Notes: generated by a model from the sequence alone, not told the origin. Counted from the stretch's first letter, positions 1-64,000 are shown. The stretch: 64,000 nt of DNA from Spirochaetota bacterium (GCA_029560805.1 JAKQKE010000250.1:529-64528); one strand, 5' to 3'. Made by a program: numbers and translations.

Positions 1-1139
1 CCGAGGCCAAGCACGAGCATCGTGGCCGTGATGATGAGGAGCTTCGAGTTGCCCAGGTTGAGCCTGGCGTCGACCATGTTCTTGATGCCGATCGACGAGA
101 TCATGCCGAACAGCAAGATCGAGATACCGCCGATGACCGGGCCCGGGATGGTGCCGATCAGCGCGGTGAACTTCGGGATCATCGCGAGCACGATCGCGAA
201 GCAGGCGGCGATGCGCATCACGATCGGGTTCTTGACGCCGGTCAGGGCCACGGCGCCGGTATTCTCCGAGTAGGTCGTGTTGGCCGGTCCGCCGATCAGG
301 GCGGATAGCGAGGTCGCGAGGCCGTCGCCGATCAGCGTGCGGTGGATGCCCGGATCCTTGATGAAGTCCTTGCCGACCACGTTGCCGATCGCGAGCACGT
401 CGCCGAAGTGCTCGACCATCGTCACGATCGCTATGGGCAGCATGATCGAGATGCCCTCGGCCGAGAACTTCGGCAGCGTGAACTTCGGTATGCCTATCCA
501 GGCGGCTTCCTTCACGGAGCTGAAGTCGACGATGCCGATGATGATCGCGAGCAGGTATCCGGTTACCAGAGCTATCAGCACGGGCAGGTTGGACATGAAC
601 TTCCAGCCGAACTTCGGGAACGCCACCTTGACGAAGATGCCCACCGCGAAGGTGAACAGTGCCACCAGCCAGCAGCCGTTGACGCCGATAGCCTCGGCGA
701 TCGCCGGCGAGTTGGTGCCGTTGGCGCTCGCGATCGCGGTAGGGGCGAGTATAAGCCCGATCAGAATGATCATCGGGCCGGTGACCTGTGGCGGCAGTAT
801 CTTGTGCAGGTTGTCGTACGAGACGAATTTGAAGATGATCGCGACCACCACGTACAGGAGGCCAGCCACCACGATGCCGCCGAGCGCGTAGGGCAGGCCC
901 TGGCTGGCGCCTACCGCGGCGATGCCGGGTATGAAGGCGAAGGAGCTACCGAGGAACACCGGCACCTTGAATTTGGTGACGATGTGGAACAGCCAGGTAC
1001 CGATACCGGCGGCGAACAGCGTCACGCCCACGTCGAGGCCCGTCAAGATAGGCACGAGCACGGTCGCCCCGAACATGACGAACGTATGCTGGAGCCCCAT
1101 CACGACGTTCCTGCCGGTCAGATCTTTTTCTTTATCCAC
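1..1139 (-). CDS. NCS2-family nucleobase permease (uracil/xanthine permease type), C-terminal part cut by window edge
   Basis: Absent from the ORF track because there is no stop in the window. My reverse-strand translation from GTG 1139 (AAGGAG 8 nt upstream) reads VDKEKDLTGRNVVMGLQHTFVMFGATVLVPILTG...TMVEHFGD...GGPANTTYSENTGAVALTG...ISILLFGMISSIG and stays open to base 1. These blocks are signature motifs of uracil/xanthine permeases. Plus-strand ORFs 22-273, 277-891, 342-1253 and 922-1167 are antisense shadows. Confidence 0.85.
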   Translation of the reverse strand, partial: MDKEKDLTGRNVVMGLQHTFVMFGATVLVPILTGLDVGVTLFAAGIGTWLFHIVTKFKVPVFLGSSFAFIPGIAAVGASQGLPYALGGIVVAGLLYVVVAIIFKFVSYDNLHKILPPQVTGPMIILIGLILAPTAIASANGTNSPAIAEAIGVNGCWLVALFTFAVGIFVKVAFPKFGWKFMSNLPVLIALVTGYLLAIIIGIVDFSSVKEAAWIGIPKFTLPKFSAEGISIMLPIAIVTMVEHFGDVLAIGNVVGKDFIKDPGIHRTLIGDGLATSLSALIGGPANTTYSENTGAVALTGVKNPIVMRIAACFAIVLAMIPKFTALIGTIPGPVIGGISILLFGMISSIGIKNMVDARLNLGNSKLLIITATMLVLGL

Positions 1140-1282
1140 GGCCCACTCCTTCCACGGGCGGCGATAGGGGTCGTCCGCCCGCGCTCTATCGGCGGTAGCC
1201 TCCCCAGCGGCCGACGGCCGCCTTCCGGGGGGCCCCGCTACGGTCGCCCGTAGGGCTGACCGGTCGGTCCCTGTCCATCGCC

Positions 1283-3718
1283 TCAGCTCCTCGGCCTCGC
1301 TTCCGGCACTGAACGGCACGAGCCTATCGGCGACTTGGTGATCCAGTTGTCGATCGGCTCCTTGTCGCGTATCGCGCGCCAGACGTCCTCGAAGCGCATC
1401 GGCATGTGCGTGATCTCGGCGCCGGTCGCCTTCTGGATGGCGTTGCCGAGGGCCGCGGCCACCGAGATCATCGAGTGCTCGCCGACGCCGCGCGCCCCGT
1501 AGGGGCCGTCCACCTGCGGCGTCTCGACCACGGCGCACTCCACCTCGAGCGGCAGGTCCTTGGCCGTCGGTATCTTGTTGTCGGTGAAGGACGGGTTGAG
1601 GAGGCGGCCCTGCTGGTCATAGATGTAGCCCTCGCAGATCGCGGTGCCGAGGCCCTGCATCATGCCTCCAATCGCCTGCCCGCGGACGATGTCCGGGTTG
1701 ATCGCGCGGCCGACGTCGTAGATGCTGGCTATCTTGAGCACGCGGTACTCGCCGGTCTCTTCGTTCACCTCGACGACCATGCCGTGGGCTCCGAAGGTCC
1801 AGTCGAGGGCCGGGTTGCCCTCGCCGGTCTCCTTATTCAGGTTGGATAGACCCTGGGCGATGTAGCGGCCGACGCCGATCAGCGGTCCGCCGACGCCCGA
1901 ACCGTTCGGCAGAGCGAAGCCGACCGCCATCGACGCGAAACTGACACCCTGGTCGGCGCGGTGCCTCACGAAGACCCTCGTCCCGTCATGGGCCAGGTCG
2001 CGCGGATTGGCGTGGAGTACCTCGGCGGCCACCGCGTAGGCGTTCTTGAGCAGGTCCTCGGCGGCCAGGATGGCGGCGTTGCCCGACAGTAGCAGGCCCT
2101 TGGACGCGACGGTCTGCCAGTCGTAGGGGTCGCGGTCCGTGTCGTTCTCGAAGGCTACCTTGATCTTCTCGATCGGGAAGCCAAGCCGCTCCGCGACGAT
2201 CTGCCGTATCGAGGCGTAGGTGCCCTGGCCGTAGTCGGTCAGGGCCAGGTTGACGAGGACCGAGCCGTCCTCGTTCATCTTGAGCACGACCGCGGTGGCC
2301 GTATACGACGGCATCGCCGGCGCTTTCTGTAGCGCCGCGACGCCCTTGCCTATCTTCCAGCCGGTCTGCTTCTCGCGGGCCTTCTCGGCCTCGGTCAGCT
2401 GGCCGTAGCCGACGCGGCGCGCCGCCTCCTCGATGCACTTTACCACGTCGCCGGTGTGCTCGACGATCTTCTCCCCGGTCAGGGTGACGGAGCCCGGCCT
2501 CAGCGCGTTCTTCAGACGGAACGCGAGCGGGTCCATGCCGATCGCGGTCGCCACCAGCTCCATATGGCGCTCGACGGCCCAATGGAATTCGACGTGGCCG
2601 AAGCCACGGTAGGCGGTACCGTAGGGTTTGTTCGTGTAGATCGTGTAGGCGTCGATCCATGCGTTCGGTATTTCGTATGGACCGGACGCCGAGTAGCCGG
2701 AGGCCCTCGTCACGTTGACGGCGTAGTCCGCATAGGCACCCGAGTCCCAGTACATGGTCATGTGCTGGGCGAGGATCTTGCCCTCGGCGGACACGCCGGT
2801 CTTGATACGGTAGGTGAGCGCTGAACGGCAGGGCAGGAGGCTGAACTCCTCCTCGCGGCTGGCCTGGAACTTGACAGGCTTGCCGCCCGCCTTGCGCGAC
2901 AGTACAGCGCAGAGTGGCTCGACGCCGATGCCGGCCTTCCCGCCGAAGCCGCCGCCGACGTAGGGGATCTGCACGCGCACGTTGATGTGCGGTAGCCCGA
3001 AGGCGTGGCAGAACAGGTTCCGCACGGTGAACGGCGACTGGGCGCTCGTCCAGATCGATACCTTGTCTCCCCGGCCCCACTGCACGATGGCTACGTGCGT
3101 CTCCATCGGCACGTGCTGCACCGACGGGCAGGAATACTCCCTCTCGACGACGTAGGTCGACTCGGCGAAGCCCTTCTCGACGTCGCCTTTGCGCAGCTTG
3201 GTATGGTTGGCGATGTTCGTGCCCGGCTTGGGCGTGAAGACGGCCTCGATGTACGAGTACGTGCCCAGGTCCGGATGGACCAGCGGCGCGTCCGGCTTGA
3301 GCGCGTCCATGTGGTGGAGCACCGGGGCCAGGGGCTCGTAGTCGACCTCGATCGCCTCGACCGCCGCCCGGGCCTGCTCGATGGTCTCGGCGGCGACGGC
3401 CGCCACGGCCTCGCCGTAGTGCCTGACCTCGCCCTTGGCCAGGATATACTTGTCGACGATATACAGGCCGATGTGGTAGTCGAGCTCGTCGCCGGTGACG
3501 ACGGCCCGGACGCCCGGCATCGCCGCGGCCTTGGAGACGTCTACGCCCTTGATGCGCGCGCGCGCGTAGGGGCTCTTCTTGAGCTGCACGTGGAGCATAC
3601 CCGGCAGAGACATGTCGCTGACGAAGGTGGCCTCCCCGGTCAGCTTCTCGAGCATGTCCGGCCGTCCGGCCTTCTTGCCGACGTACTCGAGGTCGTCGGG
3701 GCTCATATCGTCAAACAT
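1283..3718 (-). CDS. xanthine dehydrogenase / aldehyde oxidase family, molybdopterin-binding large subunit
   Basis: ORF 1283-3772. Start moved to ATG 3718 (MFDDMSPDDLEYVGK), which overlaps the upstream stop (ATGTTTGA). Family blocks are present: PYVGGGFGGKAG, WTSAQSPF, DYGQGTYA, GARGVGEHS. It is third in a FAD / 2Fe-2S / Moco gene order. Confidence 0.85.
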   Translation of the reverse strand: MFDDMSPDDLEYVGKKAGRPDMLEKLTGEATFVSDMSLPGMLHVQLKKSPYARARIKGVDVSKAAAMPGVRAVVTGDELDYHIGLYIVDKYILAKGEVRHYGEAVAAVAAETIEQARAAVEAIEVDYEPLAPVLHHMDALKPDAPLVHPDLGTYSYIEAVFTPKPGTNIANHTKLRKGDVEKGFAESTYVVEREYSCPSVQHVPMETHVAIVQWGRGDKVSIWTSAQSPFTVRNLFCHAFGLPHINVRVQIPYVGGGFGGKAGIGVEPLCAVLSRKAGGKPVKFQASREEEFSLLPCRSALTYRIKTGVSAEGKILAQHMTMYWDSGAYADYAVNVTRASGYSASGPYEIPNAWIDAYTIYTNKPYGTAYRGFGHVEFHWAVERHMELVATAIGMDPLAFRLKNALRPGSVTLTGEKIVEHTGDVVKCIEEAARRVGYGQLTEAEKAREKQTGWKIGKGVAALQKAPAMPSYTATAVVLKMNEDGSVLVNLALTDYGQGTYASIRQIVAERLGFPIEKIKVAFENDTDRDPYDWQTVASKGLLLSGNAAILAAEDLLKNAYAVAAEVLHANPRDLAHDGTRVFVRHRADQGVSFASMAVGFALPNGSGVGGPLIGVGRYIAQGLSNLNKETGEGNPALDWTFGAHGMVVEVNEETGEYRVLKIASIYDVGRAINPDIVRGQAIGGMMQGLGTAICEGYIYDQQGRLLNPSFTDNKIPTAKDLPLEVECAVVETPQVDGPYGARGVGEHSMISVAAALGNAIQKATGAEITHMPMRFEDVWRAIRDKEPIDNWITKSPIGSCRSVPEARPRS

Positions 3719-4196
3719 GCTCGAGCTCTCCCTTCTTCTCGGGGCTACCCGTAAGGTCGAGCACCGCCTCAACGATCTGGGTATAACCGGTACACCGGCA
3801 GAAGTTGCCCTCGATGGCCTCTTTGACCTGGTCGGCGCTCGGCTTCGGGTGTTCGGCGAGCAACTCCTTGACCGACATAACCATGCCGGCCGTGCAGAAG
3901 CCGCACTGGACGGCGTGGTTGCGTTCGAAAGCCCGCTGTATATCGGAGAGCGACGGTCCCTCGGCCTCGCCTTCTATCGTCCGTATCGACGCCCCGTCCG
4001 CCTCGACGGCGAGCACCATGCAGGAGTTGACCGCTCGGCCGTTCATGATGACGGTGCAGGCGCCGCACTCGCCCATGCCGCAGCCTTCCTTGGTGCCCAT
4101 GAGACCGAGATCCTCGCGGAGGAAACGGAGCAGCGTTTTGTGCTCTATGCAGTCGCGCTCGTAGATGAGCCCGTTGACCGTAAGCTTGATTCTCAT
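3711..4196 (-). CDS. [2Fe-2S]-binding small subunit of the molybdo-flavoenzyme (CoxS-type)
   Basis: ORF 3711-4229. Start at ATG 4196 (MRIKLTVNG), 1 nt after the upstream stop. Two Fe-S cysteine clusters are present: CGMGECGACTV and QCGFCTAG...CRCTGY. Confidence 0.85.
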   Translation of the reverse strand: MRIKLTVNGLIYERDCIEHKTLLRFLREDLGLMGTKEGCGMGECGACTVIMNGRAVNSCMVLAVEADGASIRTIEGEAEGPSLSDIQRAFERNHAVQCGFCTAGMVMSVKELLAEHPKPSADQVKEAIEGNFCRCTGYTQIVEAVLDLTGSPEKKGELEHV

Positions 4197-4197
4197 A

Positions 4198-5010
4198 TCA
4201 CTCAACCTCCGTGAACAGGCGCCGGGCATAGACGCCTATCATGTGCTCGCGGTACTCCTTGGTGCCGCGAACGTCGCTGATCGGCGATACAGCGGCGAGC
4301 ACCTTGCGTACGGCCTCGTCCGCCGAGTCTTTCTCCGTGACCGAGTCGACGAGGACCGGCGTCGGGGCGGCCGAGCTGACGGCGAAGCGTAGCTCGCCGT
4401 CGCGCCTGGTCATAAGGACGCCGACGATGCCGAGGTCGTGGCCGGCGATGCGCTTGAGCTTGAGATAGCGGCCGCGAGCCCCGGCGGCTTCTGCCGGAAC
4501 CATGATGCACGATACGAATTCGCCCGGCGCGAGCACGGTCTTCTTGACGCCCGCGAAGAACTGCGAGAATGGCACGACGCGCTCGCCGGTAGCCGAGCGT
4601 ATCGTCGCCTTGGCTCCCAGGCAGAGCAGGGCGGGAGCCATGTCGGAGCATGGCGAGGCGTTGACCACATTACCAGCCACGGTAGCGCGGTTGCGTATCT
4701 GGTGGCTGGCGAGCTCGTGAGCGCAGTCGCATAGAACCGGATAGCGCTCGCGCGCTTCCTTGCAGCGCAGGATGTCGTTGATGGTGACCGCCGGGCCGAT
4801 CGATAAGCCGTCGGCTCCGTACGACAGCCTGTCGGCGCCGCTATACTTCTTAAGATCGATGACGACCTTCGGTTTCATGACGCCGTTACGGATACCGGGG
4901 ATGAGGTCGGTCCCCCCCGCCAAGAGCTTGCCGTCTTCCTTATGGCCATCGAGCACCGCGGCCAGTTCCGCCGCCGTCCTAGGGGCCAAGTACCTGAACT
5001 CGTAGACCAT
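4198..5010 (-). CDS. FAD-binding subunit of the molybdo-flavoenzyme (CoxM/XdhB-type)
   Basis: ORF 4198-5043, whose track start is a TTG. I prefer ATG 5010 (MVYEFRYLAP), with AAAGG 9 nt upstream. The LLAGGTDLIPGIRNG FAD-binding block is present. First gene of the operon. Confidence 0.8.
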   Translation of the reverse strand: MVYEFRYLAPRTAAELAAVLDGHKEDGKLLAGGTDLIPGIRNGVMKPKVVIDLKKYSGADRLSYGADGLSIGPAVTINDILRCKEARERYPVLCDCAHELASHQIRNRATVAGNVVNASPCSDMAPALLCLGAKATIRSATGERVVPFSQFFAGVKKTVLAPGEFVSCIMVPAEAAGARGRYLKLKRIAGHDLGIVGVLMTRRDGELRFAVSSAAPTPVLVDSVTEKDSADEAVRKVLAAVSPISDVRGTKEYREHMIGVYARRLFTEVE

Positions 5011-5040
5011 GTGTGCTGCCTTTCGAGCGTATTCACGAAA

Positions 5041-5068
5041 CAAAAACCCGGATCATACGAACCGGGCT
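5041..5068 (-). promoter_or_regulatory. hairpin plus U-tract inside the 5' leader of the dehydrogenase operon (possible attenuator)
   Basis: The minus strand reads AGCCCGG-UUCGUAUGAU-CCGGGUUUUUGUUU, 30 nt upstream of ATG 5010. It lies downstream of a weak TTGACA-N18-TTAACT promoter candidate (5128-5099, minus). The stem is short (5-7 bp). Confidence 0.3.
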
Positions 5069-5179
5069 TCTAGAAGGAAATGCTACTGACTCGACTAAAG
5101 TTAAGACACCGATCCAGCGAGGTGTCAAGTAAAATGTACTCCGGGCGGCGGACCGGCCGCCTAGGCGGCTCGTGTCGGC

Positions 5180-6169
5180 TTGTGGTCGAAACGGTTTCAT
5201 GAGACAATCGGGCCGATGGTCTCGTTCCCTATCGATACCGAGGGCGGCCCCCAGGTCGTCCTGGAGCTCATCTATCGCCTCAAGGTCAAGGACGTGATGA
5301 TGCGCGACGTCATCACCGCCTCCGCCTCGTCGAGCCTGCGCGACATCCAGCTAGCCATGCGGGACCGCGGCATCACGGGGGTGCCCATCGTCGACGGCGA
5401 CAGGCTGCTCGGCATCGTGTCCATCGGGGACGTCATCCAGGCCCTCGACGGCGGCTGGATACACGAGCTCGCGTCCGAGCGCATGAGCACCTCGCTCATC
5501 GTGCTCGAGGACGATATGCCGCTGTCGTTCGCCATTACCTACTTCAACCGCTACGGCTACCGGCGCTTTCCCGTACTCGATAAGAACGCCTCGCTCGTCG
5601 GCATCGTCACCGCGGCGGATGTGCTGCGCGCGCTGCTCATAGAGATGAATCGCGAGGTCGAGAAGCTCGAGGAGGGGCTGGCCGGCCGGGCGGCGGCGGC
5701 GAGGGACGCCGCCGCTACGGCGACGGCCCCCGGGGGCGAGGCCGGCCTGACGATGAGCTTCGTCTCGCGGCGCTTCGATTTCGAGAACGCCGGCAAGGCC
5801 TCCGCCGAGCTCAAGAAGGCGCTCAGGGGGCTCGGCGTCGATGCCGCGTCGATACGACGGGCCGCCATCGTCAGCTACGAGCTGGAGATGAACCAGGTCA
5901 TCCATTCCGACGGCGGCGTCATGGAATTCTGCGCGGCGCAGGACTCGGTCAGGATAGTGGCACGGGATGAGGGACCGGGGATAGCGGACGTCGAGGCCGC
6001 CCTGACCGAGGGCTACTCCACGGCCAACGAGTGGATACGTTCGCTCGGCTTCGGCGCGGGCCTGGGCCTGCCGAACGCCAAGCGATCATCGGACGAATTC
6101 GAGCTTTCATCGAGGGTTGGCGCGGGGACGACCGTGCTCGCCGTCGTCAAGTATCAGGAGCGATCATGA
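5180..6169 (+). CDS. CBS-pair protein fused to an RsbW/SpoIIAB-like HATPase_c (anti-sigma-type Ser/Thr kinase) domain
   Basis: ORF 5180-6169; the start is uncertain (TTG 5180 or ATG 5216). It has two CBS repeats (VKDVMMRDVIT...GVPIVDGDRLLGIVSIGDV and RFPVLDKNASLVGIVTAADV). It also has a C-terminal ATPase block, RIVARDEGPGIADVE...GFGAGLGLPN...GAGTTV. Confidence 0.75.
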   Translation: MWSKRFHETIGPMVSFPIDTEGGPQVVLELIYRLKVKDVMMRDVITASASSSLRDIQLAMRDRGITGVPIVDGDRLLGIVSIGDVIQALDGGWIHELASERMSTSLIVLEDDMPLSFAITYFNRYGYRRFPVLDKNASLVGIVTAADVLRALLIEMNREVEKLEEGLAGRAAAARDAAATATAPGGEAGLTMSFVSRRFDFENAGKASAELKKALRGLGVDAASIRRAAIVSYELEMNQVIHSDGGVMEFCAAQDSVRIVARDEGPGIADVEAALTEGYSTANEWIRSLGFGAGLGLPNAKRSSDEFELSSRVGAGTTVLAVVKYQERS

Positions 6170-6498
6170 AGGTAAGCGATCTATCGACGCGCCTCGGTTT
6201 CGAGGCCATCTACGCGCCGGCCGGGGATGCCGACGTCAATGACGGCTACGCGTCCGACCTCTTGTCGGACGTCATGGCCAAGGCCGGGGACGGCTCGGTG
6301 CTCATCACCATACAGGCGCATAAGAATACCGTCGCGGTCGCCTCGTTGATCGGCATCCCGGCCGTCATCATCTGCAACGACCGTCCGGTGCCGAGCGACA
6401 TGATCGAGGCCGCCGAGGCCGAGGGCGTCGCCCTGCTCAGGACGCCCAAGACGCAGTTCGAGGTCGCCGGGACGCTCTATCCGGAGCTGCGGGGCTAG
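6166..6498 (+). CDS. DRTGG-domain protein
   Basis: Internal ATG 6166 of ORF 6031-6498 overlaps the upstream stop (ATGA). The sequence MKVSDL...YASDLLSDVMAKAGDGSVLITIQAHKNTVAVASLIGIPAVIICNDRPV matches my memory of DRTGG proteins (110 aa). Confidence 0.7.
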   Translation: MKVSDLSTRLGFEAIYAPAGDADVNDGYASDLLSDVMAKAGDGSVLITIQAHKNTVAVASLIGIPAVIICNDRPVPSDMIEAAEAEGVALLRTPKTQFEVAGTLYPELRG

Positions 6499-6518
6499 GT
6501 TCGGCCCGGCCCCCCGGC

Positions 6519-7253
6519 ATGTTCGTCGCCTGCGACTTCCATAACCACTCGTGCCTATCGCCGTGCGGTAGCCTGGAGCAGTCGCCGGCGCTACTGGCCA
6601 GGCTGGCCCGCGAGCGCGGTCTGGGCCTCGTCGCACTGACCGACCATAACAGCGCCTTGAACGCTCCGGCCTTCGCCGAGTGCGCCGCCAGGGAAGGCGT
6701 CGCCGCGCTCTACGGCATGGAGGCCACGAGCGCCGAGGAGGTGCATGTGCTCTGCCTGTTCGCCGAGGTGGGAGCCGCCCTCGATTTCGGGCGCTTCATC
6801 GAGGCGCGCTTGCCGCGTTTGCCCTATGATCCGGGTAAGCTAGGCGACCAGGTGGTGGTCGATGCGGATGAGAACGTACTCGACCTGCCCGAGTTGTACT
6901 TCGGCGCGGCCCTCGAGCTCGATTATGGCGAGCTGTGCGAGTCGGCCGCCGAGCGAGGCGCCCTCGTCATCCCCGCGCATATCGACCGCCCTATGTTCGG
7001 CGCCATATCGCAGCTCGGCTTCCTGCCCGACGGCCCGTACGCGGCGGTCGAGGCGGTCAGGCCACTGCCCGACGGGGCGGCCAGAGGCTACACGGTCATA
7101 ACCGGCTCGGACGCCCATTATCCCGAGCACGTGGCGCGGCGCCCCTTCGGGCTCGAGCTGGCCGACGGCTGGGCCTCCGGCGGCAAGGTCGACCTCGAGG
7201 CCGTCCGCGTCGCGCTGGCCGAGGGGCGGGTGCGCCTGCCGTTCGCCACATGA
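6519..7253 (+). CDS. PHP-family metal-dependent phosphoesterase
   Basis: ORF 6519-7253. N-terminal CDFHNHSCLSPCG and LTDHNS, plus IPAHIDRP and TGSDAHYPEH, are PHP-domain His/Asp motifs. Confidence 0.75.
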   Translation: MFVACDFHNHSCLSPCGSLEQSPALLARLARERGLGLVALTDHNSALNAPAFAECAAREGVAALYGMEATSAEEVHVLCLFAEVGAALDFGRFIEARLPRLPYDPGKLGDQVVVDADENVLDLPELYFGAALELDYGELCESAAERGALVIPAHIDRPMFGAISQLGFLPDGPYAAVEAVRPLPDGAARGYTVITGSDAHYPEHVARRPFGLELADGWASGGKVDLEAVRVALAEGRVRLPFAT

Positions 7254-10200
7254 GGCCGACGGCGGTGATGGTGCGCGCACGGGGCGGCGCGGTCGCGGTG
7301 ATCGCTGTCGCGCTCCTCTCGCTCGCGCCTATCGTCGGCCGTGCTGCCGCGCTCGGCGCCGTCGACCTCGACGACGCTACGGTCCTGGCCGCTCCCCCGC
7401 CGCGCGTCGCGGGCAGCGAGGCCGACTATACCCGCGTCCTGGTTGACGACGAGGCCTCGCTGTCGGATCGCCTGCTGGTGCACGTCGAGGGGCCGAGGGG
7501 CCTGCCCCTGACCGCGTTCACGGCCGAACCTGATCGGACGCTGTTCTCGCGGCTGCCCGAGAGCGGTAGGCGAGGCGTCTGGAACGCCCTACGCGAGGAG
7601 CCGCTCGCCTCGTCGACTCTGTGGCTATGCTTCAGGCTCGATAATCGCTCGCCGTGCGCGGCGTGGGCCCTCGTCGTCGAAGGCGCCGGCTTCAAGCCTC
7701 TGGCGATGGTCATCGTCGGGGGCGACGGCGGTATCCAGCATTACGGCGGCGAGTCCCTCGACGCCCTGCGCATGGGGACGAGTCTGGCCGACCTGTCGGC
7801 GTACGCGCTAAACGTACCGCCGGAATCGGAGCGGACCGTCTACCTGCGCCTGTCCGAGGGCTCGCTCTTCGGCCCCGGCTTCGGCGTATGGTCGCACGGG
7901 CTCTTCCTGGAGCGGTCCGAGGCCAGGCTCGGCCTGATGAGCGGCATAGCCGGCTTCGCCGTAGCCGCCTGCGTGTTCTACCTGCTCTTGTCGTCGCGCG
8001 GCTGGCCCGTTCCATATTCCGGTGGCGTCCGTCGCGCCGACCAGGCGCTCTCCTACGCCATGCCGACCGCCGCCTGCGGCTCGCTGCTGCTCAGCCTGAC
8101 CGGCGGCGGGGTTCGGCATGCCCTGGCCCTGATACTCGGCGCGGCGGCCGCGGCGATGGAGTGCGTCCTGGCGGCGAGAAGGATTTCCACTTCGCCTCTG
8201 GACGACGGGCTCGGCGCTCGTCGAGTCGCGGCGGCCATAGCGACCAGGGCGCTTGCCGCCCTAGCCTTCGCGGCCGTCATAGCCTTCGGATCGCAACGAC
8301 TGGCCTCGCTGGCCCTTCCGACTTGGTTGGCGCTTGCCGTCAGCCTGGCGGCCGGCGAGAGGCTGTCGGCCATCGCCACGCGGTCCCGCGCCTCGCATGC
8401 CGAGTCGAAGCGGCTCCTGGCGAGGCTGGAATCGGAGACGAGGGGCGGCGTCGACTTCATGACGGCGACGGCGGCCGCGCTACGTGGACCCCTCCACGGT
8501 ATGATGGGCATGCTCGAGGATCTTGAAGCCCTGGTCCAGGACGCTCCGTTACCGTCCCGGGCCGCATCGGACCTAGCCATCGCTCGAGCCGAGGCGGCTC
8601 GCCTTGATATACTCGTATCGAATATCCTCAGCTACTCGGGTCTGGGCCCGAACAGGCTGGCGGACGAGAACCTCGACTTGGCTTCCGTGGCTCGGTCCGC
8701 GGCGAGTCTCCTTCGCGTTTCCATCGCCGGCAAAGGCGTCCGAGTCGCCGTCGACGCGCCCGTCGTGGAGATACGCGGAGACATAGGCGTGGCCCACCGC
8801 CTGCTCTATACGGCGATGAGTCACGCCTCGAGGATAACCGGCGCCTCGCTGGTCAGGGTCTCGGCTTCTTCCGACGAGAGTCGGGTACGGGTCTACGTGG
8901 AGGACGACGGCGGAGCGCTCGACTCGCCATCGGGGACCGTCGTCGATAAGGGCCAAGAGCGCATCGAGCTCGATATCGACGCGGTCGTGTTGGGCCGGCT
9001 CGCGGGCCTGCTCGGCGGCACCTACCGCTTCGAGCGGCAATCCGGCATGAACGTACGCGTGTTCGACCTGCCCCGCCTCGCTCCGCCCGGCCCCGCGGAC
9101 TCGAGGCCGCGCGCCATGTCGGAGTTCCCATCCTCGGACGACGACGGGTCGGGCGGGCCGGCCCGTCCGGCGGGGCGGGTGCTCGTCGCGGGGAACGAAC
9201 CGGTCGCTCTCCTGTCGATCAAGCGTCGGCTCGAGGCCTCGGGCTGGTCGGTGCACGCTACCGTGTCATCCGCCGACGCGCTCGATAGGGCGCTCGGAAG
9301 GCCTCCGGCTCGGGCCGCCGCCGCCCAGCCCTACGACATCGTCATCATAGATTCGGCCATGCCGGGCATGAGCGGCTTCGAATTCTGCGAGTCGGTGCGC
9401 CGCAGCAAGTCGCCCGAGGCGCTCCCCATCGTCGTCCTACTCGAGCCGGGTCGGGTCGACGAGGTGGAGCGGGCCTTCCGCGCCGGCGCGAACGACTATA
9501 TCGTTCGCCCGGCCTCGGGCCTCGAACTGGCCGCCAGGGTCAAGACCCTTGTCGACCTGTCGTCGAGCGTCAAGCGCGAGCTGCGGCAGGCCACCCGCCT
9601 GGCCGAATTCGACAAGTACCGAACCCTGGCTATGCTGTCGGCCGGCGTGGCGCACGAGATCAATACGCCGAATAACGCGGTCCTGCGCACCGTACCCATG
9701 CTCAAGGAGATATGGAGCGGCATCGAGCCGGCCGTCGAGCGTCTGAGCCTCGAGGAGGGCGGCTTTAGCCTGGGCGGCTTCGACTACGACGACCTCCGGC
9801 GCGATGTGCCCGACATGCTCAACGACCTGTATATGGGCGCGCAGGATATTAAAAAGATAGTCGAGGGCCTCAAGGATTACGCCAGGGCCCCGTCAGAGAG
9901 CGCCAGCCTGGCGGTCGTCGACGCCAACGAGGCCATTCGCTACGCCGCGCGCCTGCTCAAGCATACGATAGCCGTATCCACCGATCGCTTCTCGATGACG
10001 CTGTCCGAGAACCTGCCCAAGGTCAAGGCGGACAGGCTCAAGCTGACCCAAGTGCTCGTCAACGTGCTCGAGAACGCCCTCCAGGCCATCTCGAGCAGGT
10101 CGGACGGCGTCTCGGTGGTCAGCGAACCGATCGACGACCTCGAGCTCGGCCGCTCCGTAGCCATCCGCATCGCCGACGAGGGCGCCGGCATGGACCCGGA

Positions 10201-10387
10201 TGTCCTGGCGTCGGTATGCTCCCCGTTCTTCACCACGAAGCGCGATCGTGGCGGCTCGGGGCTCGGTATGTCCGTCGCCCTCGGCCTGGTCCAAGACATG
10301 CGCGGCACCATCGATATACAATCGGAGCGCGGGGCCGGTACCGCCGTGACGATACGCATCCCGGTATGGCTCGGCGCGGAGGGCTGA
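7250..10387 (+). CDS. multidomain membrane sensor: 7TMR-DISM-like periplasmic and 7TM region, degenerate kinase module, degenerate receiver, functional HisKA/HATPase module
   Basis: Track ORF 6935-10387. I start it at ATG 7250 (ATGA overlap with the PHP stop) or at 7268. It has a signal/TM segment, a roughly 200-aa extracytoplasmic part and about 7 hydrophobic helices. The first dimerisation box, FMTATAAALRGPL, lacks the His. The REC domain has VLVAGNEP...IIDSAMPG...IVRP. The second module has SAGVAHEINTPNN, VLENALQAI, DEGAGMD and GGSGLGMS. Confidence 0.8.
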   Translation: MRPTAVMVRARGGAVAVIAVALLSLAPIVGRAAALGAVDLDDATVLAAPPPRVAGSEADYTRVLVDDEASLSDRLLVHVEGPRGLPLTAFTAEPDRTLFSRLPESGRRGVWNALREEPLASSTLWLCFRLDNRSPCAAWALVVEGAGFKPLAMVIVGGDGGIQHYGGESLDALRMGTSLADLSAYALNVPPESERTVYLRLSEGSLFGPGFGVWSHGLFLERSEARLGLMSGIAGFAVAACVFYLLLSSRGWPVPYSGGVRRADQALSYAMPTAACGSLLLSLTGGGVRHALALILGAAAAAMECVLAARRISTSPLDDGLGARRVAAAIATRALAALAFAAVIAFGSQRLASLALPTWLALAVSLAAGERLSAIATRSRASHAESKRLLARLESETRGGVDFMTATAAALRGPLHGMMGMLEDLEALVQDAPLPSRAASDLAIARAEAARLDILVSNILSYSGLGPNRLADENLDLASVARSAASLLRVSIAGKGVRVAVDAPVVEIRGDIGVAHRLLYTAMSHASRITGASLVRVSASSDESRVRVYVEDDGGALDSPSGTVVDKGQERIELDIDAVVLGRLAGLLGGTYRFERQSGMNVRVFDLPRLAPPGPADSRPRAMSEFPSSDDDGSGGPARPAGRVLVAGNEPVALLSIKRRLEASGWSVHATVSSADALDRALGRPPARAAAAQPYDIVIIDSAMPGMSGFEFCESVRRSKSPEALPIVVLLEPGRVDEVERAFRAGANDYIVRPASGLELAARVKTLVDLSSSVKRELRQATRLAEFDKYRTLAMLSAGVAHEINTPNNAVLRTVPMLKEIWSGIEPAVERLSLEEGGFSLGGFDYDDLRRDVPDMLNDLYMGAQDIKKIVEGLKDYARAPSESASLAVVDANEAIRYAARLLKHTIAVSTDRFSMTLSENLPKVKADRLKLTQVLVNVLENALQAISSRSDGVSVVSEPIDDLELGRSVAIRIADEGAGMDPDVLASVCSPFFTTKRDRGGSGLGMSVALGLVQDMRGTIDIQSERGAGTAVTIRIPVWLGAEG

Positions 10388-10392
10388 TCATC

Positions 10393-11799
10393 ATGGACGA
10401 GAAACGCGGTTCGGTCATCGTCGTCGACGACGACGTCGGAGTGCTGAGGCGGCTGGACCGCCTGCTGCGCTTCGAAGGCTACGGAGAGGTGATCATGTGC
10501 GAGCGGGCCGACGACGCGTGGCCGGCGCTGCGCGCGTCCCGGCCGATAGCCATGATCCTCGACCTGATGATGCCCGGAGTCGACGGCTACGCGACGCTCG
10601 AGCGGATGAGGGAGGAGCGGCCCGACGTACCGGTCATCGTCGCCACGGCGATCGACGACCTGGATACCGTCGTCCGATGCATGAAGGCGGGCGCCTTCGA
10701 CTACGTACCGAAGACGGCCGAGACCTCGAGGCTCCTGGCGAGCCTCGAGCATGCCGCGATGATAGGCAGGCTGCTCGAGGACAATAAAGCCCTGCGCGAC
10801 AGCCTGCTCCACGACGACAAGAGCTCCATCGGCTTCTTCGAGGGCATCGTCACGCGCGACAAGAAGATGAGCGACATCTTCAGGTACCTGGCGGCTATCG
10901 CCAAGAGCGACAAGCCCATCCTGATCTGTGGAGAGTCGGGCACCGGCAAGGAGTTGTTCGCCTCGGCGGCCCACGCCGCCTCGGGACGATCGGGAGAGCT
11001 CGTAACGGTCAATATCGCCGGCCTCGACGACGCGATGTTCAGCGATACGCTGTTTGGGCATAAGCGGGGGGCCTTTACCGGAGCCGATACCGACCGGCTC
11101 GGCCTGATCGAGCAGGCCAAGGGCGGCACGCTGTTCCTCGACGAGATAGGCGACCTTCCACAGCAGAGCCAGGTCAAGCTACTCAGGTTGATCGAGCAGC
11201 GCCGATACTACCCTCTCGGCGCTGACATGACACGCTCGTCCGATGCTCTGATCGTCGCGGCGACGAACCGCGATCTCGAGCGGGCCTGCGCCGCGGGCGA
11301 GTTTAGGCCGGATCTATACTTCAGGCTGGAGACGCACCTGATACGGTTGCCGCCGCTCCGCGAGCGCCGCGACGACCTGCCGCTACTGGTCGAAGTCTTC
11401 GTCGCCAGGGCCGCCGAGAAATTCGGGAAGCCTGCGCCGGGCGTGCCGATCGAACTCTACGACTTGCTCGGCGCCTACGATTTCCCCGGTAACGTGCGCG
11501 AGCTCGAGTCGATGGTGCACGACGCTGTAGGACGCGCCGACGGCAGGATGCTGTCGCTCGATTCGTTCCGTCGCCGGGTGTTCAAGCCAGGCGCGCGCCC
11601 GGTCGCGGCGTCTCCCGTGGCCAAGAACGTATTCTCTACGCTGGCTACCCTCCCGACCCTGCGAGAGGCGTCCGACGCGCTGATAGCGGAAGCCCTGGCG
11701 CGCTCGGGCGGCAATCAGGGCGTAGCCGCCGGTCTCTTGGGCCTGTCCAGGACGGCCTTGAACCGGCGCATCAAGCTTCGTATCGAGGAAGACGCTTAA
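10393..11799 (+). CDS. sigma-54-dependent response regulator (REC - AAA+ EBP - Fis-type HTH; NtrC family)
   Basis: Internal ATG 10393 of ORF 10216-11799 (MDEKRGSVIVVDDD), 5 nt after the kinase stop. It has D in ILDLMMPGVDG, Walker A GESGTGKE, the GAFTGA loop, Walker B LFLDEIGD and a C-terminal HTH LLGLSRTALNRRIK. Confidence 0.9.
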   Translation: MDEKRGSVIVVDDDVGVLRRLDRLLRFEGYGEVIMCERADDAWPALRASRPIAMILDLMMPGVDGYATLERMREERPDVPVIVATAIDDLDTVVRCMKAGAFDYVPKTAETSRLLASLEHAAMIGRLLEDNKALRDSLLHDDKSSIGFFEGIVTRDKKMSDIFRYLAAIAKSDKPILICGESGTGKELFASAAHAASGRSGELVTVNIAGLDDAMFSDTLFGHKRGAFTGADTDRLGLIEQAKGGTLFLDEIGDLPQQSQVKLLRLIEQRRYYPLGADMTRSSDALIVAATNRDLERACAAGEFRPDLYFRLETHLIRLPPLRERRDDLPLLVEVFVARAAEKFGKPAPGVPIELYDLLGAYDFPGNVRELESMVHDAVGRADGRMLSLDSFRRRVFKPGARPVAASPVAKNVFSTLATLPTLREASDALIAEALARSGGNQGVAAGLLGLSRTALNRRIKLRIEEDA

Positions 11800-11983
11800 G
11801 GCGGATTCCGGGTTGCCCGCTACGTCTCAGCCAGTACCTATCGCCGCCGATGATGGGGATGGCCATGCAAGAAGGGTGTGCAAAATTCGACACGAGGCGC
11901 TTTTGGTACATGCTGCTTATATCATTTTCTGGAAAGAAGATAGCTATTGATATAGCTTCTTGGCAGACTTGTAGTGGCAAGTA

Positions 11984-12019
11984 GTCGACAACATTGTCGT
12001 TTCGGCGATGGTTGTCGAG
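11984..12019. promoter_or_regulatory. candidate enhancer (UAS): three CGACAA/TTGTCG half-sites
   Basis: Palindrome CGACAAcaTTGTCG at 11986-11999, plus TTGTCG at 12012-12017. The outer pair reads TCGACAAC...GTTGTCGA. It is centred about 75-90 bp upstream of the -24 element and is followed by an almost pure A/T tract (12026-12055). Confidence 0.35.
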
Positions 12020-12074
12020 CCGCATAAATCATTAATATATAAATATATACATTGCGTTCACTCCCTTGTGATCT

Positions 12075-12090
12075 TGGCACGGTAATTGCT
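12075..12090 (+). promoter_or_regulatory. sigma-54 (-24/-12) promoter
   Basis: cTTGGCACGGTAATTGCTt equals TGGCACG-N4-TTGCT, a complete match to the YTGGCACGrNNNTTGCW consensus with correct GG-N10-GC spacing. It is intergenic and lies immediately downstream of an EBP gene. Confidence 0.6.
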
Positions 12091-12099
12091 TTATACCAT

Positions 12100-12238
12100 G
12101 TGGTTGGTTGAGCCCCAAGTCAGGTAAAAAATGGTATGTAAACAAGTGATGTAAACAAGTCGCGGTAAACAATGGGGGTAATGTAAACATCGTGAATCCG
12201 AGATAGCGGAACGTCAGGGCCGACGTTCCGCTTTTTTT
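12100..12238 (+). ncRNA. candidate sigma-54-dependent small RNA (about 140 nt) with four GTAAACA repeats
   Basis: The 5' end is inferred about 12 nt downstream of the -12 GC. GTAAACA occurs at 12138, 12151, 12165 and 12183 (three as ATGTAAACA). No ORF exceeds 7 codons. It ends in the intrinsic terminator at 12206-12238. It could alternatively be an attenuated leader of the gene at 12327. Confidence 0.45.
12206..12238 (+). terminator. Rho-independent terminator
   Basis: Perfect 10-bp stem GCGGAACGTC / GACGTTCCGC, 6-nt loop AGGGCC, then TTTTTTT. Confidence 0.75.
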
Positions 12239-12326
12239 GCGTCCGGCCCGGCGCAACCTCGCCGGGTGGCCGCGGTCGAACATGGCAAGGAAGCGGCGCT
12301 CGACGCCGCCCTCGAAAGGTCGTTCG

Positions 12327-12998
12327 ATGTCAGATCGCGTTTACTCCGCTCCGGAAGTCTCCCCCGCCCGCTATCCTCTCGGCGAGGAAATTGCCAACGC
12401 CATAACGCACGGCGTCTGGGCCCTTCTGTCTATCGCCGGCCTTGTCGTGCTGATCGTATCGGCCGCGACGCGTGGGGACGCATGGTACGTCGTTTCGTTC
12501 GCAATATTCGGTGCTAGCGCCGTCGTGCTATTCACCATGTCGACGATCTACCACGCGGTCGCAGCCCCGAAGGCCAAGAAGGTCCTCCGGGTCATCGACC
12601 ACTCGTCGGTCTATCTCCTGATAGCCGGTACCTATACGCCGTTCGCCCTGACCGCGCTCAGGCCGACGATAGGGTGGGTCGTGTTCGGCGTTATCTGGGG
12701 CGCTGCCGCGCTCGGCATCGCCCTCAAGCCCTTCCTGACGGGCAAGATGAAGTTCGTCTCCACTGTCGCCTACGTGCTGATGGGATGGATCATCGTCTTC
12801 GCGTGGAAGCCGCTTGCTGCCGCCGTCGACGTCGCGGCCCTACGGTACCTCGTCGCCGGAGGCCTGGCCTATACGATCGGCGCCGCCTTCTACCTGCTCA
12901 AAAGACGGTGCTGGACCCACCCGGTATGGCACCTGTTCGTCGGTGCCGGCGCGACGCTCCACTTCTTCGCGGCGCTGGCGCTGCTACCTCAGGGCTGA
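12327..12998 (+). CDS. hemolysin III / PAQR-family membrane protein
   Basis: ORF 12237-12998. Start moved to ATG 12327 (MSDRVYS), because the upstream part overlaps the terminator. Motifs EEIANAITHG, STIYH, DHSSVYLLIAGTYTPF and a C-terminal HLFV with 7 TM helices are present. Confidence 0.85.
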   Translation: MSDRVYSAPEVSPARYPLGEEIANAITHGVWALLSIAGLVVLIVSAATRGDAWYVVSFAIFGASAVVLFTMSTIYHAVAAPKAKKVLRVIDHSSVYLLIAGTYTPFALTALRPTIGWVVFGVIWGAAALGIALKPFLTGKMKFVSTVAYVLMGWIIVFAWKPLAAAVDVAALRYLVAGGLAYTIGAAFYLLKRRCWTHPVWHLFVGAGATLHFFAALALLPQG

Positions 12999-13456
12999 CG
13001 CGAGCCTGGGCGGCGAGGTAGCCTCGGCTTCTTGAGCCAGAGAATCCTCGACGCCGCCGACGCTACCGCCAGGCCACCGGCGATGGCTCCGGCCAGCGTC
13101 AGCGTCTCGAAGCCGACGCTCGCGCTAGCGGCGGCGCGGCCGTTGACCGCCTCGAGCATGGTGCGGTACATGCCCGCGCCGGGCACGAGCGGTATGATGG
13201 CCGACAGGATGAACAGGGTGGCCGGCCGTTTAAGGCAGGACGCCATGGCCTCCGCATAGAGGCCGACCGCGACGCTCGCGGCGAAGTACGATAGGGTGTC
13301 GGAGCCGGTGGCCGCCTTGAAGGCCAGGTAGGCGCCCCACGATACGGCACCCCCGAGGGCGGTGAATGGCAGGTCGCGGAGCGGGGCCCTGAACAGTACC
13401 CCGAAGCCGAGGGTGGCCAGGAAGGCCCAGGCCAGCTGGACGGCCTGGGCGCTCAC
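12989..13456 (-). CDS. threonine/serine exporter family, small subunit (ThrE_2 / DUF3815-like)
   Basis: C-terminal 155 aa of ORF 12989-13912, starting at GTG 13456, which overlaps the upstream stop (GTGA). Four hydrophobic helices. The Arg-rich N-terminal extension in the track ORF is non-coding-like. Confidence 0.7.
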   Translation of the reverse strand: MSAQAVQLAWAFLATLGFGVLFRAPLRDLPFTALGGAVSWGAYLAFKAATGSDTLSYFAASVAVGLYAEAMASCLKRPATLFILSAIIPLVPGAGMYRTMLEAVNGRAAASASVGFETLTLAGAIAGGLAVASAASRILWLKKPRLPRRPGSRQP

Positions 13457-14241
13457 GGCGTCGGTCCTGAGATCAGCATGGCCAGCTGCAGCGCCAAGCC
13501 GACGCCGATCGAGATGCCGGCCGCCGAGATGAACGCGTCGGCCGCCCGGGCTATGCCAGCCACCAGGTCGCCGGCTATCAAGTCCCGTATGGCATTGACT
13601 ATGAGCACGCCGGGCACGAGTAGCATGATGGAGCCGATGATCATCGCGTCGGTATTGCCCGCGACGCGGAGGGCCTCGGCGCCGATGGCGACGGCGGCCG
13701 CGAAGGCTCCGCCGACAATATTGGAGAAGAAAACCGACAGCTTCATGCCGCCGAGCGCCGACGTTATCCTGCCTATGACGAGGCCGATCCCGGCCGAGAC
13801 CAGCGCGTCGTTCCAGGCGCCGCCGAATAGCAGGCAGAAGAAGCCGGTAACGAAGGCGGCGCCGACGGCGGGTATCGGCCGCGGGTAGGCGCCGAGCGCG
13901 TCTATGGCGCATAGCTCCCGCTCTATCCCGTCCCGATCGAGTCTGCCCGATACGGCGTCCCGCGCGAGCGCGTTGACGCGGGTGATCTTGTCCAGGTTCA
14001 GCTGGTGCTTGCGTATGCGCCTGACGACCGCCCTGCCGCGCCCGTACCGGTCGTCGCAGGACGCCATGAAGCCGGTCGGCGTGGCGAAGGCCTCCGGCTC
14101 GAGCGCTCCGAGGGCCGAGGCCACGGCGGACATGACTTCCTCGGCCCGGTAGGTCTCGCCGCCGGACTCGAGCACGATGCGGGCGGCTTCGGCAGACAGC
14201 CTGAGCGCGTCGTCGGTATTGTCCTCGTCGTCCGTCGTCAT
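13453..14241 (-). CDS. threonine/serine exporter family, large subunit (ThrE / DUF1212-like)
   Basis: ORF 13453-14241. SGGETYRAEEV near the N-terminus followed by 5 TM helices. Paired with the small subunit downstream. Confidence 0.75.
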   Translation of the reverse strand: MTTDDEDNTDDALRLSAEAARIVLESGGETYRAEEVMSAVASALGALEPEAFATPTGFMASCDDRYGRGRAVVRRIRKHQLNLDKITRVNALARDAVSGRLDRDGIERELCAIDALGAYPRPIPAVGAAFVTGFFCLLFGGAWNDALVSAGIGLVIGRITSALGGMKLSVFFSNIVGGAFAAAVAIGAEALRVAGNTDAMIIGSIMLLVPGVLIVNAIRDLIAGDLVAGIARAADAFISAAGISIGVGLALQLAMLISGPTP

Positions 14242-14900
14242 TCCAGCCCCACGTACATCGCCATGGTCACGTGCAGCATGCCCTCGTCGAAGATGCGCTC
14301 GTTGCCGGTCCAGGCGTTGTAGACGGGCATGAGCCCGCGGACGCCGAAGGCGAAGGTAAAATTCTGCTGTAGGTAGACGTCGAAACGCAACGAGGCGGAG
14401 GGGTAGAACCAGCGGCCGTCGGACCAGAAGTACGAGGCTATAGCCGCGAGGTTGCCGGCCATTGCTTCCTCGACGCCCGCCGTCGTGTCGTTCTTGAAGG
14501 AGGCGCGCAGCACAAAGGCTGGCCCGAGGCCGAAGGCGCCGCCTAGGCGTTCGCCGAAGCGGAAGCTGGCGGTCAGCGGCAGATCGACGATGAAGCCGAG
14601 CACGAAGGCGTTATTGCCCTCGCCGGTCTCCGACTCGGTTGGTACGGCGCGGCCCTCGTACCACTTGTAATTGGTCCAGTAGAGATCGAGCGCCGGCTGG
14701 AGGCTCAGAAAGAAGCCCTTGGAGAACGATATGGCCAGCGCACCGCCCAAGGTGTTCGTGACCGGGACGAGCGGCAGCGGGTCGTACTGGTTGTTGACGA
14801 TGATGACGCCGAAGCGGCCCGACGCCGCCTCCAGGTCCCATGCGCTCGCGGAGGCGATCGCGGCCGCTGCAATGGCCGCCGCCAAGACGATTCTCTTCAT
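14238..14900 (-). CDS. secreted hypothetical protein, beta-barrel-like
   Basis: ORF 14238-14900. Signal peptide MKRIVLAAAIAAAAIASASA, alternating aromatic/aliphatic strands, ATGA overlap with the next gene. No family recognised. Confidence 0.5.
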   Translation of the reverse strand: MKRIVLAAAIAAAAIASASAWDLEAASGRFGVIIVNNQYDPLPLVPVTNTLGGALAISFSKGFFLSLQPALDLYWTNYKWYEGRAVPTESETGEGNNAFVLGFIVDLPLTASFRFGERLGGAFGLGPAFVLRASFKNDTTAGVEEAMAGNLAAIASYFWSDGRWFYPSASLRFDVYLQQNFTFAFGVRGLMPVYNAWTGNERIFDEGMLHVTMAMYVGLE

Positions 14901-14928
14901 CGTATTGCTACTATAGCGCGCCGACGGC

Positions 14929-16053
14929 TCATTTCCTAGGGGCGTCGAGGATCACCAGACCGCTCGCCCATAGGTACGGGAAGGAGCCGGCCTCCCAGAG
15001 TAGGATCAGGGCGTCTTCGAGCAGGACCGCGTCCCTAACGGTCGCGCCCGGATAGGGCGGTACGGGGGAGGGGTCGACGATGACGCCCGAGGCTCCGTCG
15101 GCTAGCACGACGCGCCAGTCGTCGGTGGCGACGCAGGCGCGGTCGCCGTATAGATGGCCCCAGGCCGGCGCGGCTTGGCCTGGGTCGCCGCGGACGAAGG
15201 CCCTTCGCGAGCCGTCGGGCAGGCGAGCCTCGAGCAGGACGGGCCCGCCAATGGCGGCGACGGCCGCTCGCAACGCCTCGGGCGCTCGTTCCATGGGTTC
15301 GGGGGCGACAAGGCGCTCGAAGTCCTCCCGGGTCACGGGGCTTGTCCGTATCGTCTCCGGTTCGCCCGATTCGAGGCTCAGCCTGGCGTAGGCCGTCGTG
15401 ACCCGTTCCGTGGTCTCCGTGCGGTATTGGGCCAGCCACTCGCCAGGAGCGCGGGGATACGCGGCGAAGGCGTCGTCGCCGAGGCCCGGTCGAACGATCC
15501 TCGCTCGATCAAGCGTGGCGGCTATAGTCACCGAAGCGGGTGACCGCCGCTCGGCCAGCTCGTAGACCGGGTGCCGGTAGAGGAGGAAGACGGCGTCACC
15601 GCCCGAGCCCCAGGACGGTGCGACGGTTCGCCCGTCGAATTCGGCCGCCGCGCCGTCGATCGGCTCGATCAGGACGCTAGCGGCGACGTCGGGGGCCGAG
15701 CGCCGGATCGTCAGGCGACTGAGACCCTTCCGGTTTATGGCGACGACGGCGCCGCCGACGATCGGCTGTATCGTCGCCGCGGAGACCGCGATCGGGAAGG
15801 GTTCCGAGACCGGCTCGGCAGGAACCGAACCGGTCTCGGGCGGGGGCAGCGGATACAAGCCACCCGAAGCGTCCACCGCCAGCACGAGCGTCCCGCCGGG
15901 AGCTAGCTGGAAGCCGGGCTCGGGTGCCGGAGCAGCCTCGGGCCGCGGCGCTCCGCCCGAGCAGGCGGAGAATAGCACGGCTATTGCAGCGAGGGCCGCG
16001 GGTAGCGCGGCGGGCCATGGTGCGTGGGCATAGCGAGTCGATCGTCCGGTCAT
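14929..16053 (-). CDS. hypothetical lipoprotein
   Basis: ORF 14929-16053. The N-terminal hydrophobic segment ends in a lipobox-like VLFSAC. No recognisable domain. Confidence 0.5.
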   Translation of the reverse strand: MTGRSTRYAHAPWPAALPAALAAIAVLFSACSGGAPRPEAAPAPEPGFQLAPGGTLVLAVDASGGLYPLPPPETGSVPAEPVSEPFPIAVSAATIQPIVGGAVVAINRKGLSRLTIRRSAPDVAASVLIEPIDGAAAEFDGRTVAPSWGSGGDAVFLLYRHPVYELAERRSPASVTIAATLDRARIVRPGLGDDAFAAYPRAPGEWLAQYRTETTERVTTAYARLSLESGEPETIRTSPVTREDFERLVAPEPMERAPEALRAAVAAIGGPVLLEARLPDGSRRAFVRGDPGQAAPAWGHLYGDRACVATDDWRVVLADGASGVIVDPSPVPPYPGATVRDAVLLEDALILLWEAGSFPYLWASGLVILDAPRK

Positions 16054-16087
16054 GGCGCCAGTCTAGCAGGAGAACGGCGATGCCGGA

Positions 16088-16124
16088 AGACGAAAACGCC
16101 GCCCCGCGACGGGCGCGGGGCGGC
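16088..16124 (-). terminator. terminator after proS
   Basis: Minus strand: GCCGCCCCGCG-cccgt-CGCGGGGCGGC (perfect 11-bp stem) followed by GUUUUCGUCUU, 23 nt after the proS stop. Confidence 0.6.
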
Positions 16125-16146
16125 GGCTTGGTCCGTAGGGCCGGTC

Positions 16147-17634
16147 TCAGTACGACCGTGCGAAGATTGCGCGGTGCTTGGCCGGCTCGCCGCAGAGGCA
16201 GCAGGCGCCGTCGCAACCGTCCTGCTGGCCGAATGGCAGGTTGCGTATCGTCACCTTCAGGTCGGCCTTGAGCTGGGCCTCGCAGTCTCTGCCGCCGCAC
16301 CATAGGCCGCGGGCGAATCCGCCGGGAGCCTCGACGGTGCCTTCGTGCAGCTCGCCGTCGGCGTCGAGCTTGCCTTTCTCCTTGCCGAAGAACCGTACGA
16401 GCTCGTCGCGATCGGCGACGTCCTTCGTATTGGCGTCCTGGAAGGCCCTGGCCTTCTCCAGGAGGTCCTTCTGCATCGCGGCGAGGGTCTCGCGCGCCTT
16501 TGCCGGCACTTCATCGACCTTGACGAAGGTCTTCTCCCCGGTGTCGCGGCGCACCATCACGACGGTGCCGTTGGCCGCGTCCTTGGGGCCGGCCTCGATA
16601 CGGATAGGCACGCCGCGCATCTCCCACTCGGCGAACTTCCAGCCGGGGCTCGAGCCATCGTCGGTATCGAAGACCACGCGTCGGCCGTCGGCCTTGAGCG
16701 CGTCGACGACCTTGCCCGCGTATTCGAGCACGGCGGCCTTGTTGTCGGTCTTGAAGATCGGCACGACGACGATCTCCTCGCTGGCCAGCGACGGCGGCAG
16801 CACGAGGCCCTTGTCGTCGGAGTGCGTCATGATGATGGCGCCGAGCAGCCTCGTCGACACGCCCCAGCTCGTCGCCCAGACGTAGTCGAGGCCGCCTTCG
16901 CGGGTCTGGTACTGTACCTCGAAGGCCTTGGCGAAATTCTGGCCGAGGAAGTGGCTGGTGCCGGCCTGCAGGGCTTTCTTGTCCTGCATCATCGCCTCGA
17001 TGGAATACGTGGCGACCGCGCCGGCGAATTTCTCCGCGTCGCTCTTGCGACCGGCCACGACCGGCAGGCAGAGGTACTCCTCGGCGAAGGCCCGGTAGAC
17101 CTCGAGCATCGTCTCGGTCTCCTTGAGCGCCTCGTCCTTCGTCTCGTGAGCCGTATGGCCTTCCTGCCAGAGGAACTCGGTGGTGCGGAGGAAGAGCCTG
17201 GTACGCTTCTCCCATCGGACAACGTTGGCCCACTGGTTATAGAGCAGGGGCAGATCACGCCAGGACTGGATCCAGTCGCGGTACTTGCTCCAAATAATCG
17301 TCTCGCTCGTGGGCCTGACGGCGAGAGGCTCCTCGAGCTCCTCGCCGCCCGCGTGCGTCACGACCGCCAGCTCCGGTTTGAAGCCTTCCACGTGCTCCGC
17401 TTCCTTTTTGAGGAAGCTCATGGGTATGAACATGGGGAAATACGCGTTCTGGTGCCCCGTCGCCTTGAAGCGGCGGTCGAGCTCGGCCTGGAGGCGCTCC
17501 CAGATCGCGTAGCCGCGCGGCCTGATGACCATGCACCCCTTGACCGGCGAGTAGTCCGCCAGCTTCGCGTTGAGTACGATGTCGATATACCACTGAGAGT
17601 AGTCGACGCTCCGGGGGGTGATCTTTTCGGCCAT
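16147..17634 (-). CDS. proS: prolyl-tRNA synthetase (archaeal/eukaryote-like class IIa type)
   Basis: ORF 16147-17706. Start at ATG 17634 ([20 protein letters not shown]). Typical blocks [27 protein letters not shown] and a C-terminal zinc-type CGG...C...C..CG...Y tail are present. Confidence 0.9.
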
Positions 17635-17775
17635 GGCTGTACCTCGCAAGGGGCTTGGCGGCCTCGAGCGGCCGCCGCGTTTACGCCGCGAGGCGCCGGC
17701 CCGCAATGGACCCGCGCCTCGCGGTCTGGATGATTCTATACGATATGGCGCCGCCTGTTCAACGGCGACGGAGGC

Positions 17776-18462
17776 TTACGGTAACCTGAAGGTCTCGACC
17801 ATATAATGTACGGACGCGCCATCGGCGCTTTTCTCGAGCTTCTCTATGATCATGACGACGGTTTTGCCGTCCGGGGCGACTATTATCTCGCGGATGGTGT
17901 AGTTGGTGACGCCCTTGCGCTTGACCGTCGGATTGCCGGCCCTGATGGACGACTTCTTCGACCCCGACTCCACCGAGACCTCCAGCCAGAACGACGAGGA
18001 GATCGCGCCGGCCTTATCCTCGACGGTCTCCTTGAGCGCCACGTCCCACTGGATGCCGGTATCGAAGTCCTTGAACGACAGGACGTCGGGCCCGTCCTCT
18101 CCGTTGATCAGCAGGTAGACCAGCCGGCCCTGGGCCAAGTGGTCGATGCGGTGCTTCCTGGCTATCGGGGTCGCGTCGGAGAATAGCTTGTAGAAACCGC
18201 CGGCGGGATCCCAGCCCGGTTTGAGCTCGGCGCCGTACATGCCCTTGAGCATGCCGCCTGGGACGAATTCGTTCTTGGCCGTATCGACCAGGTACACCTC
18301 GGCGTACGGCTTGCCGTTCGCCACGTTCAGTCCGTAGAAGCCGAACATGAAATAGGCCGAATCGGGAGAGAAGCCGAGGTTGACGAGCGTCGCGACGTCC
18401 CCGGCGAAGGCGGCCGAAACGAACGCCAGCATCAAGGCGACGATAGCTATCCATCTCTTCAT
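17776..18462 (-). CDS. secreted hypothetical protein (possibly DUF2259-like)
   Basis: ORF 17776-18462. Signal peptide MKRWIAIVALMLAFVSAAFA. The family assignment is from weak memory only. Confidence 0.45.
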   Translation of the reverse strand: MKRWIAIVALMLAFVSAAFAGDVATLVNLGFSPDSAYFMFGFYGLNVANGKPYAEVYLVDTAKNEFVPGGMLKGMYGAELKPGWDPAGGFYKLFSDATPIARKHRIDHLAQGRLVYLLINGEDGPDVLSFKDFDTGIQWDVALKETVEDKAGAISSSFWLEVSVESGSKKSSIRAGNPTVKRKGVTNYTIREIIVAPDGKTVVMIIEKLEKSADGASVHYMVETFRLP

Positions 18463-18568
18463 CGATTGTCTCCCCCCGGGTGGCCTTCGGGGCGGTCACC
18501 CTCCCTACAAGTATCGGCTCGAATCGATCGGCCTTGAGAGAAAAGCCTTCTGGTAGTAGGGTAGTCGC

Positions 18569-19372
18569 ATGACGATACGACTCAGGGAACGATTATACCG
18601 CGCGTTCTTCGCGGCGGCCGCCTCGGCGACTATTCTAGCCGTGGTGGCGATCTGGATACCGGGGCTGGACGGCCTGGAACGGGTCCGGGCCACCGCGTTC
18701 CCATCGCTCGACGCCGTCGGCTTCTATTCGGCGTTGGCCGCCTCCGGTATCTGCGCCGTCTACGCGGCGGTCGTCTCCGGCCTCATCGTCTTCCGGAGCG
18801 GGAGGACCGTCTCCGTCGAGATATTCTTCTTCTCGCTCTGGGCCTTCTGTCAGGTCTTCGAGCTCGCGAGGATCGGCTCGGCGCTCCTAGGCATGGCCAA
18901 CGCGAATATTGGCGCGTATAGCCTGATGACGAGGTTCGCCCTGTTCGGCCGGTACTCCGGTTCGATCGGGCTGTTCGCCGGAAGCCTGTTCTCCGTCGGC
19001 CTGAAGCAGGAGCGCGCCTTGCCGTCGATGACCTTCGCCTTCATGGCGGGGCTCTTGTTCGCCTCGATCCATCCCCTCAACTCGGTCGCCCCGGGCGCCG
19101 ACCTCCTGGCCGACAGGGGGATCGAGCCGCTCGCCCGCAGCTTCGAGCTGGCGATCCTGGCGCTGGCATTGATCGATTACTGTCTCGCTTGGCGCTCGGT
19201 CAAGGATAAGGCGTATCTCCTGGCCGCGGCCGGGCTGACTATGTGCGTCGTCGCCACCACGACGCTGCGTGCGATGGCGACGCCGTGGGCCGTGATCGCG
19301 GCTACCCCGATACTCGTCGCCGGGACGTGGCTATATATCAAGAGCATGCACGATTACTACCTGTGGCGATAG
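18569..19372 (+). CDS. hypothetical integral membrane protein
   Basis: ORF 18569-19372. About 7-8 hydrophobic helices. No motif recognised. Confidence 0.5.
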   Translation: MTIRLRERLYRAFFAAAASATILAVVAIWIPGLDGLERVRATAFPSLDAVGFYSALAASGICAVYAAVVSGLIVFRSGRTVSVEIFFFSLWAFCQVFELARIGSALLGMANANIGAYSLMTRFALFGRYSGSIGLFAGSLFSVGLKQERALPSMTFAFMAGLLFASIHPLNSVAPGADLLADRGIEPLARSFELAILALALIDYCLAWRSVKDKAYLLAAAGLTMCVVATTTLRAMATPWAVIAATPILVAGTWLYIKSMHDYYLWR

Positions 19373-19394
19373 GCCGTCTGAGGGCTGGCTCGAC

Positions 19395-20111
19395 CTAGGC
19401 TAGGCCGAAGATGAAGACGGCGGCGAGCCCAACGACGGTCGGCAACAGAATGTTGTCGGCGTCCTTGGAGGGGAGCGCTTCGGTAACGGTCGCGATACCT
19501 GCGATCAGTGCTGAACGGGGAGCGTCGCCGGTGACGGCGTAGGCCGAACACAGGACCGCGAGGAAGCAGGTAAGGCTACCTTCGACCGACTTGCCGCCGG
19601 TAAAGGGGATACGTATCGAGCCGAAGGCCTTGCCTACCAGGCTGGATAGGCCGTCGCCGAAGGCCAACGCATAGATCGCTATCGAGGCGGCCGGCTCGGG
19701 ATAGAGCACCAGGGCCAGTAGGGCGCCGATGCCGAGGGTCACGGGGCCGAGCACGAATTTGCCCGAGTCCCGCCTGCGGGCGGCTATGGCGGTGATCTTG
19801 CTGATGACCGCAACTTCGTAGCCGTGAAGACGCATCGATTCGCTATACGCGTAGACCAGGATGCCGGCCGATAGCGACGCGACTGTCACGCCGAAATTCC
19901 ACGAGGCCAGGGTAGGGACGAGGCCGATCAACAAGTGGATGCTCTTGCGTACGAGCTCCGTCCTCATCTCCGAAGACCACGGACGAGCTATGGTAATGGT
20001 GTTATTGGTTCTCAGTACGTCGGACATACGCATCCTTGCAAATCGTTCTACGCTATAATATGCAAGAAGCGATCCAAAATATAGTATTGCTGTGGGGGAA
20101 AAATAAATCAT
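19395..20111 (-). CDS. polyprenol/diacylglycerol kinase - CTP-transferase-1 family membrane protein
   Basis: ORF 19395-20111; the start is uncertain (ATG 20111 or 20033). RKSIHLLIG, FGDGLSSLVGKAFG and GKSVEGSL resemble the dolichol/phytol kinase-CdsA superfamily. Confidence 0.55.
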   Translation of the reverse strand: MIYFSPTAILYFGSLLAYYSVERFARMRMSDVLRTNNTITIARPWSSEMRTELVRKSIHLLIGLVPTLASWNFGVTVASLSAGILVYAYSESMRLHGYEVAVISKITAIAARRRDSGKFVLGPVTLGIGALLALVLYPEPAASIAIYALAFGDGLSSLVGKAFGSIRIPFTGGKSVEGSLTCFLAVLCSAYAVTGDAPRSALIAGIATVTEALPSKDADNILLPTVVGLAAVFIFGLA

Positions 20112-20262
20112 AGTTGAGTCTATAAATAGTCGAGTGTACCTGTTCTCCGTTGCGCCTTTGAATCGTTCATCGTCTAATAATTAATACACTCAGTGTCGTC
20201 AATGCGCTATTCAAAGCGATGGAACGGTGTCGCTATCCTCTGGAGCCAAGGCTACGAAGATG

Positions 20263-20292
20263 TTGACATGCACCGGCCGTCAAAGCTACTAT
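20263..20292 (+). promoter_or_regulatory. sigma-70-type promoter candidate upstream of the tRNA-Val region
   Basis: TTGACA (20263-20268) - 18 nt - TACTAT (20287-20292), in an AT-rich non-coding stretch about 175 nt upstream of the tRNA. Confidence 0.4.
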
Positions 20293-20338
20293 CTGAGCGC
20301 TCCTCGATCGCGCAAGGCGTTATGGAGCAGGCTCTGTT

Positions 20339-20468
20339 TGATACTTCTATGATCGGCGGGAGCGTGCGCATGAAGCGTACCTTCTCTACATAGTGCGTTC
20401 TATGGGCGATTAACTCAGCGGGAGCGTGCGCGGCAAGCGCAACCCTCCCTACATATGGCGTTTTTGGT
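20339..20468 (+). repeat. two tandem ~65-nt degenerate copies of the 5' part of tRNA-Val
   Basis: Unit B (20404-20468) begins GGGCGATTAACTCAGCGGGAG, which is 21/21 identical to the tRNA 5' end. Units A (20339-20403) and B share gcgggagcgtgcgcNNNaagcgNaNcNtcNctacata. Neither has a T-arm or a 7-nt anticodon loop. Confidence 0.6.
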
Positions 20469-20543
20469 GGGCGATTAACTCAGCGGGAGAGTGCTACCTT
20501 CACACGGTAGAAGTCACTGGTTCAATCCCAGTATCGCCCACCA
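20469..20543 (+). tRNA. tRNA-Val (anticodon CAC), CCA encoded
   Basis: Hand-folded cloverleaf: acceptor GGGCGAT/ATCGCCC, D-stem ACTC/GAGT, anticodon stem CTACC/GGTAG with loop TTCACAC, T-stem ACTGG/CCAGT with loop TTCAATC, discriminator A plus CCA. Confidence 0.9.
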
Positions 20544-20562
20544 AAAACGCCTTTTTATTGTG

Positions 20563-20677
20563 GGTTGCGCTTGCCGAACCTTCACACGGTACGCGATGAT
20601 TAGTCGAAGGCGAATTACTACAATACCAATACCTTGCGCGTTAGCGAGCGAACGCGAGCGTCGAAGTCACTGGTTCA
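20563..20677 (+). pseudogene. decayed tRNA-Val-derived fragments
   Basis: AACCTTCACACGGTA (20577-20591) matches the anticodon arm at 14/15. GAAGTCACTGGTTCA (20663-20677) matches the variable/T-arm at 15/15. The two are separated by about 70 unrelated nt. No acceptor or complete T-arm is present. Confidence 0.5.
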
Positions 20678-20701
20678 GCGTCTGAGTACAGCCGTTAAGC
20701 G

Positions 20702-23700
20702 CTACTTCCTCGGATAATCCATCTCGACGGGTATAGCCTTGTAGATCACCAGGTCCATGCCTCGTTGAGGGTGAAGGATGAAGTCCAGGTTGAGGAACCC
20801 TAGATTCTTCGACTCCGGCCTCACCATGCGCGCTTGGTCGCGCGCCAGGGAATCGTAGAGCTTGGCCGACTCGGTAAACTCGACCATCGCCTCGGCGCGT
20901 CGCTTCGTGTCGCCCATGCGCTCGGCAACCCGGTACAGGGTCGCGCCGAGGTTGTTCCTCGTCATCATCAGGAGCTCTACGACCTCGCTATGCGACGGCT
21001 TGGTCTGAGGGCTGGGTAAGGTAATGGTATCGAGCTCGAACTGCAGCCTGTTAGCGAGGGTCGATAGGTAGCCCTGGGCGGCGAAATAGTCGTCGCGCTG
21101 ATAGAGCGCGTTGGCGGTGGCCCATTGCAGGTACGGCGAAGCGTCGAGGTCGAGTCCGGCGCGATAGAAGAACCTCAGAGCCGCGCTTCCGTCGTCCTTG
21201 GGCGATAGGTAATGAATGTAGCCGCGCCGGTAGTCCGTCTGCGGACTGGTAAAGCCGTTCGCCTCGGCCTTGGCGTACAGCTCGAGCGCGCCGTCGAAGT
21301 CCATTCGTTCAGCGTAGTATATATCGGCGAGCAGGCTGTAGGCCCGTCCGAAGCGCGCGTCGCGGCGGAGTTGCCTCGAGGTCAAGGCTCGCTCGTAGCG
21401 GTCTATCGCTATATTGAAGGCTTCCTCGGCGTCCAAGCCGCGGCCGTCCTGCCTGCGTAGCTCCCCGAGGCGCATCATGGAGTCGATGTAGCCCTTAACG
21501 CGCTTCGGCGCCAGCCCGGAACGTGCGTCAGCCTCGGCGTAGAAGCGGGCGGCGAATTCGAGCGCCTTGAGCTCGTCCTTCGGGAAACCCGACCTGCGGT
21601 TCCAGCGAGCCATGGCCGCGTGCGTCTCGGGCACTGTACCGTCGCGGTCGACGGCCGATAGCAGTATGCGGTTGACGTACTCGGTCTCGTCCCTGTCGAG
21701 GAGGTACTCGGCCAGTTCAGCCAGGGTCGAGGCGGCCCAGGCGCTCCGATTGTTCTCGACGAAGTACTTGGCCAGGGGAAGCGCGTCCTCGGACTTATCC
21801 GAGCCGCTCGCGCGCTCCGTACGCATGAGATAGATCAGCATCAGCTCGAGGTAACCGTCGGAGCGGCCGTGCCGTTCCATGAGCGTGGCCAGCTGTAGCC
21901 GCGCTTTCTCGTACAGCCTCGCGACTTCGGCCGGATCGGCCGGGTCGTAGCCCTGCTCCTCGAAGTCGGCCCAAGCCAATAGGTTGCGCGCTGATAGCAG
22001 CAACGCGTCCTTGTCGAAGTAGTCGCGGCTCAGGATGTAGGTCTGTAGCACTTTCTCGGCGGTATCGAAGGACAGGAGGTCCATCTCCATCGTCGCGTAG
22101 TCCTTGGCCGCCCGCTTTTCCTTGGGCCATCTGGCGAGCAGCCGCTCGTACATGGCCTCGGCCCGCGGGTACTGACCGGCGTCGGCGTAGGCCTCGGCAT
22201 AGCGGTAATGCCAGCCCTTCATCGACCATTCGTCCTCGGCCCGCTCGAACAGCTCGAGCGATTCTCCGAATTGAGATAATCCTATTTGCCTGTGCCCTTC
22301 GGCGTAGAGCGAGTAGGCCTTGATAGGCTTATACGCGAAGTTGTAGCCAAGGTAGAAGGCCGCGCCGGCCCCGGCCGCTACGAGTAGGAGTACCTGTAGC
22401 ACCGGCAGGATCGAATGTACCAGAAGGTAGCGAAAGCTGCCCTTCTCGGCCTCGAAGGCTGCGCCGGTACGCTTGGCGAAGCTAGCCGGAACCTCGATAT
22501 AGCGCTTGAGTACCTTGCCGGCCAGTTTCGCCGCATCCTTGGCGCTGGCGCGCTCGACGAGGAGCCAGACCAAGTCGGACTGTTGGAGCTCGGTGCCCTT
22601 CTGGTTGGCGACAATGTCCTCTATGGCTAGCCGAAGGTTGAGCGGATAGGATAGGAGCGTATCCTGGAGCGCGTCCGCTTGGTTCTCGGTCAGCTCTACC
22701 GGGCGGGCCTTCCTTTCGGCGGAGACCCTGGCCTCGCCGGAACCGAAGGCGCCGGCCAGGGATGACGAAGGGGCTTTGCCGGGCCGCGCTTCCTTGCTCG
22801 CCGCGGGCTTGGCGGTCGTCGGCTTGACCTCGTTGCCCATCTCGAAGCCGGGGATGGTAAAGTCGCCACCCCAGTCGCCGCCCAGGGAGAAGGTGTCGGC
22901 CGCCGCCGACTCGCTCCCCAGGTCGGAGAATTCGCCGCCGAAGTCGCTATCGCCCATCTCCGGTACGGCGACTTCGGGAGACCCTCCGCCCAGGTCGAAC
23001 TGGTCGAAGGAGTCCCCTTCCATGGATTCGGAGCCGAGATCGAAGCCCGCGGACTCGGCACCCCGCGCCTCGGGATCAGGGCCGGGTGCTGCCGCCTCGC
23101 CGGACCCAGGCGCTTCCGGTTCGGCCTCCGCCAGGCCCATGTCGTCGAAGGCCGGTATGGAGAAACCGTCGTCGGGCTTGGCCGCCTCCGAATCGCCTTC
23201 GCTCTCGAGCGACTCCAGATCGTCGAAGCTGAAATCATCGTTCGCTCTTACGGCCTCGCCGGTCATCTCGGGCCGCTCTTGCGACGTTTCATCGGCGGCA
23301 CCGTCCAGGAGCGAATCCGGTACCGTGAAATCGTCTAGCCCCGTCGTCTCCGACTCGGTCGCCTCGAGGGACTCGATGGGTTCTATCGGCTCGATGGGTT
23401 CTATCGGCTCAGTCGGTTCCTCCGTAGGAGCGTCGTCCGTCGAGGCCGCTTCGGTAGCCTCTTCCGTCTCGAGCAACGAACCGAAATCCTCGAGCAGCGA
23501 GTCCGGTACCGTGAAGTCATCGGTCTCCCGCTCGGGCGGCCCAGCGGGGGACGACTCCTCTCCGAAGCCGCCGGGCAACTCGAAATCATCGGTCGGCGCC
23601 GGTTCCGCCACTTGGTCGTCGCCGAGCGGTATATCGTCCAGGAACGAGGAGAACGCGTCGCCCAAGGCCGCGTCGCCCAAGGCCGCGTCGTCGGACTGCA

Positions 23701-23845
23701 ATAGGTCCGCTATATCGTCGGGTACGCCCTGCGGCGGCGCCTCCAGGTCATGCCAGGTCTCGCCCCATCGCTCCAGCGTCTCCGGTTCCTTGCCGAGCGT
23801 CTTGAGTGAGGCTTTGAATCGCTCTATATCCTGTAGTGTTGGCAT
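20702..23845 (-). CDS. large membrane protein: acidic low-complexity N-terminal third, one TM helix, C-terminal TPR-like repeats
   Basis: ORF 20702-23845 (1047 aa). Residues about 40-330 are D/E/P-rich, with the duplicated motif DDFTVPDSLL and (PIE)x4. The TM helix is ILPVLQVLLLVAAGAGAAFYLGY. The remainder has TPR-like A/Y/L helical repeats. Any relation to spirochaetal TPR flagellar-collar proteins is speculation. Confidence 0.65.
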   Translation of the reverse strand: MPTLQDIERFKASLKTLGKEPETLERWGETWHDLEAPPQGVPDDIADLLQSDDAALGDAALGDAFSSFLDDIPLGDDQVAEPAPTDDFELPGGFGEESSPAGPPERETDDFTVPDSLLEDFGSLLETEEATEAASTDDAPTEEPTEPIEPIEPIEPIESLEATESETTGLDDFTVPDSLLDGAADETSQERPEMTGEAVRANDDFSFDDLESLESEGDSEAAKPDDGFSIPAFDDMGLAEAEPEAPGSGEAAAPGPDPEARGAESAGFDLGSESMEGDSFDQFDLGGGSPEVAVPEMGDSDFGGEFSDLGSESAAADTFSLGGDWGGDFTIPGFEMGNEVKPTTAKPAASKEARPGKAPSSSLAGAFGSGEARVSAERKARPVELTENQADALQDTLLSYPLNLRLAIEDIVANQKGTELQQSDLVWLLVERASAKDAAKLAGKVLKRYIEVPASFAKRTGAAFEAEKGSFRYLLVHSILPVLQVLLLVAAGAGAAFYLGYNFAYKPIKAYSLYAEGHRQIGLSQFGESLELFERAEDEWSMKGWHYRYAEAYADAGQYPRAEAMYERLLARWPKEKRAAKDYATMEMDLLSFDTAEKVLQTYILSRDYFDKDALLLSARNLLAWADFEEQGYDPADPAEVARLYEKARLQLATLMERHGRSDGYLELMLIYLMRTERASGSDKSEDALPLAKYFVENNRSAWAASTLAELAEYLLDRDETEYVNRILLSAVDRDGTVPETHAAMARWNRRSGFPKDELKALEFAARFYAEADARSGLAPKRVKGYIDSMMRLGELRRQDGRGLDAEEAFNIAIDRYERALTSRQLRRDARFGRAYSLLADIYYAERMDFDGALELYAKAEANGFTSPQTDYRRGYIHYLSPKDDGSAALRFFYRAGLDLDASPYLQWATANALYQRDDYFAAQGYLSTLANRLQFELDTITLPSPQTKPSHSEVVELLMMTRNNLGATLYRVAERMGDTKRRAEAMVEFTESAKLYDSLARDQARMVRPESKNLGFLNLDFILHPQRGMDLVIYKAIPVEMDYPRK
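23372..23407. repeat. 18-bp x2 in-frame tandem repeat (encodes PIEPIEPIEPIE)
   Basis: CTCGATGGGTTCTATCGG occurs twice in tandem inside the CDS 20702-23845. Confidence 0.9.
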
Positions 23846-23984
23846 GGCTGATGCTTATAATAACGGCAAAAAATTAAGGATGTATAGGACGAAAACGCTG
23901 TGGCCGCCTTCGGCCCTCAGACCGACCTCAAGCGGACGGCTGGGCGGGCCGATACTATAGGAGCATCACCCTATTGGAGCATCG

Positions 23985-24695
23985 ATGAGAATTCGTACAG
24001 CCGCGGCGCTCGCCTGCCTCGCCTGCGCAGTCGCCGCTAGAGACACTTTCGCCTTCGACGTGACGTCCGTGCCGCTGCACCTCTACCTGTCGGGGCTCAA
24101 AGAGGCGAGGCCTCCTGTGGTGGTGGACGACTATCTCGTGCTGAGCGCCCAGGGCGCGTACCGCTATGTCGGGGCGGCCTTCTCGTACGAGGGCTGGCGC
24201 TCGGTCCATTCGTTCGAGGTGAATCGCTACGGCGTCTTCGTGCTGGCGGTGCCCATCCCCTATGGCGACGCGGTTACCGTGCGCTATCGGCTGGTCCTCG
24301 ACGGGCTCTGGGCCGCCGATCCGGCCAATCCGGCGATGGAGCGCGACGGCGAGACGGGCGCGGCCATGTCGCTGGCCACGCTCCCCGAACGGCCGAGGAC
24401 GGTCCTCGGCGTCTGGGACCCGGCCGGGGACGGCGCGGCGACCTTCCATTTCGAGGGCGAGCCCGGCCAGCGCATCACGGTCGCCGGGTCGTTCAACGGC
24501 TGGGATCCGTTCATCCACGAGCTGGAGGAGCGATCGCCGGGGCGCTACGAGCTCAGGCTAAGCCTGCCGCCGGGCGAGCACTACTATGTCTTCGTCTACC
24601 GAGGCGAACGCATCGCCGATCCGCTCAACCGGCGCCTGCTCTACGGCAAGGACGGCCGACCCGTCTCAGCCATCACGATCGCGGCCGCGGACTGA
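23985..24695 (+). CDS. secreted protein with C-terminal glycogen-binding (CBM48 / AMPK-beta-like E-set) domain
   Basis: ORF 23985-24695. It has a signal peptide. ITVAGSFNGWDPFIHELEE...GRYELRLSLPPGEHYYVFVYRGERIADPLN fits the CBM48 pattern. Confidence 0.6.
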   Translation: MRIRTAAALACLACAVAARDTFAFDVTSVPLHLYLSGLKEARPPVVVDDYLVLSAQGAYRYVGAAFSYEGWRSVHSFEVNRYGVFVLAVPIPYGDAVTVRYRLVLDGLWAADPANPAMERDGETGAAMSLATLPERPRTVLGVWDPAGDGAATFHFEGEPGQRITVAGSFNGWDPFIHELEERSPGRYELRLSLPPGEHYYVFVYRGERIADPLNRRLLYGKDGRPVSAITIAAAD

Positions 24696-24730
24696 CGTCC
24701 GGGCGCTGGGCGGAAATAAGCCGGAAGCGA

Positions 24731-25378
24731 CTACAGCGCCTCTAGGATACGCCTCGCTGTCCGTTCGAACGGGACGTCCGAGACGTCGAGCCTGACGGAG
24801 CCTGGCCAGCGAGCGGCTAGCCTGTCGGTGATGTCGGGCCTGGCGACGACGACCGTGAGCCCGAGGCGCTCAGCGTCGCCCGCTCGCTCCCATTCTGGGC
24901 TGGCCGCCTCGTCGAGGGCCATGAGCGTCTTTACCATGCCGGAGCCACGTTCCAGCTCGAGCGGCCCTATCTCGTCGACGATGACCAGGCTGGGCGCCGC
25001 GCCTATCGGCCCGGATCCCCCGGAGACGGCCGCCGCCGTCGCAGCGTCGGCCTCGGCGAGGGCTTTTCTATCGAATTCCCAGGAGCCGAATCGCACGGTG
25101 TGCGGGTTCGAGTCGTCGAAGGCGGGGCTCCGGCCTTGGGACGGAGCGCCCGCCGACCGAGCCTGCGAGAAGCCCGGCAGGCGCCTGGCCAGCGAGCGCC
25201 GCGCCGCCCCCTCGTCCGCCAGGTCGCGCCAGTCGATGCCGACCTTCGAGCCGCCCGAGAAGACGGCCTCGCAGAGCATGCCCGCTACCCGGACCCCGGC
25301 TTCTCTGGCCAATCGTACGGCGATGCCGCAGGAGCTGGTCTTGCCCGAGCCGCTCGGCCCCGCGAGCACGATGATCAT
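24731..25378 (-). CDS. P-loop NTPase (THEP1/DUF2478-like)
   Basis: C-terminal 215 aa of ORF 24731-26047, starting at ATG 25378 (MIIVLAGPSGSGKTS). Walker B-like LVIVDEIGPLE is present. Confidence 0.55.
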   Translation of the reverse strand: MIIVLAGPSGSGKTSSCGIAVRLAREAGVRVAGMLCEAVFSGGSKVGIDWRDLADEGAARRSLARRLPGFSQARSAGAPSQGRSPAFDDSNPHTVRFGSWEFDRKALAEADAATAAAVSGGSGPIGAAPSLVIVDEIGPLELERGSGMVKTLMALDEAASPEWERAGDAERLGLTVVVARPDITDRLAARWPGSVRLDVSDVPFERTARRILEAL

Positions 25379-25386
25379 GGCTCGCC

Positions 25387-26067
25387 TCAGTCCTCGGCCG
25401 GTGCGAACGAGACATCTACCGACGCCAGCGGAAAGCCGGCGGTCCGCGAGAACGACCTGGCTATTCCCTCGATCGCGGCGGCCGCTTTGGACCGCAGCTC
25501 CGGCTCGTCGAGCATCGCCGAGGCCGCCTCGACGAAGCGCGCCGTCAGGTCGCGCATGACGCGGGCCTCGAGCAGCCGCTCGTCGAGGAATACGGAACGG
25601 TCGGTGGTGAGGATCGTGATCGTATCGGTATGTATGGCCGGCGTCAGCATCGCGATCGGCGGCGCGGCGACGCTGAGCCTGCCTCCATCGGCCGGGTCGT
25701 AGCGTACCGACCAGGATTCCGTGGCTTTCAGGTCGATGATGAACGACAGCTCCGCCCAGGCCGAGGCCTCGACGGTGGCGTCGGAGCGGATGCCGAGCAG
25801 TCGGCCGACCGTCGTATCGCCGAACAGGAGCCCCGGCGTCGTCCTGCGGATCTCGAGCCGCTCGCGGGCCTCGACGACGACTATCTTGCCGGTGGCCGAT
25901 AGACCCTCGACGTAGGAGCTGAACGAGCTCTCCACGGCCGGGGCAAGTGGGGCGCTCGATACGGCTACGCCTAGGTATACTCCGGCTCCCACGAGGACGG
26001 CGGCCATCGAGAGCCCGGCTATGAACCCGACTCGTCCGGATCGCCACGGGGCTAGCTTCGCTTCCAT
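25387..26067 (-). CDS. membrane-anchored hypothetical protein (DUF4230-like?)
   Basis: C-terminal 226 aa of ORF 25387-26382, starting at ATG 26067 (MEAKLAPWRSGRVGFIAGLSMAAVLVGAGVYL). The upstream part of the track ORF is Arg/Pro-rich noise. Confidence 0.45.
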   Translation of the reverse strand: MEAKLAPWRSGRVGFIAGLSMAAVLVGAGVYLGVAVSSAPLAPAVESSFSSYVEGLSATGKIVVVEARERLEIRRTTPGLLFGDTTVGRLLGIRSDATVEASAWAELSFIIDLKATESWSVRYDPADGGRLSVAAPPIAMLTPAIHTDTITILTTDRSVFLDERLLEARVMRDLTARFVEAASAMLDEPELRSKAAAAIEGIARSFSRTAGFPLASVDVSFAPAED

Positions 26068-26116
26068 AACCGGTACTATCCAGCTTTTATGCCCTGGGCG
26101 CAAGTCCGGCTCCGGG

Positions 26117-26647
26117 CTATAGCCGTATCGCCCGGAGCCTCGGGGCCGCCTGGGGGCCGACCAACTCGAACAGCTTGACGTCGAGGCAGCTCGACGACGG
26201 GGGCGCCTCGACGATGGCCAGGCTCGGTCCCCACGGCCCGCGCGGGCGGGATAGGCTGCCGGGATTGAGGAGGAGTACCCCGGATCGTTCCTCGCAGTAC
26301 GGGACGTGGGTGTGGCCGAAGAAGAAGGCCCGCGCGCCTGCCTCCTTGGCCGCGTAGACGAGGCTGGAGGTGCCGTCGCCAAGGGGGTAGCGGTGGCCGT
26401 GCGCCAGGATAAGGAGCCGTCCCTCGGCGTCGAAGCGGCGAGCGAGCGGCACCGACGAGTCGGCGTCGACGTTGCCCCGTACGACGAAGGCCGGCGGCGT
26501 CGGGGCTCCGTAGCGCATCGCGGCCTTCACGTCTCCCGACCCGTCCCCGAGGTGGATCAGGGCCTGGACCGAACGTCCGAGCAGGCCGAGCACCGCGACG
26601 AGTCCCCGGAAATCCCCGTGGGTATCCGAGACGACCAGAATCCTCAT
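26117..26647 (-). CDS. YfcE/MJ0936-type metallophosphoesterase
   Basis: ORF 26117-26647. Motifs VVSDTHGD, HLGDGSGD, VRGNVD, LAHGH and GHTHVP are present. Confidence 0.8.
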   Translation of the reverse strand: MRILVVSDTHGDFRGLVAVLGLLGRSVQALIHLGDGSGDVKAAMRYGAPTPPAFVVRGNVDADSSVPLARRFDAEGRLLILAHGHRYPLGDGTSSLVYAAKEAGARAFFFGHTHVPYCEERSGVLLLNPGSLSRPRGPWGPSLAIVEAPPSSSCLDVKLFELVGPQAAPRLRAIRL

Positions 26648-27969
26648 CGCTCGCCGGACCTTCCGACGCGCTCGTTGTTCGCCTTGAGCCTGGCCGCCAT
26701 CAGCTCGACCAGCCGGCGCGACGCGCCGGCGTCCTGGGCCAGGTATCGCTCGAACATCTCGGGTGGCAACACGAATACCATGCAGTCGGTCTTGGCGACC
26801 GCTCGCGCCGACCTGGGCTCCTCGAGTAGCCAGGCCATCTCGCCGAAGAGCTCGCCCTCGCCGACCGTCGACAGGACGGCGCCCGCCTCGCCGGCGGCCG
26901 GGGGCAGCCCTATCTCCACCGAGCCCCGGTACAGGTAGAGCGCGCTACGGTCGTCGTCGCCCTTCTCGAAGATCGTCTCGCCGGCGCTGTATTCCCGGGC
27001 ATAGCGCCTGATCAGCCTGGCCGGGTTGGAGAACAGCGTGCGGTCGAGGCCTTTGGCCGGCTTGTCCGACATCGCCAGCCGGTGGAAGCGGGCGAACAGC
27101 ATGGAGTCGAAATTCTCGAGAGTGTGGCATAGCTCGGCGAAGAAGAAGTAGAGCCAAAAGAAGAAGTATACCTTGATGAGCCCGATGATCAGGTTCCCGA
27201 GGATACCGTACAGGAGGCCATAGCGCGCCGTGTTCAGGGTCAGGCTGAGCAGGGCCCCGAGCGCCGTATAGGTTACCAGGCAGGCCGCCGATCCGATCGC
27301 GGCGTTGACGGCTCGCGGCTTGACCGGCGGCACGTTCTTGTACGTCAGGAAGACGAACAGCCAGAGGGCCAGCGTCGGGAACGCATGGAGCCCCAGGCTG
27401 ACCGCCAGGCCCAAGAGTCGCGCCATCGGTTTCCATTGGATGGCGCCGATAGCAGCCCTGGCCACCTGGCTGGCCGAGATGATGAGCACGATCGCCAGGA
27501 TGAGGATGATCTCGACGGCGAAGGTCAGGGCGTTCTCGCGGACCGGGTTGACCTTGGCTCCGTCGGCGTAGACGATGCGCATGCCTCGCTGCATCGACAC
27601 GATGAACAGTCTGGCTGCCCAGAGCAGGTTGACGACGCCGAACGCCCCGGTGAAACCGGCCAGGGGCGTTGAAACGAAGCTCGCTATCGCTTCACGGCCG
27701 CCGAATACGGCGATGATCGGGTCGAGCACGCCGAGCACCAGGCCCGAGTCGAGCGTGCCGAGCACTCGGGACGAGACGAACAGGATGACGAGGACCGCGG
27801 GGATCGCCGACAGCAGGAACGCGTAGGCGCCCGCCGCGGCGTGGTTGGCCATCTCATGGCGCGAGAACTGTTCCAATGAGAAGACGACGCGCTGCGAGAC
27901 GGACTTGAAGAATCGGACCGGGGACCTGCTCATCGCGTCATTGTGCAACGGCCGGGAGCGATCGCGCAA
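26644..27969 (-). CDS. YihY/BrkB-family membrane protein fused to a C-terminal cyclic-nucleotide-binding domain
   Basis: ORF 26644-27969 (alternative start ATG 27933). It has six TM helices typical of YihY, then IFEKGDDDRSALYLYRGSVEI...GELFGEMAWLLEEPRSARAVA (cNMP-binding fold). ATGA overlap with the downstream gene. Confidence 0.7.
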   Translation of the reverse strand: MRDRSRPLHNDAMSRSPVRFFKSVSQRVVFSLEQFSRHEMANHAAAGAYAFLLSAIPAVLVILFVSSRVLGTLDSGLVLGVLDPIIAVFGGREAIASFVSTPLAGFTGAFGVVNLLWAARLFIVSMQRGMRIVYADGAKVNPVRENALTFAVEIILILAIVLIISASQVARAAIGAIQWKPMARLLGLAVSLGLHAFPTLALWLFVFLTYKNVPPVKPRAVNAAIGSAACLVTYTALGALLSLTLNTARYGLLYGILGNLIIGLIKVYFFFWLYFFFAELCHTLENFDSMLFARFHRLAMSDKPAKGLDRTLFSNPARLIRRYAREYSAGETIFEKGDDDRSALYLYRGSVEIGLPPAAGEAGAVLSTVGEGELFGEMAWLLEEPRSARAVAKTDCMVFVLPPEMFERYLAQDAGASRRLVELMAARLKANNERVGRSGER

Positions 27970-27988
27970 GGGCGCGGTGCCACGGCGG

Positions 27989-28438
27989 CTATCGCATCAT
28001 CGAGGCGACTACCTCGGGGTCCAGCCTGAACGGACTACCCAGGCCCTGGCAGAACCTGTGCCGCCTCAGGAGGTGGATCGACAGGTCCGAGTATACGACG
28101 CGCGCGCCGTTCGTCCCGTCGACCGCCTCTATGGAGTTCTTGTGGAAGGCGCCGTCGTGGAAGGGGCAGGGTAGCCGACCGCGCGCGTCCCCCACAGTTA
28201 CGGTCCAGCGGCCGTCGACGACGGTCGGTTCGCCGAGTCCCTTCTGGCCGAGCGACTCGAGCCGCTCCAGGAACGTGGCGGCGTCGTCCGGGTCCACGCC
28301 GGCGCGGCGCCACGCCTCCAGGTCCGCCTCGATTATATCCGCGAGCGCGCGCTCGTCGTCGCCCAGGAAACCCTGGGCCGTGATGGCGCCAGGCTTCATG
28401 CGCTCGTACGCTGCTATCTCGGCCGTCGTGTTCTTCAT
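27989..28438 (-). CDS. hypothetical soluble Cys/His-containing protein, 21 nt downstream of nqrF
   Basis: ORF 27989-28438 (149 aa). LPCPFHDGAFHKN and HLLRRHRFCQG are present. No family recognised. Confidence 0.5.
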   Translation of the reverse strand: MKNTTAEIAAYERMKPGAITAQGFLGDDERALADIIEADLEAWRRAGVDPDDAATFLERLESLGQKGLGEPTVVDGRWTVTVGDARGRLPCPFHDGAFHKNSIEAVDGTNGARVVYSDLSIHLLRRHRFCQGLGSPFRLDPEVVASMMR

Positions 28439-28459
28439 ATGCCCTCCAGTGCGGCTAGT

Positions 28460-29581
28460 CTAGGCGAATTTATCGTAGAAGATGTCGCCCTCGGCGATAC
28501 CGTTCCTGGTCATCACCGCGATGCAGGCGTTGATCATGCCGGGGCTGCCGCAGAGGTAGCCCTCGAGGCCCTTGTCCCGCGGGATCCTGTCTTTCACGTA
28601 GCGCTCGAGTACGTCGGTGATCAGGCCCGTCTCGCCGTTCCAGCCTTCTTCCGGGCTCGGCTCGGACAGCGCCGGAACGAAGTGGAAGCGCGGCCACTCG
28701 GCCTCGAGCCGCCGCAGCTCGTCGAGGTAGAACATGTCGCGGCTCGAGCGCGCGCCGAAGAAGTACCATATATCCTTATCCGGGAAGGCGTCGCGCTCGC
28801 GCATGTCGTAGAACATACTCTTGAACGGGGCCATGCCCGAGCCTCCGGCGACGCAGACCATCGCGGCGGACGTGTCGCGGACCCTGAAGTCGCCGAATGG
28901 GCCTACCAGCTCGACCCGGTCGCCTACCTTGAGCGCGGTATGTACGTAGGTCGTGGCGATGCCGCCGGGTACCAGGCGTATCAGTAGCTCGACGCGCCCG
29001 GAGTCTCCCGGCCGCGACGCCATCGAGTAGGCGCGCTGGACGCTCTCCTTGATGGTACCGTAGGGCGGGACGACGAGCTGGACGTACTGGCCGCTCGTGA
29101 ACGATATCTCCCTGGGCTCGTCGAGCCTGAAGACGGCGTCCTTGATGTCGTAGGTGACGTCGTCGAGCCGCTCCACCGTCGCCTTGAACTTCTTGACGCT
29201 GAACAGCTCGTCGGGCAGCTCGACGGCGATATCCTTCTTGAGCTTGACCTGACAGGATAGGCGAACGCCGTTCGCCAGCTCCTGCGGCGACAGGTAGGGC
29301 GTCTCGGTAGGCAGTACCGGCCCGACATCCGACAGCACGCGGACCTTGCACGCGCCACAGGAGCCGCGGCCGCCGCAGGCCGACGGTACGAAGACTCCCT
29401 GCGACGCGAGCGTGCCGAGGAGCGGCGAGCCGCCCCTGACCTTGTAGAGGCGCTTGCCGTGGTTGACGTCTATGGTCACCTCGCCGTAGTCGTTGACGAC
29501 GCGATCCACCAACGCTATGACGAGGGCCAGGGCGGCGGCGGCGCCGGCGACGACGAGCGGCCCCAGTATGATCTGATTCAC
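28460..29581 (-). CDS. nqrF: Na+-translocating NADH:quinone oxidoreductase subunit F
   Basis: C-terminal 373 aa of ORF 28460-30103, starting at GTG 29581 (GGGAGG 7 nt upstream). It has an N-terminal TM helix, a 2Fe-2S motif SACGGRGSCGACKV...SCQV, the FAD motif RAYSMAS, and the NAD block CVAGGSGMAPF. Confidence 0.85.
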   Translation of the reverse strand: MNQIILGPLVVAGAAAALALVIALVDRVVNDYGEVTIDVNHGKRLYKVRGGSPLLGTLASQGVFVPSACGGRGSCGACKVRVLSDVGPVLPTETPYLSPQELANGVRLSCQVKLKKDIAVELPDELFSVKKFKATVERLDDVTYDIKDAVFRLDEPREISFTSGQYVQLVVPPYGTIKESVQRAYSMASRPGDSGRVELLIRLVPGGIATTYVHTALKVGDRVELVGPFGDFRVRDTSAAMVCVAGGSGMAPFKSMFYDMRERDAFPDKDIWYFFGARSSRDMFYLDELRRLEAEWPRFHFVPALSEPSPEEGWNGETGLITDVLERYVKDRIPRDKGLEGYLCGSPGMINACIAVMTRNGIAEGDIFYDKFA

Positions 29582-29592
29582 GTCCGCCTCCC

Positions 29593-30186
29593 TTACTGCA
29601 CCGCTATCATGCCGGAGAAGCCGATGAAGGCCATCGCCATGAAGCCTATCGTTATCATCGTGATGCCCGGGCCTTTGAGGCCCGCCGGTACCGGGTTTTT
29701 CTCGGTGCGCTCGCGTATCGCCGCCAGAAGCAGTATCGCCAGCCACCAGCCGAGGCCGGAGCCGGCCCCGAAGGCCACGGTCTGGACGAAGCCGTAGTGT
29801 CGGATCTGCATGAACAGTATGGCGCCGAGTATCGCGCAGTTGACCGTGATCAGCGGCAGGAAGATGCCCAGGCTCATGTACAGGGCGGGGCTCGCGCGGT
29901 CGATGACCATCTCGAGTATCTGCACCACGGCGGCGATGACGACGATGAACACGATGAACGACAGGTACTCGAGCTCGAGCGGCGCTATCACGTACTCGAG
30001 CACCAGCCAGCTGACGGCGGCCGTGATGGTCATCACGACCGTGACGGCCATGCCGAGCCCGAAGGAGCTCTTCCAGTCCTTGGAGATCGAGATGAAGGAG
30101 CACGTGCCCAGGAAGTTCGTCAGGAGTATGTTGCTCGTGAAGATCGACGCGAAGAACAGCGTGACCGGGTTGATGAGCGGCGTCAT
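29593..30186 (-). CDS. nqrE: Na+-NQR subunit E (RnfA/NqrE family)
   Basis: ORF 29593-30186. FLGTCSF, VQILEM, LGIFLPLITVNCAILG and AAIRER are present. Confidence 0.85.
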   Translation of the reverse strand: MTPLINPVTLFFASIFTSNILLTNFLGTCSFISISKDWKSSFGLGMAVTVVMTITAAVSWLVLEYVIAPLELEYLSFIVFIVVIAAVVQILEMVIDRASPALYMSLGIFLPLITVNCAILGAILFMQIRHYGFVQTVAFGAGSGLGWWLAILLLAAIRERTEKNPVPAGLKGPGITMITIGFMAMAFIGFSGMIAVQ

Positions 30187-30809
30187 TTCTTAGCCTCCTT
30201 GCCGGCGGTCTGTCGCCTCGCCTGGACCGACTTGGCCCACCACATGACCATCGCGACCAGGAAGAACGCGCTCGGGGCCATGATCATGATGGTCCAGGGC
30301 ACGAAGCCCTCCGGCATGACGCGTAGGCCGAACAGGGTGCCGAAACCCAGGAGCTCGCGGACCGCGGCGATGGCCATCAGCACGGCCATGTAACCGAGGC
30401 CGCTCGTCAGCCCGTCCCAGAACGACAGGAGCGGAGGGTTGGCCTGGGCGAAGGCCTCGGCTCGACCCATGATGATGCAATTCGTGATGATCAGCCCGAC
30501 ATAGGGGCCGAGCTGCCTCGAGGCTTCCGGCAGGTAGGCGCGTAGCAGGATGTCGATCAGGATCACGTAGAACGAGATGACGACGACCTGCACGATCATT
30601 CTGACCTTGCGCGGTATCAGGTCCTTGAGCGCCGACAGCGTCAGGCTCGAGAAGGCGGTCGTCAGCGCGACGCCGACGGTCATCACGAGCGTGTTGTTCA
30701 GGCTGTTGGTGACCGCTAGGGTCGAGCAGATGCCGAGTATCTGGATGAAGATGGGATTGTTGGCCCAGAGATTGTCCTTGAGTATGGCGACGGCTTTCGG
30801 TGCCTTCAT
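30183..30809 (-). CDS. nqrD: Na+-NQR subunit D (RnfE/NqrD family)
   Basis: ORF 30183-30809. NNPIFIQILGICSTLAV and GLIITNCIIMGRAEAF are present. ATGA overlap with nqrE. Confidence 0.85.
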   Translation of the reverse strand: MKAPKAVAILKDNLWANNPIFIQILGICSTLAVTNSLNNTLVMTVGVALTTAFSSLTLSALKDLIPRKVRMIVQVVVISFYVILIDILLRAYLPEASRQLGPYVGLIITNCIIMGRAEAFAQANPPLLSFWDGLTSGLGYMAVLMAIAAVRELLGFGTLFGLRVMPEGFVPWTIMIMAPSAFFLVAMVMWWAKSVQARRQTAGKEAKK

Positions 30810-31417
30810 CGCTCGCCTCCGCTTTCCTTGACGCGGGCCAGGGCCGCGTCGACGATAGCCGCGAACGACTGGCTCGTGCGCGTGGCGCCCGAGACGCCGT
30901 CAACCCGGCCGTTCTCCTTGTCCGAGTCGGCCGCTCCCGACGACTCGGCGCCGGCGCGCATGCCGACGCGCCCGCCGGGCGAGCGCTCTCCCTCGTACTG
31001 CCCGAGGAACCAGGGCTCCGCGATGCGGCCGCCGAGGCCGGGCGTCTCGTTCTGCGATACGACGCGGACGCCGCGGATCCGCTCGCCGTCGGGCGTCGCC
31101 GCGAGTATCACGACGATGGTGCCCCAGAGCCCGGGGCCGGACTGCTCGACCGCTACATAGTCGGCTCCGCCCACCGTGGCCAACCACGACCGTGGCGCCT
31201 CGCCCGCGCCGACCGTCTCCGCGAAGCGGGCGGCCGCGTCGGCCTTGCCGTCGAACGGTACGCCGAGGGCACCGAGCACGGCCGACTGGGTCGCGAACTC
31301 GGCGTTGGCGGCGACCAGGTCCTTGGTGCCCTCGTTGGCTATCGCGAGCGCGAGCGTGAAGACCGCGCAGACGGCGAAGGTGAACAGCACCACGTAGAGC
31401 ATCGAGTCCTTTTTCAT
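30806..31417 (-). CDS. nqrC: Na+-NQR subunit C (FMN-binding, RnfG/NqrC family)
   Basis: ORF 30806-31417. N-terminal TM helix, ETPGLGGRI, and the flavinylation motif DGVSGATRTS. Confidence 0.8.
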   Translation of the reverse strand: MKKDSMLYVVLFTFAVCAVFTLALAIANEGTKDLVAANAEFATQSAVLGALGVPFDGKADAAARFAETVGAGEAPRSWLATVGGADYVAVEQSGPGLWGTIVVILAATPDGERIRGVRVVSQNETPGLGGRIAEPWFLGQYEGERSPGGRVGMRAGAESSGAADSDKENGRVDGVSGATRTSQSFAAIVDAALARVKESGGER

Positions 31418-32367
31418 GGTTTCGCCTCCCCGCCGGTAGCCTGAGCCGCCTTGGCGGCCTTGCGTTTCGCGGCATCGGCGGCGATTCGCTCGAACAGGCT
31501 CGCGAAGGTGTTCCCGAGGAGTAGCGCGAAGCTGGTGCCCTCGGGGAACAGGCTGAAGTTACGTATAACCGCGACCGCGATGCCGATCAGGAGGCCGTAG
31601 GCCCACTGGGCTGGCTTCTTCTTCGGCGCCGAGACCGGGTCGGTGGCCATGAACACCGCGACGAACAGGAAGCTACCGGCCAGGAGGCTATCCATCGGCA
31701 ACGCCCGCGCGACGCCCGCGACTACCAGGCCCCCGGTGACGATCGCGCCGCCGAGTAGCGTCGAGACGATCAGCCGCCACTGGGCCGTCTTCGTGGCGAC
31801 CAGGTAGACCGCGGCGACGGCGATCAGGACGACGCTGGACTCGCCGATGGAACCCGCGCGCGTGCCGAGCAGCAAGTCGAGCGTCGGCACGGAACCGCCC
31901 GAACGCATGACGGCGAGCGGGGTGGCTGCGGAGAGGGCATCCGGGCGGCCGAACAGGCTCCCGGCCGCCGCGCCGAAGCCGCCGGGCTCGAAGAACGAGC
32001 CGCCGAGCGCTCCGGCGAAGGAGATATACACGAAAAGCCGTCCGGCTATGGCCGGGTTGAACACGTTGCGGCCGAATCCGCCGTAGACCTCCTTGGCCAT
32101 GAACACGGCGAAGGCTATACCTATCGCGACTATCCATAGCGGGGCCGCCGGCGGCATCGACAGCGCGAACAGCGTCCCGGTCACCAGTACCGCCTCGCTG
32201 ACTTTGCCGCCCTTGCGCTTTTCGAACAGGTATTCTACCAGAATACCGACGCCGAGGCTCACGGCCAGGGTCGCCAGGACCCTTGGCCCGTACAGCCATA
32301 TCGCCAAGGCCGTTATCGGCGCGAGCGCGTAGAGCACCCTGCGCATCATCACTTGCTTCTGGAACAC
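31414..32367 (-). CDS. nqrB: Na+-NQR subunit B (RnfD/NqrB family), short form
   Basis: C-terminal 317 aa of ORF 31414-32604. Start at GTG 32367 (GAGGAG 7 nt upstream) or ATG 32349. FGRNVFNPA, the flavinylation-type DALSAATPL, and GSIGESS are present. Confidence 0.8.
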   Translation of the reverse strand: MFQKQVMMRRVLYALAPITALAIWLYGPRVLATLAVSLGVGILVEYLFEKRKGGKVSEAVLVTGTLFALSMPPAAPLWIVAIGIAFAVFMAKEVYGGFGRNVFNPAIAGRLFVYISFAGALGGSFFEPGGFGAAAGSLFGRPDALSAATPLAVMRSGGSVPTLDLLLGTRAGSIGESSVVLIAVAAVYLVATKTAQWRLIVSTLLGGAIVTGGLVVAGVARALPMDSLLAGSFLFVAVFMATDPVSAPKKKPAQWAYGLLIGIAVAVIRNFSLFPEGTSFALLLGNTFASLFERIAADAAKRKAAKAAQATGGEAKP

Positions 32368-32428
32368 GTATCGTCTCCTCGTTAACGCGCGATCCGTTCC
32401 GGGGATCGCCTTCGCCCCCGGAACTAGT

Positions 32429-32457
32429 AGTATAGACGCGGCGGCCCAATCCGCCAA
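32429..32457 (-). promoter_or_regulatory. sigma-70-type promoter candidate for nqrBCDEF
   Basis: Minus strand: TTGGCG - 17 nt - TATACT, about 60 nt upstream of GTG 32367. Confidence 0.4.
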
Positions 32458-32480
32458 CGGGTTTCGTGGTCTTGCGGCAA

Positions 32481-32496
32481 TATACCGAACGGTATA
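32481..32496. promoter_or_regulatory. perfect palindrome, candidate TetR operator
   Basis: TATACCGaaCGGTATA (7-bp arms, 2-bp spacer), 12 nt upstream of the TetR start, in the 140-bp divergent nqrB/tetR region. Confidence 0.5.
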
Positions 32497-32507
32497 TAGT
32501 CGTATCC

Positions 32508-33089
32508 ATGGAAACGACGCGAGACAGGATACTGGAAGTCGCCGTGGGGGCGTTCGCCTCCCGGGGTTACGAGGCGGTCGGCGTCCAGGAACTATGCGAG
32601 TCATCGGGCATAACCAAGCCGACGCTGTACTACCACTTCGGTAGCAAGGAAGGCCTGCTCGCGGCCCTCTTCGCGGAGCGTTTCGGCGGCTTCAACGGTC
32701 GGGTGGCGACGGCCGCCGCGTACCCGGGCAACAGGCGCGGCGATCTCGCCGGAGTCCTGTTGGCGACGATAGGGGCCTTCGTCGAGGAGGCGCGCGACGA
32801 CCCGGATTTCTCGCGGGTGCGGCTGTCGTCGGCCTTCTGTCCGCCGTCGAGCGAGCGTTACCGTGTCGCCAGGCCGTACCTGGAGGCGCTGTACGGAACG
32901 ATAGCCGCTACCTTCGAGTCGGCCGCGCTGGAGCACGGTAACATGGCCGGTCGCGCGGCTCAATACGCCGCGTCCTTCATCGGCGCCTCCGATGCCTATG
33001 TCGGCCTGTACCTAGCCGGAGACCTGGACCCTGACGAGGCCTTCCTCCGGCGTGCCGTTCACTACTATATGCACGGGATCTTCTCGTAG
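32508..33089 (+). CDS. TetR/AcrR-family transcriptional regulator
   Basis: Internal ATG 32508 of ORF 32466-33089. The N-terminal HTH is RDRILEVAVGAFASRGYEAVGVQELCESSGITKPTLYYHFGSKEGLL. Confidence 0.85.
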   Translation: METTRDRILEVAVGAFASRGYEAVGVQELCESSGITKPTLYYHFGSKEGLLAALFAERFGGFNGRVATAAAYPGNRRGDLAGVLLATIGAFVEEARDDPDFSRVRLSSAFCPPSSERYRVARPYLEALYGTIAATFESAALEHGNMAGRAAQYAASFIGASDAYVGLYLAGDLDPDEAFLRRAVHYYMHGIFS

Positions 33090-33101
33090 AGGAAAGCGAC
33101 C

Positions 33102-34499
33102 ATGGACGATTCGATGCTCGACCGAGTTTTCTACCATATTTATCCGCTCGGGGCATTCGGCGCTCCGAGGCGGAACGACGGCCGCTCGCACCCAGAGCCG
33201 CGGCTACGTCGCCTGGCCGAATGGATCCCGGCGATGGAGCGGATAGGCGCGGACGCGCTGTACCTGGGGCCGGTCTTCGAGTCGGAGAGCCACGGCTACG
33301 ACACGCTCGACTACCTGATGGTCGACCGGCGGCTCGGCGACGGCGGCGACCTGGCCGAGGCGTCCCGGGCCCTCGCCTCGCGCGGCATCGGCCTGTACCT
33401 CGACGCGGTGTTCAACCACGTCGGGCGCGGCCATCCCTTCGTGCGCGACGTCGTCGAGCGGGGCCACGCCTCGCCCTACGCGCGCTGGATAGCCGGCTAC
33501 GACCCGTCCGGCCCCGGGCCCGGCGGCCTGCCGTTCGGCTACGATGGGTGGAAGGGCCACTACGACCTGGTGCGCCTGGACACTGGCCTGCCGGAGGTCC
33601 GCGAGTACCTGATCGGCGTCGCGCTACGCTGGATCGACGAGTACGGCGTCGCCGGGCTCAGGCTCGACGCGGCCGACTGCCTGGACCGCCTTTTCATGGC
33701 AGAGCTCGGTAGACGCTGCAGGCTGGCGAGGCCAGGTTTCCGCCTCGTCGGCGAGGTCGTCCACGGCGATGCCTACGAGCCGATCCTGCGCGAGGGCGGG
33801 CTCGACGCGGTGACCGACTACGAGGCCTACAAAGGCCTGTGGTCGAGCTATAACGACCGCAATTACCACGAGATCGCATGGACCCTCGACCGCCTGTTCG
33901 CCGAACCCGTGGCCGGCCCGGCCTCTCCAGGTACCTGGTCCGGGGCGGGCCTGTGCCGCGGCCGGGCCATGTACTCGTTCGCCGACAACCACGACGTCGA
34001 CCGTGTGGCGAGCCTGATTCGGGATCCGGCTGGGCTCTACCCTCTGTACGCGCTCTTGTTCTCCATGCCCGGCTGCCCGTCCGTCTACTACGGCAGCGAG
34101 TACGGCGTAACGGGGCGCAAGGCCGCCGCCGACGACGGCCCGCTACGCCCGGCGCTCGACCCGGCCGCCCTGGCCTCGGCCGCGCCTCACCCGGACCTGG
34201 CGGCCGCCGTCGCGCGATTCTCCGAGGCCAGGCGCCGCTCGTCGGCGCTCCGGCGGGGCTCCTACCGCCGCCTGGCCGTGGGTAACCTGCATCTCGCGTT
34301 CGAGCGGCGGGCCGGCGACGAGGCCGTGCTCGTCGCGGTGAACGCATCCCAGGAGCCCGTACGCCTGGAGTTGTCAGCCGGCCTCCCCGACGGGCCCGTC
34401 GTCGACCTCCTCGACGGCGGATACCACGAGGAGAGCCGGGGAGGCAGGCTCGCGACCGTAGTGCCGCCGCATTGGGCCAGGTGGCTGAGGAAGGAGTAG
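33102..34499 (+). CDS. GH13 alpha-amylase-family glycoside hydrolase
   Basis: ORF 33102-34499. Conserved GH13 regions are DAVFNHVG, GLRLDAADCL, VGEVVH and FADNHD. Confidence 0.8.
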   Translation: MDDSMLDRVFYHIYPLGAFGAPRRNDGRSHPEPRLRRLAEWIPAMERIGADALYLGPVFESESHGYDTLDYLMVDRRLGDGGDLAEASRALASRGIGLYLDAVFNHVGRGHPFVRDVVERGHASPYARWIAGYDPSGPGPGGLPFGYDGWKGHYDLVRLDTGLPEVREYLIGVALRWIDEYGVAGLRLDAADCLDRLFMAELGRRCRLARPGFRLVGEVVHGDAYEPILREGGLDAVTDYEAYKGLWSSYNDRNYHEIAWTLDRLFAEPVAGPASPGTWSGAGLCRGRAMYSFADNHDVDRVASLIRDPAGLYPLYALLFSMPGCPSVYYGSEYGVTGRKAAADDGPLRPALDPAALASAAPHPDLAAAVARFSEARRRSSALRRGSYRRLAVGNLHLAFERRAGDEAVLVAVNASQEPVRLELSAGLPDGPVVDLLDGGYHEESRGGRLATVVPPHWARWLRKE

Positions 34500-34526
34500 C
34501 GCTATGCCGCGCAACACCCATCGCGC

Positions 34527-35303
34527 TCAGCGCTCCAGTTTATAGACGATGGTGACCCGGTACTCGGTTGGCCCGACGTCGCCGGGTGGGAACGGCGCGG
34601 CGCGGGCTATCGCGTCTCGGGCCGCCTTCTCGAGCAGGACGTGAGAGGGCCCGGGCTCGGCGTCCACCCGTAGTAGCGACCCGTCGGCGGCTATGGCGAA
34701 CGCCACGACCACCTCGCCCTCGATGCCCCTCCGCCTGGCGGCGTCCGGGTAGGCCTTGGCGGCCTGGATGCGAGCCATCACGGCGGCCTCTCTGGCGGCC
34801 TCCCCGGCGGCCTCGACGTCGACGGCACCGGGATCGTCCTCGGCGCTTTCGGCCGCCCCGGGCTCGGGCGCGTCGACTGTCGGTCCTGCGAGCCCCGCGG
34901 CCACCTCCCCGGCCGTCGTGTCGACCGTCGTGTCGACCGTCGTGTCGACCGTTGTGTCGACCGCGTCCTTGGGCCGATCGTCCTGGGGATCGCTCGCCGC
35001 CGAACGGATCGGTTCGGATGGTTCGGATAGTTCGGACTCGAGCGGGCGCGGCTGAGAGGTTGCACGCGGCGGCGATAGCGATACGGCGAGCGCCGGCCGT
35101 GCCGCGGCCAGCGTGGCCAGCGTGGCCAGCATGGCGCTGGTCGGCCGAGGCCGCCCGATCAGGCTGGCCGCTAACGCCAGGGCTGCTACGTGGATCGCGA
35201 CCGAGGCGATCGCGGCGCCCGCCCGGCGAACCGATCGCCGGCGTCGCAGGACGTCGGTCGATTGTGGCGAGGGGCGCCAGTCCTGCCTCGTTCCATGCCT
35301 CAT
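34527..35303 (-). CDS. TonB-family energy transducer (N-terminal anchor, spacer, TonB C-terminal domain)
   Basis: ORF 34527-35303. The TM anchor is AAIASVAIHVAALALAASLIG. A low-complexity spacer carries (VDTT)x4. The C-terminal domain is YPDAARRRGIEGEVVVAFAIAADGSL...PFPP. Confidence 0.7.
   Translation of the reverse strand: MRHGTRQDWRPSPQSTDVLRRRRSVRRAGAAIASVAIHVAALALAASLIGRPRPTSAMLATLATLAAARPALAVSLSPPRATSQPRPLESELSEPSEPIRSAASDPQDDRPKDAVDTTVDTTVDTTVDTTAGEVAAGLAGPTVDAPEPGAAESAEDDPGAVDVEAAGEAAREAAVMARIQAAKAYPDAARRRGIEGEVVVAFAIAADGSLLRVDAEPGPSHVLLEKAARDAIARAAPFPPGDVGPTEYRVTIVYKLER
34914..34961. repeat. 12-bp x4 in-frame tandem repeat (VDTT x4)
   Basis: CGTCGTGTCGAC repeated four times (the last copy has 1 mismatch) inside the TonB spacer region. 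Confidence 0.9.
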
Positions 35304-35464
35304 CCGCGATGCCTCGTACGGAGCGGCGGGGGAGGTCGGGCGTCGGCGTTACGCTGGGAGGGACGGGCCCCGGAGAACGAGGGCGGACGGCTCCCGATGC
35401 GGAGACCTCAAGGAGGCTACCCGCCGGCGTATCGCTAGCGGCTCACCTCGTACCGCGCGAAAGG

Positions 35465-35650
35465 ATCGCCTTGGCAGGTCTTCTGGCTTCCGGGTCGTCC
35501 GGCGGTCGCGCCTTCCCGGCCCCGGAAGGGCCAGTGGCGATGAGCGATCGTCGTATCCGGGTACAGCGGCGGGTCCGCTCCCGATTTGAACGGGATTCCC
35601 TCTTGGCGGCGGGCAGCTTGGGCCGCTCGCCGAACCTTGGCGTGTCCTCG
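35465..35650 (-). ncRNA. cobalamin (B12) riboswitch
   Basis: The minus strand reads ...AAGAGGGAAUCCCGUUCAAAUCGGGAGCGGACCCGCCGCUGUACCCGG...GCCACUGGCCC...GGGAAGGCG...GAAGCCAGAAGACCUGCC. These are the conserved core blocks and the B12 box (35473-35487) of the cobalamin riboswitch. It lies about 160 nt upstream of the TonB-family CDS. Confidence 0.8.
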
Positions 35651-35772
35651 TTATACGGACTAACGCCTCGGAGGTCAAGCGACGCCCGGCCCCGTTTCTA
35701 GTCGCCGGAACGGGGGCGGTACTTTCTGGCTATGCTCTCTCCCGTGCTATACTCGCCCGCGAGGAGAACCCC

Positions 35773-36888
35773 ATGATAGACGCAAGGCTCGAGAAGCTGG
35801 CCAAGATACTCGTCAATTACTCGGTCAAGGTAAAGCCGGGAGAGAACGTGCTCGTGCAGGATACCGGCATCGAGCCGGCCTTCGACCGCGCCCTGGTCAA
35901 GGCGATTCACGAGGCCGGCGGCCGCGCCTTCGTGTCGCTACGCGACAAGACGCTCGACCGCGCCCTGCTCCGTGACGCGCCGCCAGAGCAGGTGGAGCTC
36001 CAGGCCCGCTTCGAACGGGAGCGGATGGACGCGATGGACTGCTTCATCGGGTTCAATGCCTGGCGCAACCTCTCCTCGTGGTCGGACCTATCCGGCGACG
36101 AGCTCGACCTGTACAACAAGAACATCTGGAAGAAGGTGCACATCGAGTCGCGCCTGCCGGGCACCCGCTGGGTGGTGCTACGCTTCCCGACCGCCGCGAT
36201 GGCCCAGATGGCCGCGATGAGCGAGGAAGCCTTCGAGGACTTCTTCTTCGACGTGTGCACGATGGACTACGCCCGCATGTCCAAGGCGATGGACGCCCTG
36301 GTGTCCTACCTGGCTAAGACCGACGAGGTACGCATCGTCGGCCCGGGCACCGACCTCTCCTTCTCGGTCAAGGGCCTGCCCCCGATCAAGTGCGACGGCA
36401 CGATGAACATTCCCGACGGGGAGGTCTACACCGCTCCGGTCAAGGGCTCGGTCAACGGCGTCATCCAGTACAACACGCCGAGCGAGCACGAGGGCTTCAC
36501 CTACGAGAACATCCGCTTCGAGTTCAAGGACGGCAAGATTATCAAGGCGACGAGCAACGATAACGAGCGCTTAAACCGCGTGCTCGACACCGACGAGGGC
36601 GCCCGCTACGTGGGCGAATTCGCGTTCGGCGTCAACCCGTACATCACCCGAGCGATGAAGGAGACCCTGTTCGACGAGAAGATCTCCGGGTCCATCCACT
36701 TCACGCCGGGCAACAGCTACGACGACTGCTTCAACGGTAACCGCTCGGCCGTCCACTGGGACCTGGTCCTGATCCAGACACCCGAGTTCGGTGGCGGAGA
36801 GATCTGGCTCGACGGCAGGCTCGTACGTAAGGACGGCCTCTTCGTCGTGCCGGAGCTCGAGGGGCTCAACCCGAAGAACCTCATGTGA
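35773..36888 (+). CDS. M29-family aminopeptidase (AmpS/PepS type)
   Basis: ORF 35773-36888. The N-terminus MIDARLEKLAKILVNYSVKVKPGENVLV, plus IPDGEVYTAP and HFTPGNS, are typical of thermophilic metalloprotease M29. Confidence 0.85.
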   Translation: MIDARLEKLAKILVNYSVKVKPGENVLVQDTGIEPAFDRALVKAIHEAGGRAFVSLRDKTLDRALLRDAPPEQVELQARFERERMDAMDCFIGFNAWRNLSSWSDLSGDELDLYNKNIWKKVHIESRLPGTRWVVLRFPTAAMAQMAAMSEEAFEDFFFDVCTMDYARMSKAMDALVSYLAKTDEVRIVGPGTDLSFSVKGLPPIKCDGTMNIPDGEVYTAPVKGSVNGVIQYNTPSEHEGFTYENIRFEFKDGKIIKATSNDNERLNRVLDTDEGARYVGEFAFGVNPYITRAMKETLFDEKISGSIHFTPGNSYDDCFNGNRSAVHWDLVLIQTPEFGGGEIWLDGRLVRKDGLFVVPELEGLNPKNLM

Positions 36889-36932
36889 CGACGGCTTGAG
36901 TGGGCGTTCCGCCGCATGGTACCCTGGCGCGC

Positions 36933-38243
36933 ATGAATCGAACGCTTTCAGGCGCCGGGGCCGCCCGGACGGCCGCCGCGGCCGCCCGGACGGCCGCCGC
37001 GGCCATCGTCGCGCTCGCCCTGCTATCGGCCTCCGGCTGCGCCAGCTACGGTAGGCTCGAGCGCTACCGGGAGACCTATCCGGACGCCGCCGCCTTCTTG
37101 GAGTCGCGCGGCGTGCCTAGCTTCGGGGCCTCCGAGCCGGCTCTGTACATGGACGGCGGCGCTTGGTTCGAGCGCGCGATGGAGCTGATAGCCGGCGCCG
37201 AGGACTACATACTCATATCGTCGTTCCTCATAACCGACATAGACAGGCAGCGGGCTATCTTCGACGCGCTGGCCGAGCGTATGGCCGCCGGCGTCCGCGT
37301 GTATATGATCGTCGACTCGGCGTCGTATTACCGCACCTATCCGATGGACGCCGAGCCCATCCCGGCCTCGACGCCGTTGGCCAGGAACTTCGGTATACCG
37401 CTGATCGAGTACAACCCCATACGCGGCCGGCGCATCTTCACATTGCTCGGCCTGCTCGACCGCGATCACCGCAAGTTCTGGGTCGTCGATGGACGGACCG
37501 TGGTCACCGGCGGCCAGAACGTCGACTATGACTCGCTGCGCGATGTAGGGAACGGGGGCTGCGTCGACGCAATGATCGAGTACGAGTCGCCGGGAGCGGC
37601 CGCCTTCCTGCGCGACAGCTTCGTGCGTACCTGGAACGCGTATTCCCTCGACCCGCTCGATCCCGACGACTTCGCCGTCGGCGACGCCGACACGCCGTAT
37701 CGGTTGTCGGTCATCGACCAGGGCCTGCGTAGCCCGGGGCTCGTCACCGACATGTTCGACGGCTTCATGGCTTTCGCGTCCGAGGAGCTGTGGCTCGTGC
37801 AGTGCTACGCCTACCTGACGCCGTCCCTGCTCGACAGGGTGCGCTTCGCGGTCGACCGCGGCGTGCGCGTCAACGTGGTGCTGTCGCGCGAGCACGTGAC
37901 GGCGCGGGCGCTGTACGGGTCGTACTACGGCATGCTCGACCTTCTGGACGCGGGCGCCTCGGTCTACCTCTACGAGTCTGACGTCGGCTCCCTGCTCCAT
38001 TTTAAGCTGATCATGGCGGACGGGGAGCTGGCTTCGGTCGGTTCGGCGAACTACAACCTGCGTTCGCAGACGACCTCGCGGGAGCTGTCCTTCATCGTCT
38101 CCGACCAGGAGTCGCTGGCCATGATACGCGCCGAGCTCGACGCCCTGCTCGCCTCCTGCCGGCCGGTCGGCCGCGAGGAGGCCAGACGCTACCGGGGCCT
38201 GCCGTATCTCCTGCAAAACCTGCTTATGCAGTTCTGGGGTTAG
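36933..38243 (+). CDS. phospholipase D / cardiolipin-synthase-like lipoprotein (two HKD motifs)
   Basis: ORF 36900-38243. I prefer ATG 36933 (MNRTLSG...LLSASGC lipobox). The HKD motifs are HRKFWVVDGRTVVTGGQN and HFKLIMADGELASVGSANYN. Confidence 0.75.
   Translation: MNRTLSGAGAARTAAAAARTAAAAIVALALLSASGCASYGRLERYRETYPDAAAFLESRGVPSFGASEPALYMDGGAWFERAMELIAGAEDYILISSFLITDIDRQRAIFDALAERMAAGVRVYMIVDSASYYRTYPMDAEPIPASTPLARNFGIPLIEYNPIRGRRIFTLLGLLDRDHRKFWVVDGRTVVTGGQNVDYDSLRDVGNGGCVDAMIEYESPGAAAFLRDSFVRTWNAYSLDPLDPDDFAVGDADTPYRLSVIDQGLRSPGLVTDMFDGFMAFASEELWLVQCYAYLTPSLLDRVRFAVDRGVRVNVVLSREHVTARALYGSYYGMLDLLDAGASVYLYESDVGSLLHFKLIMADGELASVGSANYNLRSQTTSRELSFIVSDQESLAMIRAELDALLASCRPVGREEARRYRGLPYLLQNLLMQFWG
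36960..37001. repeat. 21-bp x2 in-frame tandem repeat (AARTAAA x2) in the signal region
   Basis: GCCGCCCGGACGGCCGCCGCG occurs twice in tandem. Confidence 0.9.
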
Positions 38244-38246
38244 ACT

Positions 38247-38801
38247 ATGAAGCTGGTACGTACGTTCGCCTGCGCCGCCTTGCTCGCGGCGGCGGCCCTG
38301 CCAACCTCGGCCGAACCGCGCTCGCCCTGGCTCGGCGGCGTCCTATTCTCGACCAGGGGCTTTTCCGAGGACTCGTCCCACGCGGCCGGAGAGTATCTAG
38401 ACCTGGGCCTCTTCGTCGATCCGTTCGACTTCGCCGTCCTGAGGCCGTCAGCCTCTCTCCGGCTGATCGTCCCCCTGTTCCCGTTCGACGCGGGGCGGAT
38501 CGAGGGCGCCGCTGGCCTGGACCTGGAGCTGTTCGGCCTGAGGAAGCATCCGCTCCGCGCGATCATGGCCCAGGCCAGCGCCTACGCGCCGGCGCTGTCG
38601 GCCGCCAGGAGCTTCTCCTTCGTCGATCCTCTGAGCGGGGAGTGGGTCGTCGGCGCTCATCCTATCAGGCTCAGGACCGGTGACGCGCGCTATAGCTTCC
38701 TGTCGCCGGAGCTGCGCTTCGGCCCGGGGTTCGAGCCGGCCGGCTGGAGCCTCAAGCTGTTCGAGTTCTCATACCTGATCTTTGCGGAGGCGCGGCGATG
38801 A
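38247..38801 (+). CDS. secreted hypothetical protein
   Basis: ORF 38247-38801. Signal peptide MKLVRTFACAALLAAAALPTSA, 3 nt after the PLD stop. Aromatic-rich beta-like segments. Confidence 0.45.
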   Translation: MKLVRTFACAALLAAAALPTSAEPRSPWLGGVLFSTRGFSEDSSHAAGEYLDLGLFVDPFDFAVLRPSASLRLIVPLFPFDAGRIEGAAGLDLELFGLRKHPLRAIMAQASAYAPALSAARSFSFVDPLSGEWVVGAHPIRLRTGDARYSFLSPELRFGPGFEPAGWSLKLFEFSYLIFAEARR

Positions 38802-39340
38802 GGCGGCCATCTATCATCGCGTTCGTGGCTGTTCTCCTGACGGCGGCGCTGGCAAGCGCGTCCGCGCAGGAATGGGGCGTCGCTGTCGGCTCGTGGTCGT
38901 TCGCCGGCGGCGGTCCGGGGCCCGGCGCGTACGCCTGCGCCGGCCTTTCGGCCGGGCTCGGCCAGCGTCTGGAACTCGAGGCCTTCGGCGTCGCGCGGGC
39001 CACGCCGGCGCCTTTCGGCGACGCGCTGGCCGGCGCCATCCTCGGCTTCTCCGTGTTCGGGCCCAGGCGGACCACCTACTTCAACATGGTTCTCGACCTG
39101 GGTTTCCTGCAGACCGTCGTCGAGGATGGTATTCCCGGTCTGGGCCCGTCGTACGCGATGCTCAGGCTGTCGCCGCTGGTCGTCGGCACGCCGTACTACG
39201 GCCACCGCGACCGCATCTTCTCGCTTGGGCTCGTGTACGACCTCGGCTCCGGCGCCCTGTCGGCCACCTGGAATGTCCTCATCGTCCACTGGTACCCCGG
39301 TAGCCACGCGTGGCTACCCGCCGGAGACCGTGAAAGGTAA
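38798..39340 (+). CDS. secreted hypothetical protein
   Basis: ORF 38798-39340. ATGA overlap with the previous gene. Signal peptide MRRPSIIAFVAVLLTAALASASA. Gly/aromatic-rich. Confidence 0.45.
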   Translation: MRRPSIIAFVAVLLTAALASASAQEWGVAVGSWSFAGGGPGPGAYACAGLSAGLGQRLELEAFGVARATPAPFGDALAGAILGFSVFGPRRTTYFNMVLDLGFLQTVVEDGIPGLGPSYAMLRLSPLVVGTPYYGHRDRIFSLGLVYDLGSGALSATWNVLIVHWYPGSHAWLPAGDRER

Positions 39341-39344
39341 CGCC

Positions 39345-41423
39345 ATGCTCACTCCTACAAGCGCCTCGGGGCGCAAAGCCATACTGGGGGCCGTCCTGGT
39401 CGCGCTCTTCGCGCTACCGGACCGCGTCTCGGCCGACGACTTGATGCTCGCGTCGACGCCCGTCTTCGTCGGCAGGGAGGCCTTCGAGGCTCGCGTCGCC
39501 GCGCGCGTAGCCGCTCGTTCCGGGGGCCGCGAGCCGGTCGGACTCGTGCTGTCAGGTGGCTCGGCCAGGGCCTTCGCCCATATCGGCGTGCTCAGGCGGC
39601 TCGAGGAAGACGGCGTCGTGCCGGACTACATCGTCGCCAACTCCATGGGCTCCATCATCGGCCTCCTCTACGCGGCCGGCCTCTCGCCCGACCAGATCTA
39701 CGGCCTGGTATCGGGCACCGAGCTCGGCGCCCTGTTCGAGCCGACCCTGCCGGTCTCCGGCGGCGTGCTCGACCCGAGGCGCTTCAGCGATCTGATCCGG
39801 CTCTACCTCGGCGACCTGAGGCTCGAAGATCTACCCATCCCCATCGTCGTCATCTGCGAAGACCTGCGGACCAAGCGCGAGATACGCCTGGCCGAGGGCG
39901 ACCTGGTCACGGTCCTCGAGGCGGCCTACGCGCTGCCGGTGTTCTTTCCGCCGGTCGAGCTCGATGACTACCTGCTGATCGACGGCGGCGTGACGAACCT
40001 GGTGCCGCTCGGCGCAGCCCGGGAATTCTCCGATACCGTCATCGTCTCGAGCACCTTCTACGACAACCCGCGGCTAAACCTGCGCAACCCCATCATCGTG
40101 CTCAATACCTCGATCGATATCGGCAAGCGGCGCGCGGGCGTGGCCGACCTGCTCGAGTACCCGGACGCGCTCTGGATACGCTGTTCGGTCGAGTCGTTCT
40201 CGTTCATGTCGTTCGACCGGCTGGCCGAGCTCGACGCCGAGGGCTACCGATCGGCCGACGCTCTGTCGGACCGGCTGGCCGGGATCGCGTCGGGCGGGGT
40301 CGACGAGACGCTGGCGGCGGTACGCCTCGAGCGGGGCGCGGCCATCGCCGAGGCGTACCGGGCCTGGGCTCCGTTCGAGCGGGCGCCGGCGGCGAGGCCG
40401 GCCCTGTCGGTCACGCCGACGGTGCGCTCGAGCGCCTATCCGGGCGACCCGTACCTGTACCTGGACTCCGTATTCGTCGGCGCCGGGCTGGGCCTGCGCT
40501 GGGGCGCGCTCGAGGCGTCGCTCGACGCGGGCGGCGACTGGCGAGCGTACGGAGACGGCTCCTTCGTCCCGGCCGCGTCCGTCTCGGCGAGCGTCGACCC
40601 GCTGCCGTGGCTCAGGCTCGAGACCCTCGTCCTGGCCGATTGGGAAAGCCTCTCCGAGCACGGCGACGACGGCGAACGGGTAGGCGGCGTCTCGATACCG
40701 GCGCTGTACCAGCGGAGCGCGCTCCGGGCCGCGCTCGTCCGGGGCGGCTCTCGCCTCGAGCTGTCCTCGGCGGTCGAGGCCGACGGGCTGGCGTCCGAAG
40801 GAGCGGCCTGGCTCCTGACCAGCGGCGCCAGGTACGTCGCGTCGCGTCCCGCGTCCAGTAAGGCGGCCGCGGGCGGCGCGCTCCGGGAGCTGTCCGCGAG
40901 CCTCGGCCATCAGTTGGCTGGCGACCGGGACGAGCACCTGGCCTGGGCCGACGCCTCCGCGGCCCTATCGCCGTTCGCGTCGTCGGCAGCGCTCCGCCCG
41001 CTGACCGCGAGGCTCGGCGCCATGGCGCGGGTCGCGCTGAGCGCCGGCGCCGCCGCGCCCTTCTACCTTTCGGACGCCGTGTTCGCGCCCGAGCCGGCCG
41101 CCCTCGACGGCGTCGGGCCAGCGGTCTACGGGGCGTCGCTGAGCCTAGGCTGGGAGCCTCCGACTGCCTCGGCCTCGTTCGCCGAGCTCGTCATAGCCAG
41201 GAAGCTGTCGCTGGCGGCCTTCGCGGACGCCGCCTGGGCCGGCAGCCCCGCCGGCCTCGCCGTCCCGGCGCTCCCGGCGGCGCTGACCGTCGGGCTGCGG
41301 GCCGGCTGCGACTTCTCGCTGATCGGGCTCAAGTCGTCGAGCCTGTCACTCGAGGCAGGCTACGACCTGGCCGGCGGCTCGTTCGCCGCTCGGCTGTACC
41401 TGTCGCCGGTCGGGGGGTACTGA
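39345..41423 (+). CDS. patatin-like phospholipase with long C-terminal beta-rich (outer-membrane-like) region
   Basis: Internal ATG 39345 of ORF 39126-41423. It has a signal peptide, the oxyanion motif LSGGSARAF, the nucleophile elbow ANSMGS and the catalytic DGG (LIDGGVTN). The C-terminal roughly 400 aa are Ala/Gly/Ser-rich with alternating strands and end in ...ARLYLSPVGGY. Confidence 0.75.
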   Translation: MLTPTSASGRKAILGAVLVALFALPDRVSADDLMLASTPVFVGREAFEARVAARVAARSGGREPVGLVLSGGSARAFAHIGVLRRLEEDGVVPDYIVANSMGSIIGLLYAAGLSPDQIYGLVSGTELGALFEPTLPVSGGVLDPRRFSDLIRLYLGDLRLEDLPIPIVVICEDLRTKREIRLAEGDLVTVLEAAYALPVFFPPVELDDYLLIDGGVTNLVPLGAAREFSDTVIVSSTFYDNPRLNLRNPIIVLNTSIDIGKRRAGVADLLEYPDALWIRCSVESFSFMSFDRLAELDAEGYRSADALSDRLAGIASGGVDETLAAVRLERGAAIAEAYRAWAPFERAPAARPALSVTPTVRSSAYPGDPYLYLDSVFVGAGLGLRWGALEASLDAGGDWRAYGDGSFVPAASVSASVDPLPWLRLETLVLADWESLSEHGDDGERVGGVSIPALYQRSALRAALVRGGSRLELSSAVEADGLASEGAAWLLTSGARYVASRPASSKAAAGGALRELSASLGHQLAGDRDEHLAWADASAALSPFASSAALRPLTARLGAMARVALSAGAAAPFYLSDAVFAPEPAALDGVGPAVYGASLSLGWEPPTASASFAELVIARKLSLAAFADAAWAGSPAGLAVPALPAALTVGLRAGCDFSLIGLKSSSLSLEAGYDLAGGSFAARLYLSPVGGY

Positions 41424-41591
41424 GCCCGGCGACGTTGCGAAGGTTGACAAGCGGGGGCAAGGCGCTTACGGTTAAACGGTACTCGTATGCGGAGGGTTTC
41501 GATGGCTCCTCGGTGCAACGGCCGCCTCGCTCACGTCTCGCCGTCGAAGACCGCCGTTATCATGACACGAATAGAAAAAGGCTGATCATTT

Positions 41592-42680
41592 ATGAAACCA
41601 TTGCCTGAATCGGAAAGCGCGACGTCGGTCAAGGCTCTCGCCCCCGTGTCTCGTCAGCGAGCCCGCTACCTCGCTCTCGTAGGCCTGTCGAGCGCTCTCC
41701 TCGTCGCGCGGGTCGCGTTGACCTCGCCGTCCTTCGATGCCGTCGCCGTCGCGCGGGCCGCCGTATCCGGATTGGCCCTGGTTGTCGTCGGGATCTTGAC
41801 GGTCGACGCGTCGCTCAACAAGAAGCGGCCGCTCGTCGCCCGCCTATCGTCCAAGAGCCGTCGCCTCGCGGCCGCCGCCTACCTGACCACCTACGCCGTC
41901 TGCGTCCTCGACGTAGCCGCCGGCGTCGATCCGTACCTGTTCATACCGGGGATGGTCGTCTACTGCTTCTTCGTCTGGGACCGGCCCGGCTTCCTGGCCG
42001 TATCCGCGGGGCTATGCGCCTATGCCGTGACGCGGGCCATGGCGGCCTTTGGGCGAGGCGTCGGTGCCGACGACTTCATGATGCTCGCGTTCGGCGTGAT
42101 CGTGGCCCTGTACGCCGCCGACACCGTGAAGAAGAGCGTGTTGCCGAGCGAGGAGCGACTGCGCGCCCTGAGTCTCGAGAACGAGGAGCTATGGAACCTT
42201 TCGTTCAGGGATACGCTGACCGGCCTCTATAATCGTCGCTATATCCAGCAGATCGCCATCCACCTGTTTTCGCGGGCCGTACGCTACAAGGAGCAGCTAC
42301 ACGTGCTTATGATAGACATTGACCATTTTAAGCGGGTCAACGACAAGCTCGGGCACGCCGTCGGTGACGAGGTGCTCAAGGGCGTGGCTCAGACCATCCA
42401 GGCCACCATACGCACGAGCGACACGGTAGCCCGCTTCGGCGGCGAGGAATTCATCGTGTACATGGTCAGGTCGGATCCTGAGACTACGCAGTTCATAGCC
42501 AACAGGATCCGCGACGGTGTAGCCGCGGTCCAGTTCCCCGGTGTGCCCTGGCAGATCACCATCAGCGTAGGCGTGGCCGGCCTCCAGGAGAACGACACCA
42601 TAGACTCGCTGGTGGAACGGTCGGATCAGTTCCTCTACGTGTCGAAGCATCGCGGCCGTAACCGCGTCTCCGGCTTTTAG
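41592..42680 (+). CDS. membrane-anchored diguanylate cyclase (GGDEF)
   Basis: ORF 41592-42680. About 6 N-terminal TM helices. LTGLYNRRY, DIDHFKRVND and an intact RFGGEEF active site are present. Confidence 0.85.
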   Translation: MKPLPESESATSVKALAPVSRQRARYLALVGLSSALLVARVALTSPSFDAVAVARAAVSGLALVVVGILTVDASLNKKRPLVARLSSKSRRLAAAAYLTTYAVCVLDVAAGVDPYLFIPGMVVYCFFVWDRPGFLAVSAGLCAYAVTRAMAAFGRGVGADDFMMLAFGVIVALYAADTVKKSVLPSEERLRALSLENEELWNLSFRDTLTGLYNRRYIQQIAIHLFSRAVRYKEQLHVLMIDIDHFKRVNDKLGHAVGDEVLKGVAQTIQATIRTSDTVARFGGEEFIVYMVRSDPETTQFIANRIRDGVAAVQFPGVPWQITISVGVAGLQENDTIDSLVERSDQFLYVSKHRGRNRVSGF

Positions 42681-42690
42681 CCCGCGGCGC

Positions 42691-44466
42691 TTAGCGGCGT
42701 AGCAGGAACGACGAGTAGCGCGAGCCGGTTCCGCGGGACAGGTACCTGCCCTCGAGCTCGAGCGGCGGTAGCGCGTGGCTGAACAGGAAGCCCTGGGCGA
42801 AGTCGCAGCCCATGGACTTGAGTAGGTAGAACTGCTCCGCCGCCTCCACACCTTCGGCGACCACCGAAAGGTTCATGCGGTGGGCCAACGCGACGATGCC
42901 GCTGACTATCTCCCTCGCGGCGTTCGACGTCTCGATGTCCTTGATGAAGTCGCGGTCTATCTTCACCATGTCGATGGGCAGGTTCTTCAGGTACGACAGC
43001 GACGAGTAGCCGGTGCCGAAGTCGTCGACCGACAGCGACACGCCGAGCGCCTTGAGCCTGGCGATGCCGAGGGCCGCGTCGTCGAGCCGCTCGAGGAGCA
43101 CGCTCTCGGTGATCTCGACTATCAACCGATCGGGCGATAGCCCCGTGGTCTCGAGCACCTCGGCTATCATGCTGGGGAATTCGGGGCGCTCGAGCTGGAC
43201 CGGCGACACGTTGACGGCGACCTTGAGCGAGGCGCTGTCGCTCCTGGTCCAGGCGCCGCCCTGCCTGCACGCCGTGCGCATGACCAGCTCGCCGAGCCTG
43301 ATGATCAGGCCGGTTTCCTCGGCCAGCGGTATGAAGCTCTCGGGGGCCACGTCGCCGCGTATCGGGTCGTCCCAGCGGACGAGGGCCTCCACGCTCTCGA
43401 TCTCGCCTGTGGATACCCTGACTACCGGCTGGTAATGCACGAATAGGAGCCCCGCTTCGATGGCCGCGCGTAGGTCCGTCTCGAGCGCGGTACGGCCGCG
43501 GCGGTCGCGGTACAGACCCTCTTCGAACTGGGTGATGCCGTTTCGGCCGGCGTCCTTGCAGGCCTGGAGGGCTACATCGGCCGCGGCGAGCAGCTCGGTG
43601 GCGTTGGCGCCGTCCCGGGGCCATACGGCGACGCCGAGGCTGGCCCGCAACCCGAACGACTTGCCGTCGAGCAGGATGGGCTCGCCGAAGGCCGCCTGGC
43701 CCCTGGCCGCCGCCTCGTGCGATTCGTCGGGGTCGCGCACCGGCATCAGGACGCCGAATTCGTCCCCGGCGGTCCGCGCGCAGATGTCGCCTGCCCTGAC
43801 CGTCGCGGCGACGCGCTTGCCGGCGGCGCGGAGCAGCAGGTCGCCGCAGTCGTGGCCGAAATCGGTGTTGTAGCGCTTGAAGTCGTCGAGGTCGGCGACC
43901 ACGACGACGAGGCTGGAGGTCTCCGCATCGCTGCGCTTGATGACCGAGTCGATCGCGGCCGCGAATAGCGTACGGTTCGGCAGGCCGGTCAGCTCGTCGT
44001 GGTTGCGCGTCCAGGCCAGGCGCTCGAGCGCCTCTCTCTCGTCGGTGACGTCCCTCACGACGCCGACGTAGCAGGGGCCGTCCACGGGAGAACAGGCGGC
44101 GGACGCCTCGGGGGCCAGGCTCAGTCGTATCTCCTCGACGCTCGGTCGGCTGGAATCGCGGCTGCGAGTCAGCTCGCCGCTCCAGTAGCCTACCGACTCG
44201 AGGGCGGCCTTGGCATTGGCCAGCGGCCGGTCGTTCATCGGCTCGGGGTAAAGCTGGTTCAGAGTCGGCGGCTCGTCGACGAAGGAGTCGAGGCTCGTGG
44301 ACATGACGAACGCGTGGTTCGCGTACCGTATCCTGAGGCTTCTGTCGGCGAAGAATACGCCGTCCTTCATGATGGATAGCAGGGTGCGCGAGAGGGCAAG
44401 CCTGTCGCCCTGCGACGCCTCGCCCCACTGACCGCTTTTCTCGTCTACCGTCTTGTCGCTACGCAT
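42691..44466 (-). CDS. PAS - GGDEF(degenerate) - EAL c-di-GMP phosphodiesterase-type protein
   Basis: ORF 42691-44466. The GGDEF motif reads AGDEF. The EAL domain has EALVRW, DDFGTGYSSLSYL and KIDRDF. ORF 42677-44428 is an off-frame shadow. Confidence 0.85.
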   Translation of the reverse strand: MRSDKTVDEKSGQWGEASQGDRLALSRTLLSIMKDGVFFADRSLRIRYANHAFVMSTSLDSFVDEPPTLNQLYPEPMNDRPLANAKAALESVGYWSGELTRSRDSSRPSVEEIRLSLAPEASAACSPVDGPCYVGVVRDVTDEREALERLAWTRNHDELTGLPNRTLFAAAIDSVIKRSDAETSSLVVVVADLDDFKRYNTDFGHDCGDLLLRAAGKRVAATVRAGDICARTAGDEFGVLMPVRDPDESHEAAARGQAAFGEPILLDGKSFGLRASLGVAVWPRDGANATELLAAADVALQACKDAGRNGITQFEEGLYRDRRGRTALETDLRAAIEAGLLFVHYQPVVRVSTGEIESVEALVRWDDPIRGDVAPESFIPLAEETGLIIRLGELVMRTACRQGGAWTRSDSASLKVAVNVSPVQLERPEFPSMIAEVLETTGLSPDRLIVEITESVLLERLDDAALGIARLKALGVSLSVDDFGTGYSSLSYLKNLPIDMVKIDRDFIKDIETSNAAREIVSGIVALAHRMNLSVVAEGVEAAEQFYLLKSMGCDFAQGFLFSHALPPLELEGRYLSRGTGSRYSSFLLRR

Positions 44467-44553
44467 ACGCGTTGAATACCGTCCAGTTCGCCACGACCGA
44501 GTTCACGCTTGTATCCGACACGGCAGGCAAGATTTCACTATACTCTAGCATGG

Positions 44554-45303
44554 ATGACCCCTGTCGTGGAAGGAGCGGCGTTGTTACGTTTATTAATATC
44601 GGCACTAATCTGCATTTTCTCTCTGTCAATCGCGCGTCCCGCTTCGGCTTCCCCGGCGAGCGCCCCGGCCGACTGGTGGGCCGCCGCGATGGAGGCGAGC
44701 CGCCTCGCTTCGGGCTACGAGGCTAGTAGGACGCGCATCTCGATAGAGGCGCTCGACGCCTCGGGGGCCGTGGTCTCGTACGAGCGCGGCGAGACGAGGC
44801 TCCAGCGGGTCGACGGGAGGGAAGTGGTGGTCGTCGTCTCCGCCGAGAAGGACGGCAAGGACGCGAGCGACGACTGGAGGAAGCGCTACGCCAAGGCGGC
44901 GGAGAGTACCTCTCGCAGAGACGGCCGTGCCGATCGGGGCGGGCCGCCCCCGGGTTTCGACGCGGCGCCGTTCAACCCGGCCTACGTCGGAGCCCTGAGC
45001 ATCGGCGAGGCCGCTACGCTGGGCGCTTCGGTCGAGGTGTCGTTCTCGATCGATACCGAGGCCGGCCGCGTCGTCGGCGTCGTCTCGTTCGCCGGCTCCG
45101 GGGTGGCCTTGTCGTCGACCCAGTCCTGGCTCGAGCCGCCGCCCCTGGTATCGTTCATGCGCTCGTCGACGCGCTACGCCTACCATCGGGGCGCCTTGGT
45201 CGTCGCGTCGATGGAGCTGGAGGGGGAGATGTCCATCCTGTTCGTCAAAAGGCGTTTCAGGATGCGCTTCGAGTTCTCTGAGTGGATTCCGGCCGGAGGT
45301 TAG
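44554..45303 (+). CDS. secreted hypothetical protein
   Basis: ORF 44509-45303. I prefer ATG 44554 (MTPVVEGAALLRLLISALICIFSLSIARPASA signal peptide). No domain recognised. Confidence 0.5.
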   Translation: MTPVVEGAALLRLLISALICIFSLSIARPASASPASAPADWWAAAMEASRLASGYEASRTRISIEALDASGAVVSYERGETRLQRVDGREVVVVVSAEKDGKDASDDWRKRYAKAAESTSRRDGRADRGGPPPGFDAAPFNPAYVGALSIGEAATLGASVEVSFSIDTEAGRVVGVVSFAGSGVALSSTQSWLEPPPLVSFMRSSTRYAYHRGALVVASMELEGEMSILFVKRRFRMRFEFSEWIPAGG

Positions 45304-46286
45304 AGCCGTCCGAGCGGTACCGGGGACCTACGCACCACGCAGGCGTACACGAACAGCTCGAGGAGCGTCCGCTCGTTGGCCTGGCCCATCGCCCGCAGCC
45401 TGGCGTCCACGTCCACCCCGAAGGCTATCAGCCGGTCGCAGCGGCCGCGCGGCCAGCGCTGGCGCGCCGCGTCGTAGCTGGCCAGCGCGGATCGGCGGGT
45501 GATGCGTAGCGAGCGCGCCGCCTGCTCGAAGCCCTGACCGTCGGCCATCGCGGCGTGGAGCGACGAGAGGCGTCTGAACGACCAAAGGAGCCCCGCTAGC
45601 AGGCCGACCCCCGAGCCGTCCCGTGCGGCCTGGATCGCCGCGAGGGTCTCGAGCGCCTGCTCGAAGTCGCCCGTGGCCATCCTGTCGAACAGGCTGAACG
45701 CGTCCTCAGCCCGATTATGGGCGATGTAGCGCTCGACATCGTCCTCTCCGACGCTCGAGCCGCGCGGGAAGAACAGCGCCAGGCGCGAACACTCGACCTT
45801 GAGGGCCTCGGTGTTGTTCTCGACTAGCTCGAGGATGGCTTCGACCGCGTCGTCGTCGACCGATAGCCCCTGCCCGGAGAAATAGTCCCTGACCCAGCGG
45901 CCGGTCTCCTGAGCCGACAGCTCCCAGAACACCTTCTTGGCGTCCTTGGGGATGGCGGCCTCGATGGCCTTGTCCACGCCGAAGCCGTCGGCGACGAGCA
46001 CGAGCACGGTCGAGTCGGCCGGCCGTTTCGCGTACTCGACGATGGCCTGGACGTCGGCCTTGGCCTTGACCTGGTCGGCGCCGAGGTACTGCACGAATTT
46101 CCCCGCCGAGAACAGCGAGCCGTTCAGTAGGAGATCGAGCAATGCCGACACCGGGGTCTCGTGGGCGTAGAGCCTATGGTCCTCCGGCTCTCCGTTCCAT
46201 TCCGAGGCGCAACGCGACCGCAGTTGCTTGATGAAGTCGTTGCGGCGGCCCAGTTCGGGGCCGCCGAGGGCGAATACGGGTTCCAC
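45300..46286 (-). CDS. holA: DNA polymerase III delta subunit
   Basis: ORF 45300-46286 (328 aa). The length and N-terminal layout (GGPELGRRNDFIKQL...LFSAGKFV...VLVLVADG) fit HolA. Sequence similarity was judged by eye only. Confidence 0.65.
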   Translation of the reverse strand: MEPVFALGGPELGRRNDFIKQLRSRCASEWNGEPEDHRLYAHETPVSALLDLLLNGSLFSAGKFVQYLGADQVKAKADVQAIVEYAKRPADSTVLVLVADGFGVDKAIEAAIPKDAKKVFWELSAQETGRWVRDYFSGQGLSVDDDAVEAILELVENNTEALKVECSRLALFFPRGSSVGEDDVERYIAHNRAEDAFSLFDRMATGDFEQALETLAAIQAARDGSGVGLLAGLLWSFRRLSSLHAAMADGQGFEQAARSLRITRRSALASYDAARQRWPRGRCDRLIAFGVDVDARLRAMGQANERTLLELFVYACVVRRSPVPLGRL

Positions 46287-46292
46287 CGGCGT

Positions 46293-46898
46293 TCAGTAGT
46301 TCCTGACTATGCCGCGGAGCTTGCCGAGTATGCGGACGTCCTGGGTGAAGATGGGCGCGTAGCTGTCGTTCTCCGGCTCCAGCCTGACCCTCGTCTTTTC
46401 CTTGTAGAAGCGTTTGAGCGTAACCGAGTCCTCGATGGCCGCTACGACAATCTCGCCGTCGCTGGCCACCTGTCGCTGCTCGATCACGGCCAGGTCGCCG
46501 TCGAGGATGCCGGCCTTGATCATGCTGTCGCCCTTGACCTTAAGGGCGAAGCAACGCGACGAGCCGACCATCGAGACCGGTACGTGGATGCTCGAGTCGA
46601 AATTCTCCTCGGCGAAGATCGGCTTGCCCGCGGCCACGGAGCCGAGCAACGGTACCTCGACGGCGGCGTTGTGCTCCTGCCTGGTCGACTTACCGATGAT
46701 CTCGATCTTCCTGGACCGACCGCCGCCGGCTCTGATGCGGCCCTTGCGCTCGAGGGCCTTCAGGTGGTCGTACGCGCCGCGGACTGACATAGAAAAATGG
46801 GCGGCTATCTCGCGTATGGTCGGGGGGTAGGGGTTTTCCCAGATGAAGGACTCGATATAATCGAGCACTTCCTTTTGGCGATCCGTCAAGTCATTCAT
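46293..46898 (-). CDS. lexA: LexA repressor
   Basis: ORF 46293-46898. N-terminal winged HTH LTDRQKEVLDYI...PPTIREIA. The S24 peptidase domain has VKGDSMIKAGILDGD and TLKRF. Confidence 0.9.
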   Translation of the reverse strand: MNDLTDRQKEVLDYIESFIWENPYPPTIREIAAHFSMSVRGAYDHLKALERKGRIRAGGGRSRKIEIIGKSTRQEHNAAVEVPLLGSVAAGKPIFAEENFDSSIHVPVSMVGSSRCFALKVKGDSMIKAGILDGDLAVIEQRQVASDGEIVVAAIEDSVTLKRFYKEKTRVRLEPENDSYAPIFTQDVRILGKLRGIVRNY

Positions 46899-48259
46899 TC
46901 GCCGGCCTCGATACCGAATTTCTTGATCTTGGCGTAGAGGTTCTTCGGGTAAATCCCGATCGCTTCGGCTGTCTTCACGATATTATAGCCATGTTTTCTC
47001 AAGTTGTGGTGTAAATAACCTCGTTCGAAGGCTTCTTTTGCCTCGGAATACCGAATATTCAATAGCTCGTCGAGCCGGTCCGGGGCGGCTTCCGGGCTGG
47101 AGCCGTCGCTCTTGAGCATGAAATGCCGCACGGTCTCGCCCGAGATGACGTCCTCGTCGCTCATCACCGCTATACGCTCGATAAAATTCTTGAGCTCGCG
47201 CACGTTCCCCGGCCAGTCGTGGGCCTTGAGCGTCGCCATGGCCTCGTCGGACATGCGCCTGACCCTTCCACCCGAAAAGCGAGCGAGGAAGAAGGCCGTA
47301 AGCTCGGGTATATCGTCGGCCCGCTCCCTCAGGGCGGGGATACGTAGCGGGATGACGTTGAGTCTGAAGAACAGGTCCTCCCTGAAGCGGCCGGCCGCTA
47401 TCTCCTGCCTGAGATCCTTGTTCGTGGCGGCGATCACCCGTACGTCCACCTCGATGGTGCTCTCGCCTCCGAGGCGCTCGAAGCGCATCTCCTGGACGGC
47501 CCGGAGCATTTTGGCCTGGGCCGAGAGAGACATGTCGGCTATCTCGTCGAGGAATAGCGTGCCGGTATGAGCCGTCTCGAATTTGCCCTTGCGCCTGGCT
47601 ACCGCGTCGGTGAAGGAACCCTTCTCGTGGCCGAACAGCTCGCTCTCGATCAGGGTGTCGGGCATGGCGGCGCAGTTCACCGCTACGAAGGGCCCCGAGG
47701 CCCGCTCCGACAACTCGTGGATGCGCCTGGCCACGAGTTCCTTGCCGGTGCCGTTCTCGCCGGTGATCAGCACTCGGGCGTCCGAGCGGGCGCTCTGGTA
47801 GATCAGGTCGCGTACGTAGGCCATCGGGTCCGAGGCGCCTATGATGTCGTCCGACTCGACCGCCGAGCGCTTCAGCCTGGCGTTCTCCACGCGCAGATCC
47901 GACAGGGCTCTGGCGTTCCTGACCGCGGTGATCAGCCGCTCGATCGATAAGGGCTTCTCGATGAAGTCGAAGGCGCCGAGCTTGACGGCGCTGACGGCCA
48001 TATCGATGGACGCATGGCCCGACACGACGATGGTCTCCACCGCCGGATGGTCGGCCTTGATCGCCTTGAGTACGTCGATGCCGCCCATCCTCGGTAGCCA
48101 TACGTCCAGGACGACGACGTCGACGCTGTCTCGCTTGAGCGCCTCGAGCCCGGACGGGCCGTCCTCGGCAGTCAGGGCTTCGTATCCCTCGTCCTCGAGG
48201 ATGTCCTTTACGGTGGCCCGAATGCCGGGCTCGTCGTCGATTACGAGGATGGCGCCCAT
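46895..48259 (-). CDS. sigma-54-dependent response regulator (NtrX/AtoC-like EBP)
   Basis: ORF 46895-48259. REC (ILVIDDEPGIR...VLDVWLPRMGG), Walker A GENGTGKE, a GSFTDA loop variant of GAFTGA, LFLDEIAD and a C-terminal HTH are present. ORF 46983-48575 is off-frame noise. Confidence 0.9.
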   Translation of the reverse strand: MGAILVIDDEPGIRATVKDILEDEGYEALTAEDGPSGLEALKRDSVDVVVLDVWLPRMGGIDVLKAIKADHPAVETIVVSGHASIDMAVSAVKLGAFDFIEKPLSIERLITAVRNARALSDLRVENARLKRSAVESDDIIGASDPMAYVRDLIYQSARSDARVLITGENGTGKELVARRIHELSERASGPFVAVNCAAMPDTLIESELFGHEKGSFTDAVARRKGKFETAHTGTLFLDEIADMSLSAQAKMLRAVQEMRFERLGGESTIEVDVRVIAATNKDLRQEIAAGRFREDLFFRLNVIPLRIPALRERADDIPELTAFFLARFSGGRVRRMSDEAMATLKAHDWPGNVRELKNFIERIAVMSDEDVISGETVRHFMLKSDGSSPEAAPDRLDELLNIRYSEAKEAFERGYLHHNLRKHGYNIVKTAEAIGIYPKNLYAKIKKFGIEAGE

Positions 48260-48282
48260 GGATACTCTTCCTTACTGCTCGA

Positions 48283-50058
48283 TTATTGACTCTCCGCCGG
48301 CAGGTCGATGTAGAAAACCGTACCCGCGCCTTCCGCGGAGTCGAAACGTATCTTGCCGCCATGGGCGGAAACGATGTGCTCGACGATGGCGAGGCCCAAG
48401 CCGGTCCCGCCAGGCTTCGTGGTAAAGTACGGTGAAAAAACCTTGTCTCGGACGTCGGCCGGGATGCCGTACCCGTCGTCCCTGACCTGGAGTCTACAGT
48501 ATCGGGATTCCGCCGTTTTGACAAGATCGGCCCGTATCCACACGTGGCCCGAGCCATCGGTCGCCGCGGCGGCATTGGACAGCAGGTTGCCGAGCGCTTG
48601 CTTCAAGTAACCCCGATCCGCCTTCAGCGTAATGGTCGGATCGATGGCGCCGCAGTCTATGGTCAGCTCGGGCCACGAGGCCGAGTACAGGTGCACCGCC
48701 TCGTCGACCATGGGCTTGAGCTCCATCCAGGCCTTCTGCGGCTCGGGCAACCTCGCAAAATCGCGGAATTCGGTCAGCAACGCTTCCATATTGGCCGTTT
48801 CTTGAATGATGGCGACCATGGACTTCTCGAGCACCGCGCCGACCGACGACGGGTCCGCCTTCCAGCGCTTGAGTACCCGCTCGGCCGACAGACGGATCGG
48901 CGTCAACGGGTTGCGTAGCTCGTGTGCCAGTTTCCTCGCGATATCCCGCCAGGCCCCTATCTTCTCATTGCGTAGCTCGTCGCCGCGGCTTCGTTCGATG
49001 CGCTCGAGCAGCGCGTTGAGGCTCTCGACCAGGTCGCCGGCTTCGTCGCCGGGCTTGGCCAGGTACGGGGCCCGCCTGGCCCCCGAGCCTATCCTGGTTA
49101 TGGCGTCGGAGAGCGCCGCGACCGGCCTGAGCAGCCGGTCGGATACGCTGAGCGCGAACAGCGTGGCTATGGCCAGGAGCGGTGCGACCAGGCTGAACGA
49201 GAAGAAGGCTATGTACAGGCTCGAGGAGCCGCGTATGCGGCCGGAGACCTCGAGCGTGGCCAGGGTCGACGATAGGGCCGACGCGGCAAGCTCGGCCTCG
49301 TCGTCGAACCTAAGCGAGACTATGGCCGAGACCCGCGATTTCCTGTCAGGTGAGCTTCCGGCGTCCGCCGCGAAATAGCGCGCGTAGCTTGCCCCGCCCG
49401 CCGAGAGCCTGGGTAGGAGCGCGCTTTTGTCCATCGGCCTGAAGCCGGGCGAGCCGCGCGCGGTCGGGTCGCCGGCGAAGGAGGCGGAAGCCCCGCCCGA
49501 GAACAGCTCGACGGCGCAGATGGACGGCTCACGGGCCGACAGCCGCGACAGCACGCGCTCGGCGTCCGGGCCTCGAGCGTCGACTATCGGCGCCACGTCG
49601 TTCTCGGCGGCGTACTTGAGGGCGGCTTCCTTGTCCGCGAGGTAGGTCAGAGCCACGTCGAGCCCGTCGCCGAGCGCCGAGCGGACGGTCGCCGAGGCCG
49701 GCGCGTCCAAGGCCTCGACGGCCAGGATGCCGATGAATAGCGACGGAGGCACGGCGGCCATCGCGGCGACGGCCATGAACGAGGCCAGCACCCTGCCCTT
49801 GAGCCTGTAGCCCCAGGCCTTTCTCCTGTATTCCCGGGCGAAGCGGGCGGCCGCCGCGACAAGCACGAGGCCTATCACCGTCGGGGTCAGAGTCAACAGG
49901 GCGGCCGCCGCGCCGGACTGGACGGCAGGGAAGCTCGCGTCGCCGAGCGTGGCGGTCCGTAGGTACGCGAGCGAGCCGGACAGCGCTATGGCGTAGATCA
50001 GGCCGATGACGACCAGGTCGATCGCCCGGCGCGACGTGAAGCCCTTGCCCGTCATCAC
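48283..50058 (-). CDS. membrane sensor histidine kinase (NtrY-like: TM - HAMP - HisKA - HATPase)
   Basis: ORF 48283-50058. The H-box is IARKLAHELRNPLTPI. LLSNAAAAT, DDGYGIP and GGTGLGLAIV are present. Confidence 0.8.
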   Translation of the reverse strand: MMTGKGFTSRRAIDLVVIGLIYAIALSGSLAYLRTATLGDASFPAVQSGAAAALLTLTPTVIGLVLVAAAARFAREYRRKAWGYRLKGRVLASFMAVAAMAAVPPSLFIGILAVEALDAPASATVRSALGDGLDVALTYLADKEAALKYAAENDVAPIVDARGPDAERVLSRLSAREPSICAVELFSGGASASFAGDPTARGSPGFRPMDKSALLPRLSAGGASYARYFAADAGSSPDRKSRVSAIVSLRFDDEAELAASALSSTLATLEVSGRIRGSSSLYIAFFSFSLVAPLLAIATLFALSVSDRLLRPVAALSDAITRIGSGARRAPYLAKPGDEAGDLVESLNALLERIERSRGDELRNEKIGAWRDIARKLAHELRNPLTPIRLSAERVLKRWKADPSSVGAVLEKSMVAIIQETANMEALLTEFRDFARLPEPQKAWMELKPMVDEAVHLYSASWPELTIDCGAIDPTITLKADRGYLKQALGNLLSNAAAATDGSGHVWIRADLVKTAESRYCRLQVRDDGYGIPADVRDKVFSPYFTTKPGGTGLGLAIVEHIVSAHGGKIRFDSAEGAGTVFYIDLPAESQ

Positions 50059-50321
50059 ACCTCTTCGAAGCGGTTCTTGAACAGCCTGTCGATGGCCTCG
50101 GCGGCCTCCGCCTCGTCCTCGCCGTCGGCGATGATGAGGATCTCGGTATCGAAGCCTGCCCCGAGCGTGATGATGCCCATGATGCTCTTGGCGTTTATCC
50201 TGTCGTCGCCCTTCTGAAGCGATATCTTCGACTTGAATTTACTGGCCGTCTGTACGATCAACGCCGCGGGTCGGGCGTGGATCCCCGCCCTGTTCTTGAT
50301 GACGGTCATTCTCTCGATCAT
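50055..50321 (-). CDS. ptsH: HPr-family phosphocarrier protein
   Basis: C-terminal 88 aa of ORF 50055-50399, starting at ATG 50321. His-15 context NRAGIHARPA and Ser-46 context AKSIMGI are both present. Confidence 0.85.
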   Translation of the reverse strand: MIERMTVIKNRAGIHARPAALIVQTASKFKSKISLQKGDDRINAKSIMGIITLGAGFDTEILIIADGEDEAEAAEAIDRLFKNRFEEV

Positions 50322-50346
50322 GGAGGCCTCTCCGATCTTACATAGA

Positions 50347-51348
50347 CTAGATTGAATCGTCCCGCCCAAAGTATACGGCTCGGGCATTCTCGCTCTCAAG
50401 CCAGCGGAGTATATTCTGGTTGAACTCCTTGGCCGAATGGTAGCCCATCTTCTTGAGCCGCTCGTTCATGGCGGCCGTCTCGACGATGATGGGGATGTTC
50501 CTGCCCGGCTTGACCGGGATATCGAGCTGCGGCACGTGCACGCCCAGGATGTCCATCGTCTTTTCCTCGGTCCCGATGCGGTCGTAGACCTTGGATGCGT
50601 CCCATTCCTCCAGCGAGCAGACGAGCTGGATCTGCTTCTTGTCCCTGATGGCGCCGACGCCGAAGAGGTGGGTTACGTTGATGATGCCGAGGCCGCGGAT
50701 CTCCATATGGTGGCCGATGACCTTGTTGGCCCCCGAACCCATCAGGATGTTGCCGGATATGCAGCGTATCTCGACGACGTCGTCGGCGACGAGGCGATGG
50801 CCGCGCTCTATCAGCTCGAGCGCGGTCTCGCTCTTGCCGACGCCCGACTCGCCGGTCAGCAGGATGCCGATGCCGTACACCTCGACGAGCACGCCGTGCA
50901 CGCTCGTCCTCGGCGCGAATACGTTGGTCAGCACGCGCATGAGCCTGGACGACAGCTCCGTCGAGGGCAGGTCCGATAGCAGGATGGGGCAGTTGGCGGC
51001 CTCGGCCGCCTGGGCGAACATCGGGGCCGGCGGTTCGCCGTTGGCGAAGATGAAGCACGGTATCGGGAACGAGAAGATCCTCGAGACGCCTTCCTCGCGA
51101 CCCTCGGCGGCGAGCAGGTGCAGGTACGCCGCCTCGCCGTGGCCTATCAGCTGGACGCGCTGGTAGGCGAAGCTTTCGAAGAAGCCGGACAGGGCTAGCC
51201 CCGGCCGGTTGATGTCCGGGGCGCTGATGACCCTGCCCAGGCCCTTGCGGCCCCCGATGCAGCGCAACTCGAGCGCGTCGTGCTCCTTGAGGTCGAGGTC
51301 GAGCAAGTCGAGTACCGTAAAGCGTTTCTCATCCATCGCCCGGAGCAT
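50347..51348 (-). CDS. hprK: HPr kinase/phosphorylase
   Basis: C-terminal 333 aa of ORF 50347-51543, starting at ATG 51348 (or 51336). The P-loop GESGVGKSE and signature LVADDVVE...MEIRGLGIINV are present. Confidence 0.85.
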   Translation of the reverse strand: MLRAMDEKRFTVLDLLDLDLKEHDALELRCIGGRKGLGRVISAPDINRPGLALSGFFESFAYQRVQLIGHGEAAYLHLLAAEGREEGVSRIFSFPIPCFIFANGEPPAPMFAQAAEAANCPILLSDLPSTELSSRLMRVLTNVFAPRTSVHGVLVEVYGIGILLTGESGVGKSETALELIERGHRLVADDVVEIRCISGNILMGSGANKVIGHHMEIRGLGIINVTHLFGVGAIRDKKQIQLVCSLEEWDASKVYDRIGTEEKTMDILGVHVPQLDIPVKPGRNIPIIVETAAMNERLKKMGYHSAKEFNQNILRWLESENARAVYFGRDDSI

Positions 51349-51484
51349 ACTCCGTTTCCCGGGCTTGCGCAACGATATTAACTGAGGCGGCTCGACGCGA
51401 TAGCCTGCCCCGGAGCCGTCGCCCGAGACGGCGAAGGCCCCGCGGCGCGAGCGGCGGGGCCTTCGATCGAGCGGCTCGTGGAGC

Positions 51485-51775
51485 TTATTTCTTATCCTGG
51501 ACCTTCGACTTTTCCTTGTTGATTTTCTGTTCGAGGGTATCAATCAGCTTGTCCATCCCCGCGGCCAGGTCGAAGTCCGTCTCCTGCACGTGGGCGCTCG
51601 AGCCCCAGCGGAAGTTGACGGTGCACTCGCACTTGAACTGCTTCTCCTTGGTGAACGAGAACAAGAGGTCGACGATCAGATCCTTCGCGTACGCGATGCG
51701 CTCCAGCTTCTTGTCCAGGTAAGCCCTGCTCGGTTCGCCGAGGTCGAAGTGCACGGAACGGACGTCAATAGTCAT
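51485..51775 (-). CDS. hpf: ribosome hibernation factor, short form (sigma-54 modulation protein family)
   Basis: ORF 51485-51775 (96 aa). It sits immediately downstream of rpoN. Its length and pattern are typical of HPF/YfiA. Confidence 0.8.
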   Translation of the reverse strand: MTIDVRSVHFDLGEPSRAYLDKKLERIAYAKDLIVDLLFSFTKEKQFKCECTVNFRWGSSAHVQETDFDLAAGMDKLIDTLEQKINKEKSKVQDKK

Positions 51776-51813
51776 GCAAGCCTCCTTGTGCCGGTGAGAC
51801 CGGCTGATTGCGC

Positions 51814-53187
51814 CTAGCCGCGCTTGCGGCCGAACGATGAGTCCATGTTCAACTCGTTTCGGTACTTGGCCACTGTCCTCCTCGCCAGCTTGATGCCCTT
51901 CCGGGCCAGTATGTCGGTGATGTCCTGGTCGGACATCGCGTTCGTCTCGTTCTCGATGATCTCCTTGATCACCTGCTTCACGCCGCCCTTGGAGAAGCGC
52001 GAGCCGCCGGAGCCGGAGCCGGATATGCTGTTCGTGAAGAAGTAGCGCAGCTCGAAGATGCCCCAGTCGGTCTGGACGTATTTCTTCCCGGCGATGCGGG
52101 AGATGGTCGTCTCATGGACCCCGACCTCGACGGCGATGTCCTTGAGCGTCAACGGGGCGAGGTGCTTGGGTCCCCTCGCGAAGAACGGGCGCTGGAACTC
52201 GACGATGGAGCGTACGACCTTAAGCAGGGTACGGTTCCGCTGCTGGATGCTCTGGATGAACCAGCGCGCCTTGCGGATATTGTCCTTGACGAAGGCGTCC
52301 GTCTCCTTGTCGTGCTTCTCGCCGGATAGACGGTCGAAGAACGGGTTGATGCCGATGACGGGTATCTCCTCGTCGTTGATGACGATGACGAACTCGCCGT
52401 CCTTCAGCTTGACCTGAACGTCCGGGGTGACATACTTGGTCTCCTCGGCCGAGTAGAGCCTGCCGGGGAAGGGGTTCAGCCCCTTGATGAAGCCCAGGGC
52501 CGCCTCGAGCTCGTCGTCGTCGAGCTTGAGGCGTTTCTGGATGTCCTGATGCCTGCCCCGCTCGAGCAGGTCCATGTGGTCGCCGATGATCTCGAGCGCC
52601 CCGTGCGGCGCGCCGGGGGCTTGCTCAGCCTGGACGAGGAGCGATTCCCTAAAATCCCTGGTGCAGGCGCCGGAGGGCTCCAGCCTGCGGATGACGGCCA
52701 TCACCTTGTCCACGGTCGCCTTGGAGAAACCCTTGCAGAGCAGGTAGGGGTCCTCTTTATGGAAGCCGTCGGCGTTCAGGTTCTGGACGAGGCGTTCGCC
52801 TATCTCACGCTGGGAGGGGGTGATAGGCTGGAGCCTGAGCTGCCACAGGAGGTGTTCCTGAAGCGTCTCGGGGTAGGTGATCGCCCCCTCGAGGAACATG
52901 CGTTTGGCGTCCGAGTCGTCGTCGCCGGAACGGCTATAGCCCGGGTCGGAGCTGTTCTCGAAGCGCTGGACGGCCTCCGACTCCGATTCGCGCTCCTCGG
53001 GAATGGACTCGAGCGACATCGTGGACCGATCCTCGAGCACTTCGAGGGCTGGATTCGCCTCGATCTCCTGTTGTATCTCTTCCTTCAGCTCCTGGAGGGG
53101 TAGGGCCATGAGCCTGATGGACTGGATCATCTGGGGACTGAGCTTCTGCCTCTGCTCCTGGATGATCGATGGTCTCTGGAACTGCAA
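51814..53187 (-). CDS. rpoN: RNA polymerase sigma-54 factor
   Basis: ORF 51814-53187. The Gln-rich region I is QEQRQKLSPQMIQSIRLM. The HTH is present. The RpoN box ARRTVAKYR is near the C-terminus. Confidence 0.95.
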   Translation of the reverse strand: MQFQRPSIIQEQRQKLSPQMIQSIRLMALPLQELKEEIQQEIEANPALEVLEDRSTMSLESIPEERESESEAVQRFENSSDPGYSRSGDDDSDAKRMFLEGAITYPETLQEHLLWQLRLQPITPSQREIGERLVQNLNADGFHKEDPYLLCKGFSKATVDKVMAVIRRLEPSGACTRDFRESLLVQAEQAPGAPHGALEIIGDHMDLLERGRHQDIQKRLKLDDDELEAALGFIKGLNPFPGRLYSAEETKYVTPDVQVKLKDGEFVIVINDEEIPVIGINPFFDRLSGEKHDKETDAFVKDNIRKARWFIQSIQQRNRTLLKVVRSIVEFQRPFFARGPKHLAPLTLKDIAVEVGVHETTISRIAGKKYVQTDWGIFELRYFFTNSISGSGSGGSRFSKGGVKQVIKEIIENETNAMSDQDITDILARKGIKLARRTVAKYRNELNMDSSFGRKRG

Positions 53188-53354
53188 GTACGATCCTTTC
53201 GTGACGGCGATGCGTGACGCGGGGCGACTACCCTCAAGATAAATGGTATAGCATCGTCGGCTAAAGTCAAGCCGAACGACCGTAAGCCCGGTGGCCCGAA
53301 CCTACAAGAACCGTGCCTATTTTCACGATTATTCGTCTAAGAATGCCGTAAGTG

Positions 53355-53421
53355 GCTTGACGCTTTAAAATCACCCTTATTACTTTACATGATACTAGCC
53401 GCACGGCTCCCAGCGTCAAGC
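53355..53421 (+). promoter_or_regulatory. grpE upstream region: heat-shock-like promoter candidate bracketed by a 10-bp inverted repeat
   Basis: GCTTGACGCT (53355-53364) and AGCGTCAAGC (53412-53421) are perfect reverse complements. Between them, CTTGAC-N12-CCCTTAT loosely resembles a sigma-32-type -35/-10. No CIRCE element was seen. Confidence 0.3.
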
Positions 53422-53463
53422 GCGTACGAAGACCCTGGGGTATCATATTCGTAGAGCGAGGCC

Positions 53464-54132
53464 ATGTCTAAACACAAGCACCAGGATATACCAGAAACGC
53501 AGAACGAGGGCCAGGTTACCGATCAATCGCGGGAGCGGACGGCCGGAAGCCCTTCCCAGGCGACGCCCGATAGCGGCGCCGATGCCGTAGAGGCCAGGGT
53601 CAAGGCCGCCGAGGCCAAGGCTGCGGCCGCCGAGGCCAAGGCCGTCGAACTGGAGGCCGAGGTTTCGTCTCTCAAGGACCAGTACCTGCGCAAGCTGGCG
53701 GATTATGAGAATTTCCGCAAGCGCATGTTCAGGGAAAAGGAGGACGCGGTCCAGTACGCCAACTCCCAGATCCTCGTCGACCTCGTGGCCGTGCTCGACG
53801 ATTTCGAGCGGGCCATCAAGAGTTCCGAGCTGTCCAAGGACTTCGCGTCGTTGCACGACGGCGTCGGCATGATAGAGAAGAACCTGCTATCGACGCTGGC
53901 CGGCAAGTACGGGCTGGCCCGCTTCGAGTCCGTCGGCACGGCCTTCGACCCGAATGTGCACGAGGCCGTGATGAGCGAGCCGGGCGACTGCCCCGAGCCG
54001 ACGGTGGTCGAGGAGTTTATAAAGGGCTACAAGTTGCGCGACCGCGTACTGCGGAGCGCTAAGGTCAAGGTGCGCATGCCCCGTCCGAGCGGGGATTCGA
54101 ACGAGAAATCAGCGCCAGAGGCGAACGCATAA
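53464..54132 (+). CDS. grpE: nucleotide exchange factor GrpE
   Basis: ORF 53464-54132. A coiled-coil N-terminus is followed by [14 protein letters not shown] and [14 protein letters not shown]. Confidence 0.9.
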
Positions 54133-54142
54133 GGAGCATCCC

Positions 54143-56077
<1,935 letters not shown>

Positions 56078-56098
56078 CCGATCGAGTATACAATGTGG

Positions 56099-56226
56099 CC
56101 ACGGAGGCACGAAGGCACGGAGAAGAGAAAGGTAAGAGAAATGTGAAGAGAGCGAATAAGCATCTGTTTAGATGCTTTCTAAGCTTTCTTCCATTGTCTT
56201 ACCTCCGTGTCTCCGCGCCTCCGTGG
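56099..56226. repeat. 128-nt imperfect inverted repeat (long hairpin) in the dnaK-dnaJ spacer
   Basis: The outer arms are CCACGGAGGC...GGTAAGA / TCTTACC...GCCTCCGTGG. The apex is a perfect AAGCATCT-gttt-AGATGCTT (56158-56177). The left arm is purine-rich, the right arm is pyrimidine-rich, and the region is locally AT-rich. Confidence 0.7.
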
Positions 56227-56251
56227 TTGATTTCGTCGATAAGGACAAACC

Positions 56252-57394
56252 GTGGCTAAGCGAGACTATTACGAGGTCCTGGGCGTCCAGAAGAACGCCA
56301 GCAAGGACGACATCAAGAAGGCGTACAGGCGGCTGGCCATCCAGAACCACCCGGACAAGAACCCGGGCGACAAGGCGGCCGAGGAACGCTTCAAGGAAGC
56401 CACGGAAGCCTACGAGGTCATGTCCGACGACCAGAAGCGAGCGGCCTACGACCAGTTCGGCTTCGCCGGAGTCGACAGCATGGGCGGCCAGGGCGGTGGC
56501 CAGGACTTCACGAACATCTACCGCGACTTCGAGGATATCTTCGGCGGCTTCGGCGACTTCTCGAGCATCTTCGACAACCTGTTCGGCGGCGCACGCTCGT
56601 CCGGTGGCGGCCGCAGGCGCGGTGAGCCGCCACGCGGCTCGAACCTGCGTTACGACCTGGAGCTGAGCTTCGAGCAGGCCGTCTTCGGCGCGGCGGTCGA
56701 GATATCGTACAGCCACGACGAGGGTTGCCACGCCTGCTCCGGCTCCGGCTCGGAGGCCGGCGGTGGGCGCAAGGTCTGCCCGACCTGCCAGGGCTCGGGC
56801 CAGGTGCGCCGTAGCTCCGGCTTCTTCTCGATAGCCAGCCCCTGCCCGAACTGCGGTGGCGAGGGCTACGTCGTCGACAAGCCCTGCAAGGTCTGCGGTG
56901 GTTCCGGGCTGACCAAGAAGAAGCAGAAGCTCAAGGTGACCATCCCGCCGGGCATCGACGACGGCAAGCGCCTATCGGTCTCGGGGCAGGGCGACGCGGG
57001 CCAGAACGGTGGCCGGCCCGGCGACCTGTACGTATTCATCCACGTCAAGCCGCATGAGTTCTTCGAGCGCGACGGCTACGATCTCTACTGCGCCGTGCCC
57101 GTCTCCGTGATGAAGGCCACGCTCGGCGGCGAGATCACCGTGCCGACGATAGACGGCAAGCGGGTCAAGGTGAGCGTGCCGGCCGGATCGCAGCACGGTA
57201 AGATGCTCCGGCTGCGCGAGGAAGGCGTGCCTGGCGCCGGAGGCAGCGCCAAGCGCGGCGACATGTACATCAAGCTCATGGTCGAAGTGCCTCAGAAGCT
57301 GTCGAAGCGTGGCCGCGAGCTCCTCGAGGAGCTGATGAGCGTCGAGGGCGACGTGACCGAGCCGAAACCGATCAGGCTATCCGACCTTAAGTAA
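56252..57394 (+). CDS. dnaJ: co-chaperone DnaJ
   Basis: ORF 56252-57394 (GTG start, AAGGA upstream). The J-domain has the HPD motif, followed by a G/F region and four CxxCxGxG zinc motifs. Confidence 0.95.
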
Positions 57395-57405
57395 TACGAC
57401 TCATT

Positions 57406-57448
57406 ACGTCGAAGCCCCGGGCTCCAGCGGAGTCCGGGGCTTCGACGT
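57406..57448. terminator. 15-bp perfect hairpin between convergent dnaJ and copZ
   Basis: ACGTCGAAGCCCCGG - 13 nt - CCGGGGCTTCGACGT. There is no clear U-tract on either strand, so it may be a bidirectional stop or an RNA-stability element. Confidence 0.5.
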
Positions 57449-57465
57449 ATTCCGGTGCCGCGAGC

Positions 57466-57675
57466 CTAGGGGAGCACGCCGGTGACGACGTAGCCGGCTT
57501 TCTCTACCGCGTCGCGCAGCATGTTCGGGTCAGGCGCCTCGCCCTCGACCACGGCCTTGCCCTCGCTTATGTCCACCGTCGCGGACGAAACGCCGGCGAC
57601 CTCCTCGAGGGCCTTCTTGACCCGCATGGCGCAATGCCCACAGCTCATGCCCTCGATGGTCAGTATCTTCTTCAT
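57466..57675 (-). CDS. copZ: heavy-metal-associated (HMA) copper chaperone
   Basis: ORF 57466-57675 (69 aa). The GMSCGHC metal-binding motif is present. Confidence 0.85.
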   Translation of the reverse strand: MKKILTIEGMSCGHCAMRVKKALEEVAGVSSATVDISEGKAVVEGEAPDPNMLRDAVEKAGYVVTGVLP

Positions 57676-57694
57676 AGGCTCTCCTTCGTCTATA

Positions 57695-57711
57695 ATACCC
57701 CTATAGGGTAT
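57695..57711. promoter_or_regulatory. pseudo-palindrome resembling CsoR-type copper operators
   Basis: ATACCCCTATAGGGTAT lies 20-36 nt upstream of the copZ ATG and is interleaved with TATAAT-like hexamers. The resemblance to CsoR boxes is from memory. Confidence 0.4.
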
Positions 57712-57750
57712 AATATATCACGACTACGGAGCAATGAGAATAGGTAGAGG

Positions 57751-58269
57751 TCAGTAACCCGCCAACGCGGCCCGGACCGCGTCGAGTGCCTTGCCATAAT
57801 CGGGTTCACGTTTGATCTCCGGAACCTGCTCGACGTAGACCACGCGGCCCGTCGCGTCCGCGACGACGACGGCCCTGGATAGGAGCCCGGCCATCGGTCC
57901 GTCTATTAGCTCGACGCCGTAGTCCTTCCCGAAAGACCGGTCGCGTAGCTCCGACAGCGTTATGACGGCATCGATGCCCTCGGCCTCGCAGAATCGCCGC
58001 TGCGCGAACGGCAAGTCGCGGCTGACGGTCAGGACCAGGGCGCCGGCCGACTCCTTGATCCTCATGTTGAAGGCCCTGGCGCTGGCCGCGCAGACTCCCG
58101 TATCGAGGCTCGGGACGATGTTGATCACTAGAACCTTGCCCTTGAAGTCGGCTAGCGATACGTCCGAAAGGTCTGATCTGGTGAGCCTGAAGTCCGGGAG
58201 CCTCGCGCCTATTGTAGGGAGTTCTCCCGAGCTATGGACTGGGTTGCCGCCGAGCGTGATGGTAGCCAT
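57751..58269 (-). CDS. tpx: thiol peroxidase
   Basis: ORF 57751-58269. IVPSLDTGVCA (peroxidatic Cys context) and a second Cys in RFCEAEG are present. Confidence 0.9.
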   Translation of the reverse strand: MATITLGGNPVHSSGELPTIGARLPDFRLTRSDLSDVSLADFKGKVLVINIVPSLDTGVCAASARAFNMRIKESAGALVLTVSRDLPFAQRRFCEAEGIDAVITLSELRDRSFGKDYGVELIDGPMAGLLSRAVVVADATGRVVYVEQVPEIKREPDYGKALDAVRAALAGY

Positions 58270-58396
58270 GATAACCTCCGGTATGGCGCTGGAGCGCTTG
58301 ACTTGAAAGTACGGCTATTTCATTACGCGATCAAGTATGGGGCTGGCGCCCTCGATCCGAGCTTGCCGATAGACGACTTGCGGGGTATGCTGGCCC

Positions 58397-59791
58397 ATGG
58401 CCATGCCCACTCCGTACGCCAAGCCCGTCACCATCGCCTCCCCCGACGTGGGCCTGCGCGAGCCGTCCGTATCGCGATCGGCGCTCGGGCTGGCCAGGTC
58501 CGTTCTCGGAACCTACCTGAGGCTCGCGCTGGGCTTCGAGCGGATAGAGCTACGCGGGGGCGACGAGCTGGCCAGGGCCTTCGCCGAGGCGCTGTCGGGC
58601 GAGCGTCGGCTGATACTGGCGTTCCGCCATCCCTACGGTGACGAGCCGCAGCTCCTGTCCTGGGCCTTCCTGCGCGGCGTCGAGCTCGAGGCCCGACGAG
58701 CCGGCATCAGGCTACCCGTCCGGCCCCACGCGGTGTTCGTGCATGGCTACGAGGTGCCCAGGTGGGGCGGCCCTCTCGTCCGTTGGCTGCTACCTCGGGT
58801 CGGGGCCATGCCGGTACACCATAGCAAGCTCGACTCGGTCGGAATGGCCAGGATCCGCGCCGCCATCGAGGATGGTCCCTTCCCTCTCGCGCTATCGCCG
58901 GAGGGCCAAGTGAGCTATACGGCCGACGACGTGCCGAGGCTCGAGCCGGGCGCCGTACGTATCGGTCTCCAGGCGGCCGACCGGCTCGCCAAGGCCGGGC
59001 GCGCGGCCCGCGTGGAGCTGATGCCGATATCGGTACGATACCGTTACGGGCCGCGCGCCCGGCGCTCGCTACTACGGCTCCTGGCCCGGCTGGAATCCTT
59101 CGTCGGCGTCGGGGCCGGAAGCGACGACGAGCCAGTAGTCGACCGGCTACGACGTTGCCTCGAGATGATCCTGGCCGAGGGCGAGCGTCAGTACGGCCTC
59201 GCGTCGGCCGACGCCGCTGGCGTCGCGGAAGGCGCCGAGCGCGGAGTGGCGGCCAGGGTCGGCGCCGTGGTCGAGGCGGCCCTGGATGCCGGGGAACGGC
59301 TTCTCGGTATAGAGCGGGGGCCTGGCGACTCGATCGAGCGGCTGTACCGTATCAGGCAGATAGGCTGGGATCGCGTGTTCCTGCCGCCGGAAGAGGATCC
59401 TCGGAACGTTTCGGACATGCGGAGAGCTGTACTGGACCGGAGAGCCGGAGAGGCTTGGTACGCGATGCGGCATATGGAGCTGGCCGACTTCGCCTGGTAC
59501 CTGCGCTCGGGGCCTCCCGCCGCCGACGGCGGCCTGACGACAGGGCCTATCGTCGAGTACGCCCAGAACCTCTGGGACTTCGCGAATCGGCTAGCCGGCG
59601 GCGCGATATCCGGGCGGCGCGAGGTGCGGCCGAAGCGGGCCGTCGTGACCGCGTCCGCGCCGATAGACCTGAGCGCGCGGCTCGAAGATTATAGGCGCGA
59701 CCGGAAGAGCGCCCAGGCGGCCATCATGGACGAGCTTAAACGATCGTATACGGCATGCATAAAGGAGTTCATAAATGAAGAGCGCGGTTGA
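58397..59791 (+). CDS. acyltransferase (PlsC/GPAT superfamily-like)
   Basis: ORF 58397-59791. AFRHPYGDEP (an HX4D-like block) and ALSPEGQVS (an xPEGxxS block) are present. The large C-terminal extension is unassigned. Confidence 0.55.
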   Translation: MAMPTPYAKPVTIASPDVGLREPSVSRSALGLARSVLGTYLRLALGFERIELRGGDELARAFAEALSGERRLILAFRHPYGDEPQLLSWAFLRGVELEARRAGIRLPVRPHAVFVHGYEVPRWGGPLVRWLLPRVGAMPVHHSKLDSVGMARIRAAIEDGPFPLALSPEGQVSYTADDVPRLEPGAVRIGLQAADRLAKAGRAARVELMPISVRYRYGPRARRSLLRLLARLESFVGVGAGSDDEPVVDRLRRCLEMILAEGERQYGLASADAAGVAEGAERGVAARVGAVVEAALDAGERLLGIERGPGDSIERLYRIRQIGWDRVFLPPEEDPRNVSDMRRAVLDRRAGEAWYAMRHMELADFAWYLRSGPPAADGGLTTGPIVEYAQNLWDFANRLAGGAISGRREVRPKRAVVTASAPIDLSARLEDYRRDRKSAQAAIMDELKRSYTACIKEFINEERG

Positions 59792-61136
59792 AACGGCCGG
59801 GCGCTTGCCCGTCCGCACGAAAGTAGGCTTCGGCATTGCCGACCTGGGCGGTAACCTGTTCTTTACCGCGATGGGGTTCTGGTCCATGTTCTACTTGACC
59901 GACGGCGTCGGGATCCCGGCCGCGATGGCCGGACTGGCCGTGATGATCGGCAAGATCTGGGACGCGGTGACCGACCCGATGATGGGTTATATCTCCGACC
60001 GGACGGATTCCAAGTTGGGCCGGCGCCGGCCGTACATCATCTTCGGCGCCTTGCCGCTGATGGCGACGATGGTCTATTTCTTCAAGGTACCGGCCTTCAC
60101 GAACCCGGTCGCGCTGACCGTCTGGGCGACCGCGGCGCTCTGCCTCCTCAATACCGCCTACACGGTCGTCAACGTGCCCTACGCGTCGCTGACGCCGGAG
60201 CTGACCAAGGACTATAACGAGCGGACCAGTCTGAACGGCTACCGCTTCGCCTTCGCCGCCGTCGGCACGATGCTCGGCGCGAGTATCGTCCAGCCGATCA
60301 TCGGCATGGCCAAGACGAAGGCGGCAGGCTTCCTGCTCGTCGGCCTGATCTTCGGCGCGGTGATGGCCGTGACTTCGCTGATCACTGGCTTCTCGGTGCG
60401 CGAGCGGCATCGCGAGGGAGAGATACCGCACGGCTTCATCAAGACCTACTCGTCGGTATTCAAGAACCGGCCGTACCTGATTCTCCTGTTCACCTACGCG
60501 CTCAACCTGACGGGCCTCAACTTCCTGCAGGGCATCCTGGCCTATTACTTCAAGTACATCGTCGGGGACGAGGCGATGACGACGATGGCCATGGTGCTAC
60601 TGATCGGCGTGGCGATGGCCTTTATCCCGATATCGGTAGCCATCGCCAAGAAGGTCGGTAAGAAGATCGTCTACCAGCTGTGCTTCGGCACGCTGACGGC
60701 CGTCTGCGCGGTCATCTTCTTCTTCGGCCACCGTATGCCGATGCCGGCCCTGCTCGTGGTGATGGCTTTCGGCGGCGTGGGCATAGGCTTCGGCTACGTG
60801 CCGCCCTACGCGATGCTGCCGGACGCCATCGAGGTGGAGGCCGCGAGGAGCGGCAAGCGCAACGAGGGCGCCTACTATGGCATCTGGACCCTGATGTCGA
60901 AGCTCGGTACCTCGGCGGCGACGGCCCTGCTCGGGTTCGTGCTGGCCCTGGCCCGCTACGTACCGGACGTGGAGCAGGCGCCAGAGGCCCTATTCGCCAT
61001 CCGGTTGCTCGTCGGCCCTATCCCGATGGTGTTCCTGATCGGCGCCGCCGTGCTCGTGCAGTTCTACCCCCTCGATGAGAAGACCTACGAGGCCATGATC
61101 GCCGGATCTCGGCGCGAGGACGGGTCGGCGGTCTGA
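59775..61136 (+). CDS. MFS transporter of the glycoside-pentoside-hexuronide (GPH / MFS_2) family
   Basis: ORF 59775-61136. It overlaps the acyltransferase by 17 nt. The signature is KIWDAVTDPMMGYISDRTDSKLGRRRPY. There are 12 TM helices. Confidence 0.8.
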   Translation: MKSAVETAGRLPVRTKVGFGIADLGGNLFFTAMGFWSMFYLTDGVGIPAAMAGLAVMIGKIWDAVTDPMMGYISDRTDSKLGRRRPYIIFGALPLMATMVYFFKVPAFTNPVALTVWATAALCLLNTAYTVVNVPYASLTPELTKDYNERTSLNGYRFAFAAVGTMLGASIVQPIIGMAKTKAAGFLLVGLIFGAVMAVTSLITGFSVRERHREGEIPHGFIKTYSSVFKNRPYLILLFTYALNLTGLNFLQGILAYYFKYIVGDEAMTTMAMVLLIGVAMAFIPISVAIAKKVGKKIVYQLCFGTLTAVCAVIFFFGHRMPMPALLVVMAFGGVGIGFGYVPPYAMLPDAIEVEAARSGKRNEGAYYGIWTLMSKLGTSAATALLGFVLALARYVPDVEQAPEALFAIRLLVGPIPMVFLIGAAVLVQFYPLDEKTYEAMIAGSRREDGSAV

Positions 61137-61609
61137 AGCGCTTCATAGCCGAGGGCCCTGGCGGCTTCTACCCTGACGGCGAGGCTCCTGCCAGTGTCCA
61201 GGTAGAAGCCACCGTCCACGTAGCGGCCGTGTATCGGGGAGGGGCCGTGCTCCCGTACGGCGGCGTAGGCGACGGCCCAGGCCGCGTAGTCGCGTCGCGA
61301 TAGCCTCGGCGGCCCGGCCACCAGGCGGCCGTCGGGGGCGATCGTGCCGGCTACCTGGTCTATACCGATCGTCGCCGGCGGGGTGGTGGCCGGCGCGTCG
61401 GGGGCCGGGCGCACCCTAGGCCGGCCGAGGCCCAGGCGCTCATAGAGGCCGCAGAAGCCGTCGATGATGGCCCCCAGCGTCGAACGTAGCCTGGCCCGCC
61501 TGAGCGCCAGACGGAATTCTGCCCGAAGCTCCTGATCCTCGTACTGCTCGAGCGGTGAAGGTAGCGGCGATACTATCCCCAGGTATGGTTCGTTTCCTAG
61601 CGATTTCAT
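61085..61609 (-). CDS. hypothetical protein
   Basis: C-terminal 174 aa of ORF 61085-61669, starting at ATG 61609, with a strong RBS GAAGGAGG 7 nt upstream. No domain recognised. The 3' end overlaps the convergent MFS gene by 52 bp. Confidence 0.5.
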   Translation of the reverse strand: MKSLGNEPYLGIVSPLPSPLEQYEDQELRAEFRLALRRARLRSTLGAIIDGFCGLYERLGLGRPRVRPAPDAPATTPPATIGIDQVAGTIAPDGRLVAGPPRLSRRDYAAWAVAYAAVREHGPSPIHGRYVDGGFYLDTGRSLAVRVEAARALGYEALQTADPSSRRDPAIMAS

Positions 61610-61628
61610 ATATACCTCCTTCTCATTG

Positions 61629-61642
61629 TGCAACCGGTTGCA
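61629..61642. promoter_or_regulatory. LacI-family operator
   Basis: TGCAACCGGTTGCA is a perfect palindrome fitting TGnAAnCGnTTnCA. It lies 20 nt upstream of ATG 61609. Confidence 0.6.
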
Positions 61643-61673
61643 AAACCGAGAAAAAAAAGATGCAGGCATCAGA

Positions 61674-62681
61674 TCAGGCCGAATCGCGTTTGATCAGCTC
61701 CACTGGAACGACGGCGCTCTCGACGACGCCACGCTCGATGTTCGCCACGAGGCGGCTTGCGAGGGTACGCCCAGTATCTGCTATATGCTGGCTGATCGTC
61801 GTCAGCGACGGCGTCGTGAACGCCGAGACGAACAGGTCGTCGTAGCCGACGACGGCGACGTCGTCGGGCACGCGCCTGCCCCTGGTCGCCAGGGCGCGTA
61901 TCGCGCCGATGGCCATCATGTCTCCGGCGGCGAACACGGCGTCTACCGAACCGTCTCGGTCAAGGAGCTCGTTCATCGCTACGAAGCCGGACGGCTCTGA
62001 AAAATCGCCGAACGCCTCGAGCCCGGGCGTGTGGAGGGACCTGTCTATGGCGACGGCCTCGGAGAAGCCGAGGAGCCGCTGCACCACCTCGCTATCGTCC
62101 ATCGACCCGCCGATGAAGCCGATGCGACGGCGACCGGTGGCGACGAGGTGCTCGCCTGCCAGGCGTCCCCCGAGGCGGTTGTCGGTCGAGACGGAGCAGC
62201 ACGGATCCATGTCGCAGGAACCCCAGACGGTGAATGGGGCCTCGAGGTCGACGAGAGCCTGCACGTGTCGCCGCTTATTCTCGTAGGTCATTAGGATGAA
62301 GCCGTCTACTCGGCCTGAGACCAGGTACTCCTCGGCCCAGTCGCCTCGCGCCCCGTCAGCCTGAACGATCAACATGCCGTAACCCAGCTCGTGGAGGCCC
62401 GTGGCGGCTCCTCCCATGATCTCCAGGCTGAACGGCGAGTGGAGGCCGCATTCGGGGTCATAGGCGTCTATCACGAAGGCTACCGTACGGCTGGAGCGCG
62501 TCGAAAGGGCGCGGGCGGTGACGCTCGGTCTAAAATCGTAGTCCTTGGCGAGCGCGAGGATCTTATCCTTCGTGGCGACGCCGACGAGAGGGCTGTCGTT
62601 GAGCGCTCTCGAGACAGTGGACTTGGAGACGCCAGCAAGCTTGGCGAGGTCGTCTATCGACCTAAGTCGTGGTTTCTTCAT
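61674..62681 (-). CDS. LacI/GalR-family transcriptional regulator
   Basis: C-terminal 335 aa of ORF 61674-62756, starting at ATG 62681. The HTH is SIDDLAKLAGVSKSTVSRALN. A periplasmic-binding-protein-like core follows. Confidence 0.85.
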   Translation of the reverse strand: MKKPRLRSIDDLAKLAGVSKSTVSRALNDSPLVGVATKDKILALAKDYDFRPSVTARALSTRSSRTVAFVIDAYDPECGLHSPFSLEIMGGAATGLHELGYGMLIVQADGARGDWAEEYLVSGRVDGFILMTYENKRRHVQALVDLEAPFTVWGSCDMDPCCSVSTDNRLGGRLAGEHLVATGRRRIGFIGGSMDDSEVVQRLLGFSEAVAIDRSLHTPGLEAFGDFSEPSGFVAMNELLDRDGSVDAVFAAGDMMAIGAIRALATRGRRVPDDVAVVGYDDLFVSAFTTPSLTTISQHIADTGRTLASRLVANIERGVVESAVVPVELIKRDSA

Positions 62682-62699
62682 ATTGCAACCGGTTGCAAT
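62682..62699. promoter_or_regulatory. LacI-family operator (autoregulatory)
   Basis: ATTGCAACCGGTTGCAAT is a perfect 18-bp palindrome directly abutting the regulator's ATG. Confidence 0.6.
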
Positions 62700-62779
62700 A
62701 TATGATTGCCCCGACTCATCTGTCAAGTGGCGAGCGATGTCACTTGCCAACAACACGCCCGGCTCTTTACATTTATGTG

Positions 62780-64000
62780 ATGCCGAACCATAGCTCGCTG
62801 GCCGCCGTGATGTTCGTCGAACTTGCCGGTTTCTCCGATATCCTGGCCGCGAGCGAGCGCACGGCCCTGTCGTTGTTGGGCGAGTATCGGCGCCTAGCCG
62901 ATCCCATCGTCGCCGAGCATTCGGGCGAGACAGTCGACGCGACGAATTCCGAGCTACTCGTCGTGTTCTCGAGCGCGGTGGCGGCGGTACAGTGCGCCCT
63001 GCACCTGGTTCTGGCGCTGGCGCCGCTGTCGGCGGAAGGTCGGGATGATGTGATCGCCGAGCCTCGCGTCGGCCTGCACCTTGGAGAGATATGGCGCGAT
63101 TCCGGCCGCGTCTATGGAAATGGCGTCAACGTGGCCGCCCGCGTGATGCAGGCCGCCCCGGCCGGCGCCGTCTACCTGACGGAGGACGTGTTCCGCCAGG
63201 TATCGAGCAAGCTCGACTTGAACTCGAGGCCCGTTGGCGCCGTATCGATGAAGAATATCGATAGGCCTATAGCGCTCTACGAGCTCGACGCCGGGCGCGG
63301 CTTCGTCGAAGGCGTTGCGGCCGATGGCGCGTCGGCCGCAGGCGGAGATCGGCCATGCGAACCAGAAACGGCTTCGAACGGGCCCGCCGAAAGCGGTGGG
63401 AACCTCTCCGACGACGCGGCGGCGATCGCCGCCGGTATCGCGAGCCTCAAACAGCTCAAGAACCTCAAGAGCCTAAAGGACCTGGGCTCGCTCAAAGCCT
63501 TGGAAGGCCTCAAGGGACTCAAGGCTCTGGAGAAGCTCGAGGAGCTCGACCGGCTCGACAAGGACGGCGAGTTGGACGGCCTCGGCGAGAGCATAGCCCG
63601 TAGGGTCGAAGCCAACCTGAAAGGGATTCCTGGCGTGACGGCCAGGACGGACGACGGTACGCTGGACGTCTCGTTCGAGATCGGTTCAGGGAAGGTCGCC
63701 GGCGCGGCCGGTCGCCAAGCCGTGGATCCCGGGGCCGCGGCCGACAAGGCTAGGGCGAGGATAGCCGCCGGCCTGCGGAAAATGCTCATGAGCTTCGGCC
63801 TCGGAGCCGCGTTCGGCTACGGCTACGCGTCGACCGACCAGTGGCTGTTCCTGGCGGGGGCGGCAGCCTTCGGGCTCTTCCCGTTCATCTCCGGCGCCAA
63901 GCGCCTGATCTCGGCCGCCTCGGAGCTACGTCTGATCGAGAAGCGCCGGAAGCGCGGCGCCGGAAGCGCGGCGCCGGGGCCTAGCGCTCGGCGCGGGGGC
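62780..64000 (+). CDS. class III nucleotidyl-cyclase-homology-domain protein with Leu-x-x repeat and C-terminal TM segment; 3' end beyond window
   Basis: Not in the ORF track (no stop). My translation from ATG 62780 gives MPNHSSLAAVMFVELAGFSD...RVGLHLGEIW...GNGVNVAARV... (cyclase homology domain, first metal Asp replaced by Glu). A 13-16x LxX repeat follows, then FGLGAAFGYGY...FLAGAAAFGLFPFI. The frame is open for 407 codons to the window end. Confidence 0.7.
   Translation, partial: MPNHSSLAAVMFVELAGFSDILAASERTALSLLGEYRRLADPIVAEHSGETVDATNSELLVVFSSAVAAVQCALHLVLALAPLSAEGRDDVIAEPRVGLHLGEIWRDSGRVYGNGVNVAARVMQAAPAGAVYLTEDVFRQVSSKLDLNSRPVGAVSMKNIDRPIALYELDAGRGFVEGVAADGASAAGGDRPCEPETASNGPAESGGNLSDDAAAIAAGIASLKQLKNLKSLKDLGSLKALEGLKGLKALEKLEELDRLDKDGELDGLGESIARRVEANLKGIPGVTARTDDGTLDVSFEIGSGKVAGAAGRQAVDPGAAADKARARIAAGLRKMLMSFGLGAAFGYGYASTDQWLFLAGAAAFGLFPFISGAKRLISAASELRLIEKRRKRGAGSAAPGPSARRGG
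63446..63589 (+). repeat. 9-bp periodic in-frame repeat (CTCAAGnnn) encoding Leu at every third residue
   Basis: LKQ LKN LKS LKD LGS LKA LEG LKG LKA LEK LEE LDR LDK (dge) LDG LGE. The DNA period is 9 bp, starting at 63446. Confidence 0.85.

Follow-up and report, generated by a model that had tools for sequence, protein, structure and literature searches.

The question raised by this locus is what occupies the intergenic gap of about 470 bp behind an NtrC-type EBP gene, a gap that is conserved in many spirochaete MAGs and for which the RNA family described here provides an annotation rule. The gap was analysed within a window of 64,000 nucleotides (the whole stretch of DNA under analysis). It had been predicted to encode an EBP-controlled, sigma-54-dependent and repeat-bearing small RNA (sRNA) of about 140 nt, a prediction which now finds support in 38 further loci, in covariation and in the presence of rpoN in the window. 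That there is an sRNA gene as such at 12100-12238 appears, from these comparisons, highly probable.

The protein genes of the proposed system are the following:

6935-10387, + strand: hybrid sensor histidine kinase (Pfam HisKA, REC and HATPase_c, with a weak 7TMR-DISMED2 match)
10393-11799, + strand: NtrC-type EBP response regulator (REC, sigma-54 AAA+ domain with GAFTGA, Fis-type HTH, HTH_8)
51814-53187, - strand: rpoN, encoding sigma-54 (Pfam Sigma54_AID, Sigma54_CBD and Sigma54_DBD)

The domains of the second gene bear out the EBP expected directly upstream of the gap. The limits given for the kinase are those of a mechanical ORF which overlaps a PHP gene, so that the true start is probably near 7250; the kinase orthologues carry 7TMR-DISMED2 and 7TMR-DISM_7TM domains. 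Upstream of the kinase lie three genes, for a CBS-pair and HATPase_c_2 (anti-sigma-kinase-like) protein (5180-6169, +), a 110-aa DRTGG/HPr-kinase-N-like protein (6166-6498, +) and a PHP phosphoesterase (6519-7253, +), which are conserved with the kinase in every orthologous locus and, together with the kinase and EBP genes, probably make up a single signalling operon. Close homologues of the EBP (54-100% identity) all belong to uncultured Spirochaetia MAGs, labelled HGW-Spirochaetae-3 and -7, Rectinemataceae or Spirochaetales.

Orthologous loci, which are spirochaete metagenome or MAG sequences, were obtained by an exact-protein look-up and by a metagenome scan with an alignment of the C-terminal HTH of the EBP. 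When genome contigs were scanned with an alignment of the entire EBP, the generic Walker A peptide GESGTGKEL dominated the result; the unrelated EBP loci so obtained (L011-L090) were kept as a negative control. The complete unit was found after the orthologous kinase-EBP operon in 38 further distinct loci (39 RNAs with that of the window), and the anticipated conservation of promoter, repeat array and terminator downstream of orthologous EBP genes is thereby borne out. The elements of the gap follow one another in the order UAS1, second site, A/T-rich spacer, promoter, 3-12 repeat units and G+C-rich terminator. In the window as in the 38 loci the sRNA gene, with its -24/-12 promoter, comes directly after the EBP gene, which is the arrangement of a CbrB/CrcZ-like module. 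A matrix scan of both strands detected 38 arrays of at least three units in the 0.99 Mb of family loci and the window, each of them on the + strand and close behind the EBP gene, with a single one in the window, and none in the 1.32 Mb of unrelated EBP loci. Where the EBP is at least about 56% identical to that of the window and the locus is long enough, nearly all loci have the sRNA unit; the exceptions are L144, which has a degenerate copy of it, and L126 and L148 (56%), two G+C-rich loci in which a sigma-54 promoter drives a protein gene. The group with EBPs at 45-53% is also devoid of the array. At the level of sequence, the comparison establishes an independent transcription unit with a predicted sigma-54 promoter, tightly linked to one kinase/EBP operon.

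What follows the unit bears on a second reading, already raised by the original prediction, according to which the RNA would be a leader acting in cis, driven by sigma-54, with a terminator that attenuates read-through into the hemolysin-III (HlyIII) gene at 12327 (+). This gene does lie on the same strand about 90 nt past the terminator in the window and its close relatives, and HlyIII (+) is the downstream gene in the window's clade; elsewhere, however, the position is taken by a convergent gene of unknown function or by a PilZ gene, with convergent unrelated genes and no HlyIII in L009, L010, L171, L172-L174 and most clade B loci. The constant linkage to a same-strand downstream gene that characterizes riboswitch or attenuator leaders is thus not found and, because the downstream gene differs between lineages, the sRNA unit appears to travel with the EBP gene rather than with the gene that follows, as expected of a free-standing sRNA and not of a hemolysin-III leader. 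The terminator is moreover strong and conserved, and the alignment fold of the window's clade contains no conserved alternative antiterminator pairing. The leader reading is therefore contradicted by synteny, and we regard it as very improbable.

Also at the downstream border, a signal-peptide protein of unknown function, with no Pfam match, is encoded both in the window (14238-14900, -) and in L009 (6874-7698, -); the two proteins are 52% identical and have DUF8086 and prolyl-tRNA synthetase genes as neighbours. Since in L009 this gene directly abuts the sRNA terminator, HlyIII and ThrE may have been inserted in the window's clade.

The elements located between the EBP gene and the RNA are:

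11877-11892, no strand: UAS1, TGTGCAAAATTCGACA, the family-wide TGTG-N8-CACA palindrome (from conservation)
11975-12017, no strand: UAS2 region, with a conserved right half-site CGACA at 11986-11990
12026-12055, no strand: A/T-rich spacer from enhancer to promoter, a possible bend or IHF-type site
12075-12090, + strand: sigma-54 promoter, TGGCACG-gtaa-TTGCT, TGGCACGgtaaTTGCT (from consensus scan and conservation)

The perfect -24/-12 element reported beforehand is indeed present, TGGCACGGTAATTGCT at 12075-12090 being the sole exact match to TGGCACG-N4-TTGCW in the whole 64-kb window. The lone match with one mismatch, at 15973, is without the essential GG and is placed within a gene on the opposite strand, and shuffled sequences give 0.36 matches to the consensus at up to one mismatch. 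In 38/38 loci TGG and TGC are invariant and their spacing is fixed, the family form being TGGCAyG-N4-tTGCw, and transcription in the window is predicted to start at about 12100-12102.

UAS1 (TGTG-N8-CACA with up to one mismatch) was found in all 38 of these loci, directly 3' of the EBP stop codon and usually flanked by GGG. In the window GGG precedes it at 11874-11876, and its centre lies about 190 bp upstream of the TGGCA motif, that is at about -216 from the start. Across the 38 loci the centre ranges from -189 to -240 relative to the TGGCA motif, with distances that form classes of about 10 bp, as expected if the helical face matters. UAS2 lies 96-99 bp further downstream and in other loci again has the form TGTG-N8-CACA; a more distant clade keeps both halves of the palindrome, and the window's clade (clade A) retains the right half alone, as sGACA or GCACA. 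An enhancer had been assigned to three CGACAA/TTGTCG hexamers, which are present as the palindrome CGACAAcaTTGTCG at 11986-11999 and a further TTGTCG at 12012-12017. This assignment holds in part: the CGACA half-site (11986-11990) matches the family UAS2, but the best-conserved site, at 11877-11892, had been missed, and the arrangement that the hexamers have over 11986-12017 is shared by L091, the closest relative, alone. The family thus has conserved upstream activator sites at a distance suited to looping, as in CbrB/CrcZ-like modules, binding of the EBP to them being predicted, and across the family the putative enhancer sites co-evolve in position with the promoter. The A/T tract described at 12026-12055 is present too, with A/T-rich tracts at the equivalent position in orthologous loci, and the AT-rich island after the EBP gene is confirmed by a drop of the GC content to 37-47% over about 11825-12200, against 63-69% in the flanks.

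A further 16-bp palindrome, GTAGAC-N4-GTCTAC, lies in the distant clade between UAS2 and the sigma-54 promoter (for example, L171:4596-4612). It was seen in L113, L118, L127, L136, L139, L157, L158 and L171, is absent from the window, and might bind a further dimeric regulator.

From this layout, the adjacent EBP presumably activates the promoter, and expression is predicted to depend on rpoN and on this EBP. The second kinase/EBP pair of the window (46895-50058) could in principle drive the sRNA promoter as well. It belongs to the surroundings of rpoN, which heads the cluster rpoN - hpf (S30AE) - hprK - HPr gene (50055-53187, -), where Pfam matches to S30AE and PTS-HPr support the hpf and HPr genes. 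A HAMP histidine kinase gene (48283-50058) lies directly downstream of this cluster on the same strand, followed by the gene for the second NtrC-type EBP (46895-48259) and by lexA (46293-46898), and one 64-kb window thus holds sigma-54 and two EBPs.

Within the transcribed region the following elements were recognized:

12100-12238, + strand: predicted sRNA of about 138 nt between the conserved promoter and terminator
12112-12116, + strand: 5' strand of helix P1, GCCCC (RNAalifold and pair counts)
12122-12192, + strand: five A-rich units, starting at 12122, 12136, 12149, 12163 and 12181 (matrix scan)
12175-12179, + strand: 3' strand of helix P1, GGGGU (RNAalifold and pair counts)
12205-12238, + strand: intrinsic terminator, consisting of an 11-bp stem, a GGGCCG-type loop and a T run

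The RNAs of the family are about 140-230 nt long. P1 is a 5-bp long-range helix, unbroken in 14/14 sequences of the window's clade, in which two pairs undergo compensatory changes (G-C/A-U/G-U in one, U-A/C-G in the other); in the window, units 1-4 are inside its loop and unit 5 is just 3' of it. The GC-rich stem and T run noticed earlier do constitute a terminator, with 11 pairs in the stem (12205-12232), 7 of which are G-C, and a T run ending at 12238. The stem has been conserved, and 4 of its 11 pairs show compensatory changes. For P1 and terminator together, 97.8% of the cells are paired over the 14 sequences and six pairs have double changes; the observed covariation was reached by none of 500 shuffles, and slid controls gave 39-50%. 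Fold and covariation establish a structured scaffold on which reiterated units, predicted to be single-stranded, are presented.

RNAs of the distant clade have an extra structured module after the repeats (for example, L171:4785-4865), with a hairpin CCGUUUC-UACCCGGG-GAAACGG that shows compensatory changes. The module was observed in L112-L114, L120, L122, L134, L139, L141, L151, L157, L158 and L171. Its loop sequence ACCCGG has a conserved complement, ACGGGU, upstream of the terminator, with which it might form a pseudoknot, and the module may correspond to the GUCCC/GGGAC helix of the window's clade.

The units were originally described as four copies of GTAAACA. These copies are real (12138, 12151, 12165 and 12183), they are the only ones on either strand of the window and they fall within 52 nt, the count expected over the whole 64 kb being 0.97. 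The conserved unit is nevertheless a different one, A-K-G-U-A-A-n-A-A-n-G-U, of which the window has five, the family matrix adding AGGTAAAAAATG at 12122. The motif was built from 100 and then from 160 instances, with frequencies A (0.90), K, G (0.72), U (0.98), A (0.99), A (0.97), n, A (0.84), A (0.95), n, G, U; GTAAACA is one variant of it, and GTAAAAA and GTAAGAA (GUAAAAAA, GUAAGAAA) are commoner. Units are repeated with a modal spacing of 13-16 nt, for a period of about 14 nt, and number from 3 to 12 per RNA. The upper end is seen in L102 (2970-3300), where an RNA of about 300 nt contains about 12 units, with the hairpin module between them, which makes the copy number of the unit very plastic.

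Positions 5, 6, 8 and 9 of the unit are A in 84-99% of cases and positions 7 and 10 vary, with a 3-nt periodicity; the two most variable positions of the core are spaced 3 nt from each other, which gives the core the form AAnAAn. Two consecutive A-R-N triplets occur in 92% of the 160 units, and the number of ARN-ARN units (147) is in weak excess over column shuffles (142.8 +/- 2.6). As this excess is small, and about 8% of the shuffles reach the observed value in a register-compensation test, the A-R-N reading is suggestive only. In 28/28 RNAs the unit cores are predicted to be more often unpaired (about 0.74-0.75) than the rest (0.40), a difference of limited weight because such a prediction is nearly automatic for A-rich stretches. 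The array corresponds in this respect to the several single-stranded A-rich motifs, of the AAnAAn(AA) type, that are found in CbrB/CrcZ-like modules, with extra flanks that differ from the CrcZ motif.

Beyond the array, ribosome-binding sites show no enrichment of single units in the limited sequence covered (8/69, against a background of 7.1%). The sole unit-like sequence at a ribosome-binding site of the window is a weak single unit, AUGUAAGAUCGG (7.1 bits; 50321-50343, -), in the hprK-HPr spacer just upstream of GGAGAGG and of the probable ATG of the HPr gene; it is probably due to chance. A three-hit cluster in the dnaK-dnaJ spacer (56173-56204, -) is weak and also looks like chance. Pairing of the unit with the 3' end of 16S rRNA and a reading of the units as AUG-UAA start-stop elements were both dropped, as neither is conserved across the unit variants.

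The repeats might instead act at the DNA level, as iterated transcription factor sites located 3' of the promoter, or the region might encode a small protein. An earlier statement that no ORF exceeds seven codons is slightly off, since a 9-codon ATG...TAA frame starts at 12099 (+), at or before the predicted start; within the RNA no + strand frame is longer than a few codons. On the minus strand an 83-codon open frame (12032-12283) overlaps the sRNA unit, and a minus-strand open frame spans the region in many orthologues, too; moreover, AUGUAA is the spelling of 39/160 units. The minus-strand frame is, however, broken in L003, L093, L097, L010 and L122, and is considered an artefact of composition, since this strand is A-poor and open frames are expected on it by chance; the minus-strand similarity among orthologues splits across frames. 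Likewise, AGGUAA, which has no start codon, is found in 53/160 units, and the 13-16 nt spacing is not a multiple of 3. Conservation is strand-specific and comprised exactly between the conserved promoter and terminator, and the compensatory changes in P1 point to RNA. Neither a DNA-level nor a coding function is thus at all likely.

The explanation that best accounts for the whole is a free-standing sRNA, acting in trans and driven by the EBP and sigma-54, which serves as a decoy for an RNA-binding regulator; we consider the chances of this complete account to be about even. According to it, the hybrid kinase (6935-10387) would phosphorylate the NtrC-type activator (10393-11799), which would bind the TGTG-N8-CACA-type sites at 11877-11892 and around 11986 and contact sigma-54 RNA polymerase at 12075-12090 across the A/T-rich spacer. 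Transcription would stop at the terminator (12205-12238), and P1 (12112-12116 with 12175-12179) would close a loop displaying four single-stranded units, with the fifth 3' of the helix. The units would then be reiterated decoy sites titrating an RNA-binding regulator of AAnAAn-type, ribosome-binding-site-like sequences, so that signal-dependent induction of the RNA would free the mRNA targets of that regulator. The proposed circuit follows the logic of CbrA/CbrB-CrcZ-Hfq in Pseudomonas. The RNA would act in trans, and the role of protein sponge put forward by the original prediction would be that of the titrating units; for the decoy mechanism taken separately, which is argued by analogy, the odds seem evenly balanced.

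The same sigma-54- and EBP-dependent RNA might rather act by base pairing, its units being redundant seeds against U-rich sites (complement ACUUUnUUAC) in several mRNAs, after the manner of multi-seed sRNAs or Qrr-type RNAs. EBP-adjacent sigma-54 sRNAs do include pairing RNAs such as Qrr beside LuxO, the units are predicted to be accessible, and the RNA has a U-tailed terminator at its 3' end. On the other hand, A-rich seeds pair weakly, titration RNAs typically carry, as this one does (3-12 copies, about every 14 nt), a variable number of fairly regularly spaced motifs, variation at every third position keeps no single fixed complementary sequence, and the very small part of the genome that is available yielded no candidate target. 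Because the copy number varies, the spacing is regular and the variation follows this pattern, we rate base pairing below the decoy mechanism, as an unlikely alternative.

The system that the decoy reading takes as its model is well described. CrcZ is a 407-nt RNA with six A-rich stretches which bind the distal face of Hfq; it titrates Hfq (with Crc) and relieves the repression of mRNAs with A-rich ribosome-binding sites, its promoter depends on CbrB and RpoN, and in all Pseudomonas genomes analysed crcZ follows cbrB (PMC4063720, PMC5113210). The RNA of the window resembles CrcZ (and CrcY/CrcX; Pseudomonas, Azotobacter; CbrA/CbrB and RpoN) in that its gene is immediately downstream of a two-component NtrC-type EBP gene, has a sigma-54 promoter with upstream activator sites, and specifies several single-stranded A-rich motifs of the AAnAAn type and an intrinsic terminator. 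It differs in having no homology of sequence or structure to CrcZ, three chance-level matches, none of them CrcZ, being all that Rfam cmscan returned for 11800-12400 at E<=10; in coming from another phylum (Spirochaetia); and in its length (about 140-230 nt in the family). Its units are arranged in tight tandem, with a period of about 14 nt and extra flanks A-K-G-U ... G-U, its kinase is a 7TMR-DISM hybrid and not an SLC5 kinase of the CbrA type, and Hfq, the partner of CrcZ, may be absent from the spirochaete lineage. By this comparison the spirochaete RNA is most likely a non-homologous analogue of CbrB/CrcZ and, as an independent second example of that design, suggests that the architecture arose convergently.

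Other regulatory RNAs are more distant. CsrB and RsmZ also carry reiterated short motifs in variable number and sequester a translational regulator. Their motifs are GGA in hairpin loops, which bind CsrA/RsmA, and their transcription depends on sigma-70 and GacA/UvrY; in the RNA of the window GGA is absent outside the terminator stem, and the family motif does not contain it. Qrr (LuxO) and GlmY (GlrK/GlrR) are sigma-54-dependent sRNAs encoded beside the activating EBP or two-component genes, but neither has an A-rich tandem array, Qrr RNAs base-pairing through a single conserved seed and GlmY being a structured decoy for RapZ with no reiterated motifs.

As to the partner, tblastn searches of the 64-kb window with Hfq, CsrA and Crc gave no match, and Pfam detected no RNA-binding regulator among the small genes of the window. 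The signal-peptide protein at 14238-14900 was considered and is not an obvious candidate, with no Pfam match. A published survey found Hfq in Leptospiraceae and in no other spirochaetes, and the protein called 'Hfq' in Borrelia was shown not to be Hfq (PMC10802407); Hfq may therefore be absent from the source lineage. The conserved 5' positions of the unit (A, G, U) fall outside the A-R-N rule of Hfq. The non-homology to CrcZ, the extra conserved flanks and the survey of spirochaete Hfq together suggest that the partner may be a protein other than Hfq, and literature searches brought up, for most spirochaetes, no global regulator binding RNA other than CsrA.

A bolder proposal is that the RNA is the first representative of a family, so far undescribed, of sponge RNAs that depend on sigma-54 and are widespread among free-living Spirochaetia, where they sequester a global translational regulator which binds RNA and is itself yet to be described, in a lineage possibly devoid of Hfq. 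We hold this tentatively, as somewhat less probable than the decoy mechanism as such. If it were true, the unit would be a direct bait for the regulator protein and spirochaetes would possess a Cbr/Crc-like post-transcriptional circuit.

Whatever the mechanism, the 39 loci delineate a complete and compact module composed of sensor kinase, EBP, enhancer, sigma-54 promoter and sRNA, and offer a precise RNA motif that can be used as bait for a partner protein. The sRNA family is new and previously undescribed, while of a known kind, namely an EBP-adjacent sigma-54-dependent RNA with reiterated A-rich motifs: literature searches on sigma-54-dependent sRNAs in spirochaetes returned nothing relevant, no paper describing the family and no matching Rfam family were found, and 12 family loci searched against Rfam gave no match. 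Run over the whole window at gathering thresholds, Rfam cmscan reported no sRNA family and two other RNAs only, a cobalamin riboswitch at 35456-35654 (-; RF00174, 106 bits) and a tRNA gene at 20469-20540 (+; RF00005, 64 bits).
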